NCBI RefSeq assembly: GCF_024298765.1
Contig: NZ_CP101210.1
Strand: one strand, 5' to 3'
From: Escherichia coli
GTDB lineage: Bacteria; Pseudomonadota; Gammaproteobacteria; Enterobacterales; Enterobacteriaceae
Length of the DNA: 64,000 bases
Part shown: positions 1-64,000 of the stretch, one piece after another
Numbering within the stretch: the first letter of the stretch is position 1
Layout: every line of letters begins with the position of its first letter
The notes under the pieces: model-generated
What the model saw: only the letters and a program-made list of their open reading frames with translations
The model's database searches: none
Told to the model about the DNA's origin: nothing
Position numbers and translations under genes: made by a program

Positions 1-260
1 TCAATTATGAGGCTTTTAATTTAGGTACTGGTCAAGGTTATTCTGTTTTAGAGATTGTAAAAATGTTTGAGATAGTCACTAAAAAGAGTATACCTTTTGC
101 TATTTGTAATAGACGTGAGGGGGATGTTGCTGAGTCATGGGCGTCTGCTGATTTGGCACATGAAAAGCTTTCCTGGAAAGCGGAAAAAAAATTGAAAGAA
201 ATGATCGAAGATGTATGGCGTTGGCAAACAAAAAATCCAAATGGATATAAAAAATAATTT
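1..260 (+). CDS. UDP-sugar 4-epimerase (GalE/Gne-like), 3' partial; gene starts upstream of window
   Basis: C-terminal translation ...AESWASADLAHEKLSWKAEKKLKEMIEDVWRWQTKNPNGYKK closely parallels the C-terminus of the complete epimerase at 12838-13857; stop at 258-260. Confidence 0.7.
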
Positions 261-275
261 TTGGAATTTTGATAT

Positions 276-1292
276 ATGAAAAATGTTGGTTTTATTGTTA
301 CAAAATCAGAAATTGGTGGTGCACAAACATGGGTAAATGAAATATCTAACCTTATTAAAGAGGAATGTAATATATTTCTTATTACATCTGAAGAAGGATG
401 GCTCACACATAAAGATGTCTTTGCTGGAGTTTTTGTCATACCAGGTATTAAAAAATATTTTGACTTCCTTACATTGTTTAAATTGAGAAAAATTTTAAAA
501 GAAAATAATATTTCAACATTAATAGCAAGTTCTGCTAATGCCGGAGTTTATGCTAGGTTAGTTCGATTACTAGTCGACTTTAAATGTATTTATGTTTCGC
601 ATGGATGGTCTTGTTTATATAATGGTGGTCGACTAAAATCAATTTTTTGTATTGTGGAGAAATACCTTTCTTTATTAACTGATGTTATATGGTGTGTTTC
701 CAAAAGTGATGAAAAAAAAGCAATTGAGAAAATTGGTATAAAAGAAACAAAGATAATCACAGTATCGAATTCAGTGCCTCAGATGCCAAGATGTAATAAT
801 AAACCACTCCAGTATAAAGTTCTGTTTGTTGGTAGGTTAACACACCCTAAGCGCCCCGAATTGTTAGCGAATGTAATATCGAAAAAGCCCCAGTATAGCC
901 TCCATGTCGTAGGAGGGGGGGAAAGGTTAGAATCATTGAAGAAACAATTCAGTGAATGTGAAAATATTCATTTTATGGGTGAGGTCAATAATTTTTATAA
1001 CTATCATGAGTATGATTTATTTTCACTGATATCCGATAGTGAAGGTTTGCCTATGTCAGGCCTTGAGGCTCACACAGCTGCAATACCACTCCTTTTAAGT
1101 GATGTGGGCGGATGTTTTGAATTAATTGAGGGTAATGGGGTACTTGTGGAAAATACTGAAGACGACATTGGATATAAATTGGATAAAATATTCGATGACT
1201 ATGAAAATTATCGGGAACAGGCAATTCGTGCCTCCGGAAAATTTGTTATCGAGAACTATGCTTCAGCATATAAAAGCATTATTTTAGGTTGA
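276..1292 (+). CDS. glycosyltransferase, GT4-like (group 1)
   Basis: 338 aa; C-terminal EGLPMSGLEAHTAAIPLL...DVGG resembles the GT4 E-x7-E region; low GC typical of O-antigen genes. Confidence 0.65.
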   Translation: MKNVGFIVTKSEIGGAQTWVNEISNLIKEECNIFLITSEEGWLTHKDVFAGVFVIPGIKKYFDFLTLFKLRKILKENNISTLIASSANAGVYARLVRLLVDFKCIYVSHGWSCLYNGGRLKSIFCIVEKYLSLLTDVIWCVSKSDEKKAIEKIGIKETKIITVSNSVPQMPRCNNKPLQYKVLFVGRLTHPKRPELLANVISKKPQYSLHVVGGGERLESLKKQFSECENIHFMGEVNNFYNYHEYDLFSLISDSEGLPMSGLEAHTAAIPLLLSDVGGCFELIEGNGVLVENTEDDIGYKLDKIFDDYENYREQAIRASGKFVIENYASAYKSIILG

Positions 1293-1318
1293 GTATTTTT
1301 TAGAACAGGAAATGTAAA

Positions 1319-2440
1319 ATGGCTAAAGTCGCTCTCATTACTGGCATAACCGGACAAGACGGTTCTTACCTGGCAGAGTTTCTGCTGGAAAAAGGTTACG
1401 AGGTGCATGGTATTAAGCGTCGTGCATCGTCATTCAACACCGAGCGCGTGGATCACATTTATCAGGATCCGCACACCTGCAACCCGAAATTCCATCTGCA
1501 TTATGGCGACCTGAGTGATACCTCCAACCTGACGCGCATTTTGTGTGAAGTGCAGCCGGATGAAGTGTACAACCTTGGCGCAATGAGTCACGTTGCGGTC
1601 TCTTTTGAGTCACCGGAATATACCGCAGACGTTGATGCGATGGGTACGCTGCGCCTGCTCGAGGCGATCCGCTTCCTCGGTCTGGAAAAGAAAACCCGTT
1701 TCTATCAGGCTTCCACTTCTGAACTGTACGGTCTGGTGCAGGAGATTCCGCAGAAAGAGACCACGCCGTTCTACCCACGCTCTCCGTATGCAGTCGCCAA
1801 ACTGTACGCCTACTGGATCACCGTTAACTACCGCGAATCCTACGGCATGTACGCCTGTAACGGTATTCTCTTTAACCATGAATCCCCGCGCCGCGGCGAA
1901 ACCTTCGTTACCCGCAAAATCACCCGCGCAATCGCCAACATCGCACAGGGGCTGGAGTCGTGCCTGTACCTCGGCAATATGGATTCCCTGCGTGACTGGG
2001 GCCACGCCAAAGACTACGTAAAAATGCAGTGGATGATGCTGCAACAGGAACAGCCGGAAGATTTCGTCATCGCTACCGGCGTTCAGTATTCCGTGCGTCA
2101 GTTCGTGGAAATGGCGGCAGAGCGAGTCGGAATCAAACTGCGTTTTGAAGGCGCAGGTGTAGATGAGAAAGGGATAGTGGTTTCTGTTAATGGTGAGGAT
2201 GCTCCAGCAGTTAAACCTGGAGATGTAATCGTTAAGGTTGACCCGCGTTACTTCCGTCCGGCTGAAGTTGAAACACTGCTCGGCGACCCGACCAAAGCGC
2301 ACGAAAAACTGGGCTGGAAACCGGAAATCACCCTCAGAGAGATGGTGTCTGAAATGGTGGCTAATGACCTCGAAGCGGCGAAAAAACACTCTCTGCTGAA
2401 ATCTCACGGCTACGACGTGGCGATCGCGCTGGAGTCATAA
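1319..2440 (+). CDS. gmd: GDP-mannose 4,6-dehydratase
   Basis: 373 aa; N-terminal Rossmann motif [25 protein letters not shown]; conserved short-chain dehydratase core; high GC. Confidence 0.95.
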
Positions 2441-2442
2441 GC

Positions 2443-3408
2443 ATGAGTAAACAACGCATTTTTATCGCTGGCCATCGTGGGATGGTCGGTTCTGCCATCA
2501 GGCGGCAGCTCAAACAGCGCGGTGATGTGGAACTGGTATTACGCACCCGCGACGAGCTGAACCTGCTGGACAGCCGCGCGGTGCATGATTTCTTTGCCAG
2601 CGAACGCATTGACCAGGTCTATCTGGCGGCGGCGAAAGTGGGCGGCATTGTTGCCAACAACACCTATCCGGCGGATTTCATCTACCAGAACATGATGATT
2701 GAGAGCAACATCATTCACGCCGCGCATCAGAACGACGTGAACAAACTGCTGTTTCTCGGATCGTCCTGTATCTACCCGAAACTGGCAAAACAGCCGATGG
2801 CAGAAAGCGAGTTATTGCAGGGCACGCTGGAGCCGACCAACGAGCCTTACGCCATTGCCAAAATCGCCGGGATCAAACTGTGCGAATCTTACAACCGCCA
2901 GTATGGACGCGATTACCGCTCAGTCATGCCGACCAACCTGTACGGGCCGCACGACAACTTCCACCCGAGTAACTCGCACGTGATCCCTGCATTGCTGCGT
3001 CGCTTCCACGAGGCGACGGCACAGAATGCGCCGGACGTGGTGGTGTGGGGCAGCGGTACACCGATGCGCGAATTTCTGCACGTTGATGATATGGCAGCGG
3101 CGAGCATTCATGTGATGGAGCTGGCGCACGAAGTCTGGCAGGAGAACACCCGGCCGATGCTGTCGCACATTAACGTCGGCACGGGCGTTGACTGCACTAT
3201 CCGTGAGCTGGCGCAAACCATCGCCAAAGTGGTGGGTTACAAAGGTCGGGTGGTTTTTGATGCCAGCAAACCGGATGGTACGCCGCGCAAACTGCTGGAT
3301 GTGACGCGCCTGCATCAGCTTGGCTGGTATCACGAAATCTCACTGGAAGCGGGGCTTGCCAGCACTTACCTGTGGTTCCTTGAGAATCAAGACCGCTTTC
3401 GGGGGTAA
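2443..3408 (+). CDS. fcl: GDP-L-fucose synthase (GDP-4-keto-6-deoxymannose epimerase/reductase)
   Basis: 321 aa; [17 protein letters not shown](P)-binding motif; immediately downstream of gmd. Confidence 0.95.
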
Positions 3409-3911
3409 TGATGTTTTTACGTCAGGAAGACTTTGCCACGGTAGTGCGCTCCACCCCGCTTGTCTCCCTCGACTTTATTGTTGAGAACAGTCGCGGCGAG
3501 TTTCTGCTTGGCAAAAGAACCAACCGCCCGGCGCAGGGTTACTGGTTTGTGCCGGGAGGGCGCGTGCAGAAAGACGAAACGCTGGAAGCCGCATTTGAGC
3601 GGCTGACGCTTGCGGAACTGGGGTTGCGTCTGCCGATAACAGCAGGCCAGTTTTACGGTGTCTGGCAGCACTTTTATGACGATAACTTCTCCGGCTCGGA
3701 TTTCACCACTCACTATGTGGTGCTCGGTTTTCGCATCAGAGTAGCGGAAGAAAAGCTGTTACTGCCGGATGAGCAGCATGACGATTACCGCTGGCTGACG
3801 CCGGACGCGTTGCTCGCCAGTGACAATGTTCACGCTAACAGCCGAGCTTATTTTAATCATGATCCAAGAGCTGTTATTGGTTTAGATAAAAAGGATGTCA
3901 AAAATGTCTGA
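3408..3911 (+). CDS. gmm: GDP-mannose mannosyl hydrolase (Nudix)
   Basis: 167-aa ORF (probable start at second Met, 3411); position after fcl matches the gmd-fcl-gmm order. Confidence 0.85.
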
Positions 3912-5352
3912 TGTACCGTTGATTGCTGTTGTAATGGCTGGTGGTACGGGTAGCCGTCTTTGGCCCCTCTCAAGAGAGCACTATCCGAAGCAATTTCTGC
4001 AATTATCAGGTGAGAATACTTTATTACAGTCAACCTTATTACGACTATCCCCGCTTTCTTGCGAAACTCCATTAGTAATAACAAATGAGCAACATCGCTT
4101 TGTGGTTGCAGAACAATTACGTCAAATTGATCAGTTAAGAGATAATATTATTCTTGAGCCATGTGGAAGAAATACGGCTCCCGCCATAGCTCTTTCAGCA
4201 TTTACAGCTTTGAAGCGTAATGAACAACAGGATCCTATTTTGTTGATTCTCGCAGCTGACCATATTATAAGCAAAGCGGATGTTTTTTGTGACGCTATTC
4301 AAAAATCGAAAACTGTAGCTGAACAGGGGAATATTGTAACCTTTGGGATTATACCTGAATATGCGGAAACAGGTTATGGTTATATAAAAAAAGGAGATCC
4401 TTTTAAAATTTTACCAAATATTACTGATGATAAGTTTTATCATGTCCAACAATTTATTGAAAAACCTAACCATTCGACGGCAGAAGAGTATGTTTCCACA
4501 GGAGAATATCTCTGGAATAGTGGAATGTTTATGTTTAAAGCATCAGTATATTTAGAGGAATTGAAAAAGCACAGGCCTGATATATACGAAATCTGTGAGC
4601 AGACAGCTTCATTATCCTATAACGATCTTGATTTCATACGATTGCCTAAACATATTTTCCAAGATTGTCCGTCGGAATCAATTGATTTTGCGGTTATGGA
4701 AAAAACAAAAAATTGCATTGTTCGTCCAGTAGACATCGGGTGGAGTGATGTAGGCTCTTGGCATTCTTTGTGGGATATTAGTGATAAAACGCAGGATGGA
4801 GATGTCTGTAAAGGTGATATTCTAACTTATAACACTAAAAACAATTATATATATTGTGAATCAGCCCTAGTGGCTGCTGTAGGTGTAGAAGATATAGTTA
4901 TTGTTCAAACAAAAGATGCTATTCTCGTGTCCAAAAAAACTGAGGTTCAGGATGTAAAAAAAATAGTAGAAATGCTTAAGGAACATGAGCGCTCAGAGTA
5001 TATATCGCATCGAGAGGAGTTTCGGCCTTGGGGAAAATTTGATGCGATAGATCAGGGAGAACGATATAAAGTTAAAAAGATAGTTGTGAAACCCGGCGAA
5101 GGACTATCCTTACGAATGCACCATCATCGTTCTGAGCATTGGATTGTTCTTTCCGGCACAGCAAAAGTAACTTTAAACGATAAAACAGTATTGCTTGCTG
5201 CAAATGAATCAATCTACATTCCTCTAGGAGCAACGTATAGTCTTGAAAATCCAGGAATAATCCCTCTGAATCTTATTGAGGTTAGTTCAGGCGATTATTT
5301 AGGTGAGGATGATATTGTACGGCAAAAAGAACGCTACAGAATAGATGACTAA
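3895..5352 (+). CDS. manC: mannose-1-phosphate guanylyltransferase
   Basis: 485-aa ORF; N-terminal [17 protein letters not shown] nucleotidyltransferase motif; C-terminal cupin-like region; exact start uncertain (3895 or 3904). Confidence 0.9.
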
Positions 5353-5355
5353 TAT

Positions 5356-6735
5356 ATGAAAAAATTAACCTGCTTTAAAGCCTATGATATTCGCGGGAAA
5401 TTAGGTGAAGAACTGAATGAAGATATCGCCTGGCGCATTGGTCGCGCCTATGGCGAATTTCTCAAACCGAAAACCATTGTGTTAGGCGGTGATGTCCGCC
5501 TCACCAGCGAAACCTTAAAACTGGCGCTGGCAAAAGGTTTGCAGGATGCGGGCGTCGATGTGCTGGATATTGGTATGTCCGGCACCGAAGAGATCTATTT
5601 CGCCACGTTCCATCTCGGCGTGGATGGCGGCATTGAAGTTACCGCCAGTCATAATCCGATGGATTACAACGGCATGAAACTGGTGCGCGAAGGGGCTCGC
5701 CCGATCAGCGGCGATACCGGACTGCGCGATGTCCAGCGTCTGGCAGAAGCCAACGACTTTCCTCCCGTTGATGAAACCAAACGCGGTCGCTATCAGCAAA
5801 TCAACCTGCGTGACGCTTACGTTGATCACCTGTTCGGTTATATCAGTGTCAAAAACCTTACGCCGCTCAAGCTGGTGATTAACTCCGGGAACGGCGCGGC
5901 GGGTCCGGTGGTGGACGCCATTGAAGCCCGCTTTAAAGCCCTCGGCGCACCGGTGGAATTAATCAAAGTACACAACACGCCGGACGGCAATTTCCCCAAC
6001 GGTATTCCTAACCCGTTGCTGCCGGAATGCCGCGACGACACCCGTCATGCGGTCATCAAACACGGCGCGGATATGGGCATTGCCTTTGATGGCGATTTTG
6101 ACCGCTGTTTCCTGTTTGACGAAAAAGGGCAGTTTATCGAGGGCTACTACATTGTCGGCTTGCTGGCACAAGCGTTCCTCGAAAAAAATCCCGGCGCGAA
6201 GATCATCCACGATCCACGTCTCTCCTGGAACACCGTTGATGTGGTGACTGCCGCAGGCGGCACCCCGGTAATGTCGAAAACCGGACACGCCTTTATTAAA
6301 GAACGGATGCGCAAGGAAGACGCCATCTACGGTGGCGAAATGAGCGCCCACCATTACTTCCGTGATTTTGCTTACTGCGACAGCGGCATGATCCCGTGGC
6401 TGCTGGTCGCCGAACTGGTGTGTCTGAAAGGAAAAACGCTGGGCGAACTGGTGCGCGACCGGATGGCAGCATTTCCGGCAAGCGGTGAGATCAACAGCAA
6501 ACTGGCGGACCCCGTTGAGGCGATTAACCGCGTGGAACAGCATTTTAGCCGTGAGGCGCTGGCGGTGGATCGCACCGATGGCATCAGTATGACCTTTGCC
6601 GACTGGCGCTTTAACCTGCGCTCCTCCAACACCGAACCGGTGGTGCGCCTGAATGTGGAATCGCGCGGTAATATAGCATTAATGAATGAACAGGTTGAAT
6701 TTATTACAAAATTTTTAAACGGTGATGGTTTATGA
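5356..6735 (+). CDS. manB: phosphomannomutase
   Basis: 459 aa; phosphohexomutase active-site region TASHNP; follows manC. Confidence 0.9.
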
Positions 6736-7289
6736 GAATATTAAAAATTATTATAAGTGTATTGTTGTTTATAAAAAAGAAAAGAAAAAAAATACCGGAC
6801 TCAGCAATAATAAACTTAACAAGTCATGTGGATAAACATTCAGTAATTGGAAAGTGTTGTTATATAGGGAAAAATGTATATATAACTAAAAGTATCATTG
6901 GGAATTACACATCTATTGCAAATAATGTCTCAATTGGTCAAGGTGAACATAAGGTTGATGCAGTTAGTACAAGTTCGATGTTCTACGATAATGAATTCGA
7001 AGATTTAACACAAAACGATTGTATTATAGGTAATGATGTGTGGCTCGGTACAGGAGTTACTGTATTACGAGGGGTAAGAATTGGTGATGGTGCTATTATT
7101 GGTGCTAATGCCGTTGTCACAAAAAATATTCCAGATTATTGTATTGCGGTAGGAGTACCTGCGAAAGTAATCAAAAGAAGATTACCAGTAAATGTTACTG
7201 AAAAAATAAAAGAGACTAAATGGTGGAATGATGAATATGAAGTGGCGAAGGATAAAATTATTTGCTTAACAAATGAATTAAAGTTATGA
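6732..7289 (+). CDS. hexapeptide-repeat acetyltransferase (putative O-acetyltransferase)
   Basis: 185 aa; left-handed beta-helix repeats [31 protein letters not shown]; start overlaps manB stop. Confidence 0.75.
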
Positions 7290-8728
7290 ACAAAAAAGAA
7301 ATAATTATCTTGCTTATAGCCAGAATTCTACAGATTCTCATTAGTTTATTCACAATGAGATTGATGACAACGATTTTAAGCAATGAGCAAATGGGGGAGT
7401 ATTATATTTTTTTAGCAATCTATATGTTGGCATCATTGGGTATAATTAATCCAATAGGACAATATGTGAATCGCAACACTTATTTATGGTGGAGAGAGGG
7501 AGTACTAACCCAATATATTGATCGATATATTAATTTTGTTTTGTGTTTTTCGCTTATTTATGTGATTTTGTATGGACTTGGTGAATGTTTGTTTAAAGGA
7601 ATAAATACACCATTTTGGATGTTATTCTGTTATTTATATATAGTATGTTTATCTCTAAACCAATTTCTATTACATACTTTAAATATCTTAAATTTTAAGA
7701 TAGTATTTTCCATTATGACGTTGATGACTTCTGTATTAAGTTTATCAGGGGCATATTTATTTATTGAATATAGCATAGCTAAACAAACTGTTAGTATATA
7801 TTACTGGGTTGCAGGAATCATAATTGGCAATTTTATTTCTTTATGTATATGCGTTGTATATCTGAGATGTAGAAATACGTTCCAAAAATCAATTCCTAAA
7901 TCTATCAATGTAAGCATAAAAGAAGTTTTTAATTTTTGCTGTCCAATTATGATAACAACTTTGTTCATTTGGTTTCAAAGCTCTGGATATCGATTTGCTG
8001 TCGAGCAAATGTTTGGCTTAAAGTTTTTAGGTATACTAGCTGTATGTTTTGCTGTGTCAGGGCAAATAATGTCAGTGATTGAGTCTTTAGTGACACAGAT
8101 ATTTCAACCAACATTATTTAAGCATATGGATAATGTCAAAAATAGAAAGCAACATCTAGATTTTTATATTAATGAAAATATAGCAATTTATGCTAGTGTA
8201 TTATTTTTTTGTACTTTCTTTATGCGCGAAATATTTTTGGTTTTAGTTGACAATAAATATCTTCCTTACTTCTATATAGGTATAATAGCTTTATGGAGTG
8301 AATTTTTTAGGATATCAACCAATACTTTGTCTTTAGTGTTTTTTTGCGAAAAGAAAATGAAGGTGGGAATTTTTCCTTATTTAATTGGCTCATTAAGTCT
8401 GGCTTTTTCGATCGTCTTGTTCAGGTTGTTAAATGTAAATTTGGGTATTTTAATAGCTTTTGCTATTGGGATTGCACAATTGGCCTCCTTTATCGTTTGC
8501 TTAATTACGGTAAAAAAAATCTCTTATTTTAAAATAAATTCCATCTTCTTAATGAAGAGGATAATAATAGTACTACCTTCTGTGTTAATTGCCCATTGCA
8601 TTCCTAAATTTGAAATGATTAATGCTGTCCATTTTATTATCATTTTCGGTGTCGGTTTATTTTACTTAATCTCTTTAGTTACTTCTTTTATGTTTATTAA
8701 ACAACCAGGAGGTGTTTATGGAAGTTAA
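7286..8728 (+). CDS. wzx: O-unit flippase
   Basis: 480 aa, highly hydrophobic multi-span protein, very AT-rich; position in O-antigen cluster. Confidence 0.8.
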   Translation: MNKKEIIILLIARILQILISLFTMRLMTTILSNEQMGEYYIFLAIYMLASLGIINPIGQYVNRNTYLWWREGVLTQYIDRYINFVLCFSLIYVILYGLGECLFKGINTPFWMLFCYLYIVCLSLNQFLLHTLNILNFKIVFSIMTLMTSVLSLSGAYLFIEYSIAKQTVSIYYWVAGIIIGNFISLCICVVYLRCRNTFQKSIPKSINVSIKEVFNFCCPIMITTLFIWFQSSGYRFAVEQMFGLKFLGILAVCFAVSGQIMSVIESLVTQIFQPTLFKHMDNVKNRKQHLDFYINENIAIYASVLFFCTFFMREIFLVLVDNKYLPYFYIGIIALWSEFFRISTNTLSLVFFCEKKMKVGIFPYLIGSLSLAFSIVLFRLLNVNLGILIAFAIGIAQLASFIVCLITVKKISYFKINSIFLMKRIIIVLPSVLIAHCIPKFEMINAVHFIIIFGVGLFYLISLVTSFMFIKQPGGVYGS

Positions 8729-9569
8729 AATTATTGGGGGACTTGGCAATCAGATGTTTCAGTATGCAACTGCATTTGCTATTGCAAAAAGAACTCATCA
8801 AAATTTGACTGTTGATATATCTGATGCAGTAAAATATAAAACTCATCCATTAAGATTAGTTGAATTATCTTGTAGTTCAGAATTTGTAAAAAAAGCATGG
8901 CCATTTGAAAAATACTTATTTTCCGAAAAAATCCCACATTTCATGAAAAAAGAAATGTTCAGAAAGCATTACGTTGAGAAAAGTTTAGAGTATGATCCAG
9001 ATATTGATACTAAAAGTATAAATAAAAAAATCGTCGGTTATTTTCAAACTGAAAAATATTTTAAGGAATTTAGGCATGAGTTGATAAAGGAATTTCAACC
9101 TAAAACTAAGTTTAATAGTTATCAAAATGAATTGCTTAATTTAATTAAAGAAAATGATACTTGTTCATTGCATATTAGAAGAGGTGATTATGTTTCCAGT
9201 AAAATAGCAAATGAAACTCATGGTACATGTAGTGAAAAATATTTTGAACGTGCCATTGATTATTTGATGAATAAAGGTGTTATTAATAACAAAACCCTTC
9301 TCTTCATTTTTTCTGATGATATAAAGTGGTGCAGGGAAAATATATTTTTTAATAATCAAATATGTTTTGTTCAAGGTGATGCTTATCATGTTGAATTAGA
9401 TATGTTGCTTATGAGTAAATGTAAAAATAATATAATTTCAAATAGTTCTTTCAGTTGGTGGGCTGCTTGGTTAAATGAAAATAAAAATAAAACAGTAATT
9501 GCTCCGAGTAAATGGTTTAAGAAAGATATTAAACATGATATTATTCCCGAATCGTGGGTAAAATTATGA
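8712..9569 (+). CDS. alpha-1,2-fucosyltransferase (GT11 family)
   Basis: 285 aa; N-terminal IIGGLGNQMFQYATAFAIAKR and HIRRGDY motif characteristic of GT11 fucosyltransferases. Confidence 0.8.
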   Translation: MFMEVKIIGGLGNQMFQYATAFAIAKRTHQNLTVDISDAVKYKTHPLRLVELSCSSEFVKKAWPFEKYLFSEKIPHFMKKEMFRKHYVEKSLEYDPDIDTKSINKKIVGYFQTEKYFKEFRHELIKEFQPKTKFNSYQNELLNLIKENDTCSLHIRRGDYVSSKIANETHGTCSEKYFERAIDYLMNKGVINNKTLLFIFSDDIKWCRENIFFNNQICFVQGDAYHVELDMLLMSKCKNNIISNSSFSWWAAWLNENKNKTVIAPSKWFKKDIKHDIIPESWVKL

Positions 9570-10432
9570 TGGAAGATACAAAAGAATTAATAACAGTAAT
9601 AATGCCTGTTTATAATGCGGAAAAATACATATATGAATCTATAAAAAGTATTTTGGTGCAGTCATATTCTAATTTTGAGTTCATCATTATTAATGATGGC
9701 TCAAAAGATTCTTCTGGAAAAATTATTGAAAACTTTCTCGATGATACGAGGATACGATATATAAATCGTGAAAATAAAGGTTTGGTCTTCACTCTGAATG
9801 AAGCTATTTCGTTATCAAGAGGAAATTATATTGCTCGAATGGATGCTGATGATATTTCACATCCCCTACGATTAGAAAAGCAACTAAATTTTCTACTAGA
9901 AAATCCAGATATAGCCGTAGTTGGGTGTTCTTCTTTTATTATTGACCAAAATTCTAAGGTTATAAATACGCGAAAACCACCTTTGACACCTTTAGTAAAT
10001 AAAGCATTGCTATTTTTTGGCCCAACATTAACTCATCCATCAGTGATGTTTAATAAAATACTACTTGGAGATCAGCTTTACTACAGTGATAAATATCTTC
10101 ATGTTGAAGATTATGACTTGTGGTTGAGGTTAATTAATCAATACAAAATAGCTAATATCAAAGATGTTCTTTTTTACTATCGAATTAATGAGTCAGGTGT
10201 TTCACAGACTAATTTATTTGAACAAAAAATTAATGCTGCTAAAGCATATAGTGAAATTAAATATGATGGTAAGTATAAAGACTTACTGGAAAAGTTAGAA
10301 GTCATACACCTGAGACATGAAATGGAGAAAAGTAAGGTCTTTCAGGCCGTATTATATATATTATTAAAGTATGAACATGATTCATTATTATTTTTAAAAT
10401 TAGGATATATATTACGATGGTTAATAAAATAA
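9554..10432 (+). CDS. glycosyltransferase family 2
   Basis: 292 aa; ITVIMPVYNAEKYI...IIINDGSKD and ARMDADD (DxD) motifs. Confidence 0.8.
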   Translation: MGKIMMEDTKELITVIMPVYNAEKYIYESIKSILVQSYSNFEFIIINDGSKDSSGKIIENFLDDTRIRYINRENKGLVFTLNEAISLSRGNYIARMDADDISHPLRLEKQLNFLLENPDIAVVGCSSFIIDQNSKVINTRKPPLTPLVNKALLFFGPTLTHPSVMFNKILLGDQLYYSDKYLHVEDYDLWLRLINQYKIANIKDVLFYYRINESGVSQTNLFEQKINAAKAYSEIKYDGKYKDLLEKLEVIHLRHEMEKSKVFQAVLYILLKYEHDSLLFLKLGYILRWLIK

Positions 10433-11316
10433 AAATAGCACTAATAAGTACAGAAAAAGCTAATCTTCCTGAAATTGAAGCCTATAAGGAGTATTTTTCG
10501 GAGCCATTTGATGTCTCTGTTGTTAATAAAAATGATGATTTAAGTTGTTATGATGTTTTATGGTACTTTATGGGGTTTAAAGGTAATAAAATAAACTCTA
10601 AACAGTTCTTGATTCATGAGTTTTCCTCAATTTCAGTACCACCATTTCCAAAAATAAAAAACGTTATCAAGAAATTTATTTTGCCTAAACCTAATTTGAG
10701 GGTTTTTTTAAATAAATCAGTGCAACAACAATTCGATTTTAATGATAGAGTTCCTTTTTGTTACCGAGATATGGGCGTCAATTATAAACCAGTAGTTGAA
10801 AGAAATAATAAAAAATATGATATATTATATGTGGGGGCAATTACTGGTAGAAAACTAGATGATGCATTAAATTTGATTTTGTCATATAAATTAGATTGTA
10901 AAATCGCAATTCTTGGTAAAGTGCCAGAAAAGTTCAAAGAAAAATATAAAAATACTGATGTTATATTTCTTGGGCAAGTTCCTTATAATCGGGTAGCCAC
11001 CATTATTGCAGAATCTAACTTGTGTTTAAATTGGATTCCGAATATTTATCCATATAACATGCAGACATCAACAAAATTCTTAGAGTATCTGGCACAAAAT
11101 AAACAAATAATATCGAATAGCTACCCTTGGGTTGACTCTTATTGTCAACAGCATAATATTGACTATATTAATGTCAATGATTCCAATTCTATTCGACAAG
11201 CATTGAACTCAGTCATAATCCAAAAATCAACACATATCCCCCCAAGTTGGCGAGAGGTTATTATGAATAGCGGGATAGAGAATCACATTAAATCATATTT
11301 TGAGGTAACAAAATGA
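10417..11316 (+). CDS. putative glycosyltransferase
   Basis: 299 aa, low-GC ORF between GT2 gene and wzy, overlapping stop/start junctions; no strong motif identified. Confidence 0.45.
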   Translation: MVNKIKIALISTEKANLPEIEAYKEYFSEPFDVSVVNKNDDLSCYDVLWYFMGFKGNKINSKQFLIHEFSSISVPPFPKIKNVIKKFILPKPNLRVFLNKSVQQQFDFNDRVPFCYRDMGVNYKPVVERNNKKYDILYVGAITGRKLDDALNLILSYKLDCKIAILGKVPEKFKEKYKNTDVIFLGQVPYNRVATIIAESNLCLNWIPNIYPYNMQTSTKFLEYLAQNKQIISNSYPWVDSYCQQHNIDYINVNDSNSIRQALNSVIIQKSTHIPPSWREVIMNSGIENHIKSYFEVTK

Positions 11317-12356
11317 TTTCTTACGGAGTGCTATTTCTCTTCTCTTATATCAATGCTGTACTTCAGAAGAGAGTAACCGTAACGTTACTATTTTTTATAA
11401 TGATAATTGTTTCTTTCTTTAAATATAATATTGGATTTGATTGGGGGAATTATCATGAAATTTACCTTCAGCAAGGAGATGGCTTTTTTTTTAATGAACC
11501 CCTATTTTCTCTCTTAATTATTCTTTCCAATAAGGTTGCATTAGAATATAAATATTTTATATCAATGTGCTCATTAATTACACTGATTGTTTATTATTCT
11601 GGTATGCGGTGTTTTGCAAGAGATATAAAAGAGTTAGCTTTAGCATTAACTTATTTTGTTGTCTCTTATTGCTACTTTGAACACTTTAATATTATTCGAC
11701 AAGCTTTAGCAATCGCTTTATTCTTTTATAGTTGGAAATATATTATTGAGACTAACTTTATAATGTATAGCCTCTTTATTTTTTTTGCATCTATGATTCA
11801 TGCGGCGGCGGTTGTATTGCTCCCATTTTACTTTTTCCTTAGAATTGATAATTTTAAACCTGTATATTATGGTATAGTGGTCTTATTTATTATTATTGTT
11901 GTTAGATTCGATATTAACAGCATCCTTTTAAGTTCACTTAATTTATTTAAAAATTTCGATTTTGTAGCCAGGTATTTAGCAAATTCAACAGATTTGGCTG
12001 ACTTTGCATCAAAAAAATCTGATCTTGGATTAAGTAAGATATACCCAGCAATTATATTTGTTTTCTGTTGTTTTTGGGGAGGGATTAGGTTAGAGTCTCG
12101 AAGAGACTATGTTTTTTTTAATGCTGGCTTTATTGCAATAACTTTACTGCTCTTAAGCTATCAGGTTGATATTTTGTTTAGATTTTTCTCTTTTTTTGAG
12201 ACTTCATTTGTCTTGTTGTACTGCATTATTTTTTCTGGTTTTAATAAAAAAAGTAAAATTATACTGCATATGGTTAATTTAATTGTATATACGGTAATGA
12301 CATTTAACATGTTATCAGTAATGGGCTTGATTCCTTATGAATCATACATTTTCTAA
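11313..12356 (+). CDS. wzy: O-antigen polymerase
   Basis: 347 aa, very hydrophobic multi-span protein with extreme AT bias; no recognisable soluble domain. Confidence 0.65.
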   Translation: MISYGVLFLFSYINAVLQKRVTVTLLFFIMIIVSFFKYNIGFDWGNYHEIYLQQGDGFFFNEPLFSLLIILSNKVALEYKYFISMCSLITLIVYYSGMRCFARDIKELALALTYFVVSYCYFEHFNIIRQALAIALFFYSWKYIIETNFIMYSLFIFFASMIHAAAVVLLPFYFFLRIDNFKPVYYGIVVLFIIIVVRFDINSILLSSLNLFKNFDFVARYLANSTDLADFASKKSDLGLSKIYPAIIFVFCCFWGGIRLESRRDYVFFNAGFIAITLLLLSYQVDILFRFFSFFETSFVLLYCIIFSGFNKKSKIILHMVNLIVYTVMTFNMLSVMGLIPYESYIF

Positions 12357-12730
12357 TAAGCTTCCCTCAGTTGTTTGTTGTATAGTAATATTTTAATATC
12401 ATTGCAGTGTGTAATTATTGTCAATAAGCTAATTTCTGTTATTTGCATGATTAATTCAGTTTGCAATGCTTGATGTAAAAAGATAAAGTGCACCCGTTTA
12501 CACAATGTTTATTTTGGCATGTCAAGTATAAGTTCTAAATAATACGTTTGTAATGTTTAGCATGTAAACATAATAGTTAAATAATATTAAACATGCAACA
12601 TGCCATTTGTTATTCTAATAAAACATATGTGTTGTGTGAATTATTTAATGTGGAAAGTGGTTGCGTATTATAAATTGTTCATATTGACGTTTAAGTCTTT
12701 TATAACTCCATGCTTGCATGTTAAAAACAT

Positions 12731-12752
12731 TTCGCTATATATTCGCTATATA
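12731..12752. repeat. perfect tandem direct repeat 2 x 11 bp (ttcgctatata) within AT-rich intergenic region
   Basis: ttcgctatatattcgctatata read directly; lies in the 480-bp gene-free region 12357-12837. Confidence 0.9.
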
Positions 12753-12837
12753 TTATGGTAGGTGGTTTTTATCTAGGCAGATTTGTCTATTTAACTCTAA
12801 ATCTAAATCGCTTAAGAAAGTATGAGTAGGAGTATTT

Positions 12838-13857
12838 ATGGCTATTCTCGTTACAGGTGGTGCTGGTTATATTGCATCACATACTATACTGAGTTTGATA
12901 GAGCAGGGTAATGAAGTAATTATTATTGATAATTTATCAAATTCATATTATGATTCGTTATTGAAAATAAAAGAGATTACTGGATGTGATTGTCTTTTTT
13001 ATAAAGGAGATATCCTTGACAAAAAACTCTTGCTAAAAATATTTGATGAAAATAATATCACTGCTGTGATGCATTTTGCTGGTGCAAAGTCTGTAAGTGA
13101 ATCTGTTATCAGACCTTTGCAATACTATCGAAATAATGTCTCTGGCACTTTTTCTTTAGTTGAGGCAATGGAGGAGTCTGGTGTAGAAAATTTAATATTT
13201 AGCTCTTCAGCAACTGTCTATGGTGAGCCAAAGATTATTCCTGTGAATGAAAGTTGTGCTATAGGTGGTACTACAAATCCGTATGGAACGTCCAAGTTAT
13301 TTGTAGAGAACTTTTTGCGGGATTATTCTAAGGCATCCCCTAATTTTAAAACTATAGTATTAAGATATTTTAACCCTATCGGTGCTCACTCATCTGGAAA
13401 AATAGGTGAAGATCCTAACGGAATTCCGAATAACTTGATGCCCTTTATATGCCAGGTTGCTATCGGTAAACAAAAAACGCTCAAGATCTACGGAAATGAT
13501 TATCCTACTAAAGATGGTACTGGGATTCGCGATTATATTCATGTTATGGATCTTGCTGAAGGTCATGTTGCTGCATTAAATAATATTAATCAAGGAGCTA
13601 ATTATAGAGTTTACAACCTTGGAACAGGAATTGGATACTCTGTGTTGGAATTATTAGAAGCATTTCAGAAAGTTACAACTCGGAGAGTTCCCTATGTTTT
13701 TACTAAAAGGCGTTCAGGTGATATCGCTGAATGTTGGTCTGATCCTACCAAAGCGTATGAAGAATTAGGATGGAAAGCAAGGCGAGGGTTAGAAGATATG
13801 ATTCGTGATGCATGGAATTGGCAGCAAAAAAATCCAAATGGATTTAAGAAAGTTTAA
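12838..13857 (+). CDS. gne: UDP-GlcNAc/UDP-Glc 4-epimerase
   Basis: 339 aa; N-terminal ILVTGGAGYIASHT NAD-binding motif; C-terminus parallels the partial epimerase at window start. Confidence 0.9.
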   Translation: MAILVTGGAGYIASHTILSLIEQGNEVIIIDNLSNSYYDSLLKIKEITGCDCLFYKGDILDKKLLLKIFDENNITAVMHFAGAKSVSESVIRPLQYYRNNVSGTFSLVEAMEESGVENLIFSSSATVYGEPKIIPVNESCAIGGTTNPYGTSKLFVENFLRDYSKASPNFKTIVLRYFNPIGAHSSGKIGEDPNGIPNNLMPFICQVAIGKQKTLKIYGNDYPTKDGTGIRDYIHVMDLAEGHVAALNNINQGANYRVYNLGTGIGYSVLELLEAFQKVTTRRVPYVFTKRRSGDIAECWSDPTKAYEELGWKARRGLEDMIRDAWNWQQKNPNGFKKV

Positions 13858-13963
13858 TAAAAATGAAACGATATATTAAGTGTTAGCTTGTTTAATTAAT
13901 TTAAAGTTAATATTATTTACATTAATATGTAATGAAAGTGATATTCTATGACAGGAGTAAACA

Positions 13964-15370
13964 ATGTCAAAGCAACAGATCGGCGTAGTCGGTATGGCAG
14001 TGATGGGGCGCAACCTTGCGCTCAACATCGAAAGCCGTGGTTATACCGTCTCTATTTTCAACCGTTCCCGTGAAAAGACGGAAGAAGTGATTGCCGAAAA
14101 TCCAGGCAAGAAACTGGTTCCTTACTATACGGTGAAAGAGTTTGTTGAATCTCTGGAAACGCCTCGTCGCATCCTGTTAATGGTGAAAGCAGGTGCAGGC
14201 ACGGATGCTGCTATTGATTCCCTCAAGCCATACCTCGATAAAGGTGACATCATTATTGATGGTGGTAATACCTTCTTCCAGGATACCATTCGTCGTAACC
14301 GTGAGCTTTCTGCCGAAGGTTTTAACTTCATTGGTACCGGTGTCTCCGGTGGTGAAGAAGGCGCGCTGAAAGGTCCTTCCATCATGCCTGGTGGGCAGAA
14401 AGAAGCCTATGAACTGGTTGCACCGATCCTGACCAAAATCGCCGCCGTTGCTGAAGATGGCGAACCGTGCGTTACCTATATTGCTGCCGATGGCGCGGGT
14501 CACTATGTGAAGATGGTTCACAACGGTATTGAATACGGTGATATGCAACTGATTGCTGAAGCCTATTCTCTCCTGAAAGGCGGCCTGAATCTTTCTAACG
14601 AAGAACTGGCACAGACCTTTACCGAGTGGAATAACGGTGAACTGAGCAGCTACCTGATCGACATCACCAAAGACATCTTCACTAAAAAAGATGAAGACGG
14701 TAACTACCTGGTTGATGTGATCCTGGATGAAGCGGCTAACAAAGGTACCGGTAAATGGACCAGCCAGAGCGCGCTGGATCTCGGAGAACCGCTGTCGCTG
14801 ATTACCGAGTCTGTGTTTGCACGTTATATCTCTTCTCTGAAAGATCAGCGTGTTGCAGCGTCTAAAGTTCTCTCTGGTCCGCAAGCGCAGCCTGCTGGCG
14901 ACAAGGCTGAGTTCATCGAAAAAGTTCGTCGTGCTCTGTATCTGGGCAAAATCGTTTCTTACGCCCAAGGCTTCTCTCAGCTGCGTGCTGCGTCTGAAGA
15001 GTACAACTGGGATCTGAACTACGGCGAAATCGCGAAGATTTTCCGTGCTGGCTGCATCATCCGTGCGCAGTTCCTGCAGAAAATCACCGATGCTTATGCC
15101 GAAAATCCGCAGATCGCTAACCTGCTGCTGGCTCCGTACTTCAAGCAAATTGCCGATGACTACCAGCAGGCGCTGCGTGATGTCGTTGCTTATGCAGTAC
15201 AGAACGGTATCCCGGTTCCGACCTTCGCGGCTGCGGTTGCCTATTATGACAGCTACCGCGCCGCAGTTCTGCCTGCAAACCTGATCCAGGCACAGCGTGA
15301 CTATTTCGGTGCGCATACTTATAAGCGCATTGATAAAGAAGGTGTGTTCCATACTGAATGGCTGGATTAA
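13964..15370 (+). CDS. gnd: 6-phosphogluconate dehydrogenase, decarboxylating
   Basis: 468 aa; N-terminal [17 protein letters not shown]; high GC core-gene composition. Confidence 0.97.
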
Positions 15371-15398
15371 TCTGATTTAACCAACAATAAAATTGAGG

Positions 15399-15430
15399 CC
15401 CGGCGTATATTGCACCGGGCTTTTTTTTGC
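15399..15430 (+). terminator. rho-independent terminator downstream of gnd
   Basis: GC-rich hairpin (gcccggcg...caccgggc) followed by T8 run. Confidence 0.6.
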
Positions 15431-15609
15431 CAAATATCTTATAGACTAAATTTCACTGCTTAATATTAACTTAATAAATATCAGCTATTCTTATAAAGAA
15501 AATCTGAATTGTTTTTCGTTGCGTTGACCATCTGACAACGTAGCGTTAAAACTTTTAACTCTTATCAGGATGCTAAAAACATCATGATTCACAGTTAAGT
15601 TAATTCTGA

Positions 15610-16785
<1,176 letters not shown>

Positions 16786-16793
16786 CATCCTGT

Positions 16794-16826
16794 TATCAGG
16801 GCGATTTTCGCCCTGATTGTCTTTTG
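16794..16826 (+). terminator. putative terminator downstream of ugd
   Basis: inverted repeat atcagggcgattttcgccctgat followed by T-rich tract. Confidence 0.5.
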
Positions 16827-16930
16827 TTACCTCCGCAATAATTCATTATTTTTATCACTTATCCTATAGCATTCACTAGGATTATCGCTAAACTATGCGG
16901 ACTTGGAAATTTCCGTCAGTTAGGGTAATG

Positions 16931-17908
16931 ATGAGAGTAGAAAATAATAATGTTTCTGGGCAAAACCATGACCCGGAACAGATTGATTTGATTGATTTAC
17001 TAGTGCAGTTGTGGCGTGGCAAGATGACAATCATCATTTCCGTCATTGTGGCTATTGCCCTGGCTATTGGATATTTGGCAGTAGCGAAGGAGAAATGGAC
17101 GTCAACAGCAATTATCACTCAGCCCGACGTGGGGCAAATTGCTGGCTATAACAATGCCATGAATGTTATCTATGGTCAGGCTGCACCGAAAGTATCGGAT
17201 TTACAGGAGACGTTAATTGGTCGCTTCAGTTCTGCATTCTCTGCATTAGCAGAAACGCTGGATAATCAGGAAGAACCAGAAAAACTTACCATCGAACCTT
17301 CTGTTAAGAACCAGCAATTACCATTGACAGTTTCTTATGTTGGGCAAACTGCAGAGGGAACACAAATGAAGTTGGCCCAATACATTCAGCAAGTTGATGA
17401 TAAAGTGAATCAAGAGCTAGAAAAGGATCTCAAGGACAACATTGCTCTGGGACGGAAAAACTTGCAGGACTCTTTAAGAACTCAGGAAGTAGTCGCGCAA
17501 GAGCAGAAAGATCTGCGTATCCTTCAGATTCAGGAAGCGTTGCAGTATGCGAATCAGGCGCAGGTGACAAAGCCACAGGTTCAGCAGACTGAAGATGTGA
17601 CACAAGATACGTTGTTCCTTTTGGGGAGCGAAGCGCTGGAGTCGATGATTAAGCATGAGGCGACCCGTCCGTTGGTGTTCTCACCAAACTACTATCAGAC
17701 TCGTCAAAACCTGCTGGATATCGAAAGCTTAAAAGTTGATGATCTTGATATTCATGCTTACCGTTATGTAATGAAACCGACGTTACCTATTCGTCGCGAT
17801 AGTCCGAAAAAGGCAATCACCTTGATTCTGGCGGTGCTACTGGGCGGCATGGTTGGCGCGGGGATTGTGCTGGGGCGTAATGCTCTGCGTAATTACAACG
17901 CGAAATAA
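16931..17908 (+). CDS. wzzB: O-antigen chain-length determinant
   Basis: MRVENNNVSGQNHDPEQIDLIDL... N-terminus, central coiled-coil region and C-terminal TM segment; start trimmed from ORF 16895. Confidence 0.93.
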   Translation: MRVENNNVSGQNHDPEQIDLIDLLVQLWRGKMTIIISVIVAIALAIGYLAVAKEKWTSTAIITQPDVGQIAGYNNAMNVIYGQAAPKVSDLQETLIGRFSSAFSALAETLDNQEEPEKLTIEPSVKNQQLPLTVSYVGQTAEGTQMKLAQYIQQVDDKVNQELEKDLKDNIALGRKNLQDSLRTQEVVAQEQKDLRILQIQEALQYANQAQVTKPQVQQTEDVTQDTLFLLGSEALESMIKHEATRPLVFSPNYYQTRQNLLDIESLKVDDLDIHAYRYVMKPTLPIRRDSPKKAITLILAVLLGGMVGAGIVLGRNALRNYNAK

Positions 17909-17925
17909 TCTTTGCAGTTTTAAAG

Positions 17926-17965
17926 AAAACGGGCAGAGTGGTGACACCTTGCCCGTTTTTTTTTG
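17926..17965 (+). terminator. putative terminator downstream of wzzB
   Basis: hairpin aaacgggca...tgcccgtt followed by T9 run. Confidence 0.5.
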
Positions 17966-18005
17966 CCGGATGCGACTACAACATCGCATCCGGTCAGTCC
18001 GCAAC

Positions 18006-18610
18006 TCACTGATGCCGTTTACGCAGGTTCTCAATCACCGTTGTTAAATCCAGATCCTGATCCTGCAACAATACCAGCAGGTGATACATCAAATCAGATG
18101 CCTCGTTAGTTAGTTCAAAGCGGTCATGTACCGTTGCTGCCAGTGCGGTTTCCACCCCTTCTTCGCCCACTTTCTGCGCAATGCGTTTGGTGCCGCTGGC
18201 ATACAGTTTGGCGGTATAGGAAGTTTCCGGGTCGGCAGATTTGCGTGCGGCGAGCAGTTGTTCCAGTTGATACAGGAACAGCCATTGGTGAGCGGTGTCG
18301 CCGAAGCAGCCGCTGGTGCCTTTGTGGCAGGTTGGTCCGATAGGATTCGCCAGTACCAGTAGCGTGTCGTTGTCGCAATCCGGGACAATACTCACTACGT
18401 TGAGGAAATTGCCCGACATTTCGCCTTTGGTCCACAGCCGTTGTTTAGTGCGCGAGAAGAAGGTGACTTTGCCGCTTTCGATGGTTTTGTCTAAAGCTTC
18501 CGGGTTCATATAGCCCAGCATTAGCACTTCGCCGGATACCGCGTGTTGTACAATCACCGGCATAAGTCCGTCGGTTTTTTCCCAGTCCAGTTCGCGACGT
18601 TGTTGTTCTG

Positions 18611-18617
<7 letters not shown>
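18006..18617 (-). CDS. hisI: bifunctional phosphoribosyl-AMP cyclohydrolase / phosphoribosyl-ATP pyrophosphatase
   Basis: 203 aa; last gene of the his operon. Confidence 0.97.
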
Positions 18618-20695
<2,078 letters not shown>

Positions 20696-20696
<1 letters not shown>

Positions 20697-21762
20697 TACA
20701 GCACTCCTTTCGACGAGGGCAGGGTGTCGCCTTCCACGCGGATGGCCTGGCGCAGGGTGCGACCAAAGGCTTTGAACAGGCTCTCTACACGGTGGTGATC
20801 GTTTTTACCTTTAGTTTTCAGGTGTAGCGTCACGCCCATGGTGTAAGAGAGCGAACGGAAGAAGTGCTCGATCATTTCGGTGCTGAGATCGCCCACGCGT
20901 TGGTAGGTAAACTCGGCTTTATATTCCAGGTGCGGGCGACCAGAGATATCCAGCGCGCAGCGGGCAAGGCATTCGTCCATCGGTAGCACAAAACCAAAGC
21001 GGCAAATACCGCGTTTGTCTCCGAGGGCGATTTTTAGCGCTTCGCCCAGCGCCAGGCCGGTATCTTCGACGGTGTGGTGATCGTCGATATAGAGGTCGCC
21101 TTTGACGTTGATTTCCATGCGGAAACCGCCGTGGGTGGCGATCTGATCCAGCATGTGATCAAAGAAGCCAACACCGGTGTTAATCTTGCTGCCACCTTCG
21201 CGATCCAGCCACACCTGGACGTCAATTTGCGTCTCTTTGGTGTTGCGCACTACATGGGCGTAACGGTCTCGTTTAGTGAGTTGCTCGCCAATCATCGGCC
21301 AGTTCAGGATTTCGCGGTCGTAGCGTAAACCATTAATGCCCATGTTTTCCGCCAGTTGAATGTCGGTCGCGCGATCGCCAATCACATAACTGTTAGCGCG
21401 ATCCATCGCTTGCTCAGCCAGATAACGCTCTACCAGTTTTACTTTCGGCTTACGGCAGTCGCACTCATCGGCGGGCAGGTGCGGACAAATCAGCACTTCA
21501 TCAAACTGCACGCCTTGCGAGGTGAAGATCTGCATCATCAGGTTGTGCGGGCCATCGAAATCCGCCTGCGGGAAACTTTGTGTTCCCAGACCATCCTGAT
21601 TAGTGATCATCACCAGCTTGTAGCCCGCTTTTTGCAGCTTCAGCAGCTGTGGGATCACGCCCGGTTCAAAGGCGAGTTTGTCAAAACGGTCCACCTGAAA
21701 ATCACTCGGCGGTTCGCTAATCAGGGTTCCATCGCGATCGATAAAAAGATACTTCTGACTCA

Positions 21763-21763
<1 letters not shown>
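20696..21763 (-). CDS. hisB: bifunctional histidinol-phosphatase / imidazoleglycerol-phosphate dehydratase
   Basis: 355 aa; [14 protein letters not shown]. Confidence 0.97.
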
Positions 21764-24134
<2,371 letters not shown>

Positions 24135-24139
24135 GGCGA

Positions 24140-25039
24140 TCACTCCATCATCTTCTCAATCGGCAGGACCAGGATTGAACTGGCACCCAGCGCTTTCAGT
24201 TTTTCCATCGTTTCCCAGAACAGGGTTTCGCTACTGACCATGTGCATCGCTACACGCTGTTGGTCACCCGCCAGCGGCAGAATGGTTGGGCGTTCGGCAC
24301 CTGGCAGCAGGGCGATGACTTCATCCAGACGTTCGGTCGGTGCGTGCATCATGATGTATTTTGATTCGCGCGCCTGGATCACACCCTGAATACGGGTCAG
24401 CAGTTTGTCGATCAGTTGCTGTTTGGATTCTTCCATTTCGCCATCGCGCTGGATCAGGCAGGCTTTCGAGCGGTAGATAACTTCGACTTCGCGCAGGCCG
24501 TTTGCTTCCAGCGTGGCACCGGTGGAAACCAGATCGCAAATCGCATCCGCCAGTCCGGCACGCGGGGCGACTTCAACAGAACCGTTCAGTAAGCAGGATT
24601 TAAAAGAGATGCCTTTCTGGTCGAGATAACGCTTGAGCAGGTGAGGATAAGAGGTGGCGATACGTTTACCGTTTAAGGAGAGCGGGCCATCCCAGGCTTC
24701 ATCAACCGGCGTTGCCAGCGAAAGACGGCAGCCGCCGAAATCCAGACGACGCAGGGTAAAGTAGCGTGGATCTTCACCCTGGGCGCGGCGGTTAAGCAGC
24801 TCTTCTTCCAGCACGTTTTCGCCGATAATCCCGAGGTCAACCACGCCGTCCATTACCAGACCGGGAATGTCGTCGTCACGCACGCGCAGAATATCAATCG
24901 GCATGTTTTCTGCCATCGCGATCAGGCGCTGGGTGTGAAGATTGATTTTAATGCCACAGCGCGCCAGCAATTCACGTGAGTCATCACTTAAACGGCCGGA
25001 TTTCTGCATAGCTATGCGTAAACGAGTGTTGTCTGTCAT
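24140..25039 (-). CDS. hisG: ATP phosphoribosyltransferase
   Basis: [17 protein letters not shown]...; start trimmed from ORF 25078. Confidence 0.97.
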
Positions 25040-25084
25040 TTTCTTATTCCTCTTTAAACCTGTCTGAACCGTTATCAACCGCGC

Positions 25085-25120
25085 AATAAAAAAGCCCCCG
25101 GAAGGTGATCTTCCGGGGGC
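25085..25120 (-). terminator. his attenuator terminator hairpin
   Basis: gcccccggaag...cttccgggggc stem followed (minus strand) by U-run, between hisL and hisG. Confidence 0.85.
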
Positions 25121-25184
25121 TTTCTCATGCGTTCATGTACCACTGGAAGATCTGAATGTCTTCCAGCACACATCGCCTGAAAGA

Positions 25185-25235
25185 CTAGTCAGGATGATGG
25201 TGATGATGGTGGTGTTTAAATTGAACGCGTGTCAT
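25185..25235 (-). CDS. hisL: his operon leader peptide
   Basis: minus-strand reading atgacacgcgttcaatttaaacaccaccatcatcaccatcatcctgactag = MTRVQFKHHHHHHHPD* (seven consecutive His codons). Confidence 0.95.
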   Translation of the reverse strand: MTRVQFKHHHHHHHPD

Positions 25236-25484
25236 AAAAGTCTCTGTGAATTTTTATTCAACTGATGTCTTTTAACCTAAACCACTTTCACGTTAGAAAG
25301 CAAGGGCTTTTTTATATATTTTATGGCAATGGATTTGTTTAATGAATGAGCGGGGAAAGGAGGGGGCTAAGAGGACTGTCCTCTAAGCTGACGGCACCAA
25401 AAATAGCGAAGCCTGGATTTTCGTCTCACTGACAATACCTTGATCTACAAACTAATTAATAAATAGTTAATTAACGCCCATCAT

Positions 25485-25502
25485 TGTACAATGAACTGTA
25501 CA
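25485..25502 (+). promoter_or_regulatory. yefM-yoeB operator: two TGTACA cores
   Basis: tgtacaatgaactgtaca immediately upstream of the yefM RBS (aaagaggag). Confidence 0.7.
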
Positions 25503-25517
25503 AAAGAGGAGATTGAC

Positions 25518-25769
25518 ATGCGTACAATTAGCTACAGCGAAGCGCGTCAGAATTTGTCGGCAACAATGATGAAAGCCGTTGAAGATCATGCCCCGATCCT
25601 TATTACTCGTCAGAATGGAGAGGCTTGTGTTCTGATGTCACTCGAAGAATACAACTCGCTGGAAGAGACGGCTTATCTACTGCGCTCCCCCGCTAACGCC
25701 CGGAGATTGATGGACTCAATCGATAGCCTGAAATCAGGCAAAGGAACAGAAAAGGACATTATTGAGTGA
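25518..25769 (+). CDS. yefM: antitoxin YefM
   Basis: [64 protein letters not shown]... Confidence 0.95.
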
Positions 25770-26020
25770 AACTAATCTGGTCTGAGGAATCATGGGATGA
25801 TTATCTGTACTGGCAGGAAACAGATAAGCGAATTGTTAAAAAGATCAATGAACTTATCAAAGATACCCGCAGAACGCCATTTGAATGTAAGGGGAAGCCA
25901 GAACCCCTGAAACATAATTTGTCAGGTTTCTGGTCCCGACGCATTACAGAGGAGCACCGTCTGGTATACGCGGTTACCGACGATTCACTGCTCATTGCAG
26001 CATGTCGTTATCATTATTGA
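25766..26020 (+). CDS. yoeB: toxin YoeB (ribosome-dependent mRNA interferase)
   Basis: 84 aa; start overlaps yefM stop. Confidence 0.95.
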
Positions 26021-26102
26021 ACAGATTCATTCATAGAATGAATTGTCAGTTTTGATACGCTAGCGTAGCCTTATAGATCTAAGGTGTATCAGGAGATAAC
26101 GG

Positions 26103-26927
26103 ATGAAAAAGGTCGCAATTGTCGGGTTAGGGTGGTTAGGCATGCCGCTGGCGATGTCACTTTCAGCGCGAGGCTGGCAAGTCACCGGGAGTAAAACCAC
26201 ACAAGATGGTGTCGAAGCGGCCCGAATGAGTGGCATTGATAGCTATCTGCTTCGCATGGAGCCTGAGTTAGTTTGCGATTCTGACGATCTGGATGCCCTG
26301 ATGGATGTCGATGCGCTGGTCATTACGCTTCCGGCACGTCGTAGCGGCCCCGGCGATGAGTTCTATTTACAAGCGGTACAAGAGTTAGTGGATAGCGCGC
26401 TGGCCCATCGTATTCCCCGCATTATTTTTACCAGCTCAACATCTGTCTATGGCGACGCGCAAGGCACGGTGAAAGAAACTACCCCGCGTAATCCGGTAAC
26501 CAACAGTGGACGAGTATTAGAAGAACTCGAAGACTGGCTGCACAATTTACCCGGTACTTCGGTCGATATTCTGCGTCTTGCGGGGCTGGTCGGACCGGGA
26601 CGTCATCCCGGACGCTTCTTTGCCGGAAAAACCGCGCCTGATGGTGAACATGGTGTTAATTTAGTCCATTTAGAAGATGTTATTGGCGCTATCACTCTGT
26701 TGTTACAGGCACCTAAAGGCGGACACATCTATAATATATGTGCGCCAGCTCACCCTGCGCGTAATGTTTTCTATCCGCAGATGGCCCGTTTACTGGGGCT
26801 GGAGCCTCCGCAGTTCAGAAATAGTCTGGACAGCGGCAAAGGTAAGATTATTGATGGCAGTCGGATTTGTAATGAACTGGGATTTGAATACCAGTATCCC
26901 GATCCGCTGGTAATGCCGCTGGAGTAA
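26103..26927 (+). CDS. yeeZ: NAD-dependent epimerase/dehydratase family protein
   Basis: 274 aa; MKKVAIVGLGWLGMPLA Rossmann N-terminus. Confidence 0.85.
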   Translation: MKKVAIVGLGWLGMPLAMSLSARGWQVTGSKTTQDGVEAARMSGIDSYLLRMEPELVCDSDDLDALMDVDALVITLPARRSGPGDEFYLQAVQELVDSALAHRIPRIIFTSSTSVYGDAQGTVKETTPRNPVTNSGRVLEELEDWLHNLPGTSVDILRLAGLVGPGRHPGRFFAGKTAPDGEHGVNLVHLEDVIGAITLLLQAPKGGHIYNICAPAHPARNVFYPQMARLLGLEPPQFRNSLDSGKGKIIDGSRICNELGFEYQYPDPLVMPLE

Positions 26928-26972
26928 ACGATCACGCCAGCAGGACGCCGCATGCACTGCAAGGGGGCGTGT

Positions 26973-27902
26973 ATGAAACCACTGCTGGATGTGTTGATGA
27001 TCCTCGATGCCTTAGAAAAAGAAGGCAGTTTTGCGGCGGCGTCGGCCAAACTCTATAAGACGCCGTCCGCTCTGAGTTACACCGTTCACAAGCTGGAAAG
27101 CGACCTTAATATTCAATTGCTTGATCGTAGCGGTCACCGCGCTAAATTCACCCGTACCGGAAAAATGTTATTAGAGAAAGGGCGGGAAGTTCTGCATACC
27201 GTGCGAGAACTGGAAAAGCAGGCGATCAAACTGCATGAAGGCTGGGAAAACGAGCTGGTGATTGGCGTGGACGACACGTTTCCTTTTTCTCTGCTTGCGC
27301 CACTGATTGAAGCTTTTTATCAACATCATAGCGTGACGCGCCTGAAGTTTATCAATGGCGTACTCGGTGGTTCCTGGGATGCCCTGACTCAGGGGCGAGC
27401 GGATATTATTGTTGGCGCGATGCATGAGCCACCATCTTCCAGTGAGTTTGGTTTTTCACGGTTGGGCGATCTGGAACAAGTCTTTGCGGTCGCGCCTCAT
27501 CATCCGTTAGCCCTGGAAGAAGAGCCGTTAAACCGTCGTATTATTAAGCGATATCGGGCGATTGTGGTGGGGGATACTGCGCAGGCAGGCGCTTCTACGG
27601 CCTCACAACTTCTCGACGAACAAGAAGCCATTACCGTTTTCGATTTTAAAACCAAGCTGGAGCTGCAAATTAGCGGCCTCGGCTGCGGCTATTTACCCCG
27701 TTATCTGGCACAACGTTTTCTCGATAGTGGCGCGTTAATCGAGAAGAAAGTGGTCGCCCAAACTCTCTTTGAACCCGTCTGGATTGGCTGGAACGAACAG
27801 ACCGCAGGGCTTGCCAGCGGCTGGTGGCGGGATGAAATTTTAGCAAATAGTGCGATCGCCGGTGTTTATGCAAAATCTGATGACGGAAAATCAGCCATTT
27901 AA
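26973..27902 (+). CDS. yeeY: LysR-family transcriptional regulator
   Basis: LysR-type N-terminal HTH (FAAASAKLYKTPSALSYTVHKLE); start trimmed from ORF 26952. Confidence 0.85.
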   Translation: MKPLLDVLMILDALEKEGSFAAASAKLYKTPSALSYTVHKLESDLNIQLLDRSGHRAKFTRTGKMLLEKGREVLHTVRELEKQAIKLHEGWENELVIGVDDTFPFSLLAPLIEAFYQHHSVTRLKFINGVLGGSWDALTQGRADIIVGAMHEPPSSSEFGFSRLGDLEQVFAVAPHHPLALEEEPLNRRIIKRYRAIVVGDTAQAGASTASQLLDEQEAITVFDFKTKLELQISGLGCGYLPRYLAQRFLDSGALIEKKVVAQTLFEPVWIGWNEQTAGLASGWWRDEILANSAIAGVYAKSDDGKSAI

Positions 27903-28168
27903 AGAAAAATTATTATGACAAGCCTCTCATTCTCTTGTCATTTCCCCCCCATTTAGGCACAATGCGCCGCTGTCAAAAAATGACTAAAAACCGACGTTTC
28001 ATCAGCGTCGGTTATTTTTTGCTTCAAACCAATCATTCATACCAAGAGGCCGGGCTTCGTACCGGATAGATATTTACTAAAAATCGACAGTTGTTGTCGC
28101 TGAGGAATCCAAAAAAATGGGGCAATTTTTTGCTTACGCGACGGTTATCACCGTAAAGGAGAATGACC

Positions 28169-29527
28169 ATGTCGCATAACGTTACTCCAAACACCTCTCG
28201 CGTGGAATTGCGTAAAACGCTTACGTTAGTTCCGGTTGTAATGATGGGTCTTGCCTATATGCAGCCGATGACGCTGTTTGATACTTTTGGTATCGTTTCA
28301 GGCCTCACGGATGGTCATGTGCCGACAGCCTATGCGTTCGCATTGATTGCGATCCTGTTTACGGCTCTGAGCTACGGGAAACTGGTTCGCCGCTATCCTT
28401 CTGCTGGCTCTGCATACACTTACGCCCAGAAATCCATTAGCCCGACTGTCGGCTTTATGGTGGGTTGGTCTTCTCTGCTCGACTATCTGTTCGCGCCGAT
28501 GATCAACATTCTGCTGGCGAAAATCTATTTTGAAGCTCTGGTGCCTTCCATCCCATCGTGGATGTTTGTGGTGGCGCTGGTGGCCTTTATGACCGCCTTT
28601 AACCTGCGTAGTCTGAAATCCGTAGCGAACTTCAACACTGTAATCGTCGTGTTGCAGGTAGTGCTGATCGCGGTGATTCTGGGCATGGTTGTTTATGGCG
28701 TATTTGAAGGTGAAGGCGCTGGTACGCTGGCGAGCACTCGTCCGTTCTGGTCTGGCGATGCGCATGTTATCCCGATGATTACCGGGGCGACAATCCTGTG
28801 CTTCTCCTTTACCGGCTTTGACGGCATCAGCAACCTGTCGGAAGAAACCAAAGATGCAGAGCGCGTGATCCCGCGTGCGATTTTCCTGACCGCGCTGATT
28901 GGCGGCATGATCTTCATCTTTGCAACTTACTTCCTGCAGCTGTACTTCCCGGATATCTCTCGCTTTAAAGATCCGGATGCGTCACAGCCTGAAATCATGC
29001 TGTATGTTGCAGGTAAAGCATTCCAGGTTGGTGCGCTGATCTTCTCCACCATTACCGTACTGGCGTCTGGTATGGCGGCGCACGCAGGCGTTGCGCGACT
29101 GATGTACGTAATGGGTCGTGACGGCGTATTCCCGAAAAGCTTCTTCGGTTATGTTCACCCGAAATGGCGTACTCCGGCAATGAACATCATCCTGGTTGGC
29201 GCGATTGCCCTGCTGGCAATCAACTTCGACCTGGTAATGGCTACGGCGCTGATCAACTTTGGTGCGTTGGTGGCGTTCACCTTCGTTAACCTGTCGGTCA
29301 TCTCGCAGTTCTGGATCCGTGAGAAGCGTAACAAGACGCTGAAAGATCACTTCCAGTATCTGTTCCTGCCGATGTGTGGTGCGCTGACCGTTGGTGCGCT
29401 GTGGGTTAACCTGGAAGAAAGCTCAATGGTTCTGGGTCTGATCTGGGCTGCTATCGGTCTGATTTACCTGGCTTGCGTCACCAAGAGCTTCCGTAACCCG
29501 GTTCCGCAGTACGAAGACGTAGCATAA
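28169..29527 (+). CDS. plaP: APC-family putrescine importer
   Basis: about 452 aa, 12-TM amino-acid/polyamine permease. Confidence 0.85.
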
Positions 29528-29552
29528 TCATCTTTTCTAATAATCAACCGGA

Positions 29553-29590
29553 GTCGAATGAATATTTGGCTCCGGTTTTTTTATTCTTTT
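29553..29590 (+). terminator. rho-independent terminator downstream of plaP
   Basis: hairpin ccggag...ctccgg followed by T-run. Confidence 0.6.
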
Positions 29591-29705
29591 TTATCGAAAT
29601 CCTCATTAATAACCATTTGTTCTAATTTAGAGAATTTGGTTATTGGTCTGCATTCCACCAGTCATGAATAATTTCCTCATTAACATTCATCTGGTTAATT
29701 AATTT

Positions 29706-30764
29706 ATGTTTTCAATGATATTAAGCGGGCTAATTTGTGGTGCTCTGCTGGGATTTGTCATGCAGCGTGGGCGTTTTTGCCTGACAGGTGGTTTTCGCGA
29801 TATGTATATCGCGAAAAATAATCGCATGTTTTACGCCTTGCTGATTGCAATTTCGGTACAAAGCGTGGGGGTTTTTGCGTTAATTCAGGCGGGCCTACTG
29901 ACTTACGAAGCCGGGGCGTTCCCGTGGCTTGGTACTGTTATAGGTGGGTATCTTTTCGGGCTGGGAATTGTTCTGGCGGGTGGATGTGCCACCGGGACCT
30001 GGTATCGCGCGGGTGAGGGATTGATCGGCAGTTGGATCGCGCTTTTCACTTATATGGTGATGAGTGCGGTGATGCGTTCTCCACACGCCAGTGGTTTAAA
30101 TCAAACCTTGCAGCACTACACTACTGAACATAACTCTATTGCTGATACTTTTAATTTGTCTGTGTGGCCGTTGGTTGCCGTTTTGCTGGTGATAACGCTC
30201 TGGGTGGTGATGAAAGAGTTGAAGAAGCCAAAACTCAAAGTCGCGACCTTACCGCCGCGCCGAGCCGGGATCGCTCATATTCTGTTTGAAAAACGCTGGC
30301 ATCCCTTTGTCACAGCTGTACTCATCGGTTTGATTGCGCTTTTAGCCTGGCCCCTGAGTGAAGCAACCGGACGTATGTTTGGGTTAGGCATCACTTCCCC
30401 AACGGCCAATATTCTGCAATTTCTGGTCGCGGGTGACGTGAAATACATTAACTGGGGCGTTTTCCTGGTGTTAGGGATCTTCGTGGGGTCATTTATTGCC
30501 GCCAAAGCGAGCCGTGAGTTCCGCGTTCGCGCTGCTGATGCACAAACAACATTACGTAGCGGGTTAGGTGGTGTACTGATGGGCTTCGGTGCCAGCATTG
30601 CAGGTGGTTGCTCTATCGGTAATGGACTGGTCATGACTGCAATGATGACCTGGCAGGGCTGGATTGGCCTTGTATTTATGATTCTCGGAGTCTGGACTGC
30701 GTCCTGGCTTGTGTATGTTCGACCGCAGCGTAAGGCGCGACTGGCAACTGCTGCGGCAAATTAA
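29706..30764 (+). CDS. yeeE: YeeE/YedE family inner-membrane protein (thiosulfate uptake)
   Basis: 352 aa multi-span membrane protein; followed by TusA-like yeeD. Confidence 0.85.
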   Translation: MFSMILSGLICGALLGFVMQRGRFCLTGGFRDMYIAKNNRMFYALLIAISVQSVGVFALIQAGLLTYEAGAFPWLGTVIGGYLFGLGIVLAGGCATGTWYRAGEGLIGSWIALFTYMVMSAVMRSPHASGLNQTLQHYTTEHNSIADTFNLSVWPLVAVLLVITLWVVMKELKKPKLKVATLPPRRAGIAHILFEKRWHPFVTAVLIGLIALLAWPLSEATGRMFGLGITSPTANILQFLVAGDVKYINWGVFLVLGIFVGSFIAAKASREFRVRAADAQTTLRSGLGGVLMGFGASIAGGCSIGNGLVMTAMMTWQGWIGLVFMILGVWTASWLVYVRPQRKARLATAAAN

Positions 30765-30777
30765 GTAAGGTGTAAAG

Positions 30778-31005
30778 ATGGCGATTAAAAAGCTGGATGT
30801 GGTGACGCAGGTCTGTCCGTTTCCACTCATAGAAGCAAAAGCAGCACTGGCAGAAATGGCCAGCGGCGATGAGTTGGTAATTGAGTTTGATTGCACCCAG
30901 GCAACTGAAGCAATCCCACAGTGGGCGGCAGAAGAAGGACATGCCATCACCGATTATCAGCAGATTGGCGATGCAGCGTGGAGCATCACCGTTCAAAAAG
31001 CCTGA
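30778..31005 (+). CDS. yeeD: TusA-like sulfurtransferase
   Basis: 75 aa; CPFP motif (DVVTQVCPFPLIEAK). Confidence 0.9.
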   Translation: MAIKKLDVVTQVCPFPLIEAKAALAEMASGDELVIEFDCTQATEAIPQWAAEEGHAITDYQQIGDAAWSITVQKA

Positions 31006-31015
31006 CTCAACATTG

Positions 31016-31042
31016 TCCTCCGCCGTACCAGCGGCGGAGGCT
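31016..31042. terminator. bidirectional hairpin between convergent yeeD and sbcB
   Basis: cctccgccg...cggcggagg perfect inverted repeat. Confidence 0.6.
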
Positions 31043-31047
31043 TCAAA

Positions 31048-32475
31048 TTAGACGATCTCTTCCGCGTACTGCCAAAGCGCTTTTAACAGCGCCACTTTCT
31101 CTTTGTCATCGGCATACTGTTGTGCCAGCATCTGCAATTCATCAGCGTAGCCCTGCAAAAACTCTGGCGTGAAGACCTGGCGGCGGTGCTCAAGCCAGCG
31201 TTGCTGCTCGGCATAATCCAGCGTCCCCGGGAAGTTGCGCGCCCGATAATTGAACAACAGTTTTTCAATTCGTTTATCAACAAAAGTGATATCCAGTGCC
31301 GGTAAATTACGCGGCTCGGTTTCCAGCACAATTTTCATTGCTGCACGATCGGCGTCACTGAAAAAGCCGTTATAAAGCTGTGCATCCACGTTATCTGAAG
31401 GCGTAAACGGTTCGGCTTCCGCGAATATCGCCACCACTTTTTCACGCACTTGCGGATTTTCACGCAGAATTTTTAGGTTATCGAGGCAATGCTGACGATT
31501 AATTCCCAGTCGGTCGGCATCTTCCGGGCGTAGCGTATTCGCCTGGGCCAGTACCGGACATTTATTGATGTGCACCAGCTTAATCGGAACGGCGGCGTTA
31601 TCGCCAAGATCGGCTTTTGCGGTATATAAACGCTCGCGCAATGTGTCGCTATCCAGCTCCAGTAATGGCGAAATGTCTCCTGCCAAATCCACCATAATTA
31701 CGGCATTGCGATTTTCAGGATGCCACGCCAGCGGTGCCACCCAGCTGGTATTGCCGCGCCATGCCCCAAACATTCCGGAAACGTGAACCAGGGGTTTCAT
31801 CTGCGGAACATCAATCAACGCCATCAGTTTGTGTTTATTACGATGGGTAAAGAGATATTCAAACAGACGTGGCTGACGCGTTTTTACCAGTTTCGCCATC
31901 GCAATAGTGGCGTACACATCAGCCATCGCATCGTGGGCGTTGCTATGTTCAATTCCATTCGCTTTGGTTAAATGCTCAAGGCGAAAGCTCGGTAGACCGT
32001 CATCATTTTCAGGCCAGTTTATTCCTTCCGGGCGCAGGGCATAACAGGCACGCATAACATCCAGTAAATCCCAGCGCGAGTTATCATGCTGCCAGCTCCA
32101 GGCGTAAGGATCGTAGAAATTACGATAAAAAACGTTGCGTGTGACTTCGTCGTCGAAACGCACATTGTTGTAGCCCAGAATACAGGTCTTCGGTACGGTA
32201 AAAAGCGAGTGAATACGGGCGGCAAACGCGGCTTCGTTTTCTCCTTTCGCCCGTGCTTCCTGCGGGGTAATACCTGTAATTAATACGGCTCCAGGCTGGG
32301 GTAAATAGTCATCCGCGGGCTTGCAGTAAAAGACTTCGGGTTCGCCGATGACATTGAATTCGCTATCGGTGCGAATGGCTGCGAACTGTGCAGGGCGATC
32401 TAACGCGGGGTGCGTGCCAAAGGTTTCGTAATCGTGAAACAAAAAGGTAGATTGTTGCTTACCGTCATTCATCAT
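31048..32475 (-). CDS. sbcB: exodeoxyribonuclease I
   Basis: MMNDGKQQSTFLFHDYETFG... DnaQ-like exonuclease N-terminus; start trimmed from ORF. Confidence 0.95.
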   Translation of the reverse strand: MMNDGKQQSTFLFHDYETFGTHPALDRPAQFAAIRTDSEFNVIGEPEVFYCKPADDYLPQPGAVLITGITPQEARAKGENEAAFAARIHSLFTVPKTCILGYNNVRFDDEVTRNVFYRNFYDPYAWSWQHDNSRWDLLDVMRACYALRPEGINWPENDDGLPSFRLEHLTKANGIEHSNAHDAMADVYATIAMAKLVKTRQPRLFEYLFTHRNKHKLMALIDVPQMKPLVHVSGMFGAWRGNTSWVAPLAWHPENRNAVIMVDLAGDISPLLELDSDTLRERLYTAKADLGDNAAVPIKLVHINKCPVLAQANTLRPEDADRLGINRQHCLDNLKILRENPQVREKVVAIFAEAEPFTPSDNVDAQLYNGFFSDADRAAMKIVLETEPRNLPALDITFVDKRIEKLLFNYRARNFPGTLDYAEQQRWLEHRRQVFTPEFLQGYADELQMLAQQYADDKEKVALLKALWQYAEEIV

Positions 32476-32677
32476 TAGGTTAAATCCGTTATTTCTGCTG
32501 TCTGCCAGAGTATCAAATATCACCGTGCTAATCAGCTTTAGCGCGACAATTTGACAGCGAGTAGCAACAGATCATGTCAGATGAAAATGAGAGGGTAGTC
32601 ACATTTTCTTGCACTTTATTCCAGCCAGTTCATAAGTATTTCCGTAAAAAGAACAGCTATTTGAAACTCCTGAGGGT

Positions 32678-33850
32678 TTGCTGTTGAAACGCCGTCTTAT
32701 TATTGCTGCTTCTTTGTTCGTTTTTAACTTATCGTCTGGTTTTGCGGCGGAAAACATTCCTTTTTCACCTCAGCCTCCAGAGATTCATGCCGGGTCCTGG
32801 GTACTGATGGATTACACCACCGGACAGATCCTCACCGCGGGTAATGAGCATCAACAGCGCAATCCCGCCAGCCTGACAAAGCTGATGACGGGCTATGTCG
32901 TGGATCGCGCTATCGATAGTCATCGCATTACGCCAGACGATATTGTCACCGTGGGGCGCGATGCGTGGGCGAAAGATAATCCGGTGTTTGTCGGTTCTTC
33001 ACTGATGTTTTTGAAAGAGGGCGATCGCGTATCGGTACGTGATTTAAGCCGTGGTTTAATTGTGGATTCCGGAAATGACGCTTGTGTTGCATTGGCTGAC
33101 TATATTGCCGGTGGGCAACGGCAGTTTGTTGAAATGATGAACAACTATGCCGAGAAGTTGCATCTCAAGGATACGCATTTTGAAACAGTGCATGGTCTGG
33201 ATGCACCTGGCCAGCATAGCTCGGCTTATGATTTAGCTGTGCTTTCTCGCGCTATCATCCACGGCGAGCCCGAGTTTTATCATATGTACAGTGAGAAAAG
33301 TCTCACCTGGAACGGTATCACCCAGCAAAACCGTAACGGGTTGTTGTGGGATAAAACCATGAATGTTGACGGCCTGAAAACGGGTCATACTTCTGGTGCC
33401 GGGTTTAATCTCATTGCTTCGGCTGTAGATGGGCAGCGTCGTCTCATTGCAGTGGTAATGGGGGCTGACAGTGCAAAAGGTCGTGAGGAAGAGGCAAGAA
33501 AATTACTGCGTTGGGGGCAACAAAACTTTACTACGGTGCAAATTTTGCACCGTGGGAAAAAGGTCGGAACGGAACGCATCTGGTATGGCGATAAAGAAAA
33601 TATCGACCTGGGAACGGAACAAGAGTTCTGGATGGTGCTACCGAAAGCCGAAATTCCACATATCAAAGCCAAATATACCCTTGATGGTAAAGAGCTCACC
33701 GCGCCAATTAGCGCCCATCAGCGGGTAGGGGAAATTGAACTTTACGACCGTGATAAACAGGTGGCGCACTGGCCGCTGGTTACCCTGGAATCTGTCGGGG
33801 AAGGCAGCATGTTTTCTCGCCTGAGTGATTATTTCCACCATAAGGCCTGA
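32678..33850 (+). CDS. dacD: D-alanyl-D-alanine carboxypeptidase (PBP6b)
   Basis: signal peptide, SLTK active-site motif (PASLTKLMT), SGN motif; no ATG at the N-terminus, apparent TTG start at 32678 or 32684 preceded by tgaggg RBS. Confidence 0.9.
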   Translation: MLLKRRLIIAASLFVFNLSSGFAAENIPFSPQPPEIHAGSWVLMDYTTGQILTAGNEHQQRNPASLTKLMTGYVVDRAIDSHRITPDDIVTVGRDAWAKDNPVFVGSSLMFLKEGDRVSVRDLSRGLIVDSGNDACVALADYIAGGQRQFVEMMNNYAEKLHLKDTHFETVHGLDAPGQHSSAYDLAVLSRAIIHGEPEFYHMYSEKSLTWNGITQQNRNGLLWDKTMNVDGLKTGHTSGAGFNLIASAVDGQRRLIAVVMGADSAKGREEEARKLLRWGQQNFTTVQILHRGKKVGTERIWYGDKENIDLGTEQEFWMVLPKAEIPHIKAKYTLDGKELTAPISAHQRVGEIELYDRDKQVAHWPLVTLESVGEGSMFSRLSDYFHHKA

Positions 33851-33936
33851 CCTTTCTTTTGCAGCAGACTGGCAGGAGTGCGAGTCTGCTCGCATAATCA
33901 ACACTCATTCCTTGTGGTTTTAATTTTGCAACTATA

Positions 33937-33952
33937 CTGTATATAAAAACAG
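33937..33952 (+). promoter_or_regulatory. LexA (SOS) box upstream of sbmC
   Basis: ctgtatataaaaacag = CTGT-N8-ACAG, 17 bp upstream of the sbmC start. Confidence 0.8.
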
Positions 33953-33968
33953 CATCAATGGAGGCGTC

Positions 33969-34442
33969 ATGAACTACGAGATTAAGCAGGAAGAGAAACG
34001 TACCGTTGCAGGTTTCCATCTCGTTGGCCCGTGGGAACAGACGGTAAAGAAAGGTTTTGAGCAGTTGATGATGTGGGTAGATAGCAAAAATATTGTGCCG
34101 AAGGAGTGGGTTGCTGTCTATTACGACAATCCGGATGAAACACCCGCCGAAAAATTACGCTGCGACACCGTCGTGACGGTACCGAATAACTTTACGCTCC
34201 CCGAAAACAGTGAGGGCGTCATTCTGACAGAAATTTCAGGTGGTCAATATGCGGTGGCGGTGGCTCGTGTAGTCGGTGATGATTTTGCTAAACCCTGGTA
34301 TCAGTTCTTTAATAGCCTCTTGCAGGACAGTGCTTATGAAATGTTACCAAAGCCCTGCTTCGAGGTTTACTTGAACAATGGCGCGGAAGATGGGTACTGG
34401 GATATCGAAATGTATGTTGCGGTGCAGCCAAAACATCACTAA
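33969..34442 (+). CDS. sbmC: DNA gyrase inhibitor
   Basis: 157 aa; GyrI-like fold protein, SOS-box upstream. Confidence 0.9.
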
Positions 34443-34639
34443 TTCATCTCAGGGCGGTGTGTTAACGCGAAGACCACTCTTTTTTTGAAAGCGAAAAGAG
34501 TAAGATGCGCCTTTCAAATTTTTCGCTCCTGCCGGGAAATTACACTGTTCCCGGTATGTCCGTCGGATAACTCAGAGGCGCGCCTTCTGGCCGACAGATG
34601 TGTTATGAGCGCTTTTCATCTTCATTACGGAGTTTCTGA

Positions 34640-35698
34640 GTGCGTGCCGATAAGTCATTAAGCCCGTTTGAAATCCGGGTATACCGCCATTACCGCATTG
34701 TGCATGGTACTCGGGTCGCGCTGGCATTCCTGCTCACTTTTCTCATTATCCGCCTGTTTACTATCCCGGAAAGCACCTGGCCGCTGGTCACCATGGTGGT
34801 GATTATGGGGCCAATCTCGTTCTGGGGGAACGTTGTCCCTCGTGCCTTCGAACGTATTGGCGGTACGGTGTTGGGGTCGATTTTAGGTCTTATCGCTCTG
34901 CAACTGGAGTTAATTTCGTTACCGCTGATGTTAGTCTGGTGCGCGGCGGCGATGTTTCTTTGCGGTTGGCTGGCGCTGGGCAAGAAACCGTATCAAGGAT
35001 TATTGATTGGGGTGACGCTGGCAATTGTTGTGGGTTCCCCGACAGGTGAAATTGATACGGCGTTATGGCGAAGCGGCGATGTGATCCTCGGCTCTTTACT
35101 GGCAATGTTGTTTACCGGTATCTGGCCACAACGGGCGTTCATCCACTGGCGCATTCAACTGGCGAAAAGTCTGACCGAGTATAATCGGGTCTATCAATCT
35201 GCATTCTCACCGAACTTACTCGAACGCCCACGTCTGGAAAGCCATCTACAAAAACTGCTGACCGATGCCGTGAAAATGCGTGGGCTGATTGCGCCCGCCA
35301 GCAAAGAAACCCGTATTCCCAAATCGATATATGAAGGTATCCAGACCATTAACCGCAATCTGGTTTGTATGCTGGAGTTGCAAATCAATGCGTACTGGGC
35401 CACGCGCCCCAGCCATTTCGTGTTATTGAACGCGCAAAAACTTCGTGATACCCAGCACATGATGCAGCAAATACTGCTGAGCCTTGTTCATGCGCTGTAC
35501 GAAGGTAATCCGCAGCCGGTTTTTGCCAATACGGAAAAATTGAACGATGCTGTGGAAGAGCTGCGTCAGTTGCTCGATAACCACCATGACCTGAAGGTTG
35601 TGGAAACACCAATCTATGGTTATGTGTGGCTGAACATGGAAACGGCACATCAGCTTGAGTTGCTATCGAATCTGATTTGCCGGGCCTTGCGCAAATAA
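34640..35698 (+). CDS. yeeA: inner-membrane protein YeeA (FUSC-like)
   Basis: 352 aa; N-terminal TM helices followed by soluble helical domain. Confidence 0.8.
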   Translation: MRADKSLSPFEIRVYRHYRIVHGTRVALAFLLTFLIIRLFTIPESTWPLVTMVVIMGPISFWGNVVPRAFERIGGTVLGSILGLIALQLELISLPLMLVWCAAAMFLCGWLALGKKPYQGLLIGVTLAIVVGSPTGEIDTALWRSGDVILGSLLAMLFTGIWPQRAFIHWRIQLAKSLTEYNRVYQSAFSPNLLERPRLESHLQKLLTDAVKMRGLIAPASKETRIPKSIYEGIQTINRNLVCMLELQINAYWATRPSHFVLLNAQKLRDTQHMMQQILLSLVHALYEGNPQPVFANTEKLNDAVEELRQLLDNHHDLKVVETPIYGYVWLNMETAHQLELLSNLICRALRK

Positions 35699-35869
35699 TT
35701 CCTGAACTTCAGAATCATCTTGCTGCTGCTTCGATTCAGCAAGGATAAAGGGTATGATAGTGAAAAGGGATAAAAGCATTGTCATCTGCGGCAGCTATGA
35801 GTAATGTTGGCCCTAACGAATAGCGGTTGCTTAAACGAATCCGACTCTCACATTATCAGGGGTATAAAA

Positions 35870-36199
35870 ATGGAAACTACCAAGCCTTCATTCCAGGACG
35901 TACTGGAATTTGTTCGTCTGTTCCGTCGTAAGAACAAACTGCAACGTGAAATTCAGGACGTTGAGAAAAAGATCCGTGACAACCAGAAGCGCGTCCTGTT
36001 GCTGGACAACCTGAGCGATTACATCAAGCCAGGGATGAGCGTTGAAGCAATCCAGGGCATCATCGCCAGCATGAAAGGTGACTATGAAGATCGCGTTGAC
36101 GATTACATCATCAAAAATGCCGAGCTCTCCAAAGAACGCCGCGATATCTCCAAAAAGCTGAAAGCTATGGGCGAAATGAAAAACGGCGAAGCGAAGTAA
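35870..36199 (+). CDS. yeeX: DUF496 family protein YeeX
   Basis: [49 protein letters not shown]...; start trimmed from ORF 35804. Confidence 0.9.
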
Positions 36200-36299
36200 T
36201 TCCCGTTTTATTCAATGAGGGTTGCCCGGTAACCCTCATTGCTCATTGATTCTTATCTGTGTATCACCGTCATCATTCTCATCTGAGAACCAATCGAAA

Positions 36300-36530
36300 T
36301 TAACAACAGCCTTCTTCTGTATGCAGCAAGGCAAAAAGTTCTGTAACTCCATTGTTATTAACTGCACTGGTTACTAACACGTTGTGCGCTCCAGCTTCCC
36401 GTAACCAACTTTTCACCAAAGATATTTGTTCCATGCTGGCTAAATCTGCTTTGGTTACTACTCCAATGACCGGGTGATTCATGGCCCGGTAGGGCGTTTT
36501 TACCTCTAATTCCTGCTTCAGCGCTGAGAT
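36300..36530 (-). pseudogene. YeeP/YfjP-family GTPase, C-terminal fragment truncated by IS66-family remnant
   Basis: translation ...HPVIGVVTKADLASMEQISLVKSWLREAGAHNVLVTSAVNNNGVTELFALLH matches only the C-terminal third of the intact paralog at 46401-47312. Confidence 0.6.
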
Positions 36531-36534
36531 TCCT

Positions 36535-36712
36535 GCTTGTTGCCGGAAAAGCAGGCACCTGCCGTCTGAACGGTATCGATCCGGAAGCGTATCTGCGCCA
36601 TATTCTGAGCATACTGCCGGAATGGCCCTCCAACCGTGTTGACGAACTCCTGCCATGGAACGTAGTTCTCACCAATAAATAAGCGTCAATACGGTGCTCC
36701 GTTGACGCTTAC
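36535..36712 (+). mobile_element. IS66-family element, 3' terminal fragment (TnpC C-terminus plus right IR)
   Basis: plus-strand translation ...AGTCRLNGIDPEAYLRHILSILPEWPSNRVDELLPWNVVLTNK* parallels the C-terminus of the IS66 TnpC at 50853-52388; ends with cgcttac (GTAAGCG IR). Confidence 0.7.
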
Positions 36713-37096
36713 TTTAATCCGTTTTCTGAGCTTAGATTTTTCTGTTCCTACCCAGACCGTGGATTTGGAATTCATTTTTTGTCAGGTCAATGCTAATCGT
36801 TAAAACGGCCATAACGCACCTCCACTGGAAGGTTTATCAGTAATATCCTACCGTTGCTTCATGGTCGGGGCGTCCATTCCATTATTATCGGTTTTCCTTT
36901 CTGTTTATAAATGAAAACGCCAGCTGTATTCAGGCTGGCGTCAGGGGAAATGAAGCCTGTTGAGTGAGATTCACCGGTTCTGGTGCAGAAGCTGCAGATG
37001 GCGCAGGGTAAGGACATCTTCTCTTGCCTGCTTAATACAGGACAACAGTGCTGTTTCTGTGGTTAATGGCACTATACCCTGCATCACTGCATTGTC

Positions 37097-37291
37097 TTAC
37101 AGCAACTGGTGAGGGCTGGCATAAGTTGCCGGTGTTTCGGTAGAGTCACGGTCATCCACCACGCGGAGTGAATAACCGTTTTCAGCGGCCTTATTAATCA
37201 GTTCAGTGATATTAACACCATCAATGTCAACGACAATGTGCCCCATATCCAGCGCCTGTACGTTAACGCTGTCGGCTTCCAGTGTCATCAT
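37097..37291 (-). CDS. yeeW: CP4-44-type prophage protein YeeW-like
   Basis: 64 aa, directly downstream of the cbtA-like gene. Confidence 0.6.
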   Translation of the reverse strand: MMTLEADSVNVQALDMGHIVVDIDGVNITELINKAAENGYSLRVVDDRDSTETPATYASPHQLL

Positions 37292-37661
37292 TTCGCCTCC
37301 GGATACTTACCCAGGGTAATGTTATTTACCGTTCTGTAATTGTCGCGGGTCATCAGGCCGGTCGCCCTGCGAGCCCGGAGGATATCGATGCTGTTTATTA
37401 ACTGAGAGCGGGTACAGGCGCTGAATCCCGGCTGGTCGGTAGCACCAGCGCGTATTTTTCCACGAGAAAGTTCACCGCATCACACAGTGAAATGCCTGCC
37501 TCAATATGCTGCTCAATCACACGTTCATCGGCAAAAGGTGTGTCATTCAGTGTGAGGCCATAGTGCTGGTCCAGCAGTCGGGACAGCAGTATCTGCCAGA
37601 TTTCAACAGGAGACGGGCGAGAACTGGCCGCCTGCCCGGGTAATACAGGTAATGTTTTCAT
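37288..37661 (-). pseudogene. cbtA: CbtA-type toxin (cytoskeleton-binding), apparent 1-bp frameshift
   Basis: N-terminal [73 protein letters not shown] then premature stop; the conserved tail ...[51 protein letters not shown] resumes in another frame; span is 374 nt. Confidence 0.65.
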
Positions 37662-37749
37662 ACTGAAGATTTTCCTGATATGCAGATATAAAAATGGAAA
37701 AGTGGCGTGGTGAAAACACCAGGCCGTAGCAGAAGGCTATTCTGGAGAG

Positions 37750-38118
37750 TTAATTTTTCATTTCGGGCGTCGGATAAACAGCCAGATAAACGTAACCACA
37801 ACTGCTGAGGGTATCGGCTTTGCAGGTCAGCCCTTTTGCATACAGCGTGACGGTATGCTGATGGCGGGGATTCAGTTCACCGCTGGTGAGCATGAGTTCC
37901 AGTTGTTTCATCAGCAGCGGAAAGGCCTGGTCCAGGTGGTACGCATCTGCATCGCTGAACAGGCCTCTGATACCGGCGCGGTCGGCAAGGTAATGCAACC
38001 GGTTACCCTCCTGCACCAGACGTGCCCCGAAACAGGGCGTCACGGTGCAGGGCAGCCCCCACCAGGGGCGGTCGTGATTGTCGTCGGGAAGTGTTGTCCC
38101 GGGGAGTGTGTCTGACAC
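37750..38118 (-). CDS. cbeA: CbeA-type antitoxin
   Basis: 122 aa; MSDTLPGTTLPDDNHDRPWWGLPCTVTPCFGARLVQEGNRLHYLADRAGIRG... Confidence 0.9.
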   Translation of the reverse strand: MSDTLPGTTLPDDNHDRPWWGLPCTVTPCFGARLVQEGNRLHYLADRAGIRGLFSDADAYHLDQAFPLLMKQLELMLTSGELNPRHQHTVTLYAKGLTCKADTLSSCGYVYLAVYPTPEMKN

Positions 38119-38197
38119 GATAAAATCCTTACAGAAAATCGGTTAAGAACGGTCCGGTAATGGCGATAATTCTGCTCATCAGAATGCCCTTACTGAC

Positions 38198-38419
38198 TCA
38201 GTTCAGAGTGACGCTCATCAGCCGGACATACGGGCCAAAACTGTCCTTACGGCGTTCAGCAAACACGGCCAGCACACCGGGAATATCCTGCACTTCACGA
38301 CCGGTATACGTTTCAGTGCTGCCGTGCCAGCGGTATTTGCCGGTACAGAACGGAAAAAGACGGGATGCAGGATGCTGTTGGTGAATACGCATGGCTTCAC
38401 CACGGGTGATGATTTTCAT
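38198..38419 (-). CDS. yeeT: DUF987 family protein YeeT-like
   Basis: 73 aa; conserved position between radC-like and antitoxin genes. Confidence 0.8.
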   Translation of the reverse strand: MKIITRGEAMRIHQQHPASRLFPFCTGKYRWHGSTETYTGREVQDIPGVLAVFAERRKDSFGPYVRLMSVTLN

Positions 38420-38481
38420 AATGGGATACCTCTGAAGACAGAAGATAAAAGTGAAAACAGGTGTGATGTGGTTGTGACGGG

Positions 38482-38958
38482 TTAAAGCAGACCATGTTCG
38501 GCAAAGGAGAAAACCTGGCTGCCACCGACTATCAGATGGTCCGGCACCCGGATATCCACCAGGCCCAGTGCCTGTACCAGACGTTCCGTGATAAGGCGGT
38601 CTGCCTTGCTGGGTGTGACTTCACCGGACGGGTGATTGTGCGCCAGCACCACGGCAGCGGCATTGTGGTACAGGGCGCGTTTAATCACTTCCCGGGGATG
38701 GACTTCCGTGCGGTTGATGGTGCCGGTGAAGAGGGTTTCACCGGCAATCAGCTGATTCTGGTTATTCAGATACAGTACCCGGAATTCTTCACGCTCCAGT
38801 CCCGCCATGTTCAGAATCAGCCATTCCCGTGCCGCACGGGTGGAGGTGAAGGCCACGCCGGGTTCATGAAGATGACGGTCCAGGGTTTTCAGGGCCCGCT
38901 GAATAAGGCTGCGCTCGCCGGGCGTCATCGCTCCGGGCAGAAAGGAAAGCTGTTGCAT
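38482..38958 (-). CDS. yeeS: RadC-like JAB-domain protein
   Basis: 158 aa; HNHPSGEVTPSKADRLITERL JAMM motif. Confidence 0.85.
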   Translation of the reverse strand: MQQLSFLPGAMTPGERSLIQRALKTLDRHLHEPGVAFTSTRAAREWLILNMAGLEREEFRVLYLNNQNQLIAGETLFTGTINRTEVHPREVIKRALYHNAAAVVLAHNHPSGEVTPSKADRLITERLVQALGLVDIRVPDHLIVGGSQVFSFAEHGLL

Positions 38959-38969
38959 GGCCTCTCTCC

Positions 38970-39449
38970 TCAGTCAATGATGCGCATAATGGCGCTGCAT
39001 TCCGGATGCTGCAGGGCGTAATCCCGCAGCCGGTAATAATGGACCGTCATGGCATAACACTCCGTACGACAGGCGTGATGACTGTACGTCATCAGACAGG
39101 CAGCAATGCCGGCGGCTTCCGGGCTCATTTCAGCGCGGTTACCGTTCATGGCACTGAACAGTACCCATGTTTCGTCATCATCGTCATCCGGTTCGGGTGC
39201 CATAAATGCGCCACCGTTGTTCAGGGTGTACAGATTCCAGATACCCCCGCAGTAGTCTTCACACAGACGGTCCATCCAGCCGAAGATACGGGGCTCCAGG
39301 GTCACCCACTGTGGAATGAGGCCAAAATGCTGCGGCCAGAAGCTGATGCGCTGTTCATCAGGGACGAGGCTGGCAACCAGCTGAGGCGGATTATTCTCTG
39401 GTGTTGTAGCTGAATAAATTGTGGGGGTATTCTGAGAAACGGTCTTCAT
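38970..39449 (-). CDS. antirestriction protein (KlcA/ArdB/YfjX-like)
   Basis: 159 aa with acidic stretch EPDDDDDETW; position upstream of radC-like gene as in CP4-type islands. Confidence 0.7.
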   Translation of the reverse strand: MKTVSQNTPTIYSATTPENNPPQLVASLVPDEQRISFWPQHFGLIPQWVTLEPRIFGWMDRLCEDYCGGIWNLYTLNNGGAFMAPEPDDDDDETWVLFSAMNGNRAEMSPEAAGIAACLMTYSHHACRTECYAMTVHYYRLRDYALQHPECSAIMRIID

Positions 39450-39530
39450 GAGATAACTCCTTAAATAACAAATAAATGTGTGTTTTTCAGGAACGAAAGC
39501 TGAATGATTCCCTCACTCAGGGAAACGGCA

Positions 39531-40352
39531 TCAGCGCAGGCTCTCCAGCATCGTTTCTGCCATCACCCACAATGCGCGGTTGAGCTTAATGTCGGTATCA
39601 ATGCTGTGAATGGCCCGGGTATGGATACGTTTTCCTCTGGCACTGCGCCCGGAAATCCCGCCTTTCAGCATATTCTCCTGGATGGTCTGATAAGCACTCC
39701 ACAGGTCCTTACCGTAATCCTCCCGGCGTCGTGGTGTCAGAATGTCGGCGGTGGTGACGGGCTGATGTTCGTCACCATAACGGTAAGTCAGCGCCGCCTG
39801 TGCCAGCGCCTGGCGTGCCGGTGGCGGCAGGACCAGCGACTGCATGGCATCACGCTTCTCCTCTATCCGGTCAAACACGCCCACCACCTCGTAAGCCCCT
39901 TCAATGACTCTGTCCACCACATTTCCCCGGTGCGGAACACGTACTTCCCCCAGAGACTGACCACAGACGCAGCCGTTCTGGCAGACGAACCTGAAGTACC
40001 CCGGCAGCATCTGGTAGCTGGAGGTACCGTCATGAGAGTTGAGCAGAATAATTTCAGGGACATGTTCTCCGTTTATCTCTCCGGCCCGCCGCAGACGCAG
40101 CATGTGTTTTGTGTATCCCCGGCGGCCCGGGTCGCGCACACGGGTCTGGCAGGCGAAGAACGGCTGAAAGCCTTCCCGCTGCAGATTTTCCAGGACGGTA
40201 ATGGTGGGAATGTACGCATACCGTTCACTGCGGGAGGTGTGCCGGTCTTCCCCAAAAATACTGGGTACATGGCGTATCAGTTCTTCATGTGTCAGCGGAC
40301 GGTCACGGCGTATCTGGTTTGCAGCATAACCAAAACGACTTGCTAATCGCAT
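39531..40352 (-). CDS. DUF932-family protein (YfjQ/YafZ-like)
   Basis: 273 aa; conserved member of the CP4-type island backbone. Confidence 0.65.
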   Translation of the reverse strand: MRLASRFGYAANQIRRDRPLTHEELIRHVPSIFGEDRHTSRSERYAYIPTITVLENLQREGFQPFFACQTRVRDPGRRGYTKHMLRLRRAGEINGEHVPEIILLNSHDGTSSYQMLPGYFRFVCQNGCVCGQSLGEVRVPHRGNVVDRVIEGAYEVVGVFDRIEEKRDAMQSLVLPPPARQALAQAALTYRYGDEHQPVTTADILTPRRREDYGKDLWSAYQTIQENMLKGGISGRSARGKRIHTRAIHSIDTDIKLNRALWVMAETMLESLR

Positions 40353-40572
40353 ACTTTGCTCCTTATCGGTGGTTAAGATTTACTGGTGCAATAAATGAAA
40401 AAAGCCGCGTCTCCCGGAGAAGACGCGGCCTGACGGGTGAAATGAATAAGGTTTATTGTCTGAGAGGCCTTTCACTGGCGAGCCACGCATTAAGCGGCTT
40501 TCCGGTAACAATGGCTGGGGCTGTATTTACCTTTGATATTAATAATGTGCAGAGAAACGCATGGTTTACTCC

Positions 40573-40983
40573 TTAGATTTTAAGTTTGTCCTGGGCTACA
40601 ACGACAGGTTTTCCGGATGTGTCGATGACTCCTACCGTCGGTACGCCATTTTTGATTTCGAAGAACGGTTTGTTGCTACCTGAGCACAGTTGATTGTCCC
40701 CGTATTCAATCATTTGTGCTTTCCCGGTTTTCAGGTTAACTACCGAGACAGTGTAGTCGTAGCACCAGGCACCACCACGTTCAAGCACGAAAACATAGCT
40801 GTTATCTTTATAGTTGAACTGATTCTTTGTCTGGCAATTCATACCGTCAATTTCGGTACAGGAAAACGCTTCTGTAGTATTAACGTATTTGATGTTATTT
40901 GGCAGTTTTACTTGTTTCGCAGTAGCGAAGACAGAGAACAGAATAGTTACAGCAACGAGTAAAGTTTTGATAAAAGTTTTCAT
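40573..40983 (-). CDS. small secreted protein, unknown function
   Basis: 136 aa; N-terminal signal peptide MKTFIKTLLVAVTILFSVFATA; 4 Cys in mature part; hairpin plus T-run terminator at about 40401-40440. Confidence 0.6.
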   Translation of the reverse strand: MKTFIKTLLVAVTILFSVFATAKQVKLPNNIKYVNTTEAFSCTEIDGMNCQTKNQFNYKDNSYVFVLERGGAWCYDYTVSVVNLKTGKAQMIEYGDNQLCSGSNKPFFEIKNGVPTVGVIDTSGKPVVVAQDKLKI

Positions 40984-40998
40984 GATAGACTCCTTAAA

Positions 40999-41487
40999 TT
41001 AGTTAACCGCAGCTACGTAGTTTTTCACCAGATACGCGAATTCATGCACGCCAATTTCACCGAACCAAACCAGGTAGGCCGGGTCATCTAAACCAAAGTA
41101 ACGGTAGCCAACAACTTCATGGGTTTTTGGGTTATAGAGTGTTACGATAAAGTCCCAGCCGCAGGTATTGGCTTTGCAACCGTCGCCCTGGAACCAGACT
41201 GTACCGTTAATGTTTACTGGCGTGATACCTCCACCAGGGCCATCCATATAGCCGCCTTTACCGAACATGCCGCTCAGTCCGACCGGTTTTAATGCTTTGT
41301 CGATAGCGGCTTTGTAGGTAGCGTCACCTTCGTACAACTCGTACGTTGATGGACACGCTCCAGGTTGTTCAGCCCAGGCTTCCGGGTTACAACTAAGAGC
41401 TTGTTTTACGGTAGCCGCTTCTGCGTTAAAGTTAAAGCCCGTGAACAGAACCGCCAGAAATAACATAAGGGTATGTAAACGTTTCAT
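40999..41487 (-). CDS. secreted protein, unknown function
   Basis: about 163 aa from internal Met of ORF 40999-41790; signal peptide MKRLHTLMLFLAVLFTGFNFNAEA; Cys-containing motifs GACPST and DGCKANTCGWD. Confidence 0.55.
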   Translation of the reverse strand: MKRLHTLMLFLAVLFTGFNFNAEAATVKQALSCNPEAWAEQPGACPSTYELYEGDATYKAAIDKALKPVGLSGMFGKGGYMDGPGGGITPVNINGTVWFQGDGCKANTCGWDFIVTLYNPKTHEVVGYRYFGLDDPAYLVWFGEIGVHEFAYLVKNYVAAVN

Positions 41488-41817
41488 TGTAAATATTCTT
41501 CCGTTGTAAATGGCGCTGGAAAATTTCTCATCAGTGAAACCTTCCGGAAGTTTCCCCCCCTTGTATGATGTATATCGCCAGTATTTTATTTCATCCCGGC
41601 TGTAATTTTTATATTCCCCGGCACGTGCAATAACGCTGACCAGAGATATAAGGCTCATTAATAACTTTACAGGTAATTTCATAATTAAATTTCCAGTGAG
41701 TGAATTGACAGGTGAGGGGTAAAACTTTCTCTCAGGTAATATATATATGAAAATATTTTCAATAACACCAGACAGGAAAAACACCACCACAGGCGGTGGC
41801 GTTTCTTTGGGGCGTCT

Positions 41818-42888
41818 TTATTTAATCCGGGCCATCGCGTTTCTCAGTGCCAAATCTGCCTCTTCCGTTATATCCAGGCTTTTCTGCAATACCGCCTCTG
41901 ACCGGGTCAGTGCCTGACGTGCTGCCAGCGGTTTCCGGATATGCTCCATCGCCAGCATCGTGTCTTCATAGCCCTGCTGACGCCAGGCGTCGGTATGTGC
42001 CGATGTAAAACTGAGCAGACCGCCGCTGTTGCCACCATCACCTGCATATTTCAGCCTTTTCCGGGGACGGATCTCAAGGATTGTGGTGTCCGGAAAAGCC
42101 TGGCGATCCCATAAAGAACCCTCACTCAGATGCGTCACAATCACCATATTGCATCCGGCATCGACCAGAGGCGTCACAGGGGTATTTCCCTGCATATTTC
42201 GCCATCCTCCCATACCACCATCACCGAACATTGTCCCCTGAACCTCACGGGGACGGAACAGCAGGGGCAGCGCGGCTGACGCAAGCAGAGCCTCTTTCTG
42301 CTGTCCGCGGGGCAGGCTCTGGATATGCTGAAAAACGGCGTTTTTCGTGGTTCCGACACCCAGTTCAGCACGAATGCAGTCAATAATATCCTGCATGCCC
42401 CCTTCTGTGGGGTACAGCGACACATACAGCGGTAGCCCGTCTGCCAGAGCATCAGTATCAAGATAATGATCCATCAGCGCTGTCAGGGGCTCATCTGACA
42501 ACAACGGCTGAGCCATCAGATTGTCAAACCCGTTGATTGTCGATATATGGCGAAGAAGCGTCGTAAGCAGTGCTCCTGCACGTCCGGGGATCTGGCAGAG
42601 GTTCATTGCCTGGAACAATTTTTTCAGCAATGAAAAGTAAACCAATCTGTTTACCGACAGCACCTGATTATTCCCCAGATGATCCCAGAGCGCCTCCAGG
42701 CGTACGGCAGCTTCTGACAGATCGGGAGAGGCCGCGATAATGGCACCATTGAATGCGCCAATGCTGGCCCCTGAAACCATGCTGATCTGTGTACCACACT
42801 CTGCCAGTGCCTTAACCACTCCCGCCTGATAAGCGCCCACCGCCCCGCCACCGGACAGCACCAGCCCCGTTTTCATTTCTGTACTCAT
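41818..42888 (-). CDS. patatin-like phospholipase
   Basis: 356 aa; oxyanion-hole SGGGAVGAYQAG, nucleophile elbow GASIG, catalytic Asp motif FGDGGM; start codon overlaps upstream gene stop. Confidence 0.85.
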   Translation of the reverse strand: MSTEMKTGLVLSGGGAVGAYQAGVVKALAECGTQISMVSGASIGAFNGAIIAASPDLSEAAVRLEALWDHLGNNQVLSVNRLVYFSLLKKLFQAMNLCQIPGRAGALLTTLLRHISTINGFDNLMAQPLLSDEPLTALMDHYLDTDALADGLPLYVSLYPTEGGMQDIIDCIRAELGVGTTKNAVFQHIQSLPRGQQKEALLASAALPLLFRPREVQGTMFGDGGMGGWRNMQGNTPVTPLVDAGCNMVIVTHLSEGSLWDRQAFPDTTILEIRPRKRLKYAGDGGNSGGLLSFTSAHTDAWRQQGYEDTMLAMEHIRKPLAARQALTRSEAVLQKSLDITEEADLALRNAMARIK

Positions 42889-43790
42889 GCAGCCCCCTTC
42901 TGAAATATTTCATCGACCATACTTTCAGAGAGGCGTTCTGCAGAGCAGAGGCGAGGCATGCGAACCGGTAAGTGTTCTGCAGCCTGCGTGGTTGACCAGA
43001 TCACCGGATGCTGCTCTTCACTGCACCAGTCTCCCAGCCAGTTAATCGCGTCATGCCACTCGTTATCTGCCTGCTCCCGGCCCTGACCACCAAGCCAGTC
43101 CAGAGTGTTCAGACGCACGGTTGCACTACCGCCACTCTCCTGTGCCATCTGCGTTAATGCTTTATGTCTGAGAATATCCAGTAGCTGGTTAACCTGGCCT
43201 GTTTCGCTCTGACGTATCACATCACCAAACGCGCCCCAGCGAAGCTCTTCAAGTGCCACATAACAACGTCCGGCAGGGGAAAATGACGCATATCGCCCGG
43301 CGCTCCACCATGAGAATATCTGCTCAAGATGTAACTGCGCCCGCTGAACCTGGTCAACACGGTGGAGTTTTTCTTCAAGATGATTCAGTTTATGGTGAAC
43401 CTGATCGGCCAGGGTGAGTAACTGCTCCCGCGTATCTGCGGAATAATGCGCCAGCCTGGCTGTATCACTGACCAGTGAACTGACCCTGTCGTTTACCCGG
43501 GTAATCGCGTAGTTTGTGGTGGCAAGTGACGTTGTCAGCTCCGTCAGCCAGCGCAGGGATGCCTCAACGCCCTGTGCAAGCGAAGCATTGATGGCATTCT
43601 GCCGTGCAGCACCTTCGCCGCTCAGCCCCTCTTTTAACCGCCGGAAGAACGTGCGCTCTCCGGCCGTGCGGATATGCTCCTGTGCAACATCGATACCGTT
43701 TGCGAAATCAACCACAAATTTTTCAGGAAGACAGGTGAGTACCTGACATACCCGGTTATCAGCAATTTGTTGAATAAATGGTGAAGTCAC
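42885..43790 (-). CDS. coiled-coil protein, possible YjcZ-like partner of dynamin-like GTPase
   Basis: 301 aa, helical/coiled-coil character, no enzymatic motif seen; overlapping stop/start junctions with both flanking genes. Confidence 0.5.
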   Translation of the reverse strand: MTSPFIQQIADNRVCQVLTCLPEKFVVDFANGIDVAQEHIRTAGERTFFRRLKEGLSGEGAARQNAINASLAQGVEASLRWLTELTTSLATTNYAITRVNDRVSSLVSDTARLAHYSADTREQLLTLADQVHHKLNHLEEKLHRVDQVQRAQLHLEQIFSWWSAGRYASFSPAGRCYVALEELRWGAFGDVIRQSETGQVNQLLDILRHKALTQMAQESGGSATVRLNTLDWLGGQGREQADNEWHDAINWLGDWCSEEQHPVIWSTTQAAEHLPVRMPRLCSAERLSESMVDEIFQKGAA

Positions 43791-46183
43791 AGCATTGTCT
43801 CCAGTTCTTCCCTTAACGCCTTACTGTCAGTAATGAGCTCAGGAACTCTTTCATTTAACGCCTGAAGACGCCCGGTCAGCCGTTCCTGCGCCTGCTGATC
43901 GCGTTTATGATCTTCAGAGCTCTGAATCAGCGTGTTACGCAGCTGTTCAACTTTCTCCCTGAATGTACAGAAAAAGGCATCGATTTCCTGGCGGACGGGC
44001 TGGTTAATATCCTGCTCAATGGATGCCTGCAGCTCCCCGAAATATGCCCGGGTCAGTGACATCACCTCCTTCCTGACCTTGTTGATATTGATAACACTGC
44101 GGCTCACATCCACGTTATAGTTTTCCCATCCCCATTCTTTGGTGCCAATCCATCCACAAATCTTTCCAATGAAGCTATCCTTCCGACGGCGACGGGTGAC
44201 TGTCTCCGTTCTTTCCTCCATAAGCGCACTCAGATTTGTTTTTACCGCGAGCCGGGTCTGTAACTGACTGACTGCCGGAAAACTGATTTTTACAGTGAAG
44301 CCCTCATCCGCCAGGCGGGCATTGATACGTCCGGCGATGTTTTCTGTCGCATACAGGGCCGTACCACGAAAACCTGTTTCAATCCCGCTGACGATTTTCT
44401 CCAGCTCAGGCCGGAACTGTGCCTCAGCCTCACTGTGCAGGCTGGTCACGGTCGATTCGATTTGCGTCATCAGTTCAAGGGCTTCCCTGCGATTATTTAA
44501 TGTTATCTCGGGGTTTTCCGGATCAAAGACTCGTATCCTGTCATCCTCCCAGCCCGGGTTATTGATACCGGACCATCGATAAATCTTTCCCCATAATCCG
44601 GACCGGGACCTTCGTTGTTCTGTGTCTTCTTCCTCCAGCATTTGCTGTTCTTTGCGTTTACCGGTTCTGAAATAGTCATTCAGTTCCTCTTCCAGTGAGG
44701 TGCAGACCCCCGTGAGTAATTCCCGGGTTCTGGCATCGATCTCCTCCATGGCCATTCTGACATCAGCGGTCACCTGCTCCTGACAGTCCGCGATTTCCCG
44801 GATATCCGCAAGCAGGCTGGTGATATGCGCCTGCAGTGACTGAATGCTTTGCTGTAGCCCCTGATGGCGTAATGACAGATATTCGCTGACATTTTCCGCA
44901 TTCTGCATCAGTTTTGCGGCGGCAGAATCAACCGCCAGTGCCGCCGCTCTGGAATGGGAACTCTGTATGACTTCCGTTATCAGTTGATCGATAAGTGAGC
45001 CTTCCCACAGGTCTGTTGCCCCTTCAGTTGCCAGTTCGCTGTCTTTACAGACGTAATCTTTTTTCATGCGACCGAAAGCTTCCCTGACAAAATCATCGAC
45101 CCAGGCTTCATCAACAGGAAGGGTTCCGTTTTTCCGTAACTCATGAAGCGCACGGTTAGCCAGGTATGCCTGGCGTGAGGATCCGGGATAAACGCGGGAG
45201 GCGGGCAGCACATCGCTGTTCAGCATTGCCGGAACTTTCTGGCGTACGGCATCTGCCCCATCGCCATTGCGGTCTTTCTCATCAAATTTATTGACCAGCA
45301 CAAACAGGCGGCCAACTGATACGTCCGCAATGGCATTAAGCTCTTTACGGACGTCTTCATCCGCTTTTGAGTTCATCTGGGTGTAATCCATCACTGCCAG
45401 AACCGCAGAAGCTTTCTGCAGTTGATCCCGCATCATCACTTCCATCTGCGGCTGGCCGGCTTCATTAGGGCCGGGGGTATCCAGCAGTGTGAGTGTTCCC
45501 TGGCATGCATCCATCCCCACCAGATGGCTGAATTCCACGTCGATCACCGGCAGTTTCTGCACTTCTGCGTATTCATCAAAAGGAAACTCACTCCCCATTG
45601 CCGCAGCAAGACGAACCAGATCGTTTAACGATGCCAGTCCGGTAAAGATTTCCTCCTCCCCGTGGTATTCATTTTTGAGCCAGCCATCATCCGTCAGAAT
45701 ATCCAGCAGTTCACGGGTATCCCCGGTTTGCAGCAGGGTCTGTGCGACTTGCTGTCCTGCCGGGGTGGCGAGTTTTTCCTGCAGTGTGATTAATAAATTG
45801 CGGACAGGCTGAATATGTTCCAGATGGAGGACCGGCTCAGTTTTTCCGGGAACGTGGCGGATGAGTGTCGGTACAGAGGTCATGGGGCGGTTACGGTTAG
45901 GCAGAATTTCCTGCCCCACAATGGCGTTGATGGTGGTTGATTTGCCTGCTTTCATCGTGCCGACAACAGCCAGCACCATCTCCCTGCGGGCGGTTTTGAT
46001 TTGTTCGCCCTCCAGCTCCTCAATTCTTTTCAGCGCTTTCCGTTTATCAAAAAGCAGCCCGTTTTCGTTCTTACTGTCAGATAACACATCCGGCTCATCA
46101 ACCATTTGCCGGAGCAGATTGATATTCAGTTGCAAAAGCCGGTCGGCTTCATCACAAAGCAGGGCGATGTTCTTTTCGTGCAT
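43787..46183 (-). CDS. bacterial dynamin-like GTPase (CrfC/YjdA/LeoA-like)
   Basis: 798 aa; G1 GTMKAGKST, G3 DTPG, G4 NKFD in N-terminal third; long helical stalk C-terminally; RBS aggaagg upstream. Confidence 0.8.
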   Translation of the reverse strand: MHEKNIALLCDEADRLLQLNINLLRQMVDEPDVLSDSKNENGLLFDKRKALKRIEELEGEQIKTARREMVLAVVGTMKAGKSTTINAIVGQEILPNRNRPMTSVPTLIRHVPGKTEPVLHLEHIQPVRNLLITLQEKLATPAGQQVAQTLLQTGDTRELLDILTDDGWLKNEYHGEEEIFTGLASLNDLVRLAAAMGSEFPFDEYAEVQKLPVIDVEFSHLVGMDACQGTLTLLDTPGPNEAGQPQMEVMMRDQLQKASAVLAVMDYTQMNSKADEDVRKELNAIADVSVGRLFVLVNKFDEKDRNGDGADAVRQKVPAMLNSDVLPASRVYPGSSRQAYLANRALHELRKNGTLPVDEAWVDDFVREAFGRMKKDYVCKDSELATEGATDLWEGSLIDQLITEVIQSSHSRAAALAVDSAAAKLMQNAENVSEYLSLRHQGLQQSIQSLQAHITSLLADIREIADCQEQVTADVRMAMEEIDARTRELLTGVCTSLEEELNDYFRTGKRKEQQMLEEEDTEQRRSRSGLWGKIYRWSGINNPGWEDDRIRVFDPENPEITLNNRREALELMTQIESTVTSLHSEAEAQFRPELEKIVSGIETGFRGTALYATENIAGRINARLADEGFTVKISFPAVSQLQTRLAVKTNLSALMEERTETVTRRRRKDSFIGKICGWIGTKEWGWENYNVDVSRSVININKVRKEVMSLTRAYFGELQASIEQDINQPVRQEIDAFFCTFREKVEQLRNTLIQSSEDHKRDQQAQERLTGRLQALNERVPELITDSKALREELETML

Positions 46184-46244
46184 TATTTAACCTTCCTAAG
46201 ACGCATTTTCATGACAACCACGGAGGAGGTCATTTACTACAAAT

Positions 46245-46279
46245 GATCGTTTATAACGATCGATATGATAGTAACGATC
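46245..46279. promoter_or_regulatory. cluster of three GATC (Dam) sites in 5' region of the dynamin-like operon
   Basis: GATC at 46245, 46258 and 46276; aacgatcgat occurs twice 18 bp apart; 62-96 bp upstream of the GTPase start codon. Confidence 0.5.
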
Positions 46280-46400
46280 GATGTATTCTATTAACTTGAG
46301 AAACACAACGCAAGGGGACAACCCGGGTATGGCTGCGTTTGCATAGTGTTTTCATGGAGTTAAAAATCTGTAACAACAGCCTGGTACATCACCACCGGGT

Positions 46401-47312
46401 TCAGAAGAAAATCCAGTTCCATACCACGCGGGCAACAGAGACCACCGAGTCACGGACGGCGCGCAGAACCGTGCGTGCAACAGAGGCAATGCAGACGCTC
46501 TCCGCCGTGTCAAATATCCGGTCCACCGCACCGGTAAACTGTTCACGGGCCTGAGACCGGACAGACTCCGTGCGCAGCTCGTCCTGCAGGCGGGTCATCA
46601 GGGGACTGGCGGCATGGTCGGGAAGTGCTGTCATGAGCGCACTGACCAGCGTATCCAGTTCCCAGCCGGTGCGGGCCGATACGGCAACAACCCGATGTAC
46701 GGGCCGGAACAGACGGAATACCGCCTCCGTTTTTTCGCGAATGTTCTGTGCCTGTGCGGGAGAAGGCTGAATACCGGCCATATCCCATTCATGGCAGGGC
46801 TCCGTTTTATCGGCCTGCATCACCACAAACAGTACCCGCTGATGTCCCCGGTGCAGGATGTGTCGCCAGAAATACTCATCCACAGACAGGGCACGGTCAT
46901 CGGCTTTAATCAGCCACAGTACCAGGTCCAGTTCGAGCAGAATGTCACGGTACAGGGCTTCATACTCTGCATCCCTGTCCCGGCTCTCGCCCACCCCGGG
47001 CAGGTCAGTGATAACCATGCTGTGACCATGGCCATTCAGACGGAAGCGCTGCACTTCCCGGGGGCCGGCGTGAACATCACTGACCGGGGTGACCTCCCCC
47101 TGAAACAGCGCATTACAGAGTGAGGATTTACCGGCCCCGCTTTTACCCATAATGCCAGGCACGGGTTCGTGACTGGTGAGTTTGCGCAGATGTTCCAGGA
47201 TGTGACGGGAAAGTGAGTAAGGCAGGGAGGAGAGCGGTTTTTCAATTGCCTCAATGGCATCAGACGGATTCATACATGTATTCCCGGTGAAAAAAGACAA
47301 AACCCCGCGCAC
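46401..47312 (-). CDS. YeeP/YfjP/YkfA-family GTPase, apparently intact
   Basis: P-loop GIMGKSGAGKSSL, DLPG, VMQADK motifs; possible start at internal MNPSDAIE (47273). Confidence 0.8.
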   Translation of the reverse strand: MRGVLSFFTGNTCMNPSDAIEAIEKPLSSLPYSLSRHILEHLRKLTSHEPVPGIMGKSGAGKSSLCNALFQGEVTPVSDVHAGPREVQRFRLNGHGHSMVITDLPGVGESRDRDAEYEALYRDILLELDLVLWLIKADDRALSVDEYFWRHILHRGHQRVLFVVMQADKTEPCHEWDMAGIQPSPAQAQNIREKTEAVFRLFRPVHRVVAVSARTGWELDTLVSALMTALPDHAASPLMTRLQDELRTESVRSQAREQFTGAVDRIFDTAESVCIASVARTVLRAVRDSVVSVARVVWNWIFF

Positions 47313-47356
47313 CGGAAAGGTGGCGGGGGATTCACGGAAATAATATCTGTCTGAAA

Positions 47357-48520
47357 TTATCTGGAATCGATTTGGCTGTTCTGCCTGGTTGCCACCAAAT
47401 CATGGTACGCCTGCTCAATCATTTCATTCAGCAGTTTTTTTGGGAGGACACCACGACTTCGGGCAATACTTTCAAGCTGTTTGTGGATTTTTCCGGACAG
47501 TTTCAGAGGGACGGAACCATCAGCACGTTCATCACGCCTTTTTTGTTGCTCCCGGGCACTTTTCAGCTCATCAAGAAGAATCGCTTTATGCTGAATCCTG
47601 GGGGCCTGGAAGGAGACCTGCGTAAACTTCGCTCTGTTCCGTCTGGGATTACTTTCCAGTAAAAACTGTACCTGTTGCTCATTCCAGCCCTCCCAGTTAT
47701 CAAACGTGGCGCAGGCAAACCAGTATTTCTGCTCCGGGGTAAGGGGATTCAGCGGGGTTCCCACACACCGGACCTGCATGGCGTTCCATAACCAGTCACA
47801 CTGTTCACTGTCCCTGCTGTCCACCCACGAAAAGGGGGAGGGGTAATCATTGTTTATGCTGGCCCATTCAGAGAATACTGAGTTGATAATCGTCCTCGTA
47901 GCCTCTGGTCCGGATTTCAGCAGGTAACTGGAGCAGAACCATATAATTTCACGGTAGATTTTATCCGGATGCACGGTGCGCATCGGCTTTTCTCTGGGAC
48001 CGGCAATCTTCGGTTGCGATGGAAACCCCGTGGCAAACCGCAGATGTTCCGGGGGCATTCCTGAACGTTTTTCAGGAATGGGTGTGAGTCCTGCGTTTCT
48101 GGTCTTTTCCGCTTGTCCGGTATTGCCTCCGGCCGGAGTGTTGTCGGGAGTATCTTCCGGAGGCGAGGTGTTTTCATTAGTTGGGGGAACAACAGCAGAA
48201 CTGTCCATCTCCGGAATGGGTTGAGGGGCATAATCACTGTGGTAGCCAGGGGAAAGCGTTAAGTCCCGAAGGATGACATCAGGTTCCGGGCAGTGAGTGC
48301 CACCGGGAGTGAACGGGAGTTGTTGCTTTTGGGAGAAAAATGTATTGTGAATGCGGGTATACAGCTGGAACAGAAAAAAATAAGATGCCCGTGGTTCTTT
48401 TTTTAACCACTGTGTATATTCCTCTATGGCACCGAGCTGTTGTTTGTGCCGTTTTACAGCATCGATATACGGACAGCTGGTGCAGATATCATCCAGTTCC
48501 TTTCCCACAATACACCTCAC
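47357..48520 (-). CDS. hypothetical island protein with low-complexity Pro/Thr-rich linker
   Basis: 387-aa ORF; central PPTNENTSPPEDTPDNTPAGGNTGQ region; C-terminal helical segment; no recognised catalytic motif. Confidence 0.45.
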   Translation of the reverse strand: MRCIVGKELDDICTSCPYIDAVKRHKQQLGAIEEYTQWLKKEPRASYFFLFQLYTRIHNTFFSQKQQLPFTPGGTHCPEPDVILRDLTLSPGYHSDYAPQPIPEMDSSAVVPPTNENTSPPEDTPDNTPAGGNTGQAEKTRNAGLTPIPEKRSGMPPEHLRFATGFPSQPKIAGPREKPMRTVHPDKIYREIIWFCSSYLLKSGPEATRTIINSVFSEWASINNDYPSPFSWVDSRDSEQCDWLWNAMQVRCVGTPLNPLTPEQKYWFACATFDNWEGWNEQQVQFLLESNPRRNRAKFTQVSFQAPRIQHKAILLDELKSAREQQKRRDERADGSVPLKLSGKIHKQLESIARSRGVLPKKLLNEMIEQAYHDLVATRQNSQIDSR

Positions 48521-49984
48521 CTGCTTTTCTCACATTTGCAGATTTTAAAAAAGCAAACAAAAACCTCCGTACATGATGTACAGAACAATCTACCAGGTAG
48601 TGGCGTCAGAAAACCTCCGGGCCGCCTGCACTTTCCGGAATGCGCCGGTTATGAAAAACCGGAAATTCAGTCTCTGTTGTAAGATGTACCCTCTGATACT
48701 ACGTTTTCTCTGTGTATTTAACTCACTGTATTTATTGTCTTTTTAAGCTTGACTGATATTCTCCGGTCATAGTGTGCCGGATATACATCCCGTAAACTTC
48801 TCATTTTTATATAAAAATACTTGCACTCTCTTCAGCGCATCTGTCTCCTTTAAGTAAAAAATGTTTTCACGTATTGCTGTAAATTCATTTTAAATCAGTA
48901 TATTACCTTGATATTGCTGTCTCCTGGTTTGATGCGTAATCGTTCTGCCTTTCTGGATGATTCTGGTGCTTCCGGGTGCATTCTCCTCTGCACATGCAAC
49001 AGTTCGTCATCGCCACGCTCCCAAAAAGCATATAAAAACGAATCGAATTTGATATTTTTTTCAATCGTTTTTCATAGGAATTTCGTAGGGTATTCTCCGC
49101 TATAACCTCCATATTTGCTGTCTTTTTCTTCATAAATCGTATGCAATATAGCCTGTCTGTCAAGACCTCTTCTCTGCTGTTGAGGAGACGATCTCATTTT
49201 TGGTCTTTTCCGGGAGAGAGGCTGTCAGATGAGCGAGCCGGATATACTGTCAGAGGTACACCCCGTAGCAGACCTGTGCTCCCATTTCCGCGATCCGGAA
49301 CCAACAACACCCTACGGTTAATACCATTTGAAGCGTCAGGTACTGCAGGAAGTTCCCCCCTGCGCGGACATCGGTTCCTGCCGACATCTCACAATACGGC
49401 CAGACTGTCATGCAGTAACACCCGCATGCGGTCTGCGGTTTTAAGCGCACTCTCCCGTTTTCAGTGCACCGATAATGCGTCATAGTAAGTCTGGGGGAAG
49501 TTACGGAATGCCTGTTAAGTGGTGCCGTGGGTGGAGACAGCTTACTTTTCTACAGCAACTGCAGTCATTCAGGATGATCAGGAGATATTCTGTCAATGTC
49601 ACGATCCTGCCATTTTCGTACCCGCTAAGATACTTCCGTTACTGATGCTGTCCGCTTTTCACCATTTCATCCTCACTGACAGGCGTTGCGTTTTGGGTCA
49701 TCACCACAGCTTTACGTTTCTCTTTTAACCGGTAACGCTCTCCTTTGATATTCAGCGTGGTTGAGTGATGCAGCAGTCAATCCAGGAGCGCTGTTGTCCG
49801 GCAACCACCATATCAACTTCTTCCCGGGTGTGGCGGAGAGGTGGTATCCTGGCTGAGTTTCGAAGCGAACCGTTCTTTTTGACGGGCGCATTTTACGTCC
49901 GGGCTGAATGTAGTAACGCGGCATGGAACGTCGGCCCGTATACCATTGCCTTAATCTCCGCAAAGATAACCTCGTCATTCCGGA

Positions 49985-49992
49985 CATTCTCT
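49985..49992. repeat. 8-bp target-site duplication (left) of IS66-family insertion
   Basis: cattctct identical to 52430-52437. Confidence 0.85.
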
Positions 49993-50075
49993 GTAAGCGT
50001 CGTCTGAGTACCGTCTGGTCCCGAATCCAGGATCCTGTAACTTAAGCACCCACTTATTTTGCAGGTGGACACCTC

Positions 50076-50459
50076 ATGCGCGCTAAAGAAAGACTTCCCC
50101 GGAAACACTATTCCCCTGAATTCAAAATGGAACTGGTCAGGCTGGCTCTTGAAGAAGAAGGCAGTATTGCCGCACTGGCCCGGAAACATGACGTCAATGA
50201 TAACCTGCTCTTTAAATGGATAAGGCTCTGGCAGCGTGAAGGGCGGGTCTGTCGGCCCCGAAAAAACTCATCGTCGCTTCCTGCCCTGATACCCGTGCAG
50301 CTTCAGGCGGGCTCTTCTCTCCCAACCTTCGAACTACCATCCTGCTCTCCTCCCGCTACCTGCCACATAAAATGTCGGGGAGGAGAAATAACACTGACTC
50401 ATCCCTCTGCTGAACTCATGAGCACTGTCCTGCGCGAACTGATGCGGGGGCCTGTATGA
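50076..50459 (+). CDS. IS66 family accessory protein (orf1/TnpA)
   Basis: 127 aa; HTH-like N-terminus; first ORF of IS66 element. Confidence 0.8.
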   Translation: MRAKERLPRKHYSPEFKMELVRLALEEEGSIAALARKHDVNDNLLFKWIRLWQREGRVCRPRKNSSSLPALIPVQLQAGSSLPTFELPSCSPPATCHIKCRGGEITLTHPSAELMSTVLRELMRGPV

Positions 50460-50803
50460 TAAATCTTCCCGCAGGCACAAAAATCTGGCTGGTTGCCGGT
50501 ATCACCGATATGCGCAACGGCTTCAATGGCCTCGCCGCAAAGGTGCAGACCGCGCTGAAAGATGACCCGATGTCCGGCCACGTCTTCATCTTCCGGGGAC
50601 GCAGCGGCAGTCAGGTAAAACTGCTCTGGTCCACCGGCGATGGTCTGTGCCTGCTGACAAAGCGACTGGAACGTGGTCGCTTCGCCTGGCCCTCAGCCCG
50701 CGATGGCAAAGTGTTCCTGACGCCGGCGCAACTGGCGATGCTGATGGAAGGTATCGACTGGCGACAGCCAAAGCGGTTACTGACATCCCTGACCATGTTG
50801 TAG
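50456..50803 (+). CDS. IS66 family accessory protein (orf2/TnpB)
   Basis: 115 aa; overlapping start with orf1 stop; typical IS66 organisation. Confidence 0.8.
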   Translation: MINLPAGTKIWLVAGITDMRNGFNGLAAKVQTALKDDPMSGHVFIFRGRSGSQVKLLWSTGDGLCLLTKRLERGRFAWPSARDGKVFLTPAQLAMLMEGIDWRQPKRLLTSLTML

Positions 50804-50852
50804 CGCTCTTTATCCTGGTTGTCGCAGAATAAGCCTGGTAAAATACAGGCTT

Positions 50853-52388
50853 ATGAACGACACCTCTTCTGACGACATCCTTCTGCTGAAACAGCGCCTG
50901 GCCGAACAGGAAGCGTTGATCCACGCCCTGCAGGAAAAGCTGAGCAACCGGGAACGCGAAATAGACCATCTGCAGGCGCAACTGGATAAGCTGCGCCGGA
51001 TGAACTTCGGCAGTCGTTCCGAAAAGGTATCCCGCCGTATCGCGCAAATGGAAGCTGACCTGAACCTGCTGCAGCAGGAAAGCGATACGCTGACCGGCCG
51101 GGTGGATGACCCGGCAGTGCAGCGCCCGCTGCGTCAGACCCGCACCCGCAAACCGTTCCCTGAGTCACTCCCACGGGATGAGAAGCGGCTGCTGCCGACT
51201 GAGCCGTGTTGCCCGGAGTGCGGTGGTTCGCTGAGTTACCTGGGTGAGGATGCCGCCGAACAGCTGGAGCTGATGCGCAGCGCCTTCCGGGTTATCCGGA
51301 CAGTCCGTGAAAAGCATGCCTGCCGTCGGTGCGATCGCATCGTTCAGGCCCCGGCTCCTTCGCGCCCCATCGAACGGGGGATCGCCGGACCGGGGCTGCT
51401 GGCCCGAGTGCTGACCTCAAAGTATGCAGAGCACACACCGCTGTATCGCCAGTCGGAGATCTATGCCCGCCAGGGTGTAGTGTTGAGTCGTTCTGTACTG
51501 TCGGGCTGGGTGGATGCGTGTTGTCGTCTGCTGGCACCGCTGGATGAAGCCCTTCAGCACTATGTCCTGACCGACGGCAAACTCCATGCTGACGATACGC
51601 CTGTCCCGGTGCTGTTGCCAGGCAATAAGAAGACGAAGACCGGGCGCTTATGGACGTACGTTCGAGACGACCGCAACGCCGGATCAGCGCTGGCCCCCGC
51701 AGTGTGGTTCGCTTACAGCCCGGACAGAAAAGGTATCCACCCTCAGACCCATCTTGCAGGCTTCAGTGGCGTACTGCAGGCTGATGCCTACGCCGGGTTC
51801 AACGAGCTCTACCGCGACGGCCATATAAAGGAAGCCGCGTGCTGGGCCCATGCCCGCCGAAAAATCCACGATGTTCACGTCCGTACCCCGTCAGCCCTGA
51901 CGGAGGAGGCGCTGAAACGGATCGGCGAGCTGTATGCCATCGAGTCGGAGCTCAGAGGTAAAAGAGCAGAGGAACGGCAGGCAGTCCGGCACCAAAAAGT
52001 GCTGCCGCTGCTGGCGTCACTGGAGGGGTGGCTGCGGGAGAAACAGAAAACCCTCTCAAGGCACTCAGAACTGGCGAAGGCGTTCGGGTATGCGCTGAAC
52101 CAGTGGCCGGCGCTGACCCGCTATGCAGAAGATGGCTGGGTGGAGGTGGATAATAACATTGCCGAAAACGCCCTACGACTGGTCAGTCTGGGGAGAAAAA
52201 ACTGGCTGTTCTTCGGCTCGGATCATGGTGGTGAGCGCGGTGCGTCACTGTACAGTCTTATCGGGACGTGCAAATTAAACGGCGTGGATCCGGAACGCTA
52301 TCTGCATCATGTACTTGATGTCATCGCCGACTGGCCTGTGAACCGGGTGGGTGCTCTGCTCCCGTGGCGGGTTACTCTGCCCGCCTGA
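50853..52388 (+). CDS. IS66 family transposase (orf3/TnpC)
   Basis: 511 aa; N-terminal leucine zipper, CPECGG...CRRCD zinc motif, DDE region. Confidence 0.9.
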   Translation: MNDTSSDDILLLKQRLAEQEALIHALQEKLSNREREIDHLQAQLDKLRRMNFGSRSEKVSRRIAQMEADLNLLQQESDTLTGRVDDPAVQRPLRQTRTRKPFPESLPRDEKRLLPTEPCCPECGGSLSYLGEDAAEQLELMRSAFRVIRTVREKHACRRCDRIVQAPAPSRPIERGIAGPGLLARVLTSKYAEHTPLYRQSEIYARQGVVLSRSVLSGWVDACCRLLAPLDEALQHYVLTDGKLHADDTPVPVLLPGNKKTKTGRLWTYVRDDRNAGSALAPAVWFAYSPDRKGIHPQTHLAGFSGVLQADAYAGFNELYRDGHIKEAACWAHARRKIHDVHVRTPSALTEEALKRIGELYAIESELRGKRAEERQAVRHQKVLPLLASLEGWLREKQKTLSRHSELAKAFGYALNQWPALTRYAEDGWVEVDNNIAENALRLVSLGRKNWLFFGSDHGGERGASLYSLIGTCKLNGVDPERYLHHVLDVIADWPVNRVGALLPWRVTLPA

Positions 52389-52429
52389 CCAGCTTCACTT
52401 CGTCAATACGGTTCTCACTGCACGCTTAC

Positions 52430-52437
52430 CATTCTCT
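52430..52437. repeat. 8-bp target-site duplication (right) of IS66-family insertion
   Basis: cattctct. Confidence 0.85.
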
Positions 52438-53346
52438 GCCAGGCATATGTCGATGTAATCCATAAACGATTTCAGCTTACCCCTTTTGTGGCCAGTCTTT
52501 CTGGCTGGCGGTTCAGGGGATGTTTTCTGGTTATCGTGTACCACAAAGCAGGGATATTGCCCCGATAGTCACATTTCAGATTGATCGCGGTCTGAAGATG
52601 TGGCACTGAGGTAACGTGCTGGTGTCACTGGTATTGCTGAAGTTATGGTTTTTCGGGGTCAGGTGAGCCTGTTGTGTGTATGCTTTTTGTTCAGGTCAGA
52701 GGGGGACTGTGTGGACAGCGGCTTTTGTCTCCGGGCATTCACGCCTGAACGATGAATGCGATTTTCAGCAATATTTGTCTTTGTGACACTCTCTGGTTGA
52801 GAAGCTAATGCGCGCCCCTGTTTCCACAGAGAATGAGGCTTGCCATCAGCCGAAACATCAGTATTCCACGCCATACAGACGGCGCCTGACCATGTGCTGA
52901 TGCAGGTAAAATGTTTCACTACAACTGTTCGGGTTGCTATGCAACGAAACAGCGATTCTCACGATCTTTAACTGCAACGTTTTTCCGCCTGAAAGCTGAC
53001 TGCCTCCTGCTGAGGTGGGAGGCTATGATTCAGTGCGTTTATAGTCTCCGGGGTATGCATGTACCGGAGCATACCATTTCTGGTGGATAACAAGCCGGCA
53101 CATTCAGACTGCAGTGAAGATGGAGGCACCTGGTTGTGAAGAACGTTTCTGCCCGTGGCTGCTTCGCATCATCAATGGTATTCATACCCGCTCAGAAATG
53201 ACCGGGTGCTGAAGCCCTCCGTTATCGCGCAGTATAATGACGTATATGATCTGTGGACGAGTGAGCGGCGTGCCTGATGTACGCCGCTATTACTGTATTT
53301 TACCACAGGGCTGGTTTTCTGCTGCCAGCCCTGTGGTTCTCAGACA

Positions 53347-53964
53347 TCAACTGTGAGCGGCATCAACCGATGTACGGTATGCCATAAGCACGTACTGATC
53401 CATCAGATTTGTCAGTGGTTCACTCTGACCCTGACGTGCAATGATCCATTGCTCCAGATCTTTTTCTGATTTGTGTTTCAGGTTTTTCGTCCAGTCGTCA
53501 AGGCTGTTTCCGGTCATTAAGTCAAGCCAGCAGAGCCAGACCAGTTTGAGACGTAACTCCGTGCCGCCAAACTGACGGAAGAGGCTGATCAGTTTGTTTG
53601 CCAGAGAATGTTGCTTCAGGCGCTCACATTCAGACAGCAGGATCCCTTCCAGCATCGGATGATGAACCAGCAGGTGTTCGCTGGTGCATAAATTCACCAC
53701 CAGATCATCATCCAGGGACGGGGAGCTCCGTTTGTCCGGACCATAAATCAGCCGGTGCAGACTCTGGGGAACGATGGCAATCTCCGGTTTTTCGCCATTG
53801 AATGACACCCACCCGGGCGTCAGATTATGGAAATAGTAGATATTCGGATGACACACGCCCCATGATACGGCGTGCCGGGTGAAGCCGGTCAGCCATTTCT
53901 GGTAGTTTTCATGGAGCAGCTCGTAACGGGTCTGATACTGTTGTTTCATTTTCATATTCCTCAC
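53347..53964 (-). CDS. hypothetical prophage-island protein
   Basis: 205-aa ORF co-oriented with and downstream of alpA; no motif recognised. Confidence 0.4.
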   Translation of the reverse strand: MRNMKMKQQYQTRYELLHENYQKWLTGFTRHAVSWGVCHPNIYYFHNLTPGWVSFNGEKPEIAIVPQSLHRLIYGPDKRSSPSLDDDLVVNLCTSEHLLVHHPMLEGILLSECERLKQHSLANKLISLFRQFGGTELRLKLVWLCWLDLMTGNSLDDWTKNLKHKSEKDLEQWIIARQGQSEPLTNLMDQYVLMAYRTSVDAAHS

Positions 53965-54042
53965 GGGGGATAACAGGCAGCAGAGCGCCGCCGGCAGGCC
54001 GGAGATTGCGTCTGCTGTGGGCGAAGGGTTAGTGGTTAAAAA

Positions 54043-54249
54043 TTACAGACGGGACTGTGCAATACGCGCCTGCAGCCAGGCTTCCACTTCACTTTTCAGC
54101 CAGCGGGAGCTGCGCCCCATTTTGATGGGCGCAGGAAAGCCCCCATCTTTGATGAGTTTGTCAAACCACTTATCGGTAAGGCCGGTCAGTTGAGTGATAA
54201 ACGCCATGTCGACCATCTGGTCATCCATCAGCGAAACTGGGGTAGCCAT
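54043..54249 (-). CDS. alpA: AlpA-family prophage transcriptional regulator
   Basis: 68 aa from MATPVSLMDDQMVDMAFITQLTGLTDKWFDKLIKDGGFPAPIKMGRSSRWLKSEVEAWL; start trimmed from ORF 54447. Confidence 0.8.
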   Translation of the reverse strand: MATPVSLMDDQMVDMAFITQLTGLTDKWFDKLIKDGGFPAPIKMGRSSRWLKSEVEAWLQARIAQSRL

Positions 54250-54413
54250 GAGAATGTTCCTCCGGATGTTGTTAAACCAGCCGGTGTGGTCATGAAAACA
54301 GCGCGCCACCTTCACCGGCATAACAACCGGGGAGAAACGTAAAAAATAATCGGGAATGTGGCTGTCCGGAGATAAACGGGGGGATTGCGATGGCAGAGCC
54401 GTAGCGGAATCCC

Positions 54414-54425
54414 GGGGGGGGGGGG
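54414..54425. repeat. G12 homopolymer tract
   Basis: 12 consecutive G read directly, about 165 bp upstream of alpA start. Confidence 0.9.
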
Positions 54426-55376
54426 TTGCGAAAAGATGCTTCCGCACGCACGCGCGATAAAGAGGGGATAGTTTTCGTGAGGACAGGGAGAGAAGCAGGC
54501 GTTCTGATAATTGCAGAGTTGTTTTCGGAGGTGGTTACAGTGAGTCAGCCCGTTCCTGGCGAGCAGGAGACTGATATCACCGATGGGATAAGGTTGTCTG
54601 ATTGGTATTATAAATATAAGAAGTCATCAGAGAGTAACGTAAAGGATTTGCCAGAATAACCTAAGAGAGTAAATCTCTCCGGTAACAGAGCGCTGTGAAG
54701 CATTCTGTATCAGAGTGCAGATACATGAACGCTGATGCGTAAAATCAGCAGTGACACGCCAGCTCCCCCTATGCCCATTCCTGTATAAGACATGAACTGA
54801 GTGTATTAATGCTTCTGCCCTGAGACTGAGCCGGTGAGTGAGGGGCTGAGAAATCCCTCTTGACACAGCTCTAACCAGAAATACTTCCCCGGTTGTTGCG
54901 GTGCGTCCGGATCCCCGATAACGGAACACTAAGGCTGTATTGCGGGACACCGGGTAAGTAGCAGCCCGTAAGGCGTTCTGTCAACGCCAGAAAAAATGAT
55001 TTCCCACACGCGTTATAGACTCACTCCTGTGGACCTGGAAGCCCGTAACTCTGCGGTTGCCCACTGACTGACGGAACTGACCGCAAATTTTACGAGTGCG
55101 TGCTGGGCTTCAGTCTGGTCACCTGAGCGTTCGGTAACGGAGGCGCGGGCGGTAATAGGCTGATTTTCAGGTATTACCGGCTTACAGCGTGTGGTTGATA
55201 TTGAGGGGCTGTGAGTTTCGCGTATTTGTCAGAAACCCAGACGAGTTTTCCTGTATGGGACGAAATAAGGCAGCGGCAATACCTGGAAAAATTTAATATG
55301 GTATGAAGGAGAACCTGTCGGTTACGCTTAATATACCCGGTACACTGTCAGCTCAGGGGATACATGAACCGTTATC

Positions 55377-55580
55377 TCACCAGCTACACAGTATATACAC
55401 ACTGACGCTGACAGTAGTCAGCAGGACCACAATAATCAGTGCCAGCAGTATGGTAACGATACGGTCTGTATTCCGGTAATAGCCGAAGGGGTCGACAGAA
55501 CCACAATACGGGCAACACACTGTATTATGAGTAATCGCGTTTCCACAGTCCCTGCACTTCTTTTTGCGTATCACCATCAC
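55377..55580 (-). CDS. small zinc-ribbon membrane protein
   Basis: 67 aa; CRDCG...CCPYCG followed by C-terminal TM helix IVTILLALIIVVLLTTVSVSVYIL. Confidence 0.45.
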   Translation of the reverse strand: MMVIRKKKCRDCGNAITHNTVCCPYCGSVDPFGYYRNTDRIVTILLALIIVVLLTTVSVSVYILCSW

Positions 55581-55740
55581 TCCCTCCTCACAGCCTTACC
55601 CGTAACCGGTTTTTTACATTAAAAAAACAACGCTGAAAATTCAACCGTCAGTCCGGAGACGACCGTTCGGGTTATCACAGAGTGCCTGAGACAGTGTCCT
55701 GCCGGAGGTCACTTCAGGGACTCTGCGCATTTTTTACGAC

Positions 55741-56346
55741 GTGGCTATTCCGTATGAACCATACGGAGATTTAACCATGACCTACAAATACAACCCCTTC
55801 TGGCAGCAACGTATTCGTGAGACGGTGCGGCACGCACTGAATGTTCATCCCCGCCTGACGGCATTGCGGGTTGACCTGCGTTTCCCGGATGTACCGGCAG
55901 CAACGGACGCAGCTGTGATATCCCGCTTCATCAATGCCCTGAAAGCCCGAATCGACGCTTACCAGAAACGTAAGCATCGGGAAGGTAAACGCGTGCATCC
56001 CACAACCCTGCATTACGTCTGGGCCCGGGAGTTTGGGGAGTGCAAAGGTAAAAAACACTATCACCTGATGCTGCTGGTTAACCGGGATACCTGGTGTCGT
56101 GCCGGTGATTACCGTGCTCCGGGATCACTGGCCGGGATGATTAAACAGGCGTGGTGCAGTGCCCTGGGAGTGGATGTCGGGTGCCATGCCACGCTGGTGC
56201 ATTTCCCGGCCTGGCCGGCGGTGTGGCTGGAACGCGATGATGACACTGGCTTTCAGCAGGTGCTGGAACGTGCTGACTATCTGGCGAAGGAACATACCAA
56301 AGCTCACTGCACCGGTGAGCGCAATTTTGGCTGTAGCCGGAGTTGA
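55741..56346 (+). CDS. hypothetical prophage protein (possibly YfjJ/YagK-like)
   Basis: 201-aa ORF; His/Cys-rich (HYHLMLLVNRD...); family assignment from memory only. Confidence 0.4.
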   Translation: MAIPYEPYGDLTMTYKYNPFWQQRIRETVRHALNVHPRLTALRVDLRFPDVPAATDAAVISRFINALKARIDAYQKRKHREGKRVHPTTLHYVWAREFGECKGKKHYHLMLLVNRDTWCRAGDYRAPGSLAGMIKQAWCSALGVDVGCHATLVHFPAWPAVWLERDDDTGFQQVLERADYLAKEHTKAHCTGERNFGCSRS

Positions 56347-56599
56347 GCACGACTGGCGCGCCAATACCCGGCAAACCAAAAGTATGGGTTGTTGTCTGGC
56401 GGCAACGATGTATCCACTCGCCCACTGACTGTTTTTTACGTCAGTGTTCCATTGTGTGACAACCACAGTGCTGTAACAGCAACCAGCCTGCTTTACCCAA
56501 ACTCCAGTCCAGATTTTAACTGAACCGCCATTCACACCCTGACCACGCTGCCCGTACCGGGACGGCTGTTGCCTGCGTGTCGTCTGGCGGCTGAGGAAT

Positions 56600-57007
56600 A
56601 TGACTATGTACGCAAAATCCTTTATCGCTCTTGATGGCAACGGACGTCTGACGGGCGCCCGTACTGCACAGGCCGCACCTTATGCTAACTACACCTGCCA
56701 CTTGTGTGGCAGTGCACTCAGATACCATCCGCAATACGACACTGAACTTCCCTGGTTTGAACACACTGACGACAGGCTGACAGAGCACGGTCAACAGTGC
56801 CCTTATGTCAGGCCGGAGCGCAGAGAAATACAGTTGATTAAACGTCTGCAGCAATTCGTACCGGATGCCTTACCCGTGGTGCGTAAAGCCAGCTGGCACT
56901 GCAGACAATGTCACCACGATTATTATGGGGAGCGGTACTGCACACACTGCCAGACCGGAGGATTCAGTATTCCCCGGACAACTCAGGAGGAAATATGCGA
57001 ATTCTGA
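56600..57007 (+). CDS. CoiA-like zinc-finger domain protein, paralog 1
   Basis: 135 aa; CHLCGSAL...PWFEH and WHCRQCHH...CTHCQTGG motifs. Confidence 0.55.
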   Translation: MTMYAKSFIALDGNGRLTGARTAQAAPYANYTCHLCGSALRYHPQYDTELPWFEHTDDRLTEHGQQCPYVRPERREIQLIKRLQQFVPDALPVVRKASWHCRQCHHDYYGERYCTHCQTGGFSIPRTTQEEICEF

Positions 57008-57402
57008 ACTGTTATATGGCGAATGACAGCAAAGGCCATTTTGTTACGGCGAAAGAAGCAGCGAAGCACAACCGCCAGGACGTTTTGTGCTGTGTGTCCT
57101 GTGGATGCCCGTTAACACTTCAGCGGGGCAATGACGGACAACCACCGTGGTTTGAACATGACCAGATGACTGTCGCTGAGAAAATCCTGCTGCGATGCAC
57201 CTGGCTTGACCCGGCAGAGAAAGAGGCCCGTCGTTTGCATCTGCAGGGTATGACGGTTCCGGATTATACGGTGAAGGTGAGAAAGTGGTTTTGTGTGATG
57301 TGTGACGAAAATTATGAGGGGGAAAAGTGCTGCCCGAGTTGTGGTACCGGGGTATACAGCAGGGAGGGGGGGCAGGAGGGCAACTGGAAGGATAGGAACT
57401 GA
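56995..57402 (+). CDS. CoiA-like zinc-finger domain protein, paralog 2
   Basis: 135 aa from ATG 56995 preceded by aggagg; CVSCGCPL...PWFEH and WFCVMCDE...CPSCGTGV motifs; overlaps paralog 1 by 13 nt. Confidence 0.55.
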   Translation: MRILNCYMANDSKGHFVTAKEAAKHNRQDVLCCVSCGCPLTLQRGNDGQPPWFEHDQMTVAEKILLRCTWLDPAEKEARRLHLQGMTVPDYTVKVRKWFCVMCDENYEGEKCCPSCGTGVYSREGGQEGNWKDRN

Positions 57403-57685
57403 GCGGTTCAGTCGCGGAAATCAGTTGCAGAGCTGTAATGATATCTCCGGGAGTGCTGCGTTGGTAGGGGCATCCCGGGATAGAGAAATTTTAGCACTTT
57501 GCCCTGAATGATTGTAGACGTCCCGAGTACTCGTACCGGTCTGAGTTATTACAGTTAGATATTCACTTTTTCTCCCGCATACTTCACATCTGTCAACGAC
57601 GGATGAAAAGTGGTTCTTCCGCAACCTGGGTGGAAGAAAATGGATGAAACTTTCTGGCGAACAAGGATCTAAGCTGTTTTAAGTT

Positions 57686-59310
57686 ATGGGCAACGCAATG
57701 CACTCTCTTAAGACACTTCTACAGTTACCTTGCGGATGGCGATGCAGTCGACAAATTATTAGCTCTGACGGTATAACCCTCCATCTCCACGGAAAACGCA
57801 AAACAGCACAATGTCCTGAATGCTTTAAGCGTAGCGACTCTGTTCATAGTTGTCGTCGGCGCCGGATACAGCATCTACCCTGCTCAGGGCAGACGCTATG
57901 GCTTGTATTTTCCGTCCGCCACTGGTACTGCCGTAACCCGGCTTGTTCACGTAAAATTTTTGCCGAGTCGCTTGCTCCCTTCGCCAGTTCACACCAGCAG
58001 TCTTCACAGGCGTTACAAAATTAACAACGTCAACTGGGATTAATAGCTGGAGGTGAGGCTGGAAAACGGGCTGCAACGGCAGTGGGTCTCCGTTGCAGTG
58101 CTGATACTCTTCTTCGCAGGCTTATCAATACCCCGGAGACGAAACAGTCAGGCGCGCCTCATGTCGGTATTGATGAGTGGGCGTGGCATCGGGGCCACTG
58201 CTGCGGTATGTTAATAGTCAATCCTGATACTCACCGTCCCCTCGTCCTGCTTCCCGGCCGTGATCAGCGTACGCTGGCGACCTGGTTCAGAAAATATCCG
58301 GAAATACAGGTTGTCTCGCGTGATCGCAGTGGAGTCTATGCGACAGCAGCACGTGAAGGTGCACCTCAGGCCAGACAGGTGGCCGATCGATGGCACCTGC
58401 TAAAAAATATTGGTGATGAGCCTGAACGAATGATGTACAGACATATGCCTCTGATACGTCTTGTTGTCAGAGAGTTATCACTGAAGAAATCACCTGAGCC
58501 AGAAATATCTGTGCCTGTAGCATCGCTCCGTCGTCTGGAACGCCTTAAACAGCACATCCGCAAAAAACGGCATCAGCGTTGGACAGAGGTTATGGCCCTG
58601 CATAACAAGGGATGTAGTTTCAGGGAAATATCCCGTATTACAGGCCTGTCGCGAGTGACAGTCAGTCGCTGGGTGAGTTCAGGAACATTCCCTGAAATGT
58701 CAACCAGGCCTCCAAAGCGAGGGCTTCTGGACCCATGGAGGGAGTGGTTAAAAGAGCAACGAGAATGTGGTAATTATAACTCCGGCCGGATATGGCGGGA
58801 AATGGTGGCCAGGGGGGTTACAGGCAGTGAAACCATCGTCAGGGATGCTGTTGCCAAATGGCATAAAGGCTGGATCCCACCGGTTACTACTGCCGCAAGA
58901 CTTCCTTCAGTGTCACGGGTAAGCCGCTGGTTGATGCCCTGGAGAATAATCAGGGGTGAAGAAAATTATGCTTTCCGATTTATTAGTCTGATGTGTGAAA
59001 AAGAACCGGAGTTGAAAATAGCGCAGCAACTGGTACTCGAGTTCTACCGTATTCTGAAAACCTAAAATAAATCACAGCTAAGCAGCTGGTTCACTCGGGT
59101 CCACGAAAGCGGCTCAGCAGAACTTCGGTGCGTAGCTGCGGGGATGGAAGCTGATGCTGCGGCTATATGTGAGGCAATCAGCAGTCGCTGGAGTACTGGT
59201 GTTGTCGAAGGTCATGTAAATCGCCTGAAGGTGCTGATACGCCAGATGTATGGTCGAGCCGGACTTGAACTACTTAGGCGGAGGGTAATGAGTCCACTGG
59301 CATGAAAATC
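57686..59310 (+). mobile_element. ISL3-family transposase gene, disrupted (at least three frames)
   Basis: N-terminal zinc-ribbon ORF 57686-58024, DDE-like ORF 58082-59065 (GIDEWAWHRGH..., DRWHLLKN), C-terminal ...WSTGVVEGHVNRLKVLIRQMYGRAGLELLRRRVM in a third frame. Confidence 0.6.
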
Positions 59311-59348
59311 TTCACCCAGGTTGAGGAAGAGCCACTTTTGCACTGTTC

Positions 59349-59677
59349 GTGACAGTATGGCCTTTATGTACTCACTTTGTTACCGGTAGCTGGATCATCA
59401 CTACCGTGCCGCAAATGGTGGTGAACAGCATCAATTGTGGAATGAATGTTGCCGAAGCGACCAATGCGCCTCGTTTCCACCATCAGTGGTTGCCGGACGA
59501 GCTGCGTGTTGAAAAGGGTTTAGTCCGGATACGCTCAAGCTGCTGGAAGCAAAAGGTCAGAAAGTGGCGCTGAATGAGGCGATGGGCAGCACGCAAAGCA
59601 TTATGGTTGGGTCGGATGGTGAGTTGTACGGCGCATCCGACTCGCGCTTGGTGGATGATTTAACGGCGGGGTATTAA
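59349..59677 (+). pseudogene. ggt: gamma-glutamyltranspeptidase 3' fragment, frameshifted
   Basis: ...IITTVPQMVVNSINCGMNVAEATNAPRFHHQWLPDELRVEKG then 1-bp shift to FSPDTLKLLEAKGQKVALNEAMGSTQSIMVGSDGELYGASDSRLVDDLTAGY*; only the C-terminal ~110 codons present. Confidence 0.75.
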
Positions 59678-59716
59678 TTGACATCCCCCGGCGCAATGTG
59701 CCGGGGGATAATGGTT

Positions 59717-60751
59717 TTATGCGGTCAATAATCGTCCGGGATTATCGATACAGAGTTTTTTGAGGATCGTTTTATCGACGCCGCGCTCCGCCAGATAGGC
59801 CAGAAAAACATCTGGAACAAATCCCCAGCCATTACCGCCATTTTTAGCCCACATTTGTTTAAGGAAGACATCGTGGCTGAGAACAAGCTGATCGGCGTAT
59901 CCCAACTCAATGAGATGAGCGACGGCATCGGCAGTCTCCTGCACCCCTGGCGCTATTCCCTCTTTCGGGAAGGTAATGTCTAGGCCAATCATGTCGAATT
60001 CCAGCCAGACACCTTTATCAAGCATTTTCCGCTGATACGCCACGTCTTTTCCTGACGGATCCGAGTGTGCGAGAGAGACTTTATTTGGCGAGACGCCCAT
60101 TTCACCTAACACAATGTCGAGTACTTCATCACCGCGACGAAGCCAGCCCGGCATGTGAATATTCATCGCCACATGAGGATTGTTAATCTGTGCCAGCGAG
60201 GCAGCCCGCAAGCTGTTATGCTCGGCTTCGGTAAATGTCGGTGAGACACCTATTTCACCGATCATTCCGGCACGAATATCCGTATCGCCAATCCCTTGAT
60301 TCAATTCTTTATCGATCGTTGTCGCTAGTTCATCAACCGTTTTATGAATTCTCTGGCTTTCAAATTTTTCCAGGTAGGGACCGGAGGAAGCAACAATATT
60401 CAGACCTGTTTTTAATGCGACTTCTCGTAATGCCTGCGCATCTCGTCCGATAGACTCAGACCCTGTGGCATCAACAATGGTGCGACCACCGAGCGAGATA
60501 AAGTTATTAATTTCGAAGATCACATCTTCAATAGGTTTGCGGTCCATATTATCAGCGCAGCAATAAGGATCGTGTTTTAATGCCCACTGGATTTCTGCCG
60601 TGACTTTTTTATCAACAAGCTGTTGTGAAAAAGGATAGCAAGGAGCATCCACAACAGAGGAAAGATCGTTGAACAGATGTTCATGAGGAAGTGTTAGCCC
60701 CATATCTTCACGGGCGACGGGGCCCGTCACAGTTTGTAGATAATCTTTCAT
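59717..60751 (-). CDS. phosphotriesterase-family (PHP-like) metal hydrolase
   Basis: 344 aa; N-terminal GLTLPHEHLF metal-binding motif. Confidence 0.8.
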   Translation of the reverse strand: MKDYLQTVTGPVAREDMGLTLPHEHLFNDLSSVVDAPCYPFSQQLVDKKVTAEIQWALKHDPYCCADNMDRKPIEDVIFEINNFISLGGRTIVDATGSESIGRDAQALREVALKTGLNIVASSGPYLEKFESQRIHKTVDELATTIDKELNQGIGDTDIRAGMIGEIGVSPTFTEAEHNSLRAASLAQINNPHVAMNIHMPGWLRRGDEVLDIVLGEMGVSPNKVSLAHSDPSGKDVAYQRKMLDKGVWLEFDMIGLDITFPKEGIAPGVQETADAVAHLIELGYADQLVLSHDVFLKQMWAKNGGNGWGFVPDVFLAYLAERGVDKTILKKLCIDNPGRLLTA

Positions 60752-60753
60752 GA

Positions 60754-61718
60754 TTATACCTCCATTTTCTTCATTGTTTTCGAGGCTCTGTATTCCGGAA
60801 TAGTGGTAACAATTGCACCGACCAGTGCAAACAGTGTTCCGATGATCGTGACCAGATAAACGGTATTGCCCAGCGATGGAATTAATACGTCAATCAATAC
60901 TGATCCCAGTAACTGGCCCGCCGTTGAAGCAACCCCCAGCATCAGTAACCCCAGACCTCTGACCAAAATGGCCATTAAACCGATAGACATTAGTCCAAGC
61001 GGGCCGCCAAGATACATCCACCAGACATCTGGTAATTGAACAGTGACGTGCCCTAATGCGACACGAATAGCTAGCGCTGTGCCTAAAACACAAAATCCAA
61101 CGATGAAATTCTAGGTGATTGAAACCAGCATGATCCCGTAGCTTCAGCTACTTTTGCATTTCCAGCGGGCTGCCATCCTGCAAGCAAACCAGCTAAGAAC
61201 GGAAGAATGGCAAGTAAGATGAAAGAGGTAGAATGCCACTGAGGTGACACAACAAAAATCGTAGCAATAACCGCAAATAATGCACCGATGATGCGATAAG
61301 GGGTAAAGTATTTTTTCTCGTCGACACCGATACCAAAGCGATCGCAAAGTAAACCAGACAGCAATAGCGCGGAGATCAGTGCGGTCTGAAACGTTGCGAC
61401 CCCGAGTGCGCTGGCTGATGCGCCTTCAGAAAATACCACCATCGCTCCACAGAGACCGGCAAACCAGTTCCAGAGAGGAACTTTTCGGTTTTTAATCAGA
61501 GAAGGAATTGCCGCAAATTGTTGCCGGGTTTCTTTTCGCGCCATAATAATAAAAAACATCACGACTAAACCACTGGCAAAGGAGATAACTGCGCATGCAT
61601 TACCATCCTGTAACCAGTGACCTAATTGACCATTCACCGCTGATTGCATAGGGGAGAGCATACCCGCAAGAATCGTGGCAAGCATCCATAAGGGAGTTGA
61701 GTACTTATTCTTTTTCAT
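60754..61718 (-). pseudogene. membrane transporter, split into two ORFs by frameshift
   Basis: hydrophobic ORFs 61083-61718 and 60754-61017 in different frames; second frame is open across the junction (…NFIVGFCVLGTALAIRVALG…). Confidence 0.5.
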
Positions 61719-61774
61719 ACATCAATCCTTCTATTATAGTAAATGGAGTAACTGGAGTTACCCCATTATTATTA

Positions 61775-62532
61775 TTATCTTGCAATATGAGTCAGTATAT
61801 TTACCCACAACGCGGTATAGAACGGCCAGGACATAAACTGCTGTGTACCCCAGTGCGGTGAACAGTCACTCATAAAGCAGGCTATTTTCCCGTTGTGATA
61901 GTTACCAAAGACCAGTAATGGAGCGTTGTTTATTGTTAATACCACCTCAGCATTTTCTTTAGCGATCGCCCGGTTATAACCTAGGAAAAAAGGATATTCA
62001 GAGAACCCTTTAATAACTGGATGTTCAGGTTGTGATGGCTGTGCAATAACACCCTCTGGTTTTTCGACACGATCGTCACCATCTAACATCGTAACCGGGA
62101 GCACATCAGCCAGAACTGTATTTTTATAATTGGCTTTTGCTTCAATTCCCATGAATGAGAGATAGCCGCCAATCATCAATAACCCACCACCGTTATTCAC
62201 ATATTCTTTAATCAGTTCGAGAGCGTTTGGTTTTATGCGAAGCTGATAAAAAGTATCATTTTGTAGCAGGAAAGTATTACTACCAATATCACTAATAACG
62301 ATGGCATCATATTGTTCTAACTGTGCCACATCTTCAGGGAAGGCAATTTGTACCGTATGTGCTGGCATATAGGTGACATCTACCTGACTATTTTTCAGAC
62401 ACTGGAGTAACCAGGTGCACCTTCTTCATATTTACTTGAGGTAAAACTGTCATATCCTTTTGAATGAATCATATGAATATGCCAGGATTCCCCAATAAAG
62501 AGCACTTTTAGTGATTTTTTGGTGTTATTCAT
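61775..62532 (-). pseudogene. class-I glutamine amidotransferase-like fold protein, frameshifted near N-terminus
   Basis: ORF 61775-62368 plus upstream MNNTKKSLKVLFIGESWHIHMIHSKGYDSFTSSKYEEGA in another frame. Confidence 0.4.
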
Positions 62533-62643
62533 TCTCTGTCCTTTCTTAATGCGTAAAAATAGTTTGCTGATAATGTATACTCTGAATTCGATGTATCACA
62601 GATTCATGTTCAGGCATGTCGGAAGCATTGCTTGTCTCCACCG

Positions 62644-63755
62644 CTAGGGATGCAAAGGCGCTGGCATAACACAGTGCTGATTCCAGTGATTTTCCTTTCG
62701 CAAGTCCTGATGCCAGAGAGCCGTTAAACGCATCCCCGGCTCCTGCCGTATTTTTAACGACCGCTGGAAACGCTGGCGAATGAATTTTTTGCCATCAAAT
62801 GCGAGCGAGCCCTTGCTACCGAGCGTGATAACCGTGTTTTTTACCCCTTTATTGTGGATAGCTTCTGCAGCTCGTTTAGCTGATTCAAGATCGTGTACGT
62901 CTATGCCGGACAGTAAACCAGCTTCTGTTTCATTGGGGGTGATATAATCAACATCCTGAATAAGTTCGTTGACGATATCATTATAGGGTGCCGGGTTAAT
63001 AATGACCGGGATACTGTTTTTTTGCGCCAATGTGATCGCTTGTTGCAGAGCGGTATAATTTGTTTCGAGCTGCAGAAGTATGACATCAGAATTAATAATC
63101 GCTTCTTTCTGAATAGTTATTTCATCGGACGACATTGTCATGTTGGCACCGGGATAGATCGCAATAACATTATCGCCAGTACCTTCATTAACAAGGATCG
63201 TGGCAGTTCCGGTTTGCGTTTCTTTCGTTTGATAAATTATACTTTTATAAATCTTAGACGAATTCATAAAGTTGATCGCATAATCACTAAAGTGATCTGT
63301 ACCTACTTTTGTTATGAAATAAACATCAGTATCGGCAAAGCTTGCTGCCAGCGCCTGGTTACAGCCTTTTCCCCCGGTGAAAATATAAAATTACTTGCCA
63401 GAAGCGATTCTCCGATAGTGGGAAGCCTCGGCAAATAACTGATGATATCAACATTAAACGAACCAATAACGCATACTTGACTTTTCATAGTTGAGTGGCC
63501 TTTTTTTATTCCCTGGGCTGTATCATAATTTTCAAGCGCATAAGCGATTTCATTTTTCGCAATAGTATCAAGCGAGTCTAGGACGATAAAAGCACCGCCA
63601 TGACATCGAGTCAGATAGCCAAGCCTGGCAAGTTCATTAAGATCTGAACGAATAGTTTCTTTCGTTACATTGAGGCTATTGGACAGATCGGATACTTTTA
63701 CAGAACCGAATTTACTGAGTCGTTTCAATATTTCATGATGGCGTTCAAATTTCAT
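62644..63755 (-). pseudogene. DeoR-type HTH fused or adjacent to PfkB/ribokinase-like sugar kinase, at least two frameshifts
   Basis: N-terminal HTH; kinase region VCVIGSFNVDII...; frame breaks at C5 run (about 63365) and A6 run (about 62790); C-terminal TAGAGDAFNG motif only in shifted frame. Confidence 0.55.
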
Positions 63756-63863
63756 GCTTCACCTCACTTCAGTTACGTTAATATCTGTCGATGTATATTG
63801 ATGTGATAATCACCATAAAGTGGCGGGGAAAAGCAAAAAAAAGCAAAAATAGCCTGAGAAAAG

Positions 63864-64000
63864 GTAAGCGTTAATGGAGAATCATATTGATGCTTATTTA
63901 TTGGTGAGAACTACGTTCCATGGCAGGAGTTCATCAATACGGTTGGAAGGTTATTCCGGCAGTACGCTCAGGATATGGCGCAGATACGCTTCCGGATCAA
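63864..64000 (-). mobile_element. IS66-family element, 3' end (continues beyond window)
   Basis: gtaagcgttaatgg terminal IR at 63864; minus-strand translation ...ELLPWNVVLTNK* parallels the fragment at 36535-36712. Confidence 0.7.

Follow-up and report, generated by a model that had tools for sequence, protein, structure and literature searches.

A mobile two-gene cassette of giant-phage origin in an Escherichia coli island encodes a predicted Ivy-type protein and its conserved neighbour

Results

Gene pair and export signals

The window, i.e. the whole stretch of 64,000 nucleotides of E. coli DNA analysed here, harbours on its minus strand two adjacent small genes which we refer to as ORF B and ORF A. 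ORF B (41487-40999) encodes a predicted exported protein of 162 amino acids whose signal peptide comprises codons 1-24 (41487-41416), and ORF A (40983-40573) a predicted exported, all-beta protein of 136 amino acids which is a member of phrog_8968. Inspection by eye places the cleavage site of ORF B behind MKRLHTLMLFLAVLFTGFNFNAEA, with the mature protein starting at ATVKQ, and that of ORF A behind MKTFIKTLLVAVTILFSVFATA, with the mature protein (residues 23-136) starting at KQVKL. Judged likewise by eye, both N-termini open with a basic n-region, continue into a hydrophobic core and close with an A-x-A cleavage site, and a lipobox is absent from either. Each protein contains four cysteines, which are located at positions 33, 45, 104 and 109 in ORF B and at positions 42, 50, 74 and 100 in ORF A. 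The two genes are spaced by 15 nt. ORF A is preceded by a canonical Shine-Dalgarno sequence (TAAGGAG), while that of ORF B is weak in the window allele (GGAAG, 10 nt from the ATG). In a scan of the minus strand upstream of ORF B, nothing passed as a sigma-70 promoter. A hairpin resembling an intrinsic terminator (40392..40431, minus strand; 13 bp, 8 GC, loop of 4, the stem-loop at 40431-40402 being followed by a T-run) is present 140 nt past ORF A and, as predicted from its sequence, is the probable end point of transcription through ORF B and ORF A.

Upstream of the pair and on the same strand lies an operon composed of a dynamin gene (46183-43787, minus strand), an RdcB/YjcZ gene (43790-42885, minus strand) and a patatin gene (42888-41818, minus strand). 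The distance from the patatin stop codon to the ATG of ORF B amounts to 330 nt. A preceding sequence-only reading of this DNA had described two adjacent, co-oriented secreted cysteine proteins about 330 bp downstream of the lipase operon, the second being followed by a hairpin terminator. All of this is borne out, the coordinates of both genes being exact. Roughly 20 nt past the patatin stop codon a further terminator-like hairpin which matches the consensus is found (41798-41782, minus strand; CACCGCCTGTGGTGGTG followed by TTTTT). This predicted terminator sets the operon apart from the genes downstream of it.

Gene remnants on both sides of the pair

In addition to this hairpin, the 330-nt gap accommodates a 65-codon remnant of another secreted-protein gene (41682-41488, minus strand), which comprises a signal peptide of its own and about 44 further amino acids. 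The source gene of 180 amino acids is intact in other islands, and the remnant is 49% identical to the N-terminus of one such copy (L006, 8098-8640; E 4e-18). Through a 711-bp deletion or replacement, whose junction was mapped at window position 41501/41494, the remnant has become joined in frame to ORF B. It is this fusion which gives rise to the RefSeq call of 227 amino acids (WP_000775500.1), a widespread chimeric gene call which is corrected by the present analysis; ORF B homologues of 160-161 amino acids begin at MKRLH. Compared with strain ATCC 25922 the remnant shows five non-synonymous and no synonymous changes. We would like to note that a GYF_2/DUF4339 label for the remnant was considered and rejected: Pfam finds no such domain in the intact 180-amino-acid relative, and the true DUF4339 protein of loci L016 and L024 has no significant similarity to the remnant. 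On the opposite side of the pair, a 7-codon remnant reading MRFSAHY* (40562-40539, minus strand) with its own TAAGGAG Shine-Dalgarno sequence represents the next gene of a phage array (phrog_5248, SPN3US gp183 type). The corresponding gp183-type gene of locus L010 starts with MRFICALAF.

Selection and distribution in E. coli

In comparisons reaching dS > 1, both among E. coli copies and of E. coli with phage copies, dN/dS amounts to 0.14-0.20 for ORF B and to 0.12-0.22 for ORF A. Both are real genes under purifying selection and not chance open reading frames. Of 5426 complete E. coli genomes, 2408 contain the pair, about 2250 of them in intact form, and 2591 contain patatin. ORF B is disrupted by ISEc12 in one ST131 strain and contains a nonsense codon in strain 07_3636. 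Compared with the latter strain, ORF A has a dS of 0.70 and patatin one of 0.05. The dS values of the pair exceed those of patatin and rdcB by a factor of 5-15, from which it follows that the pair has been exchanged independently of the operon.

A word-seeded search of 5.8 billion proteins with both ORFs returned close relatives only, originating from E. coli, Shigella and metagenomes. An exhaustive HMMER search with an ORF A profile yielded four further distant relatives. Scanning the representative genomes of GTDB with this profile gave no match; since the scan was confined to a single peptide pattern, it says little about distribution.

ORF B and the Ivy family

Several comparisons lead from ORF B to the Ivy family. 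A relative which is 33% identical to ORF B (tblastn E 8e-11; hhalign probability 99.1%, E 8e-19) matches the Pfam family Ivy (PF08816) across the loop region with an i-E of 2.8e-4 and bears the RefSeq name “Ivy family c-type lysozyme inhibitor”. The profile of the ORF B family aligns with E. coli Ivy in hhalign over 81 collinear columns (P 1.1e-4). When used in hmmsearch against 177,635 PDB sequences, the profile produced five matches, four of which constitute every Ivy sequence in the PDB, the best of them having an E-value of 0.057. ORF B itself has no match in Pfam even at E <= 10, reaches 11.6 bits with the NCBIfam Ivy model NF007443, far under its cut-off of 180, and finds no meaningful match by phmmer in the PDB. 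PADLOC gave no match for either protein, and phmmer no meaningful PDB match for ORF A.

HMMER, hhalign and MAFFT all align CKANTCG-x3-I-x-[TV] of ORF B with CKPHDCG-x3-I-x-V of Ivy. The hexapeptide C-K-A-N-T-C (41178-41161, minus strand; codons 104-109), which is presumably closed by a disulfide, thereby comes to lie on the C-K-P-H-D-C loop by which Ivy binds lysozyme. Its cysteine pair and the following glycine are invariant in nine diverse relatives. The CKPHDC motif as such is lacking from ORF B; the lysine at position 2 is kept in proteins of the 160-amino-acid type, whose loop occurs elsewhere as CKANAC, CKSNAC, CKSDAC and CKAHAC, while a second type of 312 amino acids carries CEQGNC or CERGNC. 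The histidine at position 4, which in Ivy contacts the catalytic residues of lysozyme, is kept only in the CKAHAC alleles and replaced by asparagine in the window allele.

The AlphaFold model of ORF B is of moderate confidence (pLDDT 63, pTM 0.63), with residues 104-114 of the loop below a pLDDT of 50. Its elements follow each other in the order helix-helix-beta hairpin-loop-beta-beta-beta-helix. Searched with Foldseek against the PDB, the model has Ivy structures as its best six matches (probability 0.96-0.60, TM 0.37-0.48), the next ones falling below 0.15. As judged from the family-level alignments and this model, ORF B is a very divergent protein of the Ivy type and of the predicted Ivy fold. 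The sequence-only reading had speculated on a lysozyme or effector inhibitor and had named structure prediction followed by a fold search as a check; for ORF B both the Ivy alignments and the fold matches lend support to that speculation.

Two observations should be kept beside this assignment. No individual sequence test of ORF B against Ivy is significant alone, the family link being transitive via the 33%-identical protein. Furthermore, Brucella PhiA possesses a lysozyme-inhibitor fold, yet shows no inhibition in vitro (PMC8334348), a precedent which advises caution against reading activity from the fold of ORF B.

ORF A belongs to a family of phage proteins

ORF A matches the phrog_8968 profile with an E-value of 2.6e-45, its residues 1-131 covering profile positions 1-133 of 135, and in BLASTP is 37% identical to gp182 of the Salmonella giant phage SPN3US (E 2e-17). 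Neither Pfam nor NCBIfam contains a match to it. The lysozyme inhibitors MliC/PliC, PliG and PliI as well as Brucella PhiA, all small periplasmic, disulfide-stabilised all-beta proteins, were weighed as models for ORF A. An assignment to the MliC/PliC, PliG or PliI type was rejected, as an SGxxY motif on a protruding loop, combined with the beta-barrel or beta-sandwich fold of these inhibitors, was not found. The 312-amino-acid type of the Ivy-like protein joins its Ivy domain to a C-terminal domain which matches phrog_5248, a family paralogous to that of ORF A (phrog_8968). Direct comparison of ORF A with the C-terminal half of this protein by hhalign gave a probability of 1%, i.e. no match.

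The pair as a mobile cassette

The segment from 41494 to 40541 (minus strand) is 77% identical at the nucleotide level to the array of small secreted proteins of an SPN3US-like giant phage (blastn against L015 and L010). This homology takes in precisely ORF B, ORF A and the opening codons of the array gene that follows them. The copies of the cassette in E. coli are bordered by truncated pieces of genes which are whole in phage. SPN3US-like giant-phage genomes (L015, L010, L030-L033) possess the cassette and lack the dynamin/RdcB/patatin operon, and enterobacterial islands L018, L034 and L035 carry it in diverged form, the operon again being absent. Altogether, the cassette is found without the operon at L010-L012, L015, L018 and L030-L035.

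Four IMG/VR phage contigs, three of 220-225 kb and a partial one of 107 kb, contain ORF B followed by ORF A. One cassette-bearing element is filed as a 222-kb plasmid of Enterobacter ludwigii. Among its genes are thyA and those for RNase H, an S80 prohead protease and a 2377-amino-acid SLT protein, and its SMC protein shares 58-69% identity with the SMC proteins of SPN3US, phiEaH2 and Asesino; judged from this gene content, the element is a giant-phage genome misfiled as a plasmid. None of the 50,697 catalogued phage genomes contains ORF B, and the placement of ORF B in phages therefore rests on uncultured or mis-catalogued genomes.

At 11 of 12 loci examined, a gene of the ORF A family adjoins the Ivy-like gene. 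The order varies, being B-A in the 160-amino-acid type and A-B in the 312-amino-acid type, with about 31-33% identity per protein. Taken together, these sequence comparisons identify the pair as a mobile two-gene cassette which derives from an SPN3US-like phage array of small exported proteins and which occupies the cargo slot of an E. coli island of the CP4-44 type. They show that genes have moved between SPN3US-like giant phages and E. coli islands of the CP4 type.

Discussion

Proposed function of the pair

The reading which we prefer, and which we consider evenly poised between right and wrong, is that of a phage-derived cassette whose ORF B would be an Ivy-like inhibitor of a lysozyme-like muramidase or lytic transglycosylase, with ORF A as its partner and protection of the cell wall as the outcome. 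ORF B would be exported to the periplasm, adopt its Ivy-like fold and bind such an enzyme, which would be blocked by the CKxxxC loop, presumably disulfide-closed, entering the active-site cleft as in Ivy. ORF A, as a conserved periplasmic partner, may act on ORF B as a modulator or attach to the enzyme which ORF B targets. The peptidoglycan would in this way be guarded from a wall-cutting enzyme arriving from outside. In the phage, the target might be a transglycosylase which a superinfecting phage carries in its virion, resulting in exclusion of the T4 Spackle kind, and the E. coli island would keep the same exclusion benefit. The analysis itself shows the gene structure, the export signals, the Ivy homology and predicted Ivy fold of ORF B, the phage origin, the conserved pairing, the independence from the operon and purifying selection; inhibitor activity, target identity and exclusion phenotype are those parts of this best explanation which we infer. 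Precedents for its two halves exist: Ivy proteins inhibit c-type lysozyme as well as lytic transglycosylases (Clarke 2010, as cited in PMC3660660, PMC10139938 and PMC10746161), and Spackle, a periplasmic protein of phage T4, inhibits the gp5 tail lysozyme and thereby causes superinfection exclusion (PMC7677548). The narrower version, according to which the cassette is a periplasmic superinfection-exclusion module from giant phages whose two proteins jointly neutralise a virion transglycosylase or lysozyme and so halt the breach of the wall, is put forward tentatively, and we hold it to be rather doubtful.

Other conceivable functions

A classical Ivy role would make ORF B an additional inhibitor of animal lysozyme, gained by horizontal transfer, which aids gut or extra-intestinal E. 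coli against innate immunity. The homology of ORF B to Ivy, the frequency of the pair in human and animal isolates and the contribution of lysozyme inhibitors to lysozyme tolerance (PMC2267010, PMC3458809) fit such a role, and the variation of loop position 4 between N, H and D could tune specificity among lysozymes. We nevertheless judge it unlikely: the key histidine is substituted in the window allele, E. coli has its own Ivy (PMC10139938), ORF A is left without a part, and lytic giant phages, which have no evident need of an animal-lysozyme inhibitor, maintain the pair under purifying selection.

Distinctly unlikely, to our mind, is that the pair controls a lytic transglycosylase of the resident cell or of the element itself, be it a host autolysin or one of the phage's own enzymes with an effect on lysis timing. 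Control of this kind has been proposed for Ivy with MltB and for IltA/LiiA with MltF. Ivy proteins inhibit MltB and partly MltA/B (PMC10139938, PMC10746161), and IltA/LiiA constitutes a two-protein system of inhibitor and modulator (PMC10746161). A cassette-bearing phage moreover encodes two SLT-domain proteins, of 2377 and 232 amino acids, one of them 7 kb downstream. On the other hand, SPN3US-type phages possess the same SLT proteins without ORF B, and in the E. coli island there is no transglycosylase gene near the pair.

That the pair provides orphan immunity against muramidase toxins of competitors, such as type VI effectors of the Tge type or pesticin-like bacteriocins, appears improbable. 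Small periplasmic cysteine proteins encoded in mobile-element arrays and exchanged in a mosaic, cassette-like manner would suit this purpose, and the periplasm is the right compartment to neutralise imported wall-degrading toxins. Yet none of the loci examined has a toxin or secretion-system gene nearby, interbacterial immunity is hard to square with residence in lytic giant phages, and neither protein resembles known immunity families in PADLOC, NCBIfam or the PDB. Hitch-hiking of cargo devoid of any present function in E. coli would agree with the ISEc12 insertion and the nonsense codon in ORF B, with its weak Shine-Dalgarno sequence and with the outcome of the promoter scan; in view of a dN/dS of 0.12-0.22 among E. 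coli copies as well as against phage copies, and of some 2250 genomes with an intact pair, we regard it as highly improbable.

Least credible of all is an antidote function. The sequence-only reading had considered a role of the pair in shielding the envelope from the patatin lipase, the effector of the operon, and had named co-occurrence with the three-gene operon as a check. In E. coli the pair is indeed nearly always found directly downstream of the operon and on the same strand, and three different variants of the slot behind patatin each hold a gene of the ORF B or ORF A family. Obligate linkage fails, however, as giant phages and other islands carry the cassette without the operon, and for this reason immunity to patatin is not supported. 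The E. coli association is accounted for by a common cargo slot upstream of a DUF932 gene in CP4-type islands; locus L018 has this slot without the operon. A shared transcription unit or history is contradicted by the predicted hairpin and the gene remnant in between and by the 5-15-fold higher dS of the pair. Patatin, furthermore, begins with MSTEMKTGLVLSGGGAVG, which contains no signal peptide, and its GxGxxG motif starts at residue 11, from which a cytoplasmic location follows, i.e. a compartment different from that of the pair. Finally, the Ivy fold would suggest inhibition of a glycosidase and not of a lipase. The pair is thus probably a neighbour of the operon, not a part of it and not an antidote to its lipase. 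A literature search for a defence role of the dynamin/RdcB/patatin operon found nothing.

Implications

Should the preferred reading of an Ivy-like inhibitor with ORF A as partner prove true, a testable function, namely periplasmic inhibition of wall-cutting enzymes, could be given to a gene which close to half of the complete E. coli genomes carry under the label “hypothetical”, and the loop alleles of ORF B, its partner ORF A and the natural fusion protein are at hand as reagents. An exclusion role, if true, would represent an anti-phage barrier in about 44% of sequenced E. coli and the first known employment of an Ivy-type inhibitor in phage-phage or phage-host conflict, and would bear on the choice of phages for E. 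coli therapy. The natural target of Ivy is debated between host lysozyme and bacterial lytic transglycosylases. A divergent Ivy in lytic giant phages suggests a third target class, namely phage wall-breaching enzymes.

Comparison with known systems

Ivy (E. coli YkfE; P. aeruginosa Ivyp1 and Ivyp2; PF08816; 1GPQ, 1XS0, 1UUZ, 4PS6) and ORF B are alike in their periplasmic location, which in ORF B is predicted, in a mature length of about 135 amino acids, in the order of secondary-structure elements, and in a Cys-x4-Cys loop followed by glycine between two beta strands with lysine at loop position 2. The alignment is collinear across about 80-110 residues at an identity of about 24%. In contrast to Ivy, whose loop reads CKPHDC, ORF B has CKANTC with asparagine in place of the histidine, contains an additional N-terminal cysteine pair (C33 and C45) and stays under every curated family threshold. 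Ivy is encoded by a chromosomal gene of the Rcs regulon, whereas ORF B resides on mobile islands and in giant phages beside a phrog_8968 gene.

The gp180-gp183 array of SPN3US, on which the literature search found nothing, consists of phrog_9424, phrog_17072, phrog_8968 and phrog_5248, each member having a signal peptide as the cassette genes do. SPN3US lacks an Ivy-like gene, and the E. coli copy represents a two-gene excerpt of such an array.

T4 Spackle (gp61.3) shares with ORF B its small size, its origin from a phage and its periplasmic location, and possesses disulfides as is presumed for ORF B. Its fold, however, is an unrelated helical bundle, its inhibition is allosteric and its sequence bears no similarity to ORF B, so that the likeness is one of analogy and not of family membership. 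IltA/LiiA of P. aeruginosa, in which two envelope proteins act on one lytic transglycosylase, offers a possible parallel for the two-gene logic of the cassette (PMC10746161), although it combines a Sel1-repeat protein with a lipoprotein, its genes are not adjacent and neither protein is homologous to ORF A or ORF B.

Organisation of the gene pair

The minus strand of the window harbours two small genes, ORF B (41487-40999, 162 aa) and ORF A (40983-40573, 136 aa), which are spaced by 15 nt and closed by a GC-rich, terminator-like hairpin of 13 bp with a T-run (40431-40402, minus). Judged by eye, both N-termini (MKRLHTLMLFLAVLFTGFNFNAEA, followed by A, in ORF B and MKTFIKTLLVAVTILFSVFATA, followed by K, in ORF A) represent typical Sec signal peptides without a lipobox; each protein contains four cysteines, and ORF A is preceded by the Shine-Dalgarno sequence TAAGGAG. 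This bears out the sequence-only reading of two small secreted cysteine-containing proteins with a hairpin terminator, whose coordinates match ours exactly. The host element is a CP4-44-type island, adjoining yeeA and sbmC in E. coli, in which the genes of a dynamin-family GTPase, an RdcB/YjcZ-family protein and a patatin-like phospholipase are followed by ORF B, ORF A, DUF932, antirestriction, RadC/YeeS, YeeT and CbeA/CbtA. The toxin gene cbtA of the last-named pair (37398-37661, minus) is shortened to an 87-aa open frame, while cbeA is intact; in a strain without any difference from the window in the 1.4 kb queried around ORF B and ORF A, RefSeq marks cbtA as carrying a frameshift.

The 330 nt between the patatin gene and ORF B are not empty. 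A terminator-like hairpin (41798-41782, minus) lies immediately 3' of the patatin stop codon, and a 65-codon open frame with its own signal peptide (41682-41488, minus) continues into ORF B without a stop, which is why RefSeq lists a 227-aa protein, WP_000775500.1. By its sequence, this extension is the remnant N-terminus of a different gene, of which L006 and other islands have an intact copy: the product is a secreted protein of 180 aa, whose residues 1-63 share 49% identity with the extension (E 4e-18). Compared to L006, 711 bp are absent, the junction being located 7-14 nt ahead of the ORF B ATG. Position 41487 is indicated as the true start of ORF B since the extension differs from that of ATCC 25922 by five non-synonymous and no synonymous substitutions, since all ORF B homologues of 160-161 aa, phage ones included, start at MKRLH, and since in a product of the upstream ATG the second signal peptide would act as a membrane anchor within the chain, leaving the cysteine-rich domain in the cytoplasm. 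WP_000775500.1 (41682-40999) is hence a chimera of remnant and ORF B. The chimeric call has spread over more than 1700 member sequences of one protein cluster (P0001).

Both ORF B and ORF A are real genes under purifying selection, with pairwise dN/dS values of 0.14-0.20 and 0.12-0.22, respectively, including comparisons with phage copies at dS > 1. The pair is present in 2408 of 5426 complete E. coli genomes. ORF B is dispensable, as it is interrupted by ISEc12 (IS21 family) in the ST131 strain 2017_APHA (L004 5087-8350) and cut short by a nonsense codon in strain 07_3636. The 85%-coverage pattern of the ISEc12-split gene repeats in several further genomes of the spread sample (H57-H62).

ORF B as a divergent Ivy protein

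None of the curated family models recognises ORF B directly. Five independent lines of evidence, each weak or moderate when taken singly, nevertheless converge on an Ivy (inhibitor of vertebrate lysozyme) fold, which we consider very probable. Firstly, its invariant motif G-C-K-x-x-x-C-G-W-[DE]-[FY]-I-x-T-L-Y-N-P aligns to A-C-K-P-H-D-C-G-S-Q-R-I-A-V-M-W-S-E of Ivy with a loop of equal length and an identical closing Cys-Gly. Secondly, hhalign matches E. coli Ivy, whose sequence was confirmed against PDB 1GPQ, over 81 collinear columns (P 4.9e-4 with the E. coli family profile, P 1.1e-4 with a broader one). Thirdly, an hmmsearch of the ORF B profile against 177,635 PDB sequences yields five matches at E <= 10 (best E 0.057), four of which are the four distinct Ivy sequences of the PDB. 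Fourthly, a 312-aa protein of Klebsiella plasmids bridges the families: it shares 33% identity with ORF B over 96% of the latter (tblastn E 8e-11; hhalign against the ORF B family, probability 99.1%, E 8e-19), matches Pfam Ivy across the loop region (i-E 2.8e-4) and is named "Ivy family c-type lysozyme inhibitor" in RefSeq. Finally, an AlphaFold model calculated from 11 sequences (pLDDT 63, pTM 0.63) retrieves Ivy structures (1GPQ, 4PS6, 1XS0, 1UUZ) as all six best Foldseek matches in the PDB, with probabilities from 0.96 to 0.60, the next match being below 0.15. The earlier speculation about lysozyme inhibitors thus gains support for ORF B.

The signature loop CKPHDC of Ivy, however, is not kept. 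In the window allele it reads CKANTC, and CKANAC, CKSNAC, CKSDAC and CKAHAC occur elsewhere. While the lysine at position 2 is retained, the histidine at position 4, which in the Ivy-lysozyme complex touches the catalytic residues of lysozyme, is Asn in the window and present solely in CKAHAC alleles. Among 50,697 catalogued phages, Escherichia phage PHB10 alone has a gene homologous to the canonical Ivy of E. coli (MK524177.1 14591-14950, H130; 38% identity, E 8e-23), which is annotated as hypothetical.

ORF A and the phage-borne array

By sequence comparison, ORF A is assigned to the phage family phrog_8968, which it matches over its whole length (E 2.6e-45); SPN3US gp182 shares 37% identity with it (E 2e-17). 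An exhaustive HMMER search yielded distant relatives of 24-34% identity (P0100, P0105, P0109, P0111), which have the pattern L-P...F-W-C...C...Y-x-L-V...G-G-x-A-C-x-D...V-x-N-L-x-T-G-K-A...C...F in common with ORF A; of these, P0111 has relatives in 49 giant phages of the catalogue, SPN3US-like ones and those of Erwinia. Next to gp182 in SPN3US, gp181 (phrog_17072) and gp183 (phrog_5248) are paralogues of this family (hhalign 93% and 80%), and gp180 is a further exported protein. The predicted model of ORF A is all-beta (pLDDT 64), and structure searches with it gave no informative match.

The nearest copy of the pair outside E. coli (75% amino acid identity for ORF B, 77% for ORF A) resides in an Enterobacter ludwigii record of 222,441 bp, NZ_CP134650.1 (L015/L025), filed as "plasmid unnamed1" (PLSDB/RefSeq). 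It lacks any replicon or relaxase typing, encodes thymidylate synthase (thyA), RNase H, an S80 prohead protease and a 2377-aa SLT-domain protein, and its SMC protein is 58-69% identical to those of Asesino, phiEaH2 and SPN3US. This "plasmid" is a giant-phage genome related to these three, and may represent a carrier state or pseudolysogeny. No ORF B was found among the 50,697 catalogued phage genomes; IMG/VR contributes four more phage contigs (three of 220-225 kb, one 107-kb partial), in each of which ORF A directly follows ORF B.

The phage array comprises two YfjT-like genes, a gp180-like gene, ORF B, ORF A, a gp183-like gene and, further on, SMC. Nucleotide homology between window and array extends from 41494 to 40541, i.e. 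over exactly both genes and the initial codons of the gp183-type gene. The latter persists in the window as MRFSAHY and a stop codon behind its own Shine-Dalgarno sequence. Upstream, the L006-type island retains the 3' end of the gp180-type gene together with its Shine-Dalgarno sequence. As the phages have complete flanking genes where E. coli has truncated ones, the most parsimonious reading is that the island received the pair from a phage-type array. The array genes are bounded by near-identical TAA...AAGGAGT...ATG junctions (window 40996-40989 and 40572-40565; L006 9468-9547), and in L006 two of them flank the exact site of the absent ORF A. This points to recombination at these sites as the way in which genes are gained and lost, in the manner of cassettes. 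The YfjT-like exported proteins (L010 7598-8551; L015 8106-8567) belong to PF27224/phrog_3429, the family of yfjT of the K-12 prophage CP4-57; this suggests that giant phages and CP4-type islands exchange genes for small periplasmic proteins more widely.

Conserved pairing and relation to the operon

In 11 of 12 loci an ORF A-family gene adjoins the Ivy-like gene of the ORF B clade, the sole exception being a Klebsiella plasmid (L013). ORF B comes first where it is of the 160-aa type (window-type islands, L028/L029, and the giant-phage sequences L015, L010 and L030-L033), ORF A where the 312-aa type is present (enterobacterial islands L018, L034 and L035; about 31-33% identity for each protein). 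The 312-aa protein is a natural fusion of an Ivy-like domain with the four-cysteine family, its C-terminal domain matching phrog_5248 (E 1.7e-4). Its loop reads CEQGNC or CERGNC, a Pro/Ala-rich linker joins the two domains (L013 6998-7936, L018 7476-8414, L034, L035), and an ORF A-family gene lies upstream in three of these four loci. SPN3US, L021 and the islands L016/L024 contain ORF A-family genes without an Ivy-like gene.

In E. coli genomes the dynamin/RdcB/patatin operon almost always precedes the pair, and immunity to the patatin lipase had been proposed. This proposal finds no support, since the operon is absent from all phage loci and from L018, and dS of the pair exceeds that of patatin and rdcB by a factor of 5-15, with a breakpoint at the junction of remnant and ORF B. 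The two genes travel together, independently of the operon. The best explanation of their association with it is that both share one cargo slot, which lies upstream of DUF932 in CP4-type islands and is occupied by remnant-fused ORF B plus ORF A in this window, by the 180-aa gene plus an ORF B variant in L006, where exactly ORF A is lacking, and by a DUF4339 gene plus an ORF A variant of 34% identity in L016/L024. The operon itself (46183-41818, minus) occurs in 2591 of 5426 E. coli genomes; its dynamin-family protein is a CrfC/RdcA paralogue (score 558 bits, cut-off 1146) and its patatin is cytoplasmic. PADLOC gave no convincing match (weak ones only, E 1e-4 to 0.02) and a literature search found nothing on this operon, which may represent a defence or abortive-infection system not yet characterised.

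Proposed function

Ivy proteins inhibit c-type lysozyme, MltB and partly MltA/B (PMC3660660, PMC10139938, PMC10746161). In view of these activities, ORF B would bind a lysozyme-like muramidase or lytic transglycosylase via the Cys-x4-Cys loop at the Ivy position. An infected or island-carrying cell would thereby fill its periplasm with an inhibitor of the wall-breaching enzymes of incoming phages. By analogy, we favour such a Spackle-like role of the pair (PMC7677548), as a lytic giant phage carries a virion-sized SLT protein and would profit from excluding rivals while gaining nothing from resistance to animal lysozyme. The latter point renders evasion of host lysozyme unlikely, and control of resident or phage autolysins appears less probable still. 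Immunity to bacterial muramidase toxins is the least credible of these three rival roles, with a low probability. Caution as to any inhibitor role is warranted by the missing loop histidine of the window allele and by Brucella PhiA, which has an inhibitor fold yet shows no inhibition in vitro (PMC8334348). Phage exclusion, if demonstrated, would make the finding much more interesting. Compared to the known lysozyme inhibitors, ORF B is a divergent and mobile Ivy with ties to phages, whose partner belongs to an uncharacterised family of phage proteins.

Follow-up and report, generated by a model that had tools for sequence, protein, structure and literature searches.

RdcA and RdcB of Escherichia coli K-12 (CrfC/YjdA and YjcZ) act as a GTP-gated pair that activates the diguanylate cyclase DgcE (PMC6510439). 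RdcA K82A is active and RdcA T103D is inactive, from which GTP emerges as an inhibitor, and RdcA is reportedly a soluble protein whose target is another protein, not lipid (PMC6510439). RdcAB and CrfC, whose roles are non-immune, are the closest characterised relatives of the first two genes of the three-gene operon described here. A 2026 transcriptome paper calls these operons putative dynamin phage defence systems (PMC12922286), so the idea that the trio serves defence had already been proposed.

Layout of the operon and its upstream region

The window, a 64,000-nucleotide stretch of E. coli DNA, carries on its minus strand the genes of a dynamin-like GTPase (DLP; 43787–46183, 798 aa, ATG start), a YjcZ/RdcB-family partner (42885–43790, 301 aa, GTG start), and a patatin-like phospholipase (41818–42888, 356 aa, ATG start). 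An earlier note on this DNA gave exactly these extents; all three frames are intact, and the same three CDS are annotated by RefSeq in a 100%-identical genome. The overlapping stop and start codons that it described were also found. The GTG start of the partner gene shares four nucleotides with the TGA stop of the DLP gene (CTGTGACT), and the ATG start of the patatin gene shares four with the TGA stop of the partner gene (GCATGAGT). Directly 3′ of the patatin stop codon, a scan that scores match to consensus only located a terminator-like hairpin followed by a T run (41782..41798, minus strand; seven pairs, five of them G–C, a loop of three, and the tail TTTTTCCTGT).

The trio had been placed between a YeeP-like GTPase gene (46401–47312) and a DUF932 gene (39531–40352). 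Both are present, but two further hypothetical genes (40573–40983 and 40999–41682) separate the patatin gene from the latter. Decay of the neighbouring genes is equally evident in the 100%-identical RefSeq record, where cbtA is frameshifted and several other genes are pseudogenes. The assignment of the trio as cargo of a CP4-44-type island is supported; the annotation of the same record contains no recognisable defence system on this island.

Upstream of the operon lies an element that the earlier reading overlooked. Judged by its sequence, the Escherichia trio sits behind a promoter and homologue of the agn43-type Dam/OxyR switch (46242..46300, minus strand; mechanism in PMC2909390, PMC3764049). 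The −10 hexamer TAGAAT (46290–46285) and three GATC sites (46279–46276, 46261–46258, and 46248–46245), all on the minus strand, occupy positions that align with those of agn43 (flu), which likewise follows yeeP in this island slot. The core is identical to the K-12 yeeP–flu intergenic region at 44/59 positions, and the flanks at 28/83 and 26/58. Unlike its counterpart, the homologue would drive the trio and not the Ag43 autotransporter, its GATC spacing differs by one nucleotide (18/13 nt versus 19/13 nt in K-12), and a different sequence stands in place of the 5′ UTR (isrC region); OxyR binding and phase variation at this locus are predictions. All three GATC sites are retained in E. albertii L008, and they were not seen upstream of the trio in other taxa.

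The three encoded proteins

By homology, the DLP and its partner are full-length paralogues of RdcA/CrfC (YjdA) and RdcB/YjcZ, respectively. The DLP matches Pfam Dynamin_N (5e-17) and aligns over its full length with the NCBIfam CrfC model at 558 bits, below the cut-off of 1146. It shares 46% identity with K-12 RdcA over residues 33–454 (the G domain) and about 15% in the C-terminal half. The complete dynamin-type signature reported earlier is indeed there (GTMKAGKST, residues 75–83; DTPG, 235–238; NKFD, 298–301), and the G1–G4 motifs and switch-I T102 are invariant among 52 aligned orthologues. The CrfC clamp-binding motif (41-QLALP) is missing from all 50 trio DLPs aligned. An AlphaFold model of the DLP (pLDDT 81) has BDLP, IniA, SynDLP, mitofusin, and LeoA as structural matches. 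The protein has no transmembrane segment and no evident hydrophobic paddle segment, and it carries a conserved Trp-rich tip motif (RR..G.WG....F...DWG.E.Y).

The product of the middle gene had been labelled a coiled-coil partner; a partner gene is there, but the label missed its family. It matches Pfam YjcZ at 4.5e-70 over model positions 1–272 of 272, shares 30% identity with RdcB of K-12 along its whole length, and is named RdcB family by RefSeq. It consists of a helical N-terminal half and a compact C-terminal domain (residues 145–296, pLDDT about 90 in the predicted model), for which a search with this model returned no specific structural relative.

The lipase (Pfam Patatin, 7e-24) possesses the full catalytic set ascribed to it, SGGGAVG (residues 12–18), GASIG (40–44), and DGG (223–225), with G13–G15, S42, and D223 invariant in the orthologue alignment and the motifs aligning with those of the solved structures of PlpD, VipD, and ExoU. 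A C-terminal helical tail (about residues 320–356) is confined to partner-linked patatins; partner-less patatins of the same subfamily lack it and occur in a housekeeping context.

Distribution and genomic neighbourhood

Among complete E. coli genomes, about 45% carry the trio, and co-occurrence of its genes in other genomes, which the earlier note had proposed to check, is widespread. In a cross-species sample of 80 loci, one genome per species, the DLP–YjcZ–patatin order is complete in 63, and six more loci are cut by contig ends; as the same order recurs in different species, the arrangement is not due to chance. The DLP and YjcZ genes overlap in 38 of the 63 complete loci and lie at most 20 nt apart in 52. 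The carriers span Proteobacteria, Cyanobacteria, Synergistota, and other groups, and the lipase is catalytically intact in every trio, including those of phyla distant from Enterobacteria. The divergence of the three proteins is correlated pairwise (rho 0.82–0.85), as shared vertical descent would also produce, and dN/dS relative to the E. albertii copy is 0.07–0.34. Furthermore, YjcZ-family genes occur predominantly in the trio rather than as a two-gene rdcAB pair, and divergent representatives of the family are patatin-linked too. These observations support the view that the three genes are one conserved, co-inherited unit.

This unit is sporadically distributed, borne by mobile elements, and present in multiple copies per genome. 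Plasmids, including IncR, sometimes carry it; phage genomes essentially lack it, and viral contigs hardly ever contain it. Truncated copies occur, for example one in which the DLP gene is disrupted by IS1 and an annotated full-length lipase gene is retained.

Outside this window, the trio often lies near BREX, Zorya, and restriction-modification genes and WYL/BrxR regulators, in line with the defence-island setting that the earlier note had suggested looking for. It adjoins BrxL and PglZ in Vibrio, BrxF and BrxC in Pantoea, BrxR and SIR2, or JukA, WYL, and NERD-UvrD, in Pseudomonas, a type IIG restriction-modification system and ZorA in Alcanivoracaceae, and REase and DolB-like genes in Ottowia. 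EcoKI and Druantia are found on MP1 islands with the trio (PMC12922286). A WYL regulator is present at 24 trio loci and directly upstream in 11. Among about 15 loci with flanks examined, a small sample hand-picked by the author and counted without a formal background control, a defence neighbour is missing at about 5–6; loci of this kind include Tolypothrix (nif genes), a Pseudanabaenaceae genome, Cardiobacterium, Comamonadaceae, and Pectobacterium. Toxin–antitoxin genes also occur: the cbtA/cbeA pair adjoins the trio on CP4-type islands, and ccdAB and a RES toxin adjoin plasmid copies (IncR and others). The proposed HMM searches matched the three proteins to Dynamin_N, YjcZ, and Patatin in Pfam; with PADLOC v2 they gave sub-threshold matches only, and the trio was assigned to no PADLOC system.

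Proposed role and comparison with known systems

The recurrence of the trio across many phyla and its frequent proximity to anti-phage genes make a GTP-switched suicide or defence lipase the probable interpretation. We propose that a latent cytoplasmic patatin and the DLP–YjcZ pair that controls it make up one functional module. In the RdcA/RdcB pair, DgcE is switched on by the nucleotide-free or post-hydrolysis GTPase, the GTP-bound form being inactive; by analogy, the DLP would be inactive with GTP bound and would activate its target enzyme in the other states. The DLP–YjcZ complex would sense the state of the cell, either as a falling GTP pool or through assembly-stimulated GTP hydrolysis, and, upon a putative phage trigger, license the lipase, through physical coupling that probably involves its partner-specific C-terminal tail, to break down phospholipids of the inner membrane. 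In Escherichia, expression of the operon is predicted to be heritably ON or OFF through the agn43-type switch; the operons of other taxa often have a WYL-type regulator upstream. Islands, plasmids, and defence islands all harbour the module, and this context makes abortive-infection-type anti-phage defence, or a wider conflict between mobile elements, its most likely role; for this explanation as a whole, a GTPase-gated latent phospholipase most likely serving abortive infection, we put the chances at about even.

Of the rival explanations, a membrane-stress or repair module that benefits the host under envelope stress survives best, but is unlikely. The DLP would assemble at damaged membrane, as for DynA and IniA, and the patatin would remove or remodel damaged lipids. 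The resemblance of the DLP model to the membrane remodellers BDLP, IniA, SynDLP, and mitofusins, the conserved Trp-rich tip, the roles of bacterial DLPs in membrane surveillance (summarised in PMC12922286), and the loci lacking defence neighbours all fit. However, the trio is sporadic, mobile, and multi-copy, defence genes often adjoin it, RdcA is reportedly soluble with a protein target (PMC6510439), the DLP has no paddle, and phase-variable or WYL control is not obviously needed for repair.

Less likely still is an addiction or inter-element conflict module, in which DLP–YjcZ would restrain a patatin toxin in order to stabilise islands or plasmids or to exclude competing mobile elements, phage not being the primary target. 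The adjoining cbtA/cbeA, ccdAB, and RES genes, the translational coupling, which recalls toxin–antitoxin organisation, and the truncated copies favour it. Against it, antitoxins are typically much simpler than a 798-aa GTPase with a partner, and the BREX, Zorya, and restriction-modification context suits immunity islands. Since the IS1-truncated copy retains an annotated full-length lipase gene, we argue that loss of the intact GTPase does not make the lipase lethal.

We hold it more doubtful again that the trio is an island-borne RdcAB signalling variant, acting in c-di-GMP signalling via DgcE or another MASE1 protein or in CrfC-like chromosome partition, with the patatin as a secondary output. 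Full-length homology to RdcA and RdcB and the RefSeq name agree with this, but the divergent C-terminal half of the DLP, the occurrence of trios with an intact lipase far from Enterobacteria, and the predominance of the trio over the rdcAB pair do not. The earlier note had held that a match to a characterised non-defence system would count against its reading; the RdcAB relationship touches on this, yet falls short of refutation because identity is 30–46%, the CrfC match reaches half its cut-off score, the clamp motif is missing, and a patatin is added. A secreted or host-directed virulence lipase, with the GTPase pair as chaperone or regulator, is very improbable: the catalytic motifs resemble those of VipD, ExoU, and PlpD, and pathogenicity islands, PAI-CFT073-aspV among them, carry the trio (PMC12922286), but the patatin has no signal peptide, transmembrane segment, or secretion-system linkage, and free-living Gallionella, Allochromatium, Scytonema, and methanotrophs have it as well.

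The proposed GTPase-gated lipase can be set beside several described systems. With BDLP, DynA, IniA, and SynDLP the DLP shares the fold (G domain, long helical stalk, and tip), but it is only 12–13% identical to them, shows no evident paddle, and is paired with YjcZ rather than a second DLP. Eleos (formerly ‘Dynamins’, LeoA and LeoBC) likewise places dynamin-superfamily GTPases in defence islands, and the DLP model also matches LeoA structurally; Eleos differs in having two dynamin-like genes and no YjcZ or patatin component. Assignment to Eleos was rejected, with no LeoA match and LeoBC sub-threshold (E 2.7e-5, no stretch passing).

The trio patatin, as proposed, resembles CapV of CBASS, a latent, sensor-activated patatin effector that kills by membrane degradation; the presumed activator is the GTPase pair and not a cyclic nucleotide. 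CBASS itself was rejected: the NCBIfam CBASS_lipase model (named cGAMP-activated phospholipase) reaches 18 bits where the cut-off is 200, PADLOC effector matches are sub-threshold, and no CD-NTase is annotated near the trio in the 100%-identical record. Legionella VipD requires Rab5-GTP and ExoU requires ubiquitin for activation, both being inactive until their protein cofactor binds. Their catalytic motifs align with those of the trio patatin, and the cofactor of VipD is a GTPase; they are unrelated to it beyond the catalytic core and, unlike it, are secreted and act in eukaryotic cells via host cofactors.

RdcAB shares with the trio the two-protein architecture, gene order, and overlapping genes, and the P-loop and switch-I threonine that define the GTP gate of RdcA are kept in the DLP. 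RdcAB resides in the core yjdM–rdcAB–proP locus and its known target, DgcE, is encoded elsewhere in the genome, whereas the trio resides on islands and plasmids and includes a third, translationally coupled patatin gene.

Operon architecture, island setting and upstream region

The three minus-strand reading frames delineated in the earlier note are exact. They encode a dynamin-like GTPase of 798 amino acids (DLP, 43787-46183), a YjcZ-family protein of 301 amino acids that starts with GTG (42885-43790), and a patatin-like phospholipase of 356 amino acids (41818-42888). The overlapping stop and start codons described in that note are also present: both junctions are 4 nt long (GTGA and ATGA), and a Shine-Dalgarno-like purine run lies 5′ of each start codon. 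As a terminator-like hairpin followed by a T run (41798-41782, minus strand) is found directly 3′ of the patatin stop codon, the transcription unit looks to consist of these three genes, which we call the trio. The window is E. coli DNA and 100% identical to NZ_AP027813.1. The RefSeq annotation of this record contains the three CDS under the product names ‘dynamin family protein’, ‘diguanylate cyclase regulator RdcB family protein’, and ‘patatin-like phospholipase family protein’.

The trio resides in an island of the CP4-44 type, the genes of which are arranged as yeeW-cbtA (frameshifted)-cbeA-yeeT-yeeS-antirestriction-DUF932-two hypothetical genes-trio-YeeP-like GTPase. Its earlier assignment to the slot between the YeeP-like GTPase and DUF932 genes holds, but the two hypothetical genes that separate the patatin gene from DUF932 (40573-40983 and 40999-41682, or 40999-41790 for the second as an ORF, both on the minus strand) had been omitted. 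Both have signal-peptide-like N-termini and a lower GC content (about 0.47), and the longer ORF (40999-41790) carries two consecutive signal-peptide-like segments, MKLPVKLLMSLISLVSVIARA... and MKRLHTLMLFLAVLFTGFNFNAEA... Prompted by the five co-induced genes mentioned in a 2026 transcriptome paper (PMC12922286), we considered these two genes as additional components and excluded them, as neither of them matches an NCBIfam model or is seen again in another trio locus. The conserved unit is thus the trio.

The 5′ UTR of the operon contains a 16-codon ORF (MTSSVVVMKMRLRKVK, 46183-46233, minus strand), the TAA stop codon of which shares one base with the ATG of the DLP gene (TAATG). No clear Shine-Dalgarno sequence is located 5′ of this ORF. 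It is kept in the Escherichia albertii copy of the operon, where the sole difference seen is synonymous (CTT to CTC), and it could be either a coupling leader peptide or a chance occurrence. Elsewhere in the window, a region of very low GC content (0.28-0.30, 7000-14000) upstream of the his operon fits an O-antigen cluster by its position and is unrelated to the trio.

At its 5′ end, the operon can be aligned to the yeeP-flu intergenic region of E. coli K-12. The −10 hexamer TAGAAT lines up between the two, as does each of the three GATC sites that belong to the agn43 Dam/OxyR switch. The switch core is identical to that of K-12 in 44 of 59 positions, compared to 34-45% identity in its flanks, and the spacing of the GATC sites is 18/13 nt in the window and 19/13 nt in K-12. 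All three sites are kept in E. albertii despite substitutions beside them; we did not find the three-GATC feature in the trio upstream regions of other taxa. In agn43, OxyR bound at the site is a repressor and Dam methylation of the GATC sites blocks OxyR, a switch that gives heritable ON and OFF lineages (PMC2909390, PMC3764049). Homology to this switch thus predicts phase-variable expression of the trio, which appears to have replaced the flu coding region in the island slot with the switch retained. A clonal ON state in a lysogen lineage would then be an alternative explanation for the ‘induction’ reported in a lysogen (PMC12922286). More generally, with an agn43-like switch, the expression of a potentially suicidal module would be expected to be epigenetic and bet-hedged.

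Relationship of the trio proteins to RdcAB and to patatins

The dynamin-type GTPase signature claimed for DLP is complete (GTMKAGKST, residues 75-83; DTPG, 235-238; NKFD, 298-301) and is joined by T102, the equivalent of RdcA T103. The P-loop, T102, DTPG, and NKFD are invariant in an alignment of 52 orthologues, and the Pfam Dynamin_N model matches DLP with an E-value of 5e-17. The AlphaFold model (pLDDT 81) comprises a G domain and a β-hairpin tip as well as helices that are 60-80 residues long, and its top Foldseek matches are BDLP (2j69, E-value 1.5e-13), IniA, SynDLP, mitofusins, Cj-DLP1/2, dynamin, and LeoA. With the G1-G4 motifs and a G domain that precedes an elongated helical stalk, DLP is, as judged by its sequence and predicted structure, a member of the dynamin superfamily. 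A conserved Trp-rich tip motif is present, DLP has no hydrophobic (paddle) segment (the maximum 19-residue Kyte-Doolittle mean is 1.16), and no transmembrane segment was found in any of the three trio proteins.

The alignment of DLP with the NCBIfam model of CrfC (NF007368), a protein also known as RdcA or YjdA, runs over the full length, with a score of 558 bits against a cut-off of 1146. DLP is 46% identical to K-12 RdcA in residues 33-454, a segment that spans the G domain and the beginning of the stalk; the C-terminal half is collinear, with an identity of about 15%. CrfC binds the β clamp via the motif 41-QLALP, in which Q41 is essential (PMC6374313). This motif is absent from the window DLP, where the aligned residues are ENGLL, and from all 50 trio DLPs aligned; CrfC-like clamp binding was therefore rejected. 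Considering (i) the score below the equivalog cut-off, (ii) the missing clamp motif, and (iii) the location of the trio in a CP4-44-type island and not in the core yjdM-rdcA-rdcB-proP locus, the trio is a paralogue of RdcAB and not its equivalent. The size and copy number of the GTPase vary in two loci: in Acinetobacter chengduensis, an extra dynamin-like ORF of 531 amino acids (locus L039, local coordinates 4930-6525) lies directly upstream of the full-length DLP gene, and one Synergistaceae trio (L060, 1290-6356) contains a double-length DLP of 1,688 amino acids reminiscent of fused DynA-type DLPs.

The second protein, described in the earlier note as a coiled-coil partner, is a full-length member of the YjcZ/RdcB family. 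It matches Pfam PF13990 (YjcZ) over model positions 1-272 of 272 (E-value 4.5e-70) and is 30% identical to K-12 RdcB (YjcZ). Its N-terminal half is modeled as helical with low confidence, whereas the C-terminal domain is compact and confidently modeled; a structure search with this model found no specific structural relative. In nearly all loci, the YjcZ gene directly neighbors the DLP gene or shares bases with it. The family is small: when 1.84 billion representative proteins were searched with a profile, only 654 clusters were found. Nearly all of the top 150 clusters are nearer to the trio-type YjcZ than to K-12 RdcB, a patatin gene follows YjcZ in all three of the divergent representatives sampled, and the RdcB-like representative has the K-12 arrangement, a two-gene pair next to yjdM. 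Thus, the family named after RdcB is mostly trio-linked, and the lipase-less rdcAB is its minority form.

Soluble dynamin-like RdcA and RdcB dock on the MASE1 domain of DgcE, thereby activating it (PMC6510439). The RdcA mutant K82A, which does not bind GTP, is active, whereas T103D, which binds GTP without hydrolyzing it, is inactive (PMC6510439), making GTP an inhibitor of RdcA. Two functions have been published for RdcA/CrfC and YjcZ, namely clamp binding and the activation of DgcE, and they do not fit together easily. The small, mostly patatin-linked YjcZ family suggests that its core job is the GTP-gated activation of a partner enzyme.

The catalytic set ascribed to the patatin (GGGxxG, GxSxG, and DGG) is likewise intact, with G13-G15, S42, and D223 invariant in a 14-sequence alignment. 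The Pfam Patatin model matches with an E-value of 7e-24, and the motifs align with those of the solved structures of PlpD, VipD, and ExoU. In sequence comparisons of the trio with solved structures, only the BDLP G domain and the patatin catalytic motifs were detectable. In the alignments of trio orthologues, the catalytic residues are invariant across 22-64% identity.

Full-length relatives of the patatin are found in many genera. Patatin-only loci belong mostly to one Synergistaceae clade, in which the gene is located behind formate-dehydrogenase and mobA genes; this context is unrelated, and formate dehydrogenase and MobA were rejected as alternative partners. The partner-less Synergistaceae proteins end near residue 320 and lack a helical tail of ~35 residues that is carried by every trio-linked patatin, including that of the single Synergistaceae trio. 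As the tail goes with the partners, it is a candidate docking element. Fusions of patatin to YjcZ or to dynamin are nearly all single-member clusters with at least 94% identity to E. coli genes and were judged to be frameshift or deletion artefacts. Truncated E. coli patatins (clusters P0017, P0026, and P0041; 210-262 amino acids, hundreds of members) are publicly annotated as ‘ferredoxin reductase’, which looks like a propagated misannotation.

Conservation and genomic neighborhood of the trio

A scan of one genome per species yielded 436 stretches of this patatin subfamily, of which the best 80 loci were examined. Co-occurrence of the three genes in other genomes, a check proposed in the earlier note, is borne out: the complete trio is found on one strand in 63 of these best 80 of 436 loci. 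The others include 6 loci cut by contig ends, 1 without the GTPase, and ~10 with the patatin only. The order Dynamin_N-YjcZ-Patatin is seen in Pectobacterium, Vibrio vulnificus, and Pseudomonas fluorescens, and the trio extends over Gamma- and Betaproteobacteria, heterocystous Cyanobacteria, Synergistaceae, Desulfobacterota, Victivallales, and Marinimicrobia. The DLP and YjcZ genes overlap in 38 of the 63 loci, and their junction is ≤20 nt in 52. The pairwise divergences of the three proteins are correlated (rho 0.82-0.85), and the dN/dS values between the E. coli and E. albertii copies are 0.23, 0.07, and 0.34 for genes 1, 2, and 3, respectively.

Within E. coli, 2,444 of 5,426 complete genomes (about 45%) match at least 80% of the 4.65-kb query, in up to 5 places per genome. 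A phage origin of the trio was rejected, as 50,697 phage genomes contained no match and 2.9 million viral contigs contained a single partial close relative. A variant with ~63% identity is carried by plasmids of Enterobacter, Klebsiella, and E. coli. In a Klebsiella pneumoniae IncR plasmid (L088, 6278-10991), IS1 truncates the 5′ end of the DLP gene, the remnant of which is annotated as ‘dGTPase’, and the YjcZ and patatin genes are still annotated as intact, which suggests that cells tolerate the lipase when the GTPase is disrupted.

Several trios are flanked by genes of known defense systems: BrxL and PglZ in Vibrio; BrxR, SIR2, and an AAA protein in one Pseudomonas locus and JukA, WYL, and NERD-UvrD in another; BrxF and BrxC in Pantoea; a type IIG restriction-modification gene upstream and ZorA downstream in Alcanivoracaceae; and REase, PD-T4-1, and DolB-like genes in Ottowia. 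Weaker or candidate neighbors are found in HdN1, Paraburkholderia, and Psychrobacter, and no defense genes were found in the flanks of the trios of Tolypothrix (nif genes), one Pseudanabaenaceae genome, Cardiobacterium, and Comamonadaceae. Strong defense neighbors are present in ~6 of roughly 15 loci and candidates in 3 more, in a small, unrandomized sample with no background control, so that this pattern is suggestive as guilt by association and is not a controlled statistic. Twenty-four loci contain a WYL-type regulator, which lies directly upstream of the DLP gene in 11 of them.

Some loci display local additions. In some Betaproteobacteria, a family of small signal-peptide proteins (L013, 4139-4591; L030, 2565-2975; L018, 2811-3833; common motif GVL..G...SAL..VSE.SGD) is inserted between the WYL regulator and the DLP gene. 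An ADP-ribosylglycohydrolase-family gene accompanies the trio and a BrxR/WYL regulator in two Pseudomonas loci (L007, 5012-6064, where it directly precedes the trio, and the flank of L014) and possibly adds an accessory component to a local variant. In Tolypothrix brevis (L041, 1-21002), the trio (6408-11035) lies inside a nif region, with NifV-like and CysE-like genes upstream and NifB, NifS, NifU, globin, and NifH genes downstream. The nif clusters of heterocystous cyanobacteria are known hosts of excisable elements.

Judging from sequence comparisons, the trio is a conserved, selected unit of an RdcA-type GTPase, a YjcZ partner, and a catalytically competent patatin that is borne by mobile elements and often located in defense islands.

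A proposed gating model, its alternatives, and known systems

Typically, patatin lipases stay latent until they bind a cofactor: VipD is activated by Rab5-GTP and ExoU by ubiquitin, and the cofactor of CapV is, per its NCBIfam name, cGAMP. The three trio proteins probably act together with the lipase as their output. We propose that the DLP-YjcZ pair would gate the lipase as RdcAB gates DgcE. In this model, GTP-bound DLP would hold the lipase in the OFF state, and empty or post-hydrolysis DLP would turn it ON. During infection, the trigger may be a drop in GTP or hydrolysis stimulated by assembly, upon which the lipase would degrade membranes and the infection would be aborted. We give this combination of a GTPase pair, a latent lipase, an infection trigger, and an abortive outcome about an even chance of being correct.

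A more far-reaching version is more speculative, and we put it forward tentatively as rather unlikely. Here, DLP-YjcZ would be a general GTP-state sensor that licenses effectors, with the patatin as the ancestral and predominant output and RdcAB-DgcE as a derived, lipase-less offshoot. Collapse or perturbation of the GTP pool by a phage, or assembly of DLP on an injured membrane, would free the lipase and kill the infected cell. The trio would then be an unrecognized abortive-infection system that is rendered bistable by the agn43-type switch, such that only a subpopulation is armed in Escherichia.

Of the alternatives to a gated, infection-triggered lipase, a membrane-repair module built on a dynamin-like protein and a phospholipase fares best, although we consider it unlikely. 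More doubtful is an addiction or inter-element conflict module, which the island and plasmid location of the trio favors and the tolerated lipase of the IS1-disrupted locus disfavors. Signaling of the RdcAB type, set beside the paralogy to RdcAB on the one hand and the conserved lipase on the other, is slightly less plausible still. That the patatin, for all its shared motifs with ExoU and VipD, is a virulence lipase is very improbable.

Literature searches found no functional study of the trio and no phage-protection experiment; the operon type is called a putative defense system in the 2026 transcriptome paper (PMC12922286) and is listed in passing in another genome paper. New here are the detailed paralogy to RdcAB, the statistics of cross-phylum conservation, and the mostly trio-linked nature of the YjcZ family, as well as the partner-specific patatin tail, the recurrent WYL regulators, and the agn43-type switch.

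The search for known systems recommended in the earlier note was run with PADLOC v2, in which the three proteins gave sub-threshold matches only (LeoBC, ZorA, CBASS lipase). Eleos requires LeoA and LeoBC, whereas the trio displays no match to LeoA and a match to LeoBC with an E-value of 2.7e-5 and no passing stretch. The patatin scores 18.3 bits against the CBASS lipase model NF041079 (cut-off 200), the PADLOC CBASS effector models match it with an E-value of 1e-4 and no passing stretch, and no cyclase (CD-NTase) is annotated in the trio flanks of the 100%-identical record. Membership in Eleos and CBASS was rejected on these sub-threshold scores. If the trio is a defense system, it is among the most prevalent in E. 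coli and present in hundreds of species, yet has no PADLOC v2 model. Its membrane-destroying effector would be controlled in a new way, by a DLP and a YjcZ protein and not by a cyclic-nucleotide signal. The parts of the trio are known families, and the whole would be a defense-island module in which a latent patatin effector is paired with a new type of controller.

Follow-up and report, generated by a model that had tools for sequence, protein, structure and literature searches.

An agn43-type Dam/OxyR switch probably controls a dynamin/YjcZ-like/patatin operon on a CP4-44-type island of Escherichia coli

Dam-dependent phase variation in Escherichia coli is textbook knowledge for two systems, pap fimbriae and Ag43. 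Further loci confirmed to depend on Dam are, to our knowledge, few, and almost all of them encode surface structures. At agn43 (flu), transcription is repressed and Dam is kept out while OxyR occupies the unmethylated operator; once the GATCs are methylated, OxyR can no longer bind and the gene can be transcribed. Both states perpetuate themselves through rounds of replication. OxyR and Dam also operate together at gtr of phage P22 and Salmonella and at opvAB, where pairs of GATC sites 13 bp apart lie inside OxyR half-sites. Unlike the locus described here, gtr and opvAB carry, upstream of the promoter, four GATCs in two pairs together with three or four half-sites, and OxyR is thereby given alternative activating and repressing positions. 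An architecture of this type was ruled out for our locus, where two in-phase half-sites and three GATCs lie downstream of the -10 element. At pap (Lrp/PapI), std (HdfR), and the sci1 T6SS (Fur), a regulator likewise competes with Dam for GATC sites and heritable methylation patterns result, but the regulators, site architectures, and sequences are unlike those found here, and no homology to them was found.

The locus under study lies in a 64-kb stretch of E. coli DNA (hereafter the window), on a CP4-44-type island whose genes are here carried by the minus strand. Between positions 46100 and 46420, the window is a 100% match to E. coli S88. An intergenic region of 217 bp (46184-46400) separates a dynamin-family gene, the ATG of which is at 46183 (minus strand), from its upstream neighbor, a YeeP-like GTPase gene (46401-47312, minus strand; the RefSeq start corresponds to window position 47273). 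The 3' end of the latter aligns with K-12 yeeP. An earlier note on this DNA had placed the operon directly downstream of a YeeP-like GTPase gene, as agn43 is in CP4-44, and this position was confirmed, with the island adjoining sbmC-yeeA. Upstream of the GTPase gene, the island is interrupted at 49900-52400 and ~55000-57500 by IS66-family elements (tnpA/tnpB/tnpC) and several pseudogene fragments.

The first gene of the operon (43787-46183, minus strand) encodes a 798-aa dynamin-family GTPase, a paralogue of CrfC/YjdA (RdcA) that matches the NCBIfam CrfC model over its full length with 558 bits, below the equivalog cut-off of 1146 bits. RefSeq annotates it as 'dynamin family protein', and precomputed Pfam matches are PF00350 and PF01926. 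Two genes follow on the same strand, each overlapping the end of its predecessor by 4 bp. These encode a 301-aa YjcZ/RdcB-like protein (42885-43790; RefSeq and Pfam YjcZ PF13990, E = 4.5e-70) and a 356-aa patatin-like phospholipase (41818-42888; Pfam Patatin PF01734, E = 7.4e-24), the latter with weak matches to RssA and a CBASS lipase. Further downstream, two hypothetical genes (40999-41682/41790 and 40573-40983, together spanning 40573-41790 on the minus strand), which are ORFs annotated by RefSeq as 'hypothetical protein', may belong to the same transcription unit. The longer product had no Pfam match and neither had an NCBIfam match; the same pair comes after the operon in copy 2 of E. coli CFT073.

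RdcA/RdcB (YjdA/CrfC and YjcZ), the core GTPase pair of E. coli K-12 (PMC6510439), have full-length paralogues in the first two genes of the operon. In contrast to the core pair, the island copy scores 558 bits against the cut-off of 1146, its translation is coupled to that of a patatin-like lipase, and it is carried by a mobile island, with the switch in front of it. A known anti-phage defence system was considered and rejected as an identity for the operon, with PADLOC-DB v2 (e.g., Eleos/LeoA-LeoBC and CBASS lipase effectors) returning weak partial matches only (LeoBC, 2.7e-5; phospholipase effector, 1e-4) and nothing for either the YjcZ-like protein or the two hypothetical ones. A homologue search with the dynamin protein returned E. 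coli sequences only, at least 91% identical, and so provided no cross-species view. High variant counts in crfC, rssA, and yeeP from a study of ATCC 25922 were judged uninformative, as they may reflect mis-mapping between paralogous copies.

Three GATC sites lie within the intergenic region, at 46276-46279 (GATC-I, the first in the direction of transcription), 46258-46261 (GATC-II), and 46245-46248 (GATC-III), starting 93, 75, and 62 bp 5' of the dynamin-family ATG, respectively. The coordinates given for them previously (46276, 46258, and 46245), and their placement 62-96 bp upstream of the GTPase start, hold. The 10-mer AACGATCGAT, said to occur twice, was found at 46255 and 46273 and is in fact contained in a repeated 11-mer, TAACGATCGAT, at 46254 and 46272; the repeat corresponds to ATCGATCGTTA recurring at GATC-I and GATC-II within the predicted operator described below. 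By itself, the clustering of GATCs is not beyond chance. There are 211 GATCs in the window, for which random placement gives approximately one triplet within 31 bp per window, and a second triplet (21140, 21145, and 21157) lies inside a 356-aa minus-strand ORF without an OxyR-like match, serving as a chance control. The case hence rests on the context of the cluster, and with that context included it is far beyond chance. No GATCs other than the switch triplet occur between 45619 and 49190. Across the island, GATC-free stretches were recorded at 36582-42069 (5.5 kb) and 46280-49189 (2.9 kb), and GATCs number 77 in the 36-64 kb part of the window versus 134 in the 1-36 kb part.

Local alignment of 46184-46340, which holds the promoter, operator, and leader, to three switch regions was evaluated against 500 dinucleotide shuffles, which scored 17 on average and 27 at most. 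The alignment score was 49 for K-12 flu (z = 13.1), 54 for O157:H7 cah (z = 15.5), and 55 for the Citrobacter braakii switch (z = 16.2). In each comparison the aligned block extended from the -10 region, TTAATAGAAT, through the three GATCs and stopped ~20 bp past GATC-III. The similarity to the agn43 regulatory region that the earlier note had anticipated is therefore present, with the same -10 and three GATCs. The yeeP-isrC-flu region of K-12 reads TAGAATAAAACGATCAATATCTATTTTATCGATCGTTTATATCGATC, and its GATC-I aligns with that of the window. GATC-II and GATC-III are 13 bp apart in the window, agn43, and cah; GATC-I and GATC-II are 18 bp apart in the window versus 19 bp in agn43 and cah.

The -10 hexamer TAGAAT (46285-46290, minus strand), part of the TTAATAGAAT block, is the same in the window, O157 cah, K-12 flu, and the Citrobacter switches. 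A weak -35-like hexamer, TTGCGT (46308-46313, minus strand; 3/6), can be read from the sequence at a spacing of 17 bp, and O157 cah is preceded by an identical hexamer at identical spacing. Beginning 3 bp after TAGAAT is a predicted OxyR operator of 37 bp (46246-46282, minus strand), ATCGATCGTTACTAT-catatcg-ATCGTTATAAACGAT, composed of two 15-bp half-sites 7 bp apart. When both strands of the 64 kb were scanned with the OxyR consensus ATAGnTnnnAnCTAT-n7-ATAGnTnnnAnCTAT (20 specified positions), 46246-46282 gave the best score, 16/20 (8 + 8), the next best being 14/20; the K-12 agn43 operator in the corresponding register also scores 14/20. All three GATCs overlap this predicted site by sequence match, in keeping with the proposal that, as at agn43, they overlap an OxyR operator. 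Half-site scores of at least 8/10 occur at 29 positions in the window, three of them in this stretch, where the third (46277-46291) overlaps the first half-site by 6 bp and represents an alternative register. The placement of the operator just after the -10 suggests the same repressor geometry as in agn43. Since IsrC, the leader RNA of flu, has its 5' end at agn43 GATC-I in the K-12 record, transcription in the window would by analogy start at ~46279.

Read in the direction of transcription, the order of elements is TTGCGT, 17 bp, TAGAAT, aca-TCGATCGTTACTATCATATCGATCGTTATAAACGATC, the leader, AGGAAGG, 7 bp, and ATG. The switch cassette (46228-46400, minus strand) is homologous to the GTPase-cah and yeeP-flu intergenic regions, and the cah-type homology stops at 46228. 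Adjoining it, the operon leader (46184-46227, minus strand), with the Shine-Dalgarno sequence AGGAAGG at 46191-46197, matches the last 44 bp of the O157:H7 cah-dynamin spacer. Simple scans of the window found no promoter- or terminator-like site between the operator and the ribosome-binding site. A terminator-like hairpin at 46261-46245 was rejected, being the palindromic second OxyR half-site in the operon leader with a poor T-tract. A structured or known RNA in the leader was likewise discarded; Rfam gave only a meaningless miRNA match (E = 0.22), and the 110-nt leader folds with z = -1.8. A consensus promoter scan misses TTGCGT and reports TTAATA-18-TATCAT (46294-46265) inside the operator instead. 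This -10-like TATCAT (46265-46270, minus strand), which is TATTAT in 11 of 47 natural copies, pairs at 18-bp spacing with TTAATA (46289-46294), and the two could form a further promoter, which bound OxyR would occlude as well.

Compared with agn43 of K-12 CP4-44, the window thus has homologous DNA, the same -10 block, and three GATCs in one two-half-site operator, and in both a YeeP-like GTPase gene lies upstream on a CP4-44-type island. The two differ in what the switch precedes, agn43 driving an autotransporter adhesin whereas the switch in the window fronts a cytoplasmic dynamin-like/YjcZ-like/patatin operon. They also differ in the first half-site (6/10 in agn43, 8/10 in the window) and in the leader, which in the window is ~96 nt long with no IsrC-like segment and no meaningful Rfam entry. 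Likeness to cah of O157:H7 extends to the same GTPase 3' flank, the TTGCGT-17-TAGAAT promoter, three GATCs, the same dynamin operon downstream, and the same island, but in O157:H7 the switch is separated from the dynamin gene by cah (2.85 kb) with its leader and by a 110-bp spacer; these are absent from the window. By every feature that can be tested, the locus belongs with the agn43-type Dam/OxyR switches.

In O157:H7 TR01, the order is GTPase gene, switch (GATC spacing 19/13), cah, the 110-bp spacer, and the same dynamin/YjcZ-like operon. The window corresponds to this arrangement minus cah, the cah leader, and most of the spacer, with a clean junction between 46228 and 46227 (the megablast breakpoint, query position 169). 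That the module inherited an agn43-type switch by position, as had been suggested from the sequence, is borne out by this correspondence. The rearrangement appears to be an exchange of cargo just downstream of the operator, the adhesin gene being missing relative to O157:H7; alternatively, O157 could represent the window arrangement with cah inserted. Simple scans found no promoter- or terminator-like site in the O157 cah-dynamin spacer, hence the operon may be under the switch in both arrangements. The direct switch-operon arrangement is present in 1983 of 5426 complete E. coli genomes (~37%), and an Ag43/Cah-dynamin junction in 635 of the 5426. Carriers of the operon include CFT073, Nissle 1917, ATCC 25922, S88, and O121/O145 STEC.

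Published SMRT data provide a direct view of Dam protection in one of these carriers. Blow et al. (2016; PMC4752239, supplementary file 6) listed just 18 GATCs of CFT073 that lack methylation on both strands, and six of these lie at its two agn43 genes. Using RefSeq annotation and alignment, we assigned six more of the 18 (268724/268737/268755 and 2358454/2358472/2358485) to the switches before two CFT073 dynamin-family operons. These sites lie 62, 75, and 93 bp upstream of both dynamin genes, as in the window, and in near-identical sequence, such that the sites homologous to GATC-I, GATC-II, and GATC-III are all unmethylated. Twelve of the 18 unmethylated GATCs in CFT073 therefore fall within four switches of the agn43 type, one pair preceding agn43 and the other preceding the dynamin operon; no GATC inside the CFT073 dynamin genes is on the list. 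Dam protection of the switch sites is thus observed in vivo in a close relative, in one bulk dataset with ~30x local coverage. The earlier note had proposed calling methylation at the three GATCs, with uniform methylation as the outcome that would speak against a switch; the published data on CFT073 show the reverse, non-methylation on both strands.

CFT073 copy 1 (C_RS01345; 3766-6163 of the retrieved segment) has a frameshifted dynamin gene and a degraded GTPase gene and has kept the three protected GATCs, so protection does not require a functional cargo. The GATC clusters of the operon switches were originally assigned to a TonB-dependent receptor (PMC4752239). The receptor gene, c2518, is single-copy in the regions examined and is not near copy 1, and it has two unmethylated GATCs of its own directly upstream (NC_004431 2357478 and 2357504), ~1 kb from the operon switch; the receptor label hence looks like a mis-assignment of the switch clusters. 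The two c2518-upstream sites probably explain the label and may constitute a separate protected site. Two other GATCs near c2518, 2357527 and 2357533, are not among the unmethylated sites listed.

To assess constraint on the switch, we compared 47 natural copies (23 haplotypes), comprising metagenome copies retrieved with a leader 22-mer outside the switch and copies from E. coli genomes. Among positions belonging to the -35, the -10, the OxyR consensus, or a GATC, 2 of 36 columns were variable, versus 39 of 159 other columns (Fisher one-sided p = 0.006, approximate because haplotypes are related). Within the 37-bp operator, variation affected 2 of 23 consensus or GATC positions versus 6 of 14 'n' positions (p = 0.02, approximate for the same reason). 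The -10 TAGAAT was invariant in all 47 copies, and 46 retained all three GATCs. The remaining copy, on metagenome contig QZLM01002248.1, has lost GATC-III, which is changed to TATC at the position homologous to 46248; the substitution creates CTAT and a 17/20 OxyR match and leaves two Dam sites. Loss of GATC-III thus gives a better OxyR match, which argues that the GATCs are kept elsewhere for methylation and not for OxyR binding. The variant itself could be a locked or OFF-biased allele. The functional positions of the switch are under selective conservation.

We consider it likely that a Dam/OxyR-protected switch of the agn43 type (46228-46313) controls the dynamin/YjcZ-like/patatin operon. 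A sigma-70 promoter (-10 TAGAAT at 46285-46290, weak -35) would start transcription at ~46279, and the 37-bp operator, covering ~-3 to +34, would hold all three GATCs. With the GATCs unmethylated, an OxyR tetramer would bind, block RNA polymerase, and shield the sites from Dam, and the OFF state would be inherited. Were Dam to methylate the sites after passage of the replication fork and before OxyR rebinds, OxyR would no longer bind and the operon would be ON, again heritably. In this scheme OxyR is the predicted protecting protein on the strength of its consensus match, and both the transcription start and reversible switching are proposed by analogy with agn43. The closer-to-consensus operator could bias the switch strongly to OFF, with ON cells very rare.

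A related but clearly less probable reading is constitutive silencing, in which OxyR, held unusually tightly by a near-consensus operator, is bound in essentially every cell, the GATCs are always unmethylated, the operon is permanently off or basal, and the locus is a fossil of an agn43/cah switch with no useful flipping. A permanently bound repressor would leave the sites just as unmethylated in bulk data, and the unmethylated sites in the CFT073 SMRT data fit OFF-biased switching and a locked state alike, although both agn43 copies, known switchers, look identical in the same dataset. The operator is the stronger match (16/20, against 14/20 at agn43), as silencing would favor, and one CFT073 copy fronts a pseudogene. 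Against permanent silencing, GATCs that OxyR binding does not need, as the 17/20 variant lacking GATC-III illustrates, are kept in 46 of 47 copies, and this retention suggests that methylation matters.

We regard it as very improbable that the sites are protected by a protein other than OxyR, such as an island-encoded regulator or another LysR-type protein, which would make the switch Dam-dependent but OxyR-independent, or not epigenetic at all. Other Dam switches do use Lrp, HdfR, or Fur, the OxyR site is here a predicted one, and the binding-site column is blank for these GATCs in the supplementary table of PMC4752239. Yet the full OxyR architecture is present, with two 15-bp half-sites of 8/10 each and a 7-bp spacer, the homology to the agn43 operator, itself defined by experiment, extends base for base, and substitutions avoid the OxyR-consensus positions. 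A chance GATC cluster without regulatory function in AT-rich intergenic DNA, in favor of which stand the expectation of about one three-GATC cluster within 31 bp per 64 kb and the other cluster at 21140-21157, is contradicted by the homology z-scores, the unique OxyR match, selective conservation, and non-methylation in CFT073, and is effectively refuted.

Beyond E. coli, a homologous switch comes after a YeeP-like GTPase gene with 58-60% identity in both C. braakii and Citrobacter amalonaticus. Cargo was readable in C. braakii only, the C. amalonaticus locus being too short. There, the switch (5109-5145, minus strand) precedes genes for two small signal-peptide proteins of 154 and 157 aa (4551-5015 and 3977-4450, minus strand), neither with a family match. 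Next come DUF932, antirestriction, and RadC genes; here a different cargo occupies the same slot. In K-12 CP4-57 (yfjP-yfjQ) and CP4-6 (ykfA-yafZ), the DUF932 gene lies 91 bp after the GTPase gene, and the interval holds a GC-rich hairpin and no GATC switch. These two switch-free intervals rule out that the switch is simply part of the GTPase gene 3' flank and indicate that it travels with the cargo. From these arrangements, the switch appears to head a variable cargo slot and to be absent when the slot is empty.

Elsewhere, Citrobacter werkmanii (7176-7212, minus strand) and Raoultella ornithinolytica (5097-5133, plus strand) carry a block of three GATCs resembling that of agn43, CGATCAATA...ATCGATCGTTTATATCGATC, which is not preceded by a GTPase gene. 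Both blocks have an extra GATC and an OxyR-like half-site ~55 bp further upstream and are followed by small membrane or secreted proteins and then by SLATT_4-domain genes; they may represent another type of cargo under a related switch. A scan of IMG/VR for the switch pattern gave no match.

The mechanism proposed here is not new; the novelty lies in the locus itself, in how common it is, and in a new reading of published methylome data. In a search of full texts available without subscription, no paper was found that connects the operon with Dam, OxyR, or phase variation. Should the switch behave like that of agn43, the module would be bimodal and mostly OFF in culture, which would account for its lack of a known phenotype; the module would then have to be locked ON, by an oxyR mutant or Dam overproduction, before a phenotype is sought. 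Bulk transcriptomics and mutant screens of carrier strains would in that case be confounded by the state of the founder colony, as is already documented for agn43.

More tentatively, and with rather less confidence than we place in control of the operon by the switch, we propose that a portable epigenetic promoter heads the cargo slot of the CP4-44 family, which extends from the YeeP-like GTPase gene to the DUF932/antirestriction/RadC genes, such that whatever is inserted there becomes phase-variable. Cargoes on this reading would be Ag43, Cah together with the dynamin operon, the dynamin operon alone, and, in Citrobacter, two small secreted proteins. About one-third of E. coli might then bet-hedge a membrane-remodelling module, with a heritable minority of cells ON; the dynamin/YjcZ-like/patatin module is possibly costly when expressed. 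If true, Dam-dependent phase variation would here act, unusually, not on a surface structure but on an intracellular lipase/GTPase machine, perhaps one of defence or vesiculation. These data point to a reusable epigenetic promoter on CP4-44-type islands, behind which cargo can be exchanged.

Follow-up and report, generated by a model that had tools for sequence, protein, structure and literature searches.

Layout of the locus

The window analysed here is a stretch of 64,000 nucleotides of Escherichia coli DNA, and the only long ORFs within its positions 48521-53346 are the three genes of an IS66-family insertion sequence. Without this element, 2,381 bp remain (48521-49992 joined to 52438-53346), in which the longest start-to-stop ORF has 114 aa. 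The mean longest ORF in 300 dinucleotide shuffles of the joined sequence was 116.7 aa (sd 24.9), and 49% of the shuffles contained an ORF of at least 114 aa. In 309 sliding windows of 2,381 bp along the 64 kb, the longest ORF was never below 122 aa (5th percentile 171, median 339). By this measure, the stretch cannot be told from random sequence and is poorer in ORFs than any other part of the window, which bears out the original prediction that about 2.4 kb at this position lack a credible ORF. Outside segment A (see below), and with the IS66 element removed, RefSeq/PGAP annotation consists of IS21 pseudogene fragments only. These ~2.4 kb do lack genes, but there is nothing unusual about them.

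The IS66-family insertion sequence (2,437 bp, 49993-52429, plus strand) was delimited by its ORFs, the PGAP names of identical sequences and its termini. It carries consecutive tnpA (50076-50459, 127 aa), tnpB (50456-50803, 115 aa) and tnpC (50853-52388, 511 aa) genes and is bounded by terminal inverted repeats (GTAAGCG at 49993, its complement ending at 52429). Target duplications of 8 bp are typical of the IS66 family, and two copies of CATTCTCT flank the element (49985-49992 and 52430-52437). The uninterrupted site, with a single CATTCTCT copy, is present in other E. coli, where the joined 2,381 bp are matched at 100% identity. The exact left IS66 junction occurs in 296 of 5,426 complete E. 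coli genomes. This is a simple insertion and the most recent event at the site, and the boundaries first proposed for the split were off by no more than the target duplication.

The IS66 element lies inside an IS21-family remnant on the minus strand, identified by Pfam, by alignment to complete IS21 and by the PGAP pseudogenes. Part 1 (49591-49992) comprises an intact right terminus (TGTCAATGTCACGAT...) carrying a 12-bp deletion, the final ~190 nt of istB, a deletion junction at ~49796 and then an istA fragment. Part 2 (52438-52521) continues the istA fragment past IS66, up to the end of the IS21 alignment near 52521. The conceptual translation of this fragment across IS66 reads PARKTGHKRGKLKSFMDYIDICLAENV|RNDEVIFAEIKAM. 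Together, both parts amount to 486 bp of a ~2.1 kb element. Homology to both the istA transposase and the istB helper ATPase was present: the Pfam IstB_IS21 profile matched at positions 209-238 of 238 (the last 30 residues, E=3.3e-6), nucleotide identity to complete IS21 istB and istA was 87-90%, and PGAP names the istA/istB fragments 'AAA family ATPase' and 'IS21 family transposase'. A close counterpart is the IS21 of plasmid p2270-1 (NZ_CP095511.1), with 87-90% identity across the surviving istB 3' end, the istA 5' part and the right terminus TGTCAA.G.CACGAT. About 1.4 kb is gone from inside the remnant, and its left end is missing, since the IS21 homology ends ~116 nt into istA. Only the right terminus (49591) was found, with neither a second terminal inverted repeat nor intact ORFs. 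Having a single terminus, the ~1.4 kb internal loss and a truncated istA, it is classed as a remnant rather than as an element, and lacking a left inverted repeat and any intact ORF, it is unable to transpose.

The same remnant was hit differently in other lineages. IS100 lies 45-50 bp away in ST131 and CFT073, IS150 is inserted in the remnant of ATCC 11775, IS26 truncates it in AVS0151, and the L007 lineage has another deletion endpoint (49943). The IS21 remnant is thus an insertion and deletion hotspot across lineages (IS66, IS100, IS150 and IS26). The remnant is common to ~2,000 E. coli genomes, and the hits by these four ISs could act as a lineage marker. A 'transposase' label found on one ORF cluster refers to the istA fragment and not to segment A.

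Segments A and B

Segment A (48521-49590, no strand assigned) is 1,070 bp of orphan non-coding DNA, classified by its composition, its distribution and the absence of coding and Rfam homology. It runs from the start of a 387-aa gene (47357-48520, minus strand) to the IS21 terminus, and its middle is AT-rich (GC 0.38-0.43). It is carried by 2,092 of 5,426 complete E. coli genomes, most of them without RefSeq/PGAP annotation there. Scans of one representative genome each of 100,044 species found neither the 387-aa protein nor a 22-mer taken from the core. In 2,088 of 2,094 records segment A is kept almost in full, and one lineage keeps it although the downstream 387-aa gene is deleted; this retention counts against a reading of the segment as decaying DNA.

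Comparison of alleles delimited a least-diverged core of ~600 bp (48633-49226, minus strand), which may serve the 387-aa gene as a regulatory region or belong to it as an untranslated transcript. From the L007 lineage the core diverges by 4.4% and the IS21 pseudogene beside it by 13-16% (Fisher p=1e-7); from the ST131 lineage the values are 1.5% for the core and 0.6% for the pseudogene. The ~3-fold lower divergence in the L007 comparison is unexpected under simple neutral decay. A consensus scan gave a sigma-70-like promoter match (TTGACA-16-TACGAT, 10/12; 49136-49163, minus strand), both hexamers of which are unchanged in the alignment of diverged alleles. A terminator-like hairpin of 9 bp with a U-rich tail (48547-48585, minus strand) lies 27-65 nt upstream of the 387-aa start codon and contains the sole compensatory pair observed (U.G to A-U, in the L007 allele). 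The conserved core is thereby flanked by promoter-like and terminator-like sites. Such consensus matches are no commoner in the region than in shuffled sequence. From its position and these matches, segment A probably provides the upstream promoter and leader of the 387-aa gene and of the GTPase/dynamin genes that follow.

Segment B (52522-53346) has two parts. B1 (52522-53039, no strand assigned) is lineage-specific orphan DNA beside the truncated IS21 end; it holds a 71-codon ORF (MAWNT...) that PGAP calls in some genomes. Two other island lineages lack B1 or have other sequence in its place. B2 (53040-53346, minus strand) is the 3' tail of a 205-aa gene, ~70% conserved in another island type, where the lengths of the indels are not divisible by three. 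A 13-bp hairpin lacking a U-tract (53306-53337, minus strand; dG -26.6 kcal/mol, z=-5.5, with 0 of 200 shuffles equally stable) follows the stop codon of the 205-aa gene after ~10 nt and is likely a transcript end or stabiliser. B2 is the 3' tail of the alpA/205-aa transcription unit, which closes with this strong hairpin.

Possible regulatory RNA in the core of segment A

The original prediction had suggested non-coding RNA content, by analogy with the sRNA of K-12 CP4-44, and a covariance-model search as a check. With Rfam 15, the whole window at gathering score gave only His_leader and STnc240, both elsewhere, and positions 48300-53500 gave nothing credible even at E<=10. RNAalifold on four alleles returned a covariation of +0.25 and one compensatory pair in 165, from alleles that are 1.5-4.4% diverged and too similar for power. 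The scans of 100,044 species found no copies outside E. coli, which left no diverged sequences for covariation analysis. These results, like the modest fold z-scores, lend no support to an RNA gene.

The analogy itself is misplaced. K-12 CP4-44, which encodes IsrC (IS102), occupies the same chromosomal island locus, and its yeeP-type GTPase gene is 96% identical to the one here. However, isrC sits between yeeP and flu, on the opposite side of the GTPase gene, and flu is replaced here by dynamin, RdcB and patatin genes. When the K-12 yeeP-isrC-flu sequence was compared to the window by blastn, only yeeP matched (46398-46953), so that no isrC homologue was detected in the window.

In an alternative reading, the core (~48550-49130, minus strand) would be a functional island-encoded non-coding RNA or a long regulatory leader, starting from TTGACA-16-TACGAT, ending at the hairpin and U-tract or being attenuated there, and controlling the 387-aa gene and the GTPase/dynamin operon. 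We consider this unlikely. It would agree with the lower divergence of the core, which in the L007 comparison is ~3-fold below that of the flanks of segment A as well as of the pseudogene, with the promoter hexamers and terminator hairpin kept across alleles (including the one compensatory pair), with the absence of a coding signature in every frame, with modest fold z-scores of -3.0 to -3.6 at 48700-48900 on the minus strand, and with the persistence of segment A where the downstream gene was lost. However, in the ST131 comparison the pseudogene is conserved at least as well as the core, and mosaic recombination accounts equally well for the conservation pattern. Moreover, an Rfam match is absent, the RNAalifold covariation term is close to zero, and the promoter and terminator matches do not exceed their number in shuffled sequence. 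No transcript data were found, and the sole paper on the locus gives an NsrR ChIP peak in the neighbouring gene (PMC5320621). That ChIP-seq peak, described in CFT073 as 'between c2513 and c2514', was considered as a segment A signal and rejected, as its position is 200 bp into the 390-aa gene annotated by PGAP, outside segment A.

In its more specific form, an E. coli-specific, island-borne long ncRNA or leader (~49130-48550, minus strand) with its own promoter and intrinsic terminator or attenuator, the proposal appears decidedly doubtful. If it were true, such an RNA would gate the 387-aa, GTPase and dynamin-type cargo of GI-cobU/CP4-44-type islands and would be present in ~39% of complete E. 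coli genomes while absent from Rfam. The sole point of some interest at this locus is the possible transcription of this better-conserved 600-bp core, upstream of the 387-aa gene, into a regulatory RNA.

Search for coding homology in segments A and B

The gene-free DNA had also been attributed to heavily decayed genes. This holds for only ~20% of it, namely the 486 bp of istB/istA debris, which had not been recognised as such, and not for the other 1.9 kb. All six frames of A and B lacked coding homology in tblastn against 72,556 plasmids. The proposed search for gene remnants against intact CP4-type islands (tblastx against K-12 CP4-57, CP4-6, CP4-44 and another island) gave nothing coding in A or B. 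In every frame, HMMER against 1.84 billion representatives, with a working positive control, returned only short ORFs called on the same DNA, and IstB was the only Pfam match in six frames. The translated searches being empty, the region is not simply a chain of recognisable degraded coding sequences. An empty search of a 5.8-billion-protein index with concatenated six-frame translations was not counted as evidence, because known small ORFs of the same DNA are in that collection and yet were missed, i.e. the positive control failed.

Segments A and B might nevertheless be the remains of protein genes, decayed or too lineage-specific for homologues to be detected, for example a 174-codon minus-strand frame in A with two TGA stops or the MAWNT ORF of B1; this seems very improbable. 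The small number of stops in the 174-codon frame speaks for such remains, as do the small ORFs called by PGAP and other pipelines (CFT073 c2513, WP_001327829.1; clusters of 83-289 members) and the visible decay of other genes in this part of the island. However, both TGA stops are common to all lineages, the L007 allele adds indels of 43 nt and 2 nt, and the longest ORF matches random expectation. In the HMMER, Pfam and tblastx-type searches above, the conceptual translations of A and B showed no detectable homology to protein families or to intact genes in other places. A synonymous excess between alleles, as a small protein would show, was not observed in A or B: in ORF76 of the A core we counted 1 synonymous and 6 non-synonymous substitutions, spread evenly over codon positions (4/4/2), and other frames were alike, all with small numbers, compared to a dN/dS of 0.26 in the neighbouring 205-aa gene. 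Apparent homologues of 156-213 aa for the 174-codon frame were rejected, as they are calls on the same DNA, either with TGA read as Trp or, in error-rich assemblies, with frame shifts, and do not form a protein family.

The ends of IS21-family elements bear multiple transposase-binding repeats. That 49239-49590 is further IS21-family end debris, with terminus-like repeats left by earlier adjoining insertions, is less probable still: three direct ...CTGTCA copies occur at 49239, 49397 and 49582, the last being the true IS21 terminus and the first two further alike (TGTCA..GTA.CACCC), but beyond TGTCA they do not resemble the IS21 or IS100 ends examined, blastn and tblastn gave no IS homology there, and motifs this short can be chance. 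Sequence of segments A or B recurs nowhere else in the 64-kb window, and iteron-like or oriT-like repeat architecture was absent beyond short repeats at chance level.

Island context and probable order of events

About one fifth of the 2.4 kb is an old IS21-type wreck that was later invaded by an IS66 element, and the other ~1.9 kb (segments A and B) is orphan non-coding island DNA seen only in E. coli. Taken as a whole, the stretch is likely to be a decayed, IS-battered boundary between two modules of a GI-cobU/CP4-44-type genomic island, and not a gene-like unit in itself. Its significance is small, as nested IS debris and orphan intergenic DNA explain the annotation gap.

The nesting and the shared junctions suggest the following order of events. 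An IS21-family element would have landed beside segment A and then lost ~1.4 kb internally, as well as its left end together with some adjoining island DNA. The remnant would next have been carried with the island into many E. coli lineages. Finally, in the present lineage, an IS66-family element would have entered the istA fragment, generating the 8-bp duplication.

Nested insertions of this kind are found in K-12, where IS911A (insN) of CP4-6 is split by IS30A and yoeA of CP4-44 by IS2. These cases also consist of a remnant split by a later IS, in the same island family, among pseudogene fragments and gene-free DNA. They differ from the present locus in the elements involved (here IS21 split by IS66), in that the older element here has lost ~1.4 kb and its left end, and in that the remnant here is present in ~2,000 genomes.

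The GI-cobU of uropathogenic E. coli CFT073 spans 44 kb and includes an iron transport system (PMC3573123). CFT073 has segment A, the IS21 remnant, segment B, the 205-aa gene and the 390-aa gene arranged as they are here, and the c2513 ORF lies within its segment A. It differs in that IS100 instead of IS66 splits the remnant, and in that the adjoining cargo is an fbp-type iron transporter, not the GTPase/dynamin block. The neaT gene, considered from the paper naming GI-cobU, belongs to a different island. A second island type has an ORF-free gap of ~1.2 kb at the same position, with unrelated sequence, and a nearby Hha-like gene is also a pseudogene here; both observations are consistent with this island region decaying in general.

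Open reading frames and the IS66-family insertion

The stretch at 48521-53346 is probably a decayed and IS-battered junction of island modules, composed of an IS21 remnant, a later IS66 insertion and orphan non-coding DNA. None of this is a new kind of feature: RefSeq already annotates the IS fragments, and IS insertions nested within one another are a typical trait of the island family. The only substantial ORFs in the stretch were the three genes of the IS66-family element; all others were 40-115 codons long, on mixed strands. The terminal sequence GTAAGCG... begins at 49993, its inverted copy terminates at 52429, and the target duplication CATTCTCT is present as a direct repeat at 49985-49992 and 52430-52437. 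The sequence lacking the element exists unbroken in other genomes (100% identity), with at least 80% of it at one place in approximately 400 genomes, while the exact IS66 left junction was found in 296 of 5,426 genomes. The insertion is simple and recent.

Both flanks were joined with a single copy of the target duplication (2,381 bp). The longest ORF of this joined sequence had 114 codons, compared to 116.7 ± 24.9 in dinucleotide shuffles and to at least 122 in all other 2,381-bp windows of the 64 kb (median 339). The original prediction, a stretch with no credible ORF, was thus borne out, and its coordinates were correct to within the target duplication.

An IS21-family remnant as an insertion hotspot

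Across all six frames, Pfam matched only the 30 C-terminal residues of IstB_IS21 (E=3.3e-6). Distant blastn aligned positions 1088-1556 of the joined sequence with two pieces of IS21 that together span 1.9 kb of a complete element. On the minus strand, alignment to the complete IS21 revealed the right terminus (TGTCAATGTCACGAT, from 49591 on, carrying a 12-bp deletion), the 3' end of istB (approximately 190 nt), an internal deletion junction near 49796 and a fragment of istA (roughly residues 33-125) crossing the IS66 site. Homology ends at approximately 52521, which leaves the first 116 nt of istA unmatched, and the element has lost its left end. PGAP annotates the same pieces as pseudogenes ('AAA family ATPase' and 'IS21 family transposase/hypothetical'). 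These 486 bp (49591-49992 and 52438-52521; 20% of the DNA) are therefore what is left of an IS21-family element that can no longer move.

This remnant forms a small hotspot, with separate IS66, IS100 and IS150 insertions and an IS26 truncation within or at it. In ST131 and CFT073, IS100 lies within the remnant, 45-50 bp from the IS66 site; ATCC 11775 carries IS150 at the remnant; in AVS0151 the region is truncated by IS26. A third island lineage (L007/L003) has another deletion endpoint (49943). The hotspot positions are 49941-49992 in the window and 7417-9294 in the comparison locus L008, with a further one in L010 (CFT073), and the remnant might be useful as a lineage marker.

IS21 ends carry an outward-facing -35. 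A promoter-like match (GTGACA-17-GATCAT, 49574-49602, minus strand) has its -35 hexamer in the IS21 terminus and faces outward into the neighbouring orphan DNA, a position that would fit this property.

Conservation and folding of the orphan DNA

Two segments remain: segment A (48521-49590), between the start codon of a 387-aa gene and the IS21 terminus, and segment B (52522-53346), between the truncated IS21 and the stop codon of a 205-aa gene. Of 5,426 complete E. coli genomes, 2,092 carried segment A, almost always full length, mostly unannotated and seldom on plasmids. Its alleles form three classes (approximately 99%, 94.6% and 87.5% identity), of which L007 is the most diverged. Divergence from L007 was 16% in the left part of segment A, 4.4% in its core (48633-49226), 21% in the middle and 7% on the right; it was 13-16% in the adjacent IS21 pseudogene, where the deletion junction is in common (core vs. 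remnant, Fisher p=1e-7), and 24% at the synonymous sites of the 205-aa gene. The low value in the core could reflect constraint, as would be expected if the core were a functional non-coding transcript or an attenuating leader, the main rival to a decayed junction. However, against the ST131 class the core (1.5%) was not better conserved than either the remnant (0.6%) or the 387-aa gene (1.7%), so the pattern is equally compatible with mosaic recombination, which is typical of these islands. We consider a functional transcript or leader unlikely.

Rfam gave no match in the region at gathering thresholds and none credible at E<=10. The sRNA isrC of the K-12 CP4-44 island, to which the region had been likened, lies between yeeP and flu, on the opposite side of the GTPase gene from this stretch, and the analogy is not transferable because isrC has no match within the window. 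Sliding-window folding gave z-scores averaging -0.44; a few windows reached -2.5 to -3.6. RNAalifold on four alleles only 1.5-4.4% apart, and hence with almost no power, returned no signal of covariation (a covariation term of +0.25 and one compensatory pair out of 165). No copies were found outside E. coli when a 22-mer of the A core and the 387-aa protein were searched in representative genomes of 100,044 species.

Coding tests

Genes decayed beyond recognition are an improbable source of segments A and B. Searched by tblastn in 72,556 plasmids, their six frames matched nothing but near-identical copies of this DNA. Local tblastx against K-12 CP4-57, CP4-6 and left CP4-44, an Ag43-type island and the remainder of the window found nothing significant except 53040-53242, which is conserved at the DNA level; no gene remnant was detected in either segment. 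HMMER, run with all six A-core frames on 1.84 billion cluster representatives, produced 29 matches (43-190 aa, at least 65% identity), all of them short ORFs called on the same DNA and scattered across all frames; they serve as a positive control and show that there is no real related protein family. A null word-indexed protein search, using six frames concatenated into a 3,892-residue query with stops written as X, was discarded because it missed identical 71-114-aa ORFs in that collection, while exhaustive HMMER with a similar query did recover ORFs. Longer 'relatives' of a 174-codon frame in segment A were TGA=Trp or frame-shifted calls on poor assemblies.

The best ORF of segment A differed between alleles by one synonymous and six non-synonymous changes, scattered over codon positions (dN/dS was 0.26 in the neighbouring 205-aa gene). 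With empty translated searches and no synonymous excess, segments A and B are therefore unlike coding sequence, living or dead; the suggestion of decayed genes holds for the 486 bp of IS21, but not for the other 1.9 kb.

A ...CTGTCA motif occurs in three direct copies (49239-49252, 49397-49410 and 49582-49595). The last of these is the actual right terminus of IS21, and the other two resemble each other further (TGTCA..GTA.CACCC); these copies could be older IS-end debris or chance, and additional debris of this kind is a very improbable explanation of the orphan DNA.

Flanking transcription units

Within a decayed junction, the orphan DNA would most plausibly hold the 3' terminus of one transcription unit and, for the following one, its promoter or leader. 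On the minus strand, the A core is bracketed upstream by a TTGACA-16-TACGAT match (49163-49136) and on the other side by a hairpin of 9 bp followed by a U-tract (48585-48547), located 27-65 nt upstream of the start codon of the 387-aa gene. The two features are kept across alleles; they are consensus matches whose count in the region is no higher than in shuffled sequence. The part of segment B at 53040-53346 is the 3' tail of the 205-aa gene, roughly 70% conserved with indels that break the reading frame, and it contains a very stable hairpin (z=-5.5) approximately 10 nt downstream of the stop codon. The rest of segment B (52522-53039) was found in this lineage only.

In CFT073, a published NsrR ChIP-seq peak is listed as 'c2513/c2514' (PMC5320621); its position (NC_004431.1, 2350649) falls inside the PGAP 390-aa gene homologous to the 387-aa gene, about 200 bp in. 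Nitrate treatment was reported to down-regulate c2514 0.41-fold (PMC5320621), indicating that at least one carrier expresses the downstream gene.

Island setting

The window covers the CP4-44/GI-cobU island locus of E. coli. The gene hisL (25086) is followed by sbcB, dacD, sbmC, yeeA and tmaR, and then by yeeW-cbtA-cbeA-yeeT-yeeS, antirestriction and DUF932 genes. The minus-strand order is an AlpA-type HTH gene, the 205-aa gene (53347-53964), the ORF-poor stretch, the 387-aa gene (47357-48520) and a GTPase gene of the yeeP type (96% identity to K-12 yeeP). Beyond the latter, at 43787-46183 and leftwards on the minus strand, genes named by PGAP as dynamin-family, RdcB-family and patatin-like phospholipase replace the Ag43 gene (flu) of K-12 CP4-44, and this block looks like a defence-type cargo module. 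Several RefSeq chromosomes, among them O157:H16 Santai, match the sequence at 100% identity. In a different island type, an ORF-free gap of approximately 1.2 kb with unrelated sequence occupies the same position.

The next gene upstream of the stretch is an unannotated Hha/YmoA-family pseudogene (54990-55121, plus strand), 60% identical over 45 aa to an intact 49-aa gene of a related island, with an in-frame stop and a frameshift. It lies within a second PGAP-empty stretch of approximately 1.1 kb (roughly 54250-55380). Further along (approximately 57686-59305), PGAP annotates a fragment of a gamma-glutamyltransferase gene and an ISL3-family transposase interrupted by an internal stop. The matching RefSeq record has one more IS66 transposase fragment, the end of which overlaps with the window at its right edge. 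The island seems to lack its integrase end. Outside the island, Rfam identified two ordinary chromosomal features, the His operon leader (25086-25209, minus strand, 131.7 bits) and the sRNA STnc240 (27948-28022, plus strand, 68.2 bits).

Follow-up and report, generated by a model that had tools for sequence, protein, structure and literature searches.

An IS66-family insertion sequence within an IS21 remnant of a CP4-44-type genomic island of Escherichia coli

A perfect 8-bp target-site duplication around an insertion sequence (IS) with intact genes raises the question of whether the element was acquired by the present strain or came with the DNA around it. The IS considered here lies within a 64-kb stretch of Escherichia coli DNA (the window), in a CP4-44-type genomic island that has tmaR/yeeX at its his-operon side and cobU at the other. 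A preliminary description of the locus had read it as a recent insertion. The ends of the element, its relatives, its target, and its distribution among E. coli genomes are considered here together.

The 2,437-bp element is immediately bordered by two copies of CATTCTCT, as read directly from the sequence (Table 1). The copies match exactly (8/8), for which the chance probability at two fixed positions is ~1.5e-5. The terminal inverted repeats are imperfect and start GTAAGCGT, with a left end of GTAAGCGT... and a right end of ...ACGCTTAC. A repeat search paired terminal arms of 22 nt with 77% complementarity, a manual count gave 19/26, and the first 8 nt are the same at both ends. Both the duplication and the GTAAGCG terminal repeats claimed in the preliminary description align when re-read, and the same termini are seen in eight other copies of the element.

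Table 1. Coordinates of the element, its genes, and the interrupted target in the window.
Feature	Coordinates	Strand	Evidence
IstB (IS21 helper ATPase) C-terminal remnant	49639..49797	-	Pfam IstB_IS21, profile positions 209-238 of 238, E=3.3e-6, minus-strand translation
istA pseudogene fragment, downstream (3') part	49793..49992	-	PGAP pseudogene calls in empty-site genomes; DNA homology
Left target-site duplication copy, CATTCTCT	49985..49992	.	Direct reading; same duplication in seven other genomes at the locus; single copy in empty-site genomes
Complete IS66-family IS, 2,437 bp	49993..52429	+	100% identical full-length copies elsewhere; same ends at seven separate insertion sites
Left terminal inverted repeat (IRL), GTAAGCGTCGTCTGAGTACCGT	49993..50014	+	Repeat search and manual count
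tnpA, 127 aa, helix-turn-helix accessory protein	50076..50459	+	Pfam HTH_Tnp_1 (PF01527), 50.3 bits, E=2.9e-13; NCBIfam NF047595
tnpB, 115 aa, IS66 Orf2-type accessory protein	50456..50803	+	Pfam PF05717, 131 bits, E=1.7e-38; NCBIfam NF033819, 119 bits
tnpC, 511 aa, DDE transposase	50853..52388	+	Pfam PF13007, PF13005, PF03050, PF13817; NCBIfam NF033517
Right terminal inverted repeat (IRR); reverse complement GTAAGCGTGCAGTGAGAACCGT	52408..52429	-	Repeat search and manual count
Right target-site duplication copy, CATTCTCT	52430..52437	.	Direct reading; also seen in orthologous loci
istA pseudogene fragment, upstream (5') part, cut off by the insertion	52438..52521	-	PGAP calls; colinear alignment

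Three uninterrupted ORFs and their Pfam and NCBIfam matches bear out the earlier assignment to the IS66 family with intact transposition genes. The stop codon of tnpA overlaps the start codon of tnpB in the sequence ATGA (50456-50459). TnpA scores 75.7 bits with NF047595, the NCBIfam model of IS66-like TnpA, which is barely above the cutoff of 74. TnpC contains leucine-zipper, zinc-finger, catalytic, and C-terminal IS66 domains, with PF03050 matched at 352.9 bits (E=1.8e-105), PF13005, PF13007, and PF13817 all exceeding their cutoffs, and NF033517 matched at 467.7 bits (cutoff, 180). The motifs HADDT (245), LQADAY (308), CWAHARR (330), and DNNIAEN (433) do not vary when the protein is aligned with TnpC of ISEc8 and ISEc23; we take the catalytic residues to be those assigned in the literature. 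The sequence features of the IS66 family are all present, namely the TnpC domains, TnpB, TnpA with its overlap, the GTAAGCG repeats, the 8-bp duplication, and the conserved DDE residues and CwAH-rR motif of the transposase. The three proteins are the same as RefSeq WP_001201739.1, WP_000609174.1, and WP_001000406.1, since records that annotate these match the element at 100% DNA identity. A search of the PDB gave no sequence match for TnpC or TnpB, and a consensus scan of 49700-52700 found no sigma-70-like promoter, a negative that says little in itself. The TnpB encoded here is of the IS66 Orf2 type and is distinct from the TnpB nuclease of IS200/IS605 elements.

By its sequence, the element is a full-length copy of a known IS66-family IS that is related to ISEc8 yet distinct from it. 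Hundreds of RefSeq genomes already contain the element and its proteins, and even the insertion at exactly this place. PGAP labels TnpC with the generic 'IS66 family transposase' and gives no element-specific name, and a literature search returned no name for any IS66 element of 2,437 bp. The nearest named relative is ISEc8 of E. coli O157:H7, which is annotated in the Stx2-converting phage 1717 (FJ188381). ISEc8 shares the tnpA-tnpB-tnpC layout, inverted repeats starting GTAAGCGT, and an 8-bp duplication (GGTTATCG in the phage copy), and is of similar length (2,442 bp). The amino acid identity is 96.5% for TnpB and 87.9% for TnpC; however, it is only 32% for TnpA, and the left ~500 bp, at ~43% nucleotide identity, are essentially unrelated. 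By the convention of ISfinder, isoforms share more than ~95% nucleotide or 98% amino acid identity. With 74.6% nucleotide identity overall and an unrelated tnpA module, the present element is therefore a different IS and not an isoform of ISEc8.

Other members of the family also differ. The TnpC of ISEc23, a neighbouring IS66-family element in O145:H28 strain RM13516, has the same domain order and catalytic motifs but is identical at only 315/537 aligned columns (~59%). In its general features the present element resembles the IS679 and IS66 prototypes, which have three genes, a tnpA/tnpB overlap, GTAA-type inverted repeats, an 8-bp duplication, and a DDE transposase with a CwAH-rR motif. IS679 is larger at ~2.7 kb. 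ISEc22 (2,454 bp) and ISCro1 (2,699 bp) are enterobacterial elements of the same family that differ in length from the 2,437-bp element. An 8-bp duplication has been reported for ISCro1.

Copies of the same sequence occur widely. Matches of at least 99% identity were found in 496 E. coli records and 334 plasmid records, covering Escherichia, Salmonella, Enterobacter, and Klebsiella, and full-length copies with 100% identity lie on many replicons of E. coli, Salmonella, Enterobacter, and Klebsiella. Eight further copies with 100% identity were read at seven distinct sites on E. coli plasmids and chromosomes, and several of them split genes, including traU and those for a DUF1173 protein and a protein with an Ig-like domain. 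All eight start GTAAGCGTCG and finish GCACGCTTAC, and each has its own different perfect 8-bp duplication (AGTTCTTC, TTCCATGC, GATGAAGA, GATAAAAC, CCCTGAGC, GTTAGGCC, and GGCTTGCC at the seven sites). Identical copies that each carry a perfect duplication of their own point to correctly placed element ends and, clearly, to recent transposition of this exact sequence elsewhere. The window copy has all its parts intact and the same sequence as those that jumped recently, and is presumably transposition-competent.

The target of the insertion is itself a decayed IS. The element entered an istA pseudogene of the IS21 family, itself frameshifted and truncated, beside the C-terminal remnant of IstB. 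In genomes with an empty site, this point falls within a feature that PGAP records as a pseudogene for an 'IS21 family transposase', both frameshifted and incomplete. PGAP labels the IstB remnant as an 'AAA family ATPase' pseudogene without its N-terminus. The left flank is ~91% identical to the istA of IS21 copies on plasmids, and the reconstructed empty site is colinear with IS21 DNA at 87% identity over 286 bp. As a Pfam search gave no match to the istA fragment and NCBIfam only E=0.022 for the frameshift-corrected peptide, the istA assignment is based on homology at the DNA level and on the pseudogenes called by PGAP. The remaining ~1.9 kb of the gap contains no annotated or detectable genes, a six-frame Pfam scan returning the IstB tail only; Rfam gave no RNA match there, and homologues in the plasmid collection carry no annotation. 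Of the ~2.4 kb first described as ORF-free and non-coding, this larger part stands as such, while the target consists of istA/IstB remnants.

Both states of the locus are common among complete E. coli genomes. Comparison with strains lacking the insertion had been proposed as a means of reconstructing the empty site, and the sequence ...GGACATTCTCTGCC... was indeed found in 282 complete genomes at up to 100% identity. The query consisted of the flanks joined by one CATTCTCT and matches were counted at ≥80% of 1,600 bp; ten of the 282 match at 100.0%. Strain SW4848 provides an example, with a single ...TCCGGACATTCTCTGCCAGGC... at this position. The occupied state is equally widespread: among 5,426 complete genomes, 294 have the identical left junction and 273 the right one, and 272 hold the element plus flank (≥80% of a 4,045-bp query). 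Strains of O104:H4, O145:H28, and O157:H16 are among them, lineage spread being judged by strain names and serotypes. Approximately half of the complete genomes with this island variant and full flanks carry the insertion.

This distribution bears directly on the claim of a recent insertion. The perfect duplication and the intact ORFs are what an essentially strain-specific event would leave, and some empty-site genomes match the window at 100% over the 1.6-kb flanks, which makes the event young compared with the sequence divergence of the island. However, the same junctions recur in 273-294 complete genomes of several serotypes, and CATTCTCT is duplicated in all seven of the orthologous loci that were read. 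The orthologous IS copies have also diverged, differing from the window copy at 2-24 positions. Two sampled copies, both annotated as tnpC pseudogenes, have a 4-bp deletion in common, and another carries a secondary IS100 within tnpA. A repeat of 8 bp is too short to serve as a clock, and its perfection, even alongside intact ORFs, is no evidence of recency in the strain at hand. On the sequence evidence the insertion is a polymorphism that was inherited or came with the island, and the present strain did not acquire it afresh; the earlier claim of recency is not supported, and a recent strain-specific origin is highly improbable.

A shared junction could also arise if CATTCTCT in the IS21 remnant were a hotspot that was entered repeatedly and independently. 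The IS copies at the locus vary among genomes more than their immediate flanks, as in O104:H4 with 8 differences in the 2,437-bp IS vs. 3 in ~3.4 kb of adjacent flank, and distinct donor alleles could produce such an excess. Against this, the position, orientation, and duplication are the same in all eight loci examined, the window included. No sequence resemblance to CATTCTCT is evident at the seven other places where the identical element has inserted, which speaks against strong target specificity. In one copy the SNPs are clustered at 50824-51059 and resemble a gene-conversion tract, which would explain the extra divergence of the IS without re-insertion. Recurrent insertion at this site is accordingly given very little weight.

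The reading that best accommodates these data is that a known IS66-family IS inserted once, in an ancestor, into the dead istA of a CP4-44-type island and was later inherited or recombined, and this is very probably what occurred. In this event TnpC, a DDE transposase aided by the helix-turn-helix protein TnpA and by TnpB, would have recognised terminal inverted repeats of the GTAAGCGT type. The element would then have been joined to staggered target cuts 8 bp apart, and gap repair would have yielded the CATTCTCT duplication. The biochemistry of the IS66 family is poorly characterised in general, which is no matter peculiar to the present locus. Following this single insertion in the ancestor of the island variant, the occupied allele would have been inherited or carried by recombination of the island. 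As the target was a dead istA fragment, the insertion was probably neutral.

The pristine state of the window copy raises a further point. Clock-like decay of one old insertion fits poorly unless gene conversion or a retained ancestral allele is allowed for, since the window copy matches the plasmid allele at 100% identity while most orthologous copies differ from it. One explanation is that an old shared insertion was overwritten in this strain from a co-resident identical copy, for example one on a plasmid. The allele in question is found on IncHI2-type and other plasmids, no complete genome exactly matches the 1,241-bp segment from tnpC to the right flank (most of the matches listed are at 99.7-99.8%), and one orthologous copy has the clear conversion-like tract described above. 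However, strain TB354 carries a near-identical allele here (2 mismatches over 5,960 bp), and no second copy of the IS is present in the 64-kb window. Polarisation of the SNPs with ISEc8 as outgroup gave a mixed result that does not separate an ancestral from a converted allele; ISEc8 has the window state at 3/5 informative sites, and the window copy may therefore retain the ancestral sequence. Overwriting of the window copy is, on balance, unlikely.

A broader form of this idea, in which inter-replicon gene conversion keeps the chromosomal copy identical to an epidemic plasmid allele, or in which the island locus is the source of the plasmid copies, is similarly doubtful. If either were true, a 'young' IS sequence would sit at an 'old' site of insertion, and ISEc8-like relatives would be able to exchange their tnpA modules. 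The practical weight of the locus beyond correct annotation is small. Nonetheless, the occupied/empty polymorphism, with ~280 genomes in each state, offers a clean marker for tracing variants of CP4-44-type islands.

The IS66-family element is a 2,437-bp segment directly abutted on both sides by CATTCTCT, as established by direct reading of positions 49800-52700 and by script. It starts with GTAAGCGTCG and ends with GCACGCTTAC. A repeat finder identifies its terminal arms as a 22-nt inverted repeat with 77% complementarity, and by script the first 8 nt of the two ends are identical, with 19 of the first 26 matching. Two positions fixed in advance would carry the same 8-mer by chance with a probability of ~1.5e-5. 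The first two of its three uninterrupted ORFs overlap in an ATGA. NCBIfam profiles identify ORF1 as an IS66-like TnpA (75.7 bits against a cutoff of 74), ORF2 as IS66_TnpB (119 bits) and ORF3 as transpos_IS66 (467.7 bits). The TnpC motifs HADDT, LQADAY, CWAHARR and DNNIAEN, which contain the DDE triad and the IS66-family CwAH-rR signature, are invariant in an alignment with the ISEc8 and ISEc23 transposases. At the sequence level, all testable defining features of the IS66 family are present. The repeats, ends and three ORFs of the preliminary description were confirmed as written by reading, script, repeat finder and ORF check, and its family assignment, duplication and intact genes are upheld by the repeats, ORFs and Pfam/NCBIfam profiles.

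Positions of the element, its target and surrounding features in the window
Feature	Position	Strand	Description
Histidine operon leader	25086-25209	-	Rfam, 131.7 bits
sRNA STnc240	27948-28022	+	Rfam, 68.2 bits
AT-rich patch	48600-49100		GC 0.37-0.39; upstream of the 387-aa gene
86-aa ORF	48903-49163	-	Inside the AT-rich patch
IS21-family remnant	49639-49992 + 52438-52521		IstB C-terminal tail joined to internal istA fragment; IS66 element nested inside
Alignment with plasmid istA pseudogene	49793-49992 + 52438-52521
CATTCTCT copies	49985-49992; 52430-52437
IS66-family element	49993-52429
Terminal inverted repeat	49993-50014; 52408-52429
Left end unrelated to ISEc8	49993-50500		~500 bp
ORF1 (tnpA)	50076-50459	+	127 aa; Pfam HTH_Tnp_1
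Equivalent of IS100 site in TB354	50181-50185		Within tnpA
ORF2 (tnpB)	50456-50803	+	115 aa; Pfam TnpB_IS66, 131 bits
SNP cluster in Z1323CEC0014	50824-51059		tnpB-tnpC junction
ORF3 (tnpC)	50853-52388	+	511 aa; Pfam LZ_Tnp_IS66, zf-IS66, DDE_Tnp_IS66 (352.9 bits), DDE_Tnp_IS66_C
Deletion in AR436 and 4/2-1	52379-52382		4 bp

The element is already known and is annotated in hundreds of public genomes. Among the named elements compared, the nearest is ISEc8, an annotated mobile element of Stx2 phage 1717, with 74.6% overall nucleotide identity. TnpB and TnpC are 96.5% and 87.9% identical, respectively, whereas TnpA shares only 32% amino acid identity and the left end is unrelated. The window element is thus an IS in its own right, distinguished by its tnpA module, rather than an ISEc8 isoform. 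As the unrelated TnpA and left end accompany a nearly identical TnpB, the comparison suggests that a tnpA/IRL module has been exchanged among enterobacterial IS66 elements. ISEc23 is more distant (TnpC ~59% identical), while ISEc22 (2,454 bp) and ISCro1 (2,699 bp) are set apart by length alone.

Megablast against 5,426 complete E. coli genomes found copies of at least 99% identity in 496 records, both chromosomal and plasmid, many of them 100% identical across all 2,437 bp. The plasmid collection added 334 records at at least 99%; among the matches listed, full-length copies at 100% occur in Salmonella, Enterobacter, Klebsiella, Shigella, E. albertii and E. coli. Eight 100%-identical copies retrieved for junction reading represent seven different sites. 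All eight have the same termini and each has its own perfect 8-bp duplication (AGTTCTTC, TTCCATGC, GATGAAGA, GATAAAAC, CCCTGAGC, GTTAGGCC and GGCTTGCC, with GTTAGGCC found in two copies at one site). Genes split by several of these copies include IncI1 traU, a DUF1173 gene and an Ig-like-domain gene. The boundaries of the element are thereby fixed independently of the window. From the junctions, an 8-bp duplication is characteristic of the element, and the insertion sites share no obvious consensus. They also show very recent transposition of this exact sequence somewhere, which bears out its earlier description as mobile. Being identical to recently transposed copies, the window copy is presumably transposition-competent. 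In strain S51 (NZ_CP015995.1), the copy duplicating CCCTGAGC is a second one and adjoins the gene for WP_001297900.1, a hypothetical protein also found a few kb from the insertion site in the same island type; this may reflect local hopping.

The element parts, the 8-bp duplication and both the empty and filled alleles were observed directly. By analogy with DDE transposons and with what has reportedly been learnt of IS679 and IS66, TnpC would bind the inverted repeats and join the 3' ends to phosphates in the target with an 8-bp stagger, after which gap repair would duplicate the 8 bp. TnpA and TnpB are reportedly needed for IS679 transposition and would likewise be accessory proteins here, with tnpA and tnpB probably translationally coupled via their overlap. 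A sequence search found no solved structure for TnpC or TnpB, and a scan detected no consensus promoter.

The empty site was queried as the two flanks joined with one CATTCTCT (1,600 bp). It exists exactly as predicted in the preliminary description: 282 complete genomes matched over at least 80% of the query, ten at 100.0% identity, and in SW4848 the sequence ...TCCGGACATTCTCTGCCAGGC... is present once. The filled site is just as frequent. A 300-bp left-junction probe was covered over at least 80% in 294 genomes, the right-junction probe in 273, and a 4,045-bp query of element plus flanks over at least 80% in 272. Carriers include O104:H4 2009EL-2071, O145:H28 RM13516 and O157:H16 Santai, serotypes which belong to different phylogroups, as well as isolates from poultry, pigs, a horse, seawater and humans. 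In the plasmid collection, a 1.04 Mb Klebsiella pneumoniae 'plasmid' (NZ_CP079635.1) carries the occupied-locus flanks at 99.8–99.9% identity, spaced as they would be with the IS between them; the record seems to be E. coli chromosomal DNA labelled as a Klebsiella plasmid.

The insertion had been called recent, which is wrong for this strain. Occupied alleles are common, CATTCTCT is the duplication at all seven orthologous loci read, and the orthologous IS copies have diverged. Relative to the window copy, O145:H28 RM13516 has 2 differences, O104:H4 2009EL-2071 has 8, AR436 has 10 and 4/2-1 has 8; the counts for the latter two include a 4-bp deletion common to both, and tnpC is annotated as a pseudogene in each. 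These comparisons indicate that the insertion is an inherited or island-borne polymorphism and rule out a new event in the source strain. The perfect duplication means only that 16 bases stayed unmutated. Some empty-site genomes match the window flanks at 100% identity across 1.6 kb, so the insertion is not ancient on the scale of island divergence.

IS copies at the locus are generally more divergent than their own flanks. In O104:H4, the 8 differences fall within the 2,437 bp of the IS, whereas ~3.4 kb of neighbouring flank has 3. Z1323CEC0014 (NZ_CP148426.1) has 24 differences, 16 of them SNPs within ~235 bp, a pattern resembling a gene-conversion tract derived from another IS66 relative. 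This contrast and this tract suggest that gene conversion with other IS66 relatives, and not elapsed time, accounts for part of the divergence. With ISEc8 as outgroup, the variable sites are of mixed polarity and favour neither an ancestral nor a converted window allele. TB354 (NZ_AP038814.1) is closest to the window at the locus, differing by 2 mismatches over 5,960 bp. In its IS66 copy, tnpA is interrupted by IS100, so that IS elements are nested three deep.

The setting had been described as non-coding, which holds only in part. In empty-site genomes a PGAP 'IS21 family transposase' pseudogene, frameshifted and without both termini, spans the insertion point and adjoins an 'AAA family ATPase' pseudogene without its N-terminus; in occupied genomes the transposase pseudogene is cut at the IS. 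The minus-strand translation matches the last 30 profile positions of IstB_IS21 (Pfam, E=3.3e-6), and the 150 bp adjoining the IS on its left side are ~91% identical to plasmid IS21 istA. The reconstructed empty site aligns uninterrupted (87% over 286 bp) with a plasmid-borne istA pseudogene; the plasmid also has enterohaemolysin ehx genes. On this evidence, the IS66 element is inserted in debris of an IS21-family element, and the hit was therefore probably neutral. The rest of the region, ~1.1 kb on the left side and ~0.8 kb on the right, gave no Pfam signal, Rfam match or annotation in homologous records, in keeping with the original description.

The matches to the histidine operon leader and STnc240 locate the window to the his-operon part of an E. 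coli chromosome. More broadly, the insertion site is part of a CP4-44-type island that lies between tmaR/yeeX and cobU and adjoins the his operon and what, from the gene layout, is apparently an O-antigen gene cluster. The island genes include cbtA/cbeA, yeeS/T/W, antirestriction, DUF932, patatin-like, RdcB-family and dynamin-family genes, a YeeP-like GTPase, an AlpA-like regulator and an inovirus Gp2-family gene. The YeeP-like GTPase gene is intact in the window and truncated by ISEc23 in O145:H28 RM13516 (~46.4-47.3 kb in window coordinates). The region matching the 86-aa ORF is annotated with a short hypothetical gene in only one genome among those looked at, and the surrounding AT-rich patch may be a promoter or silenced region.
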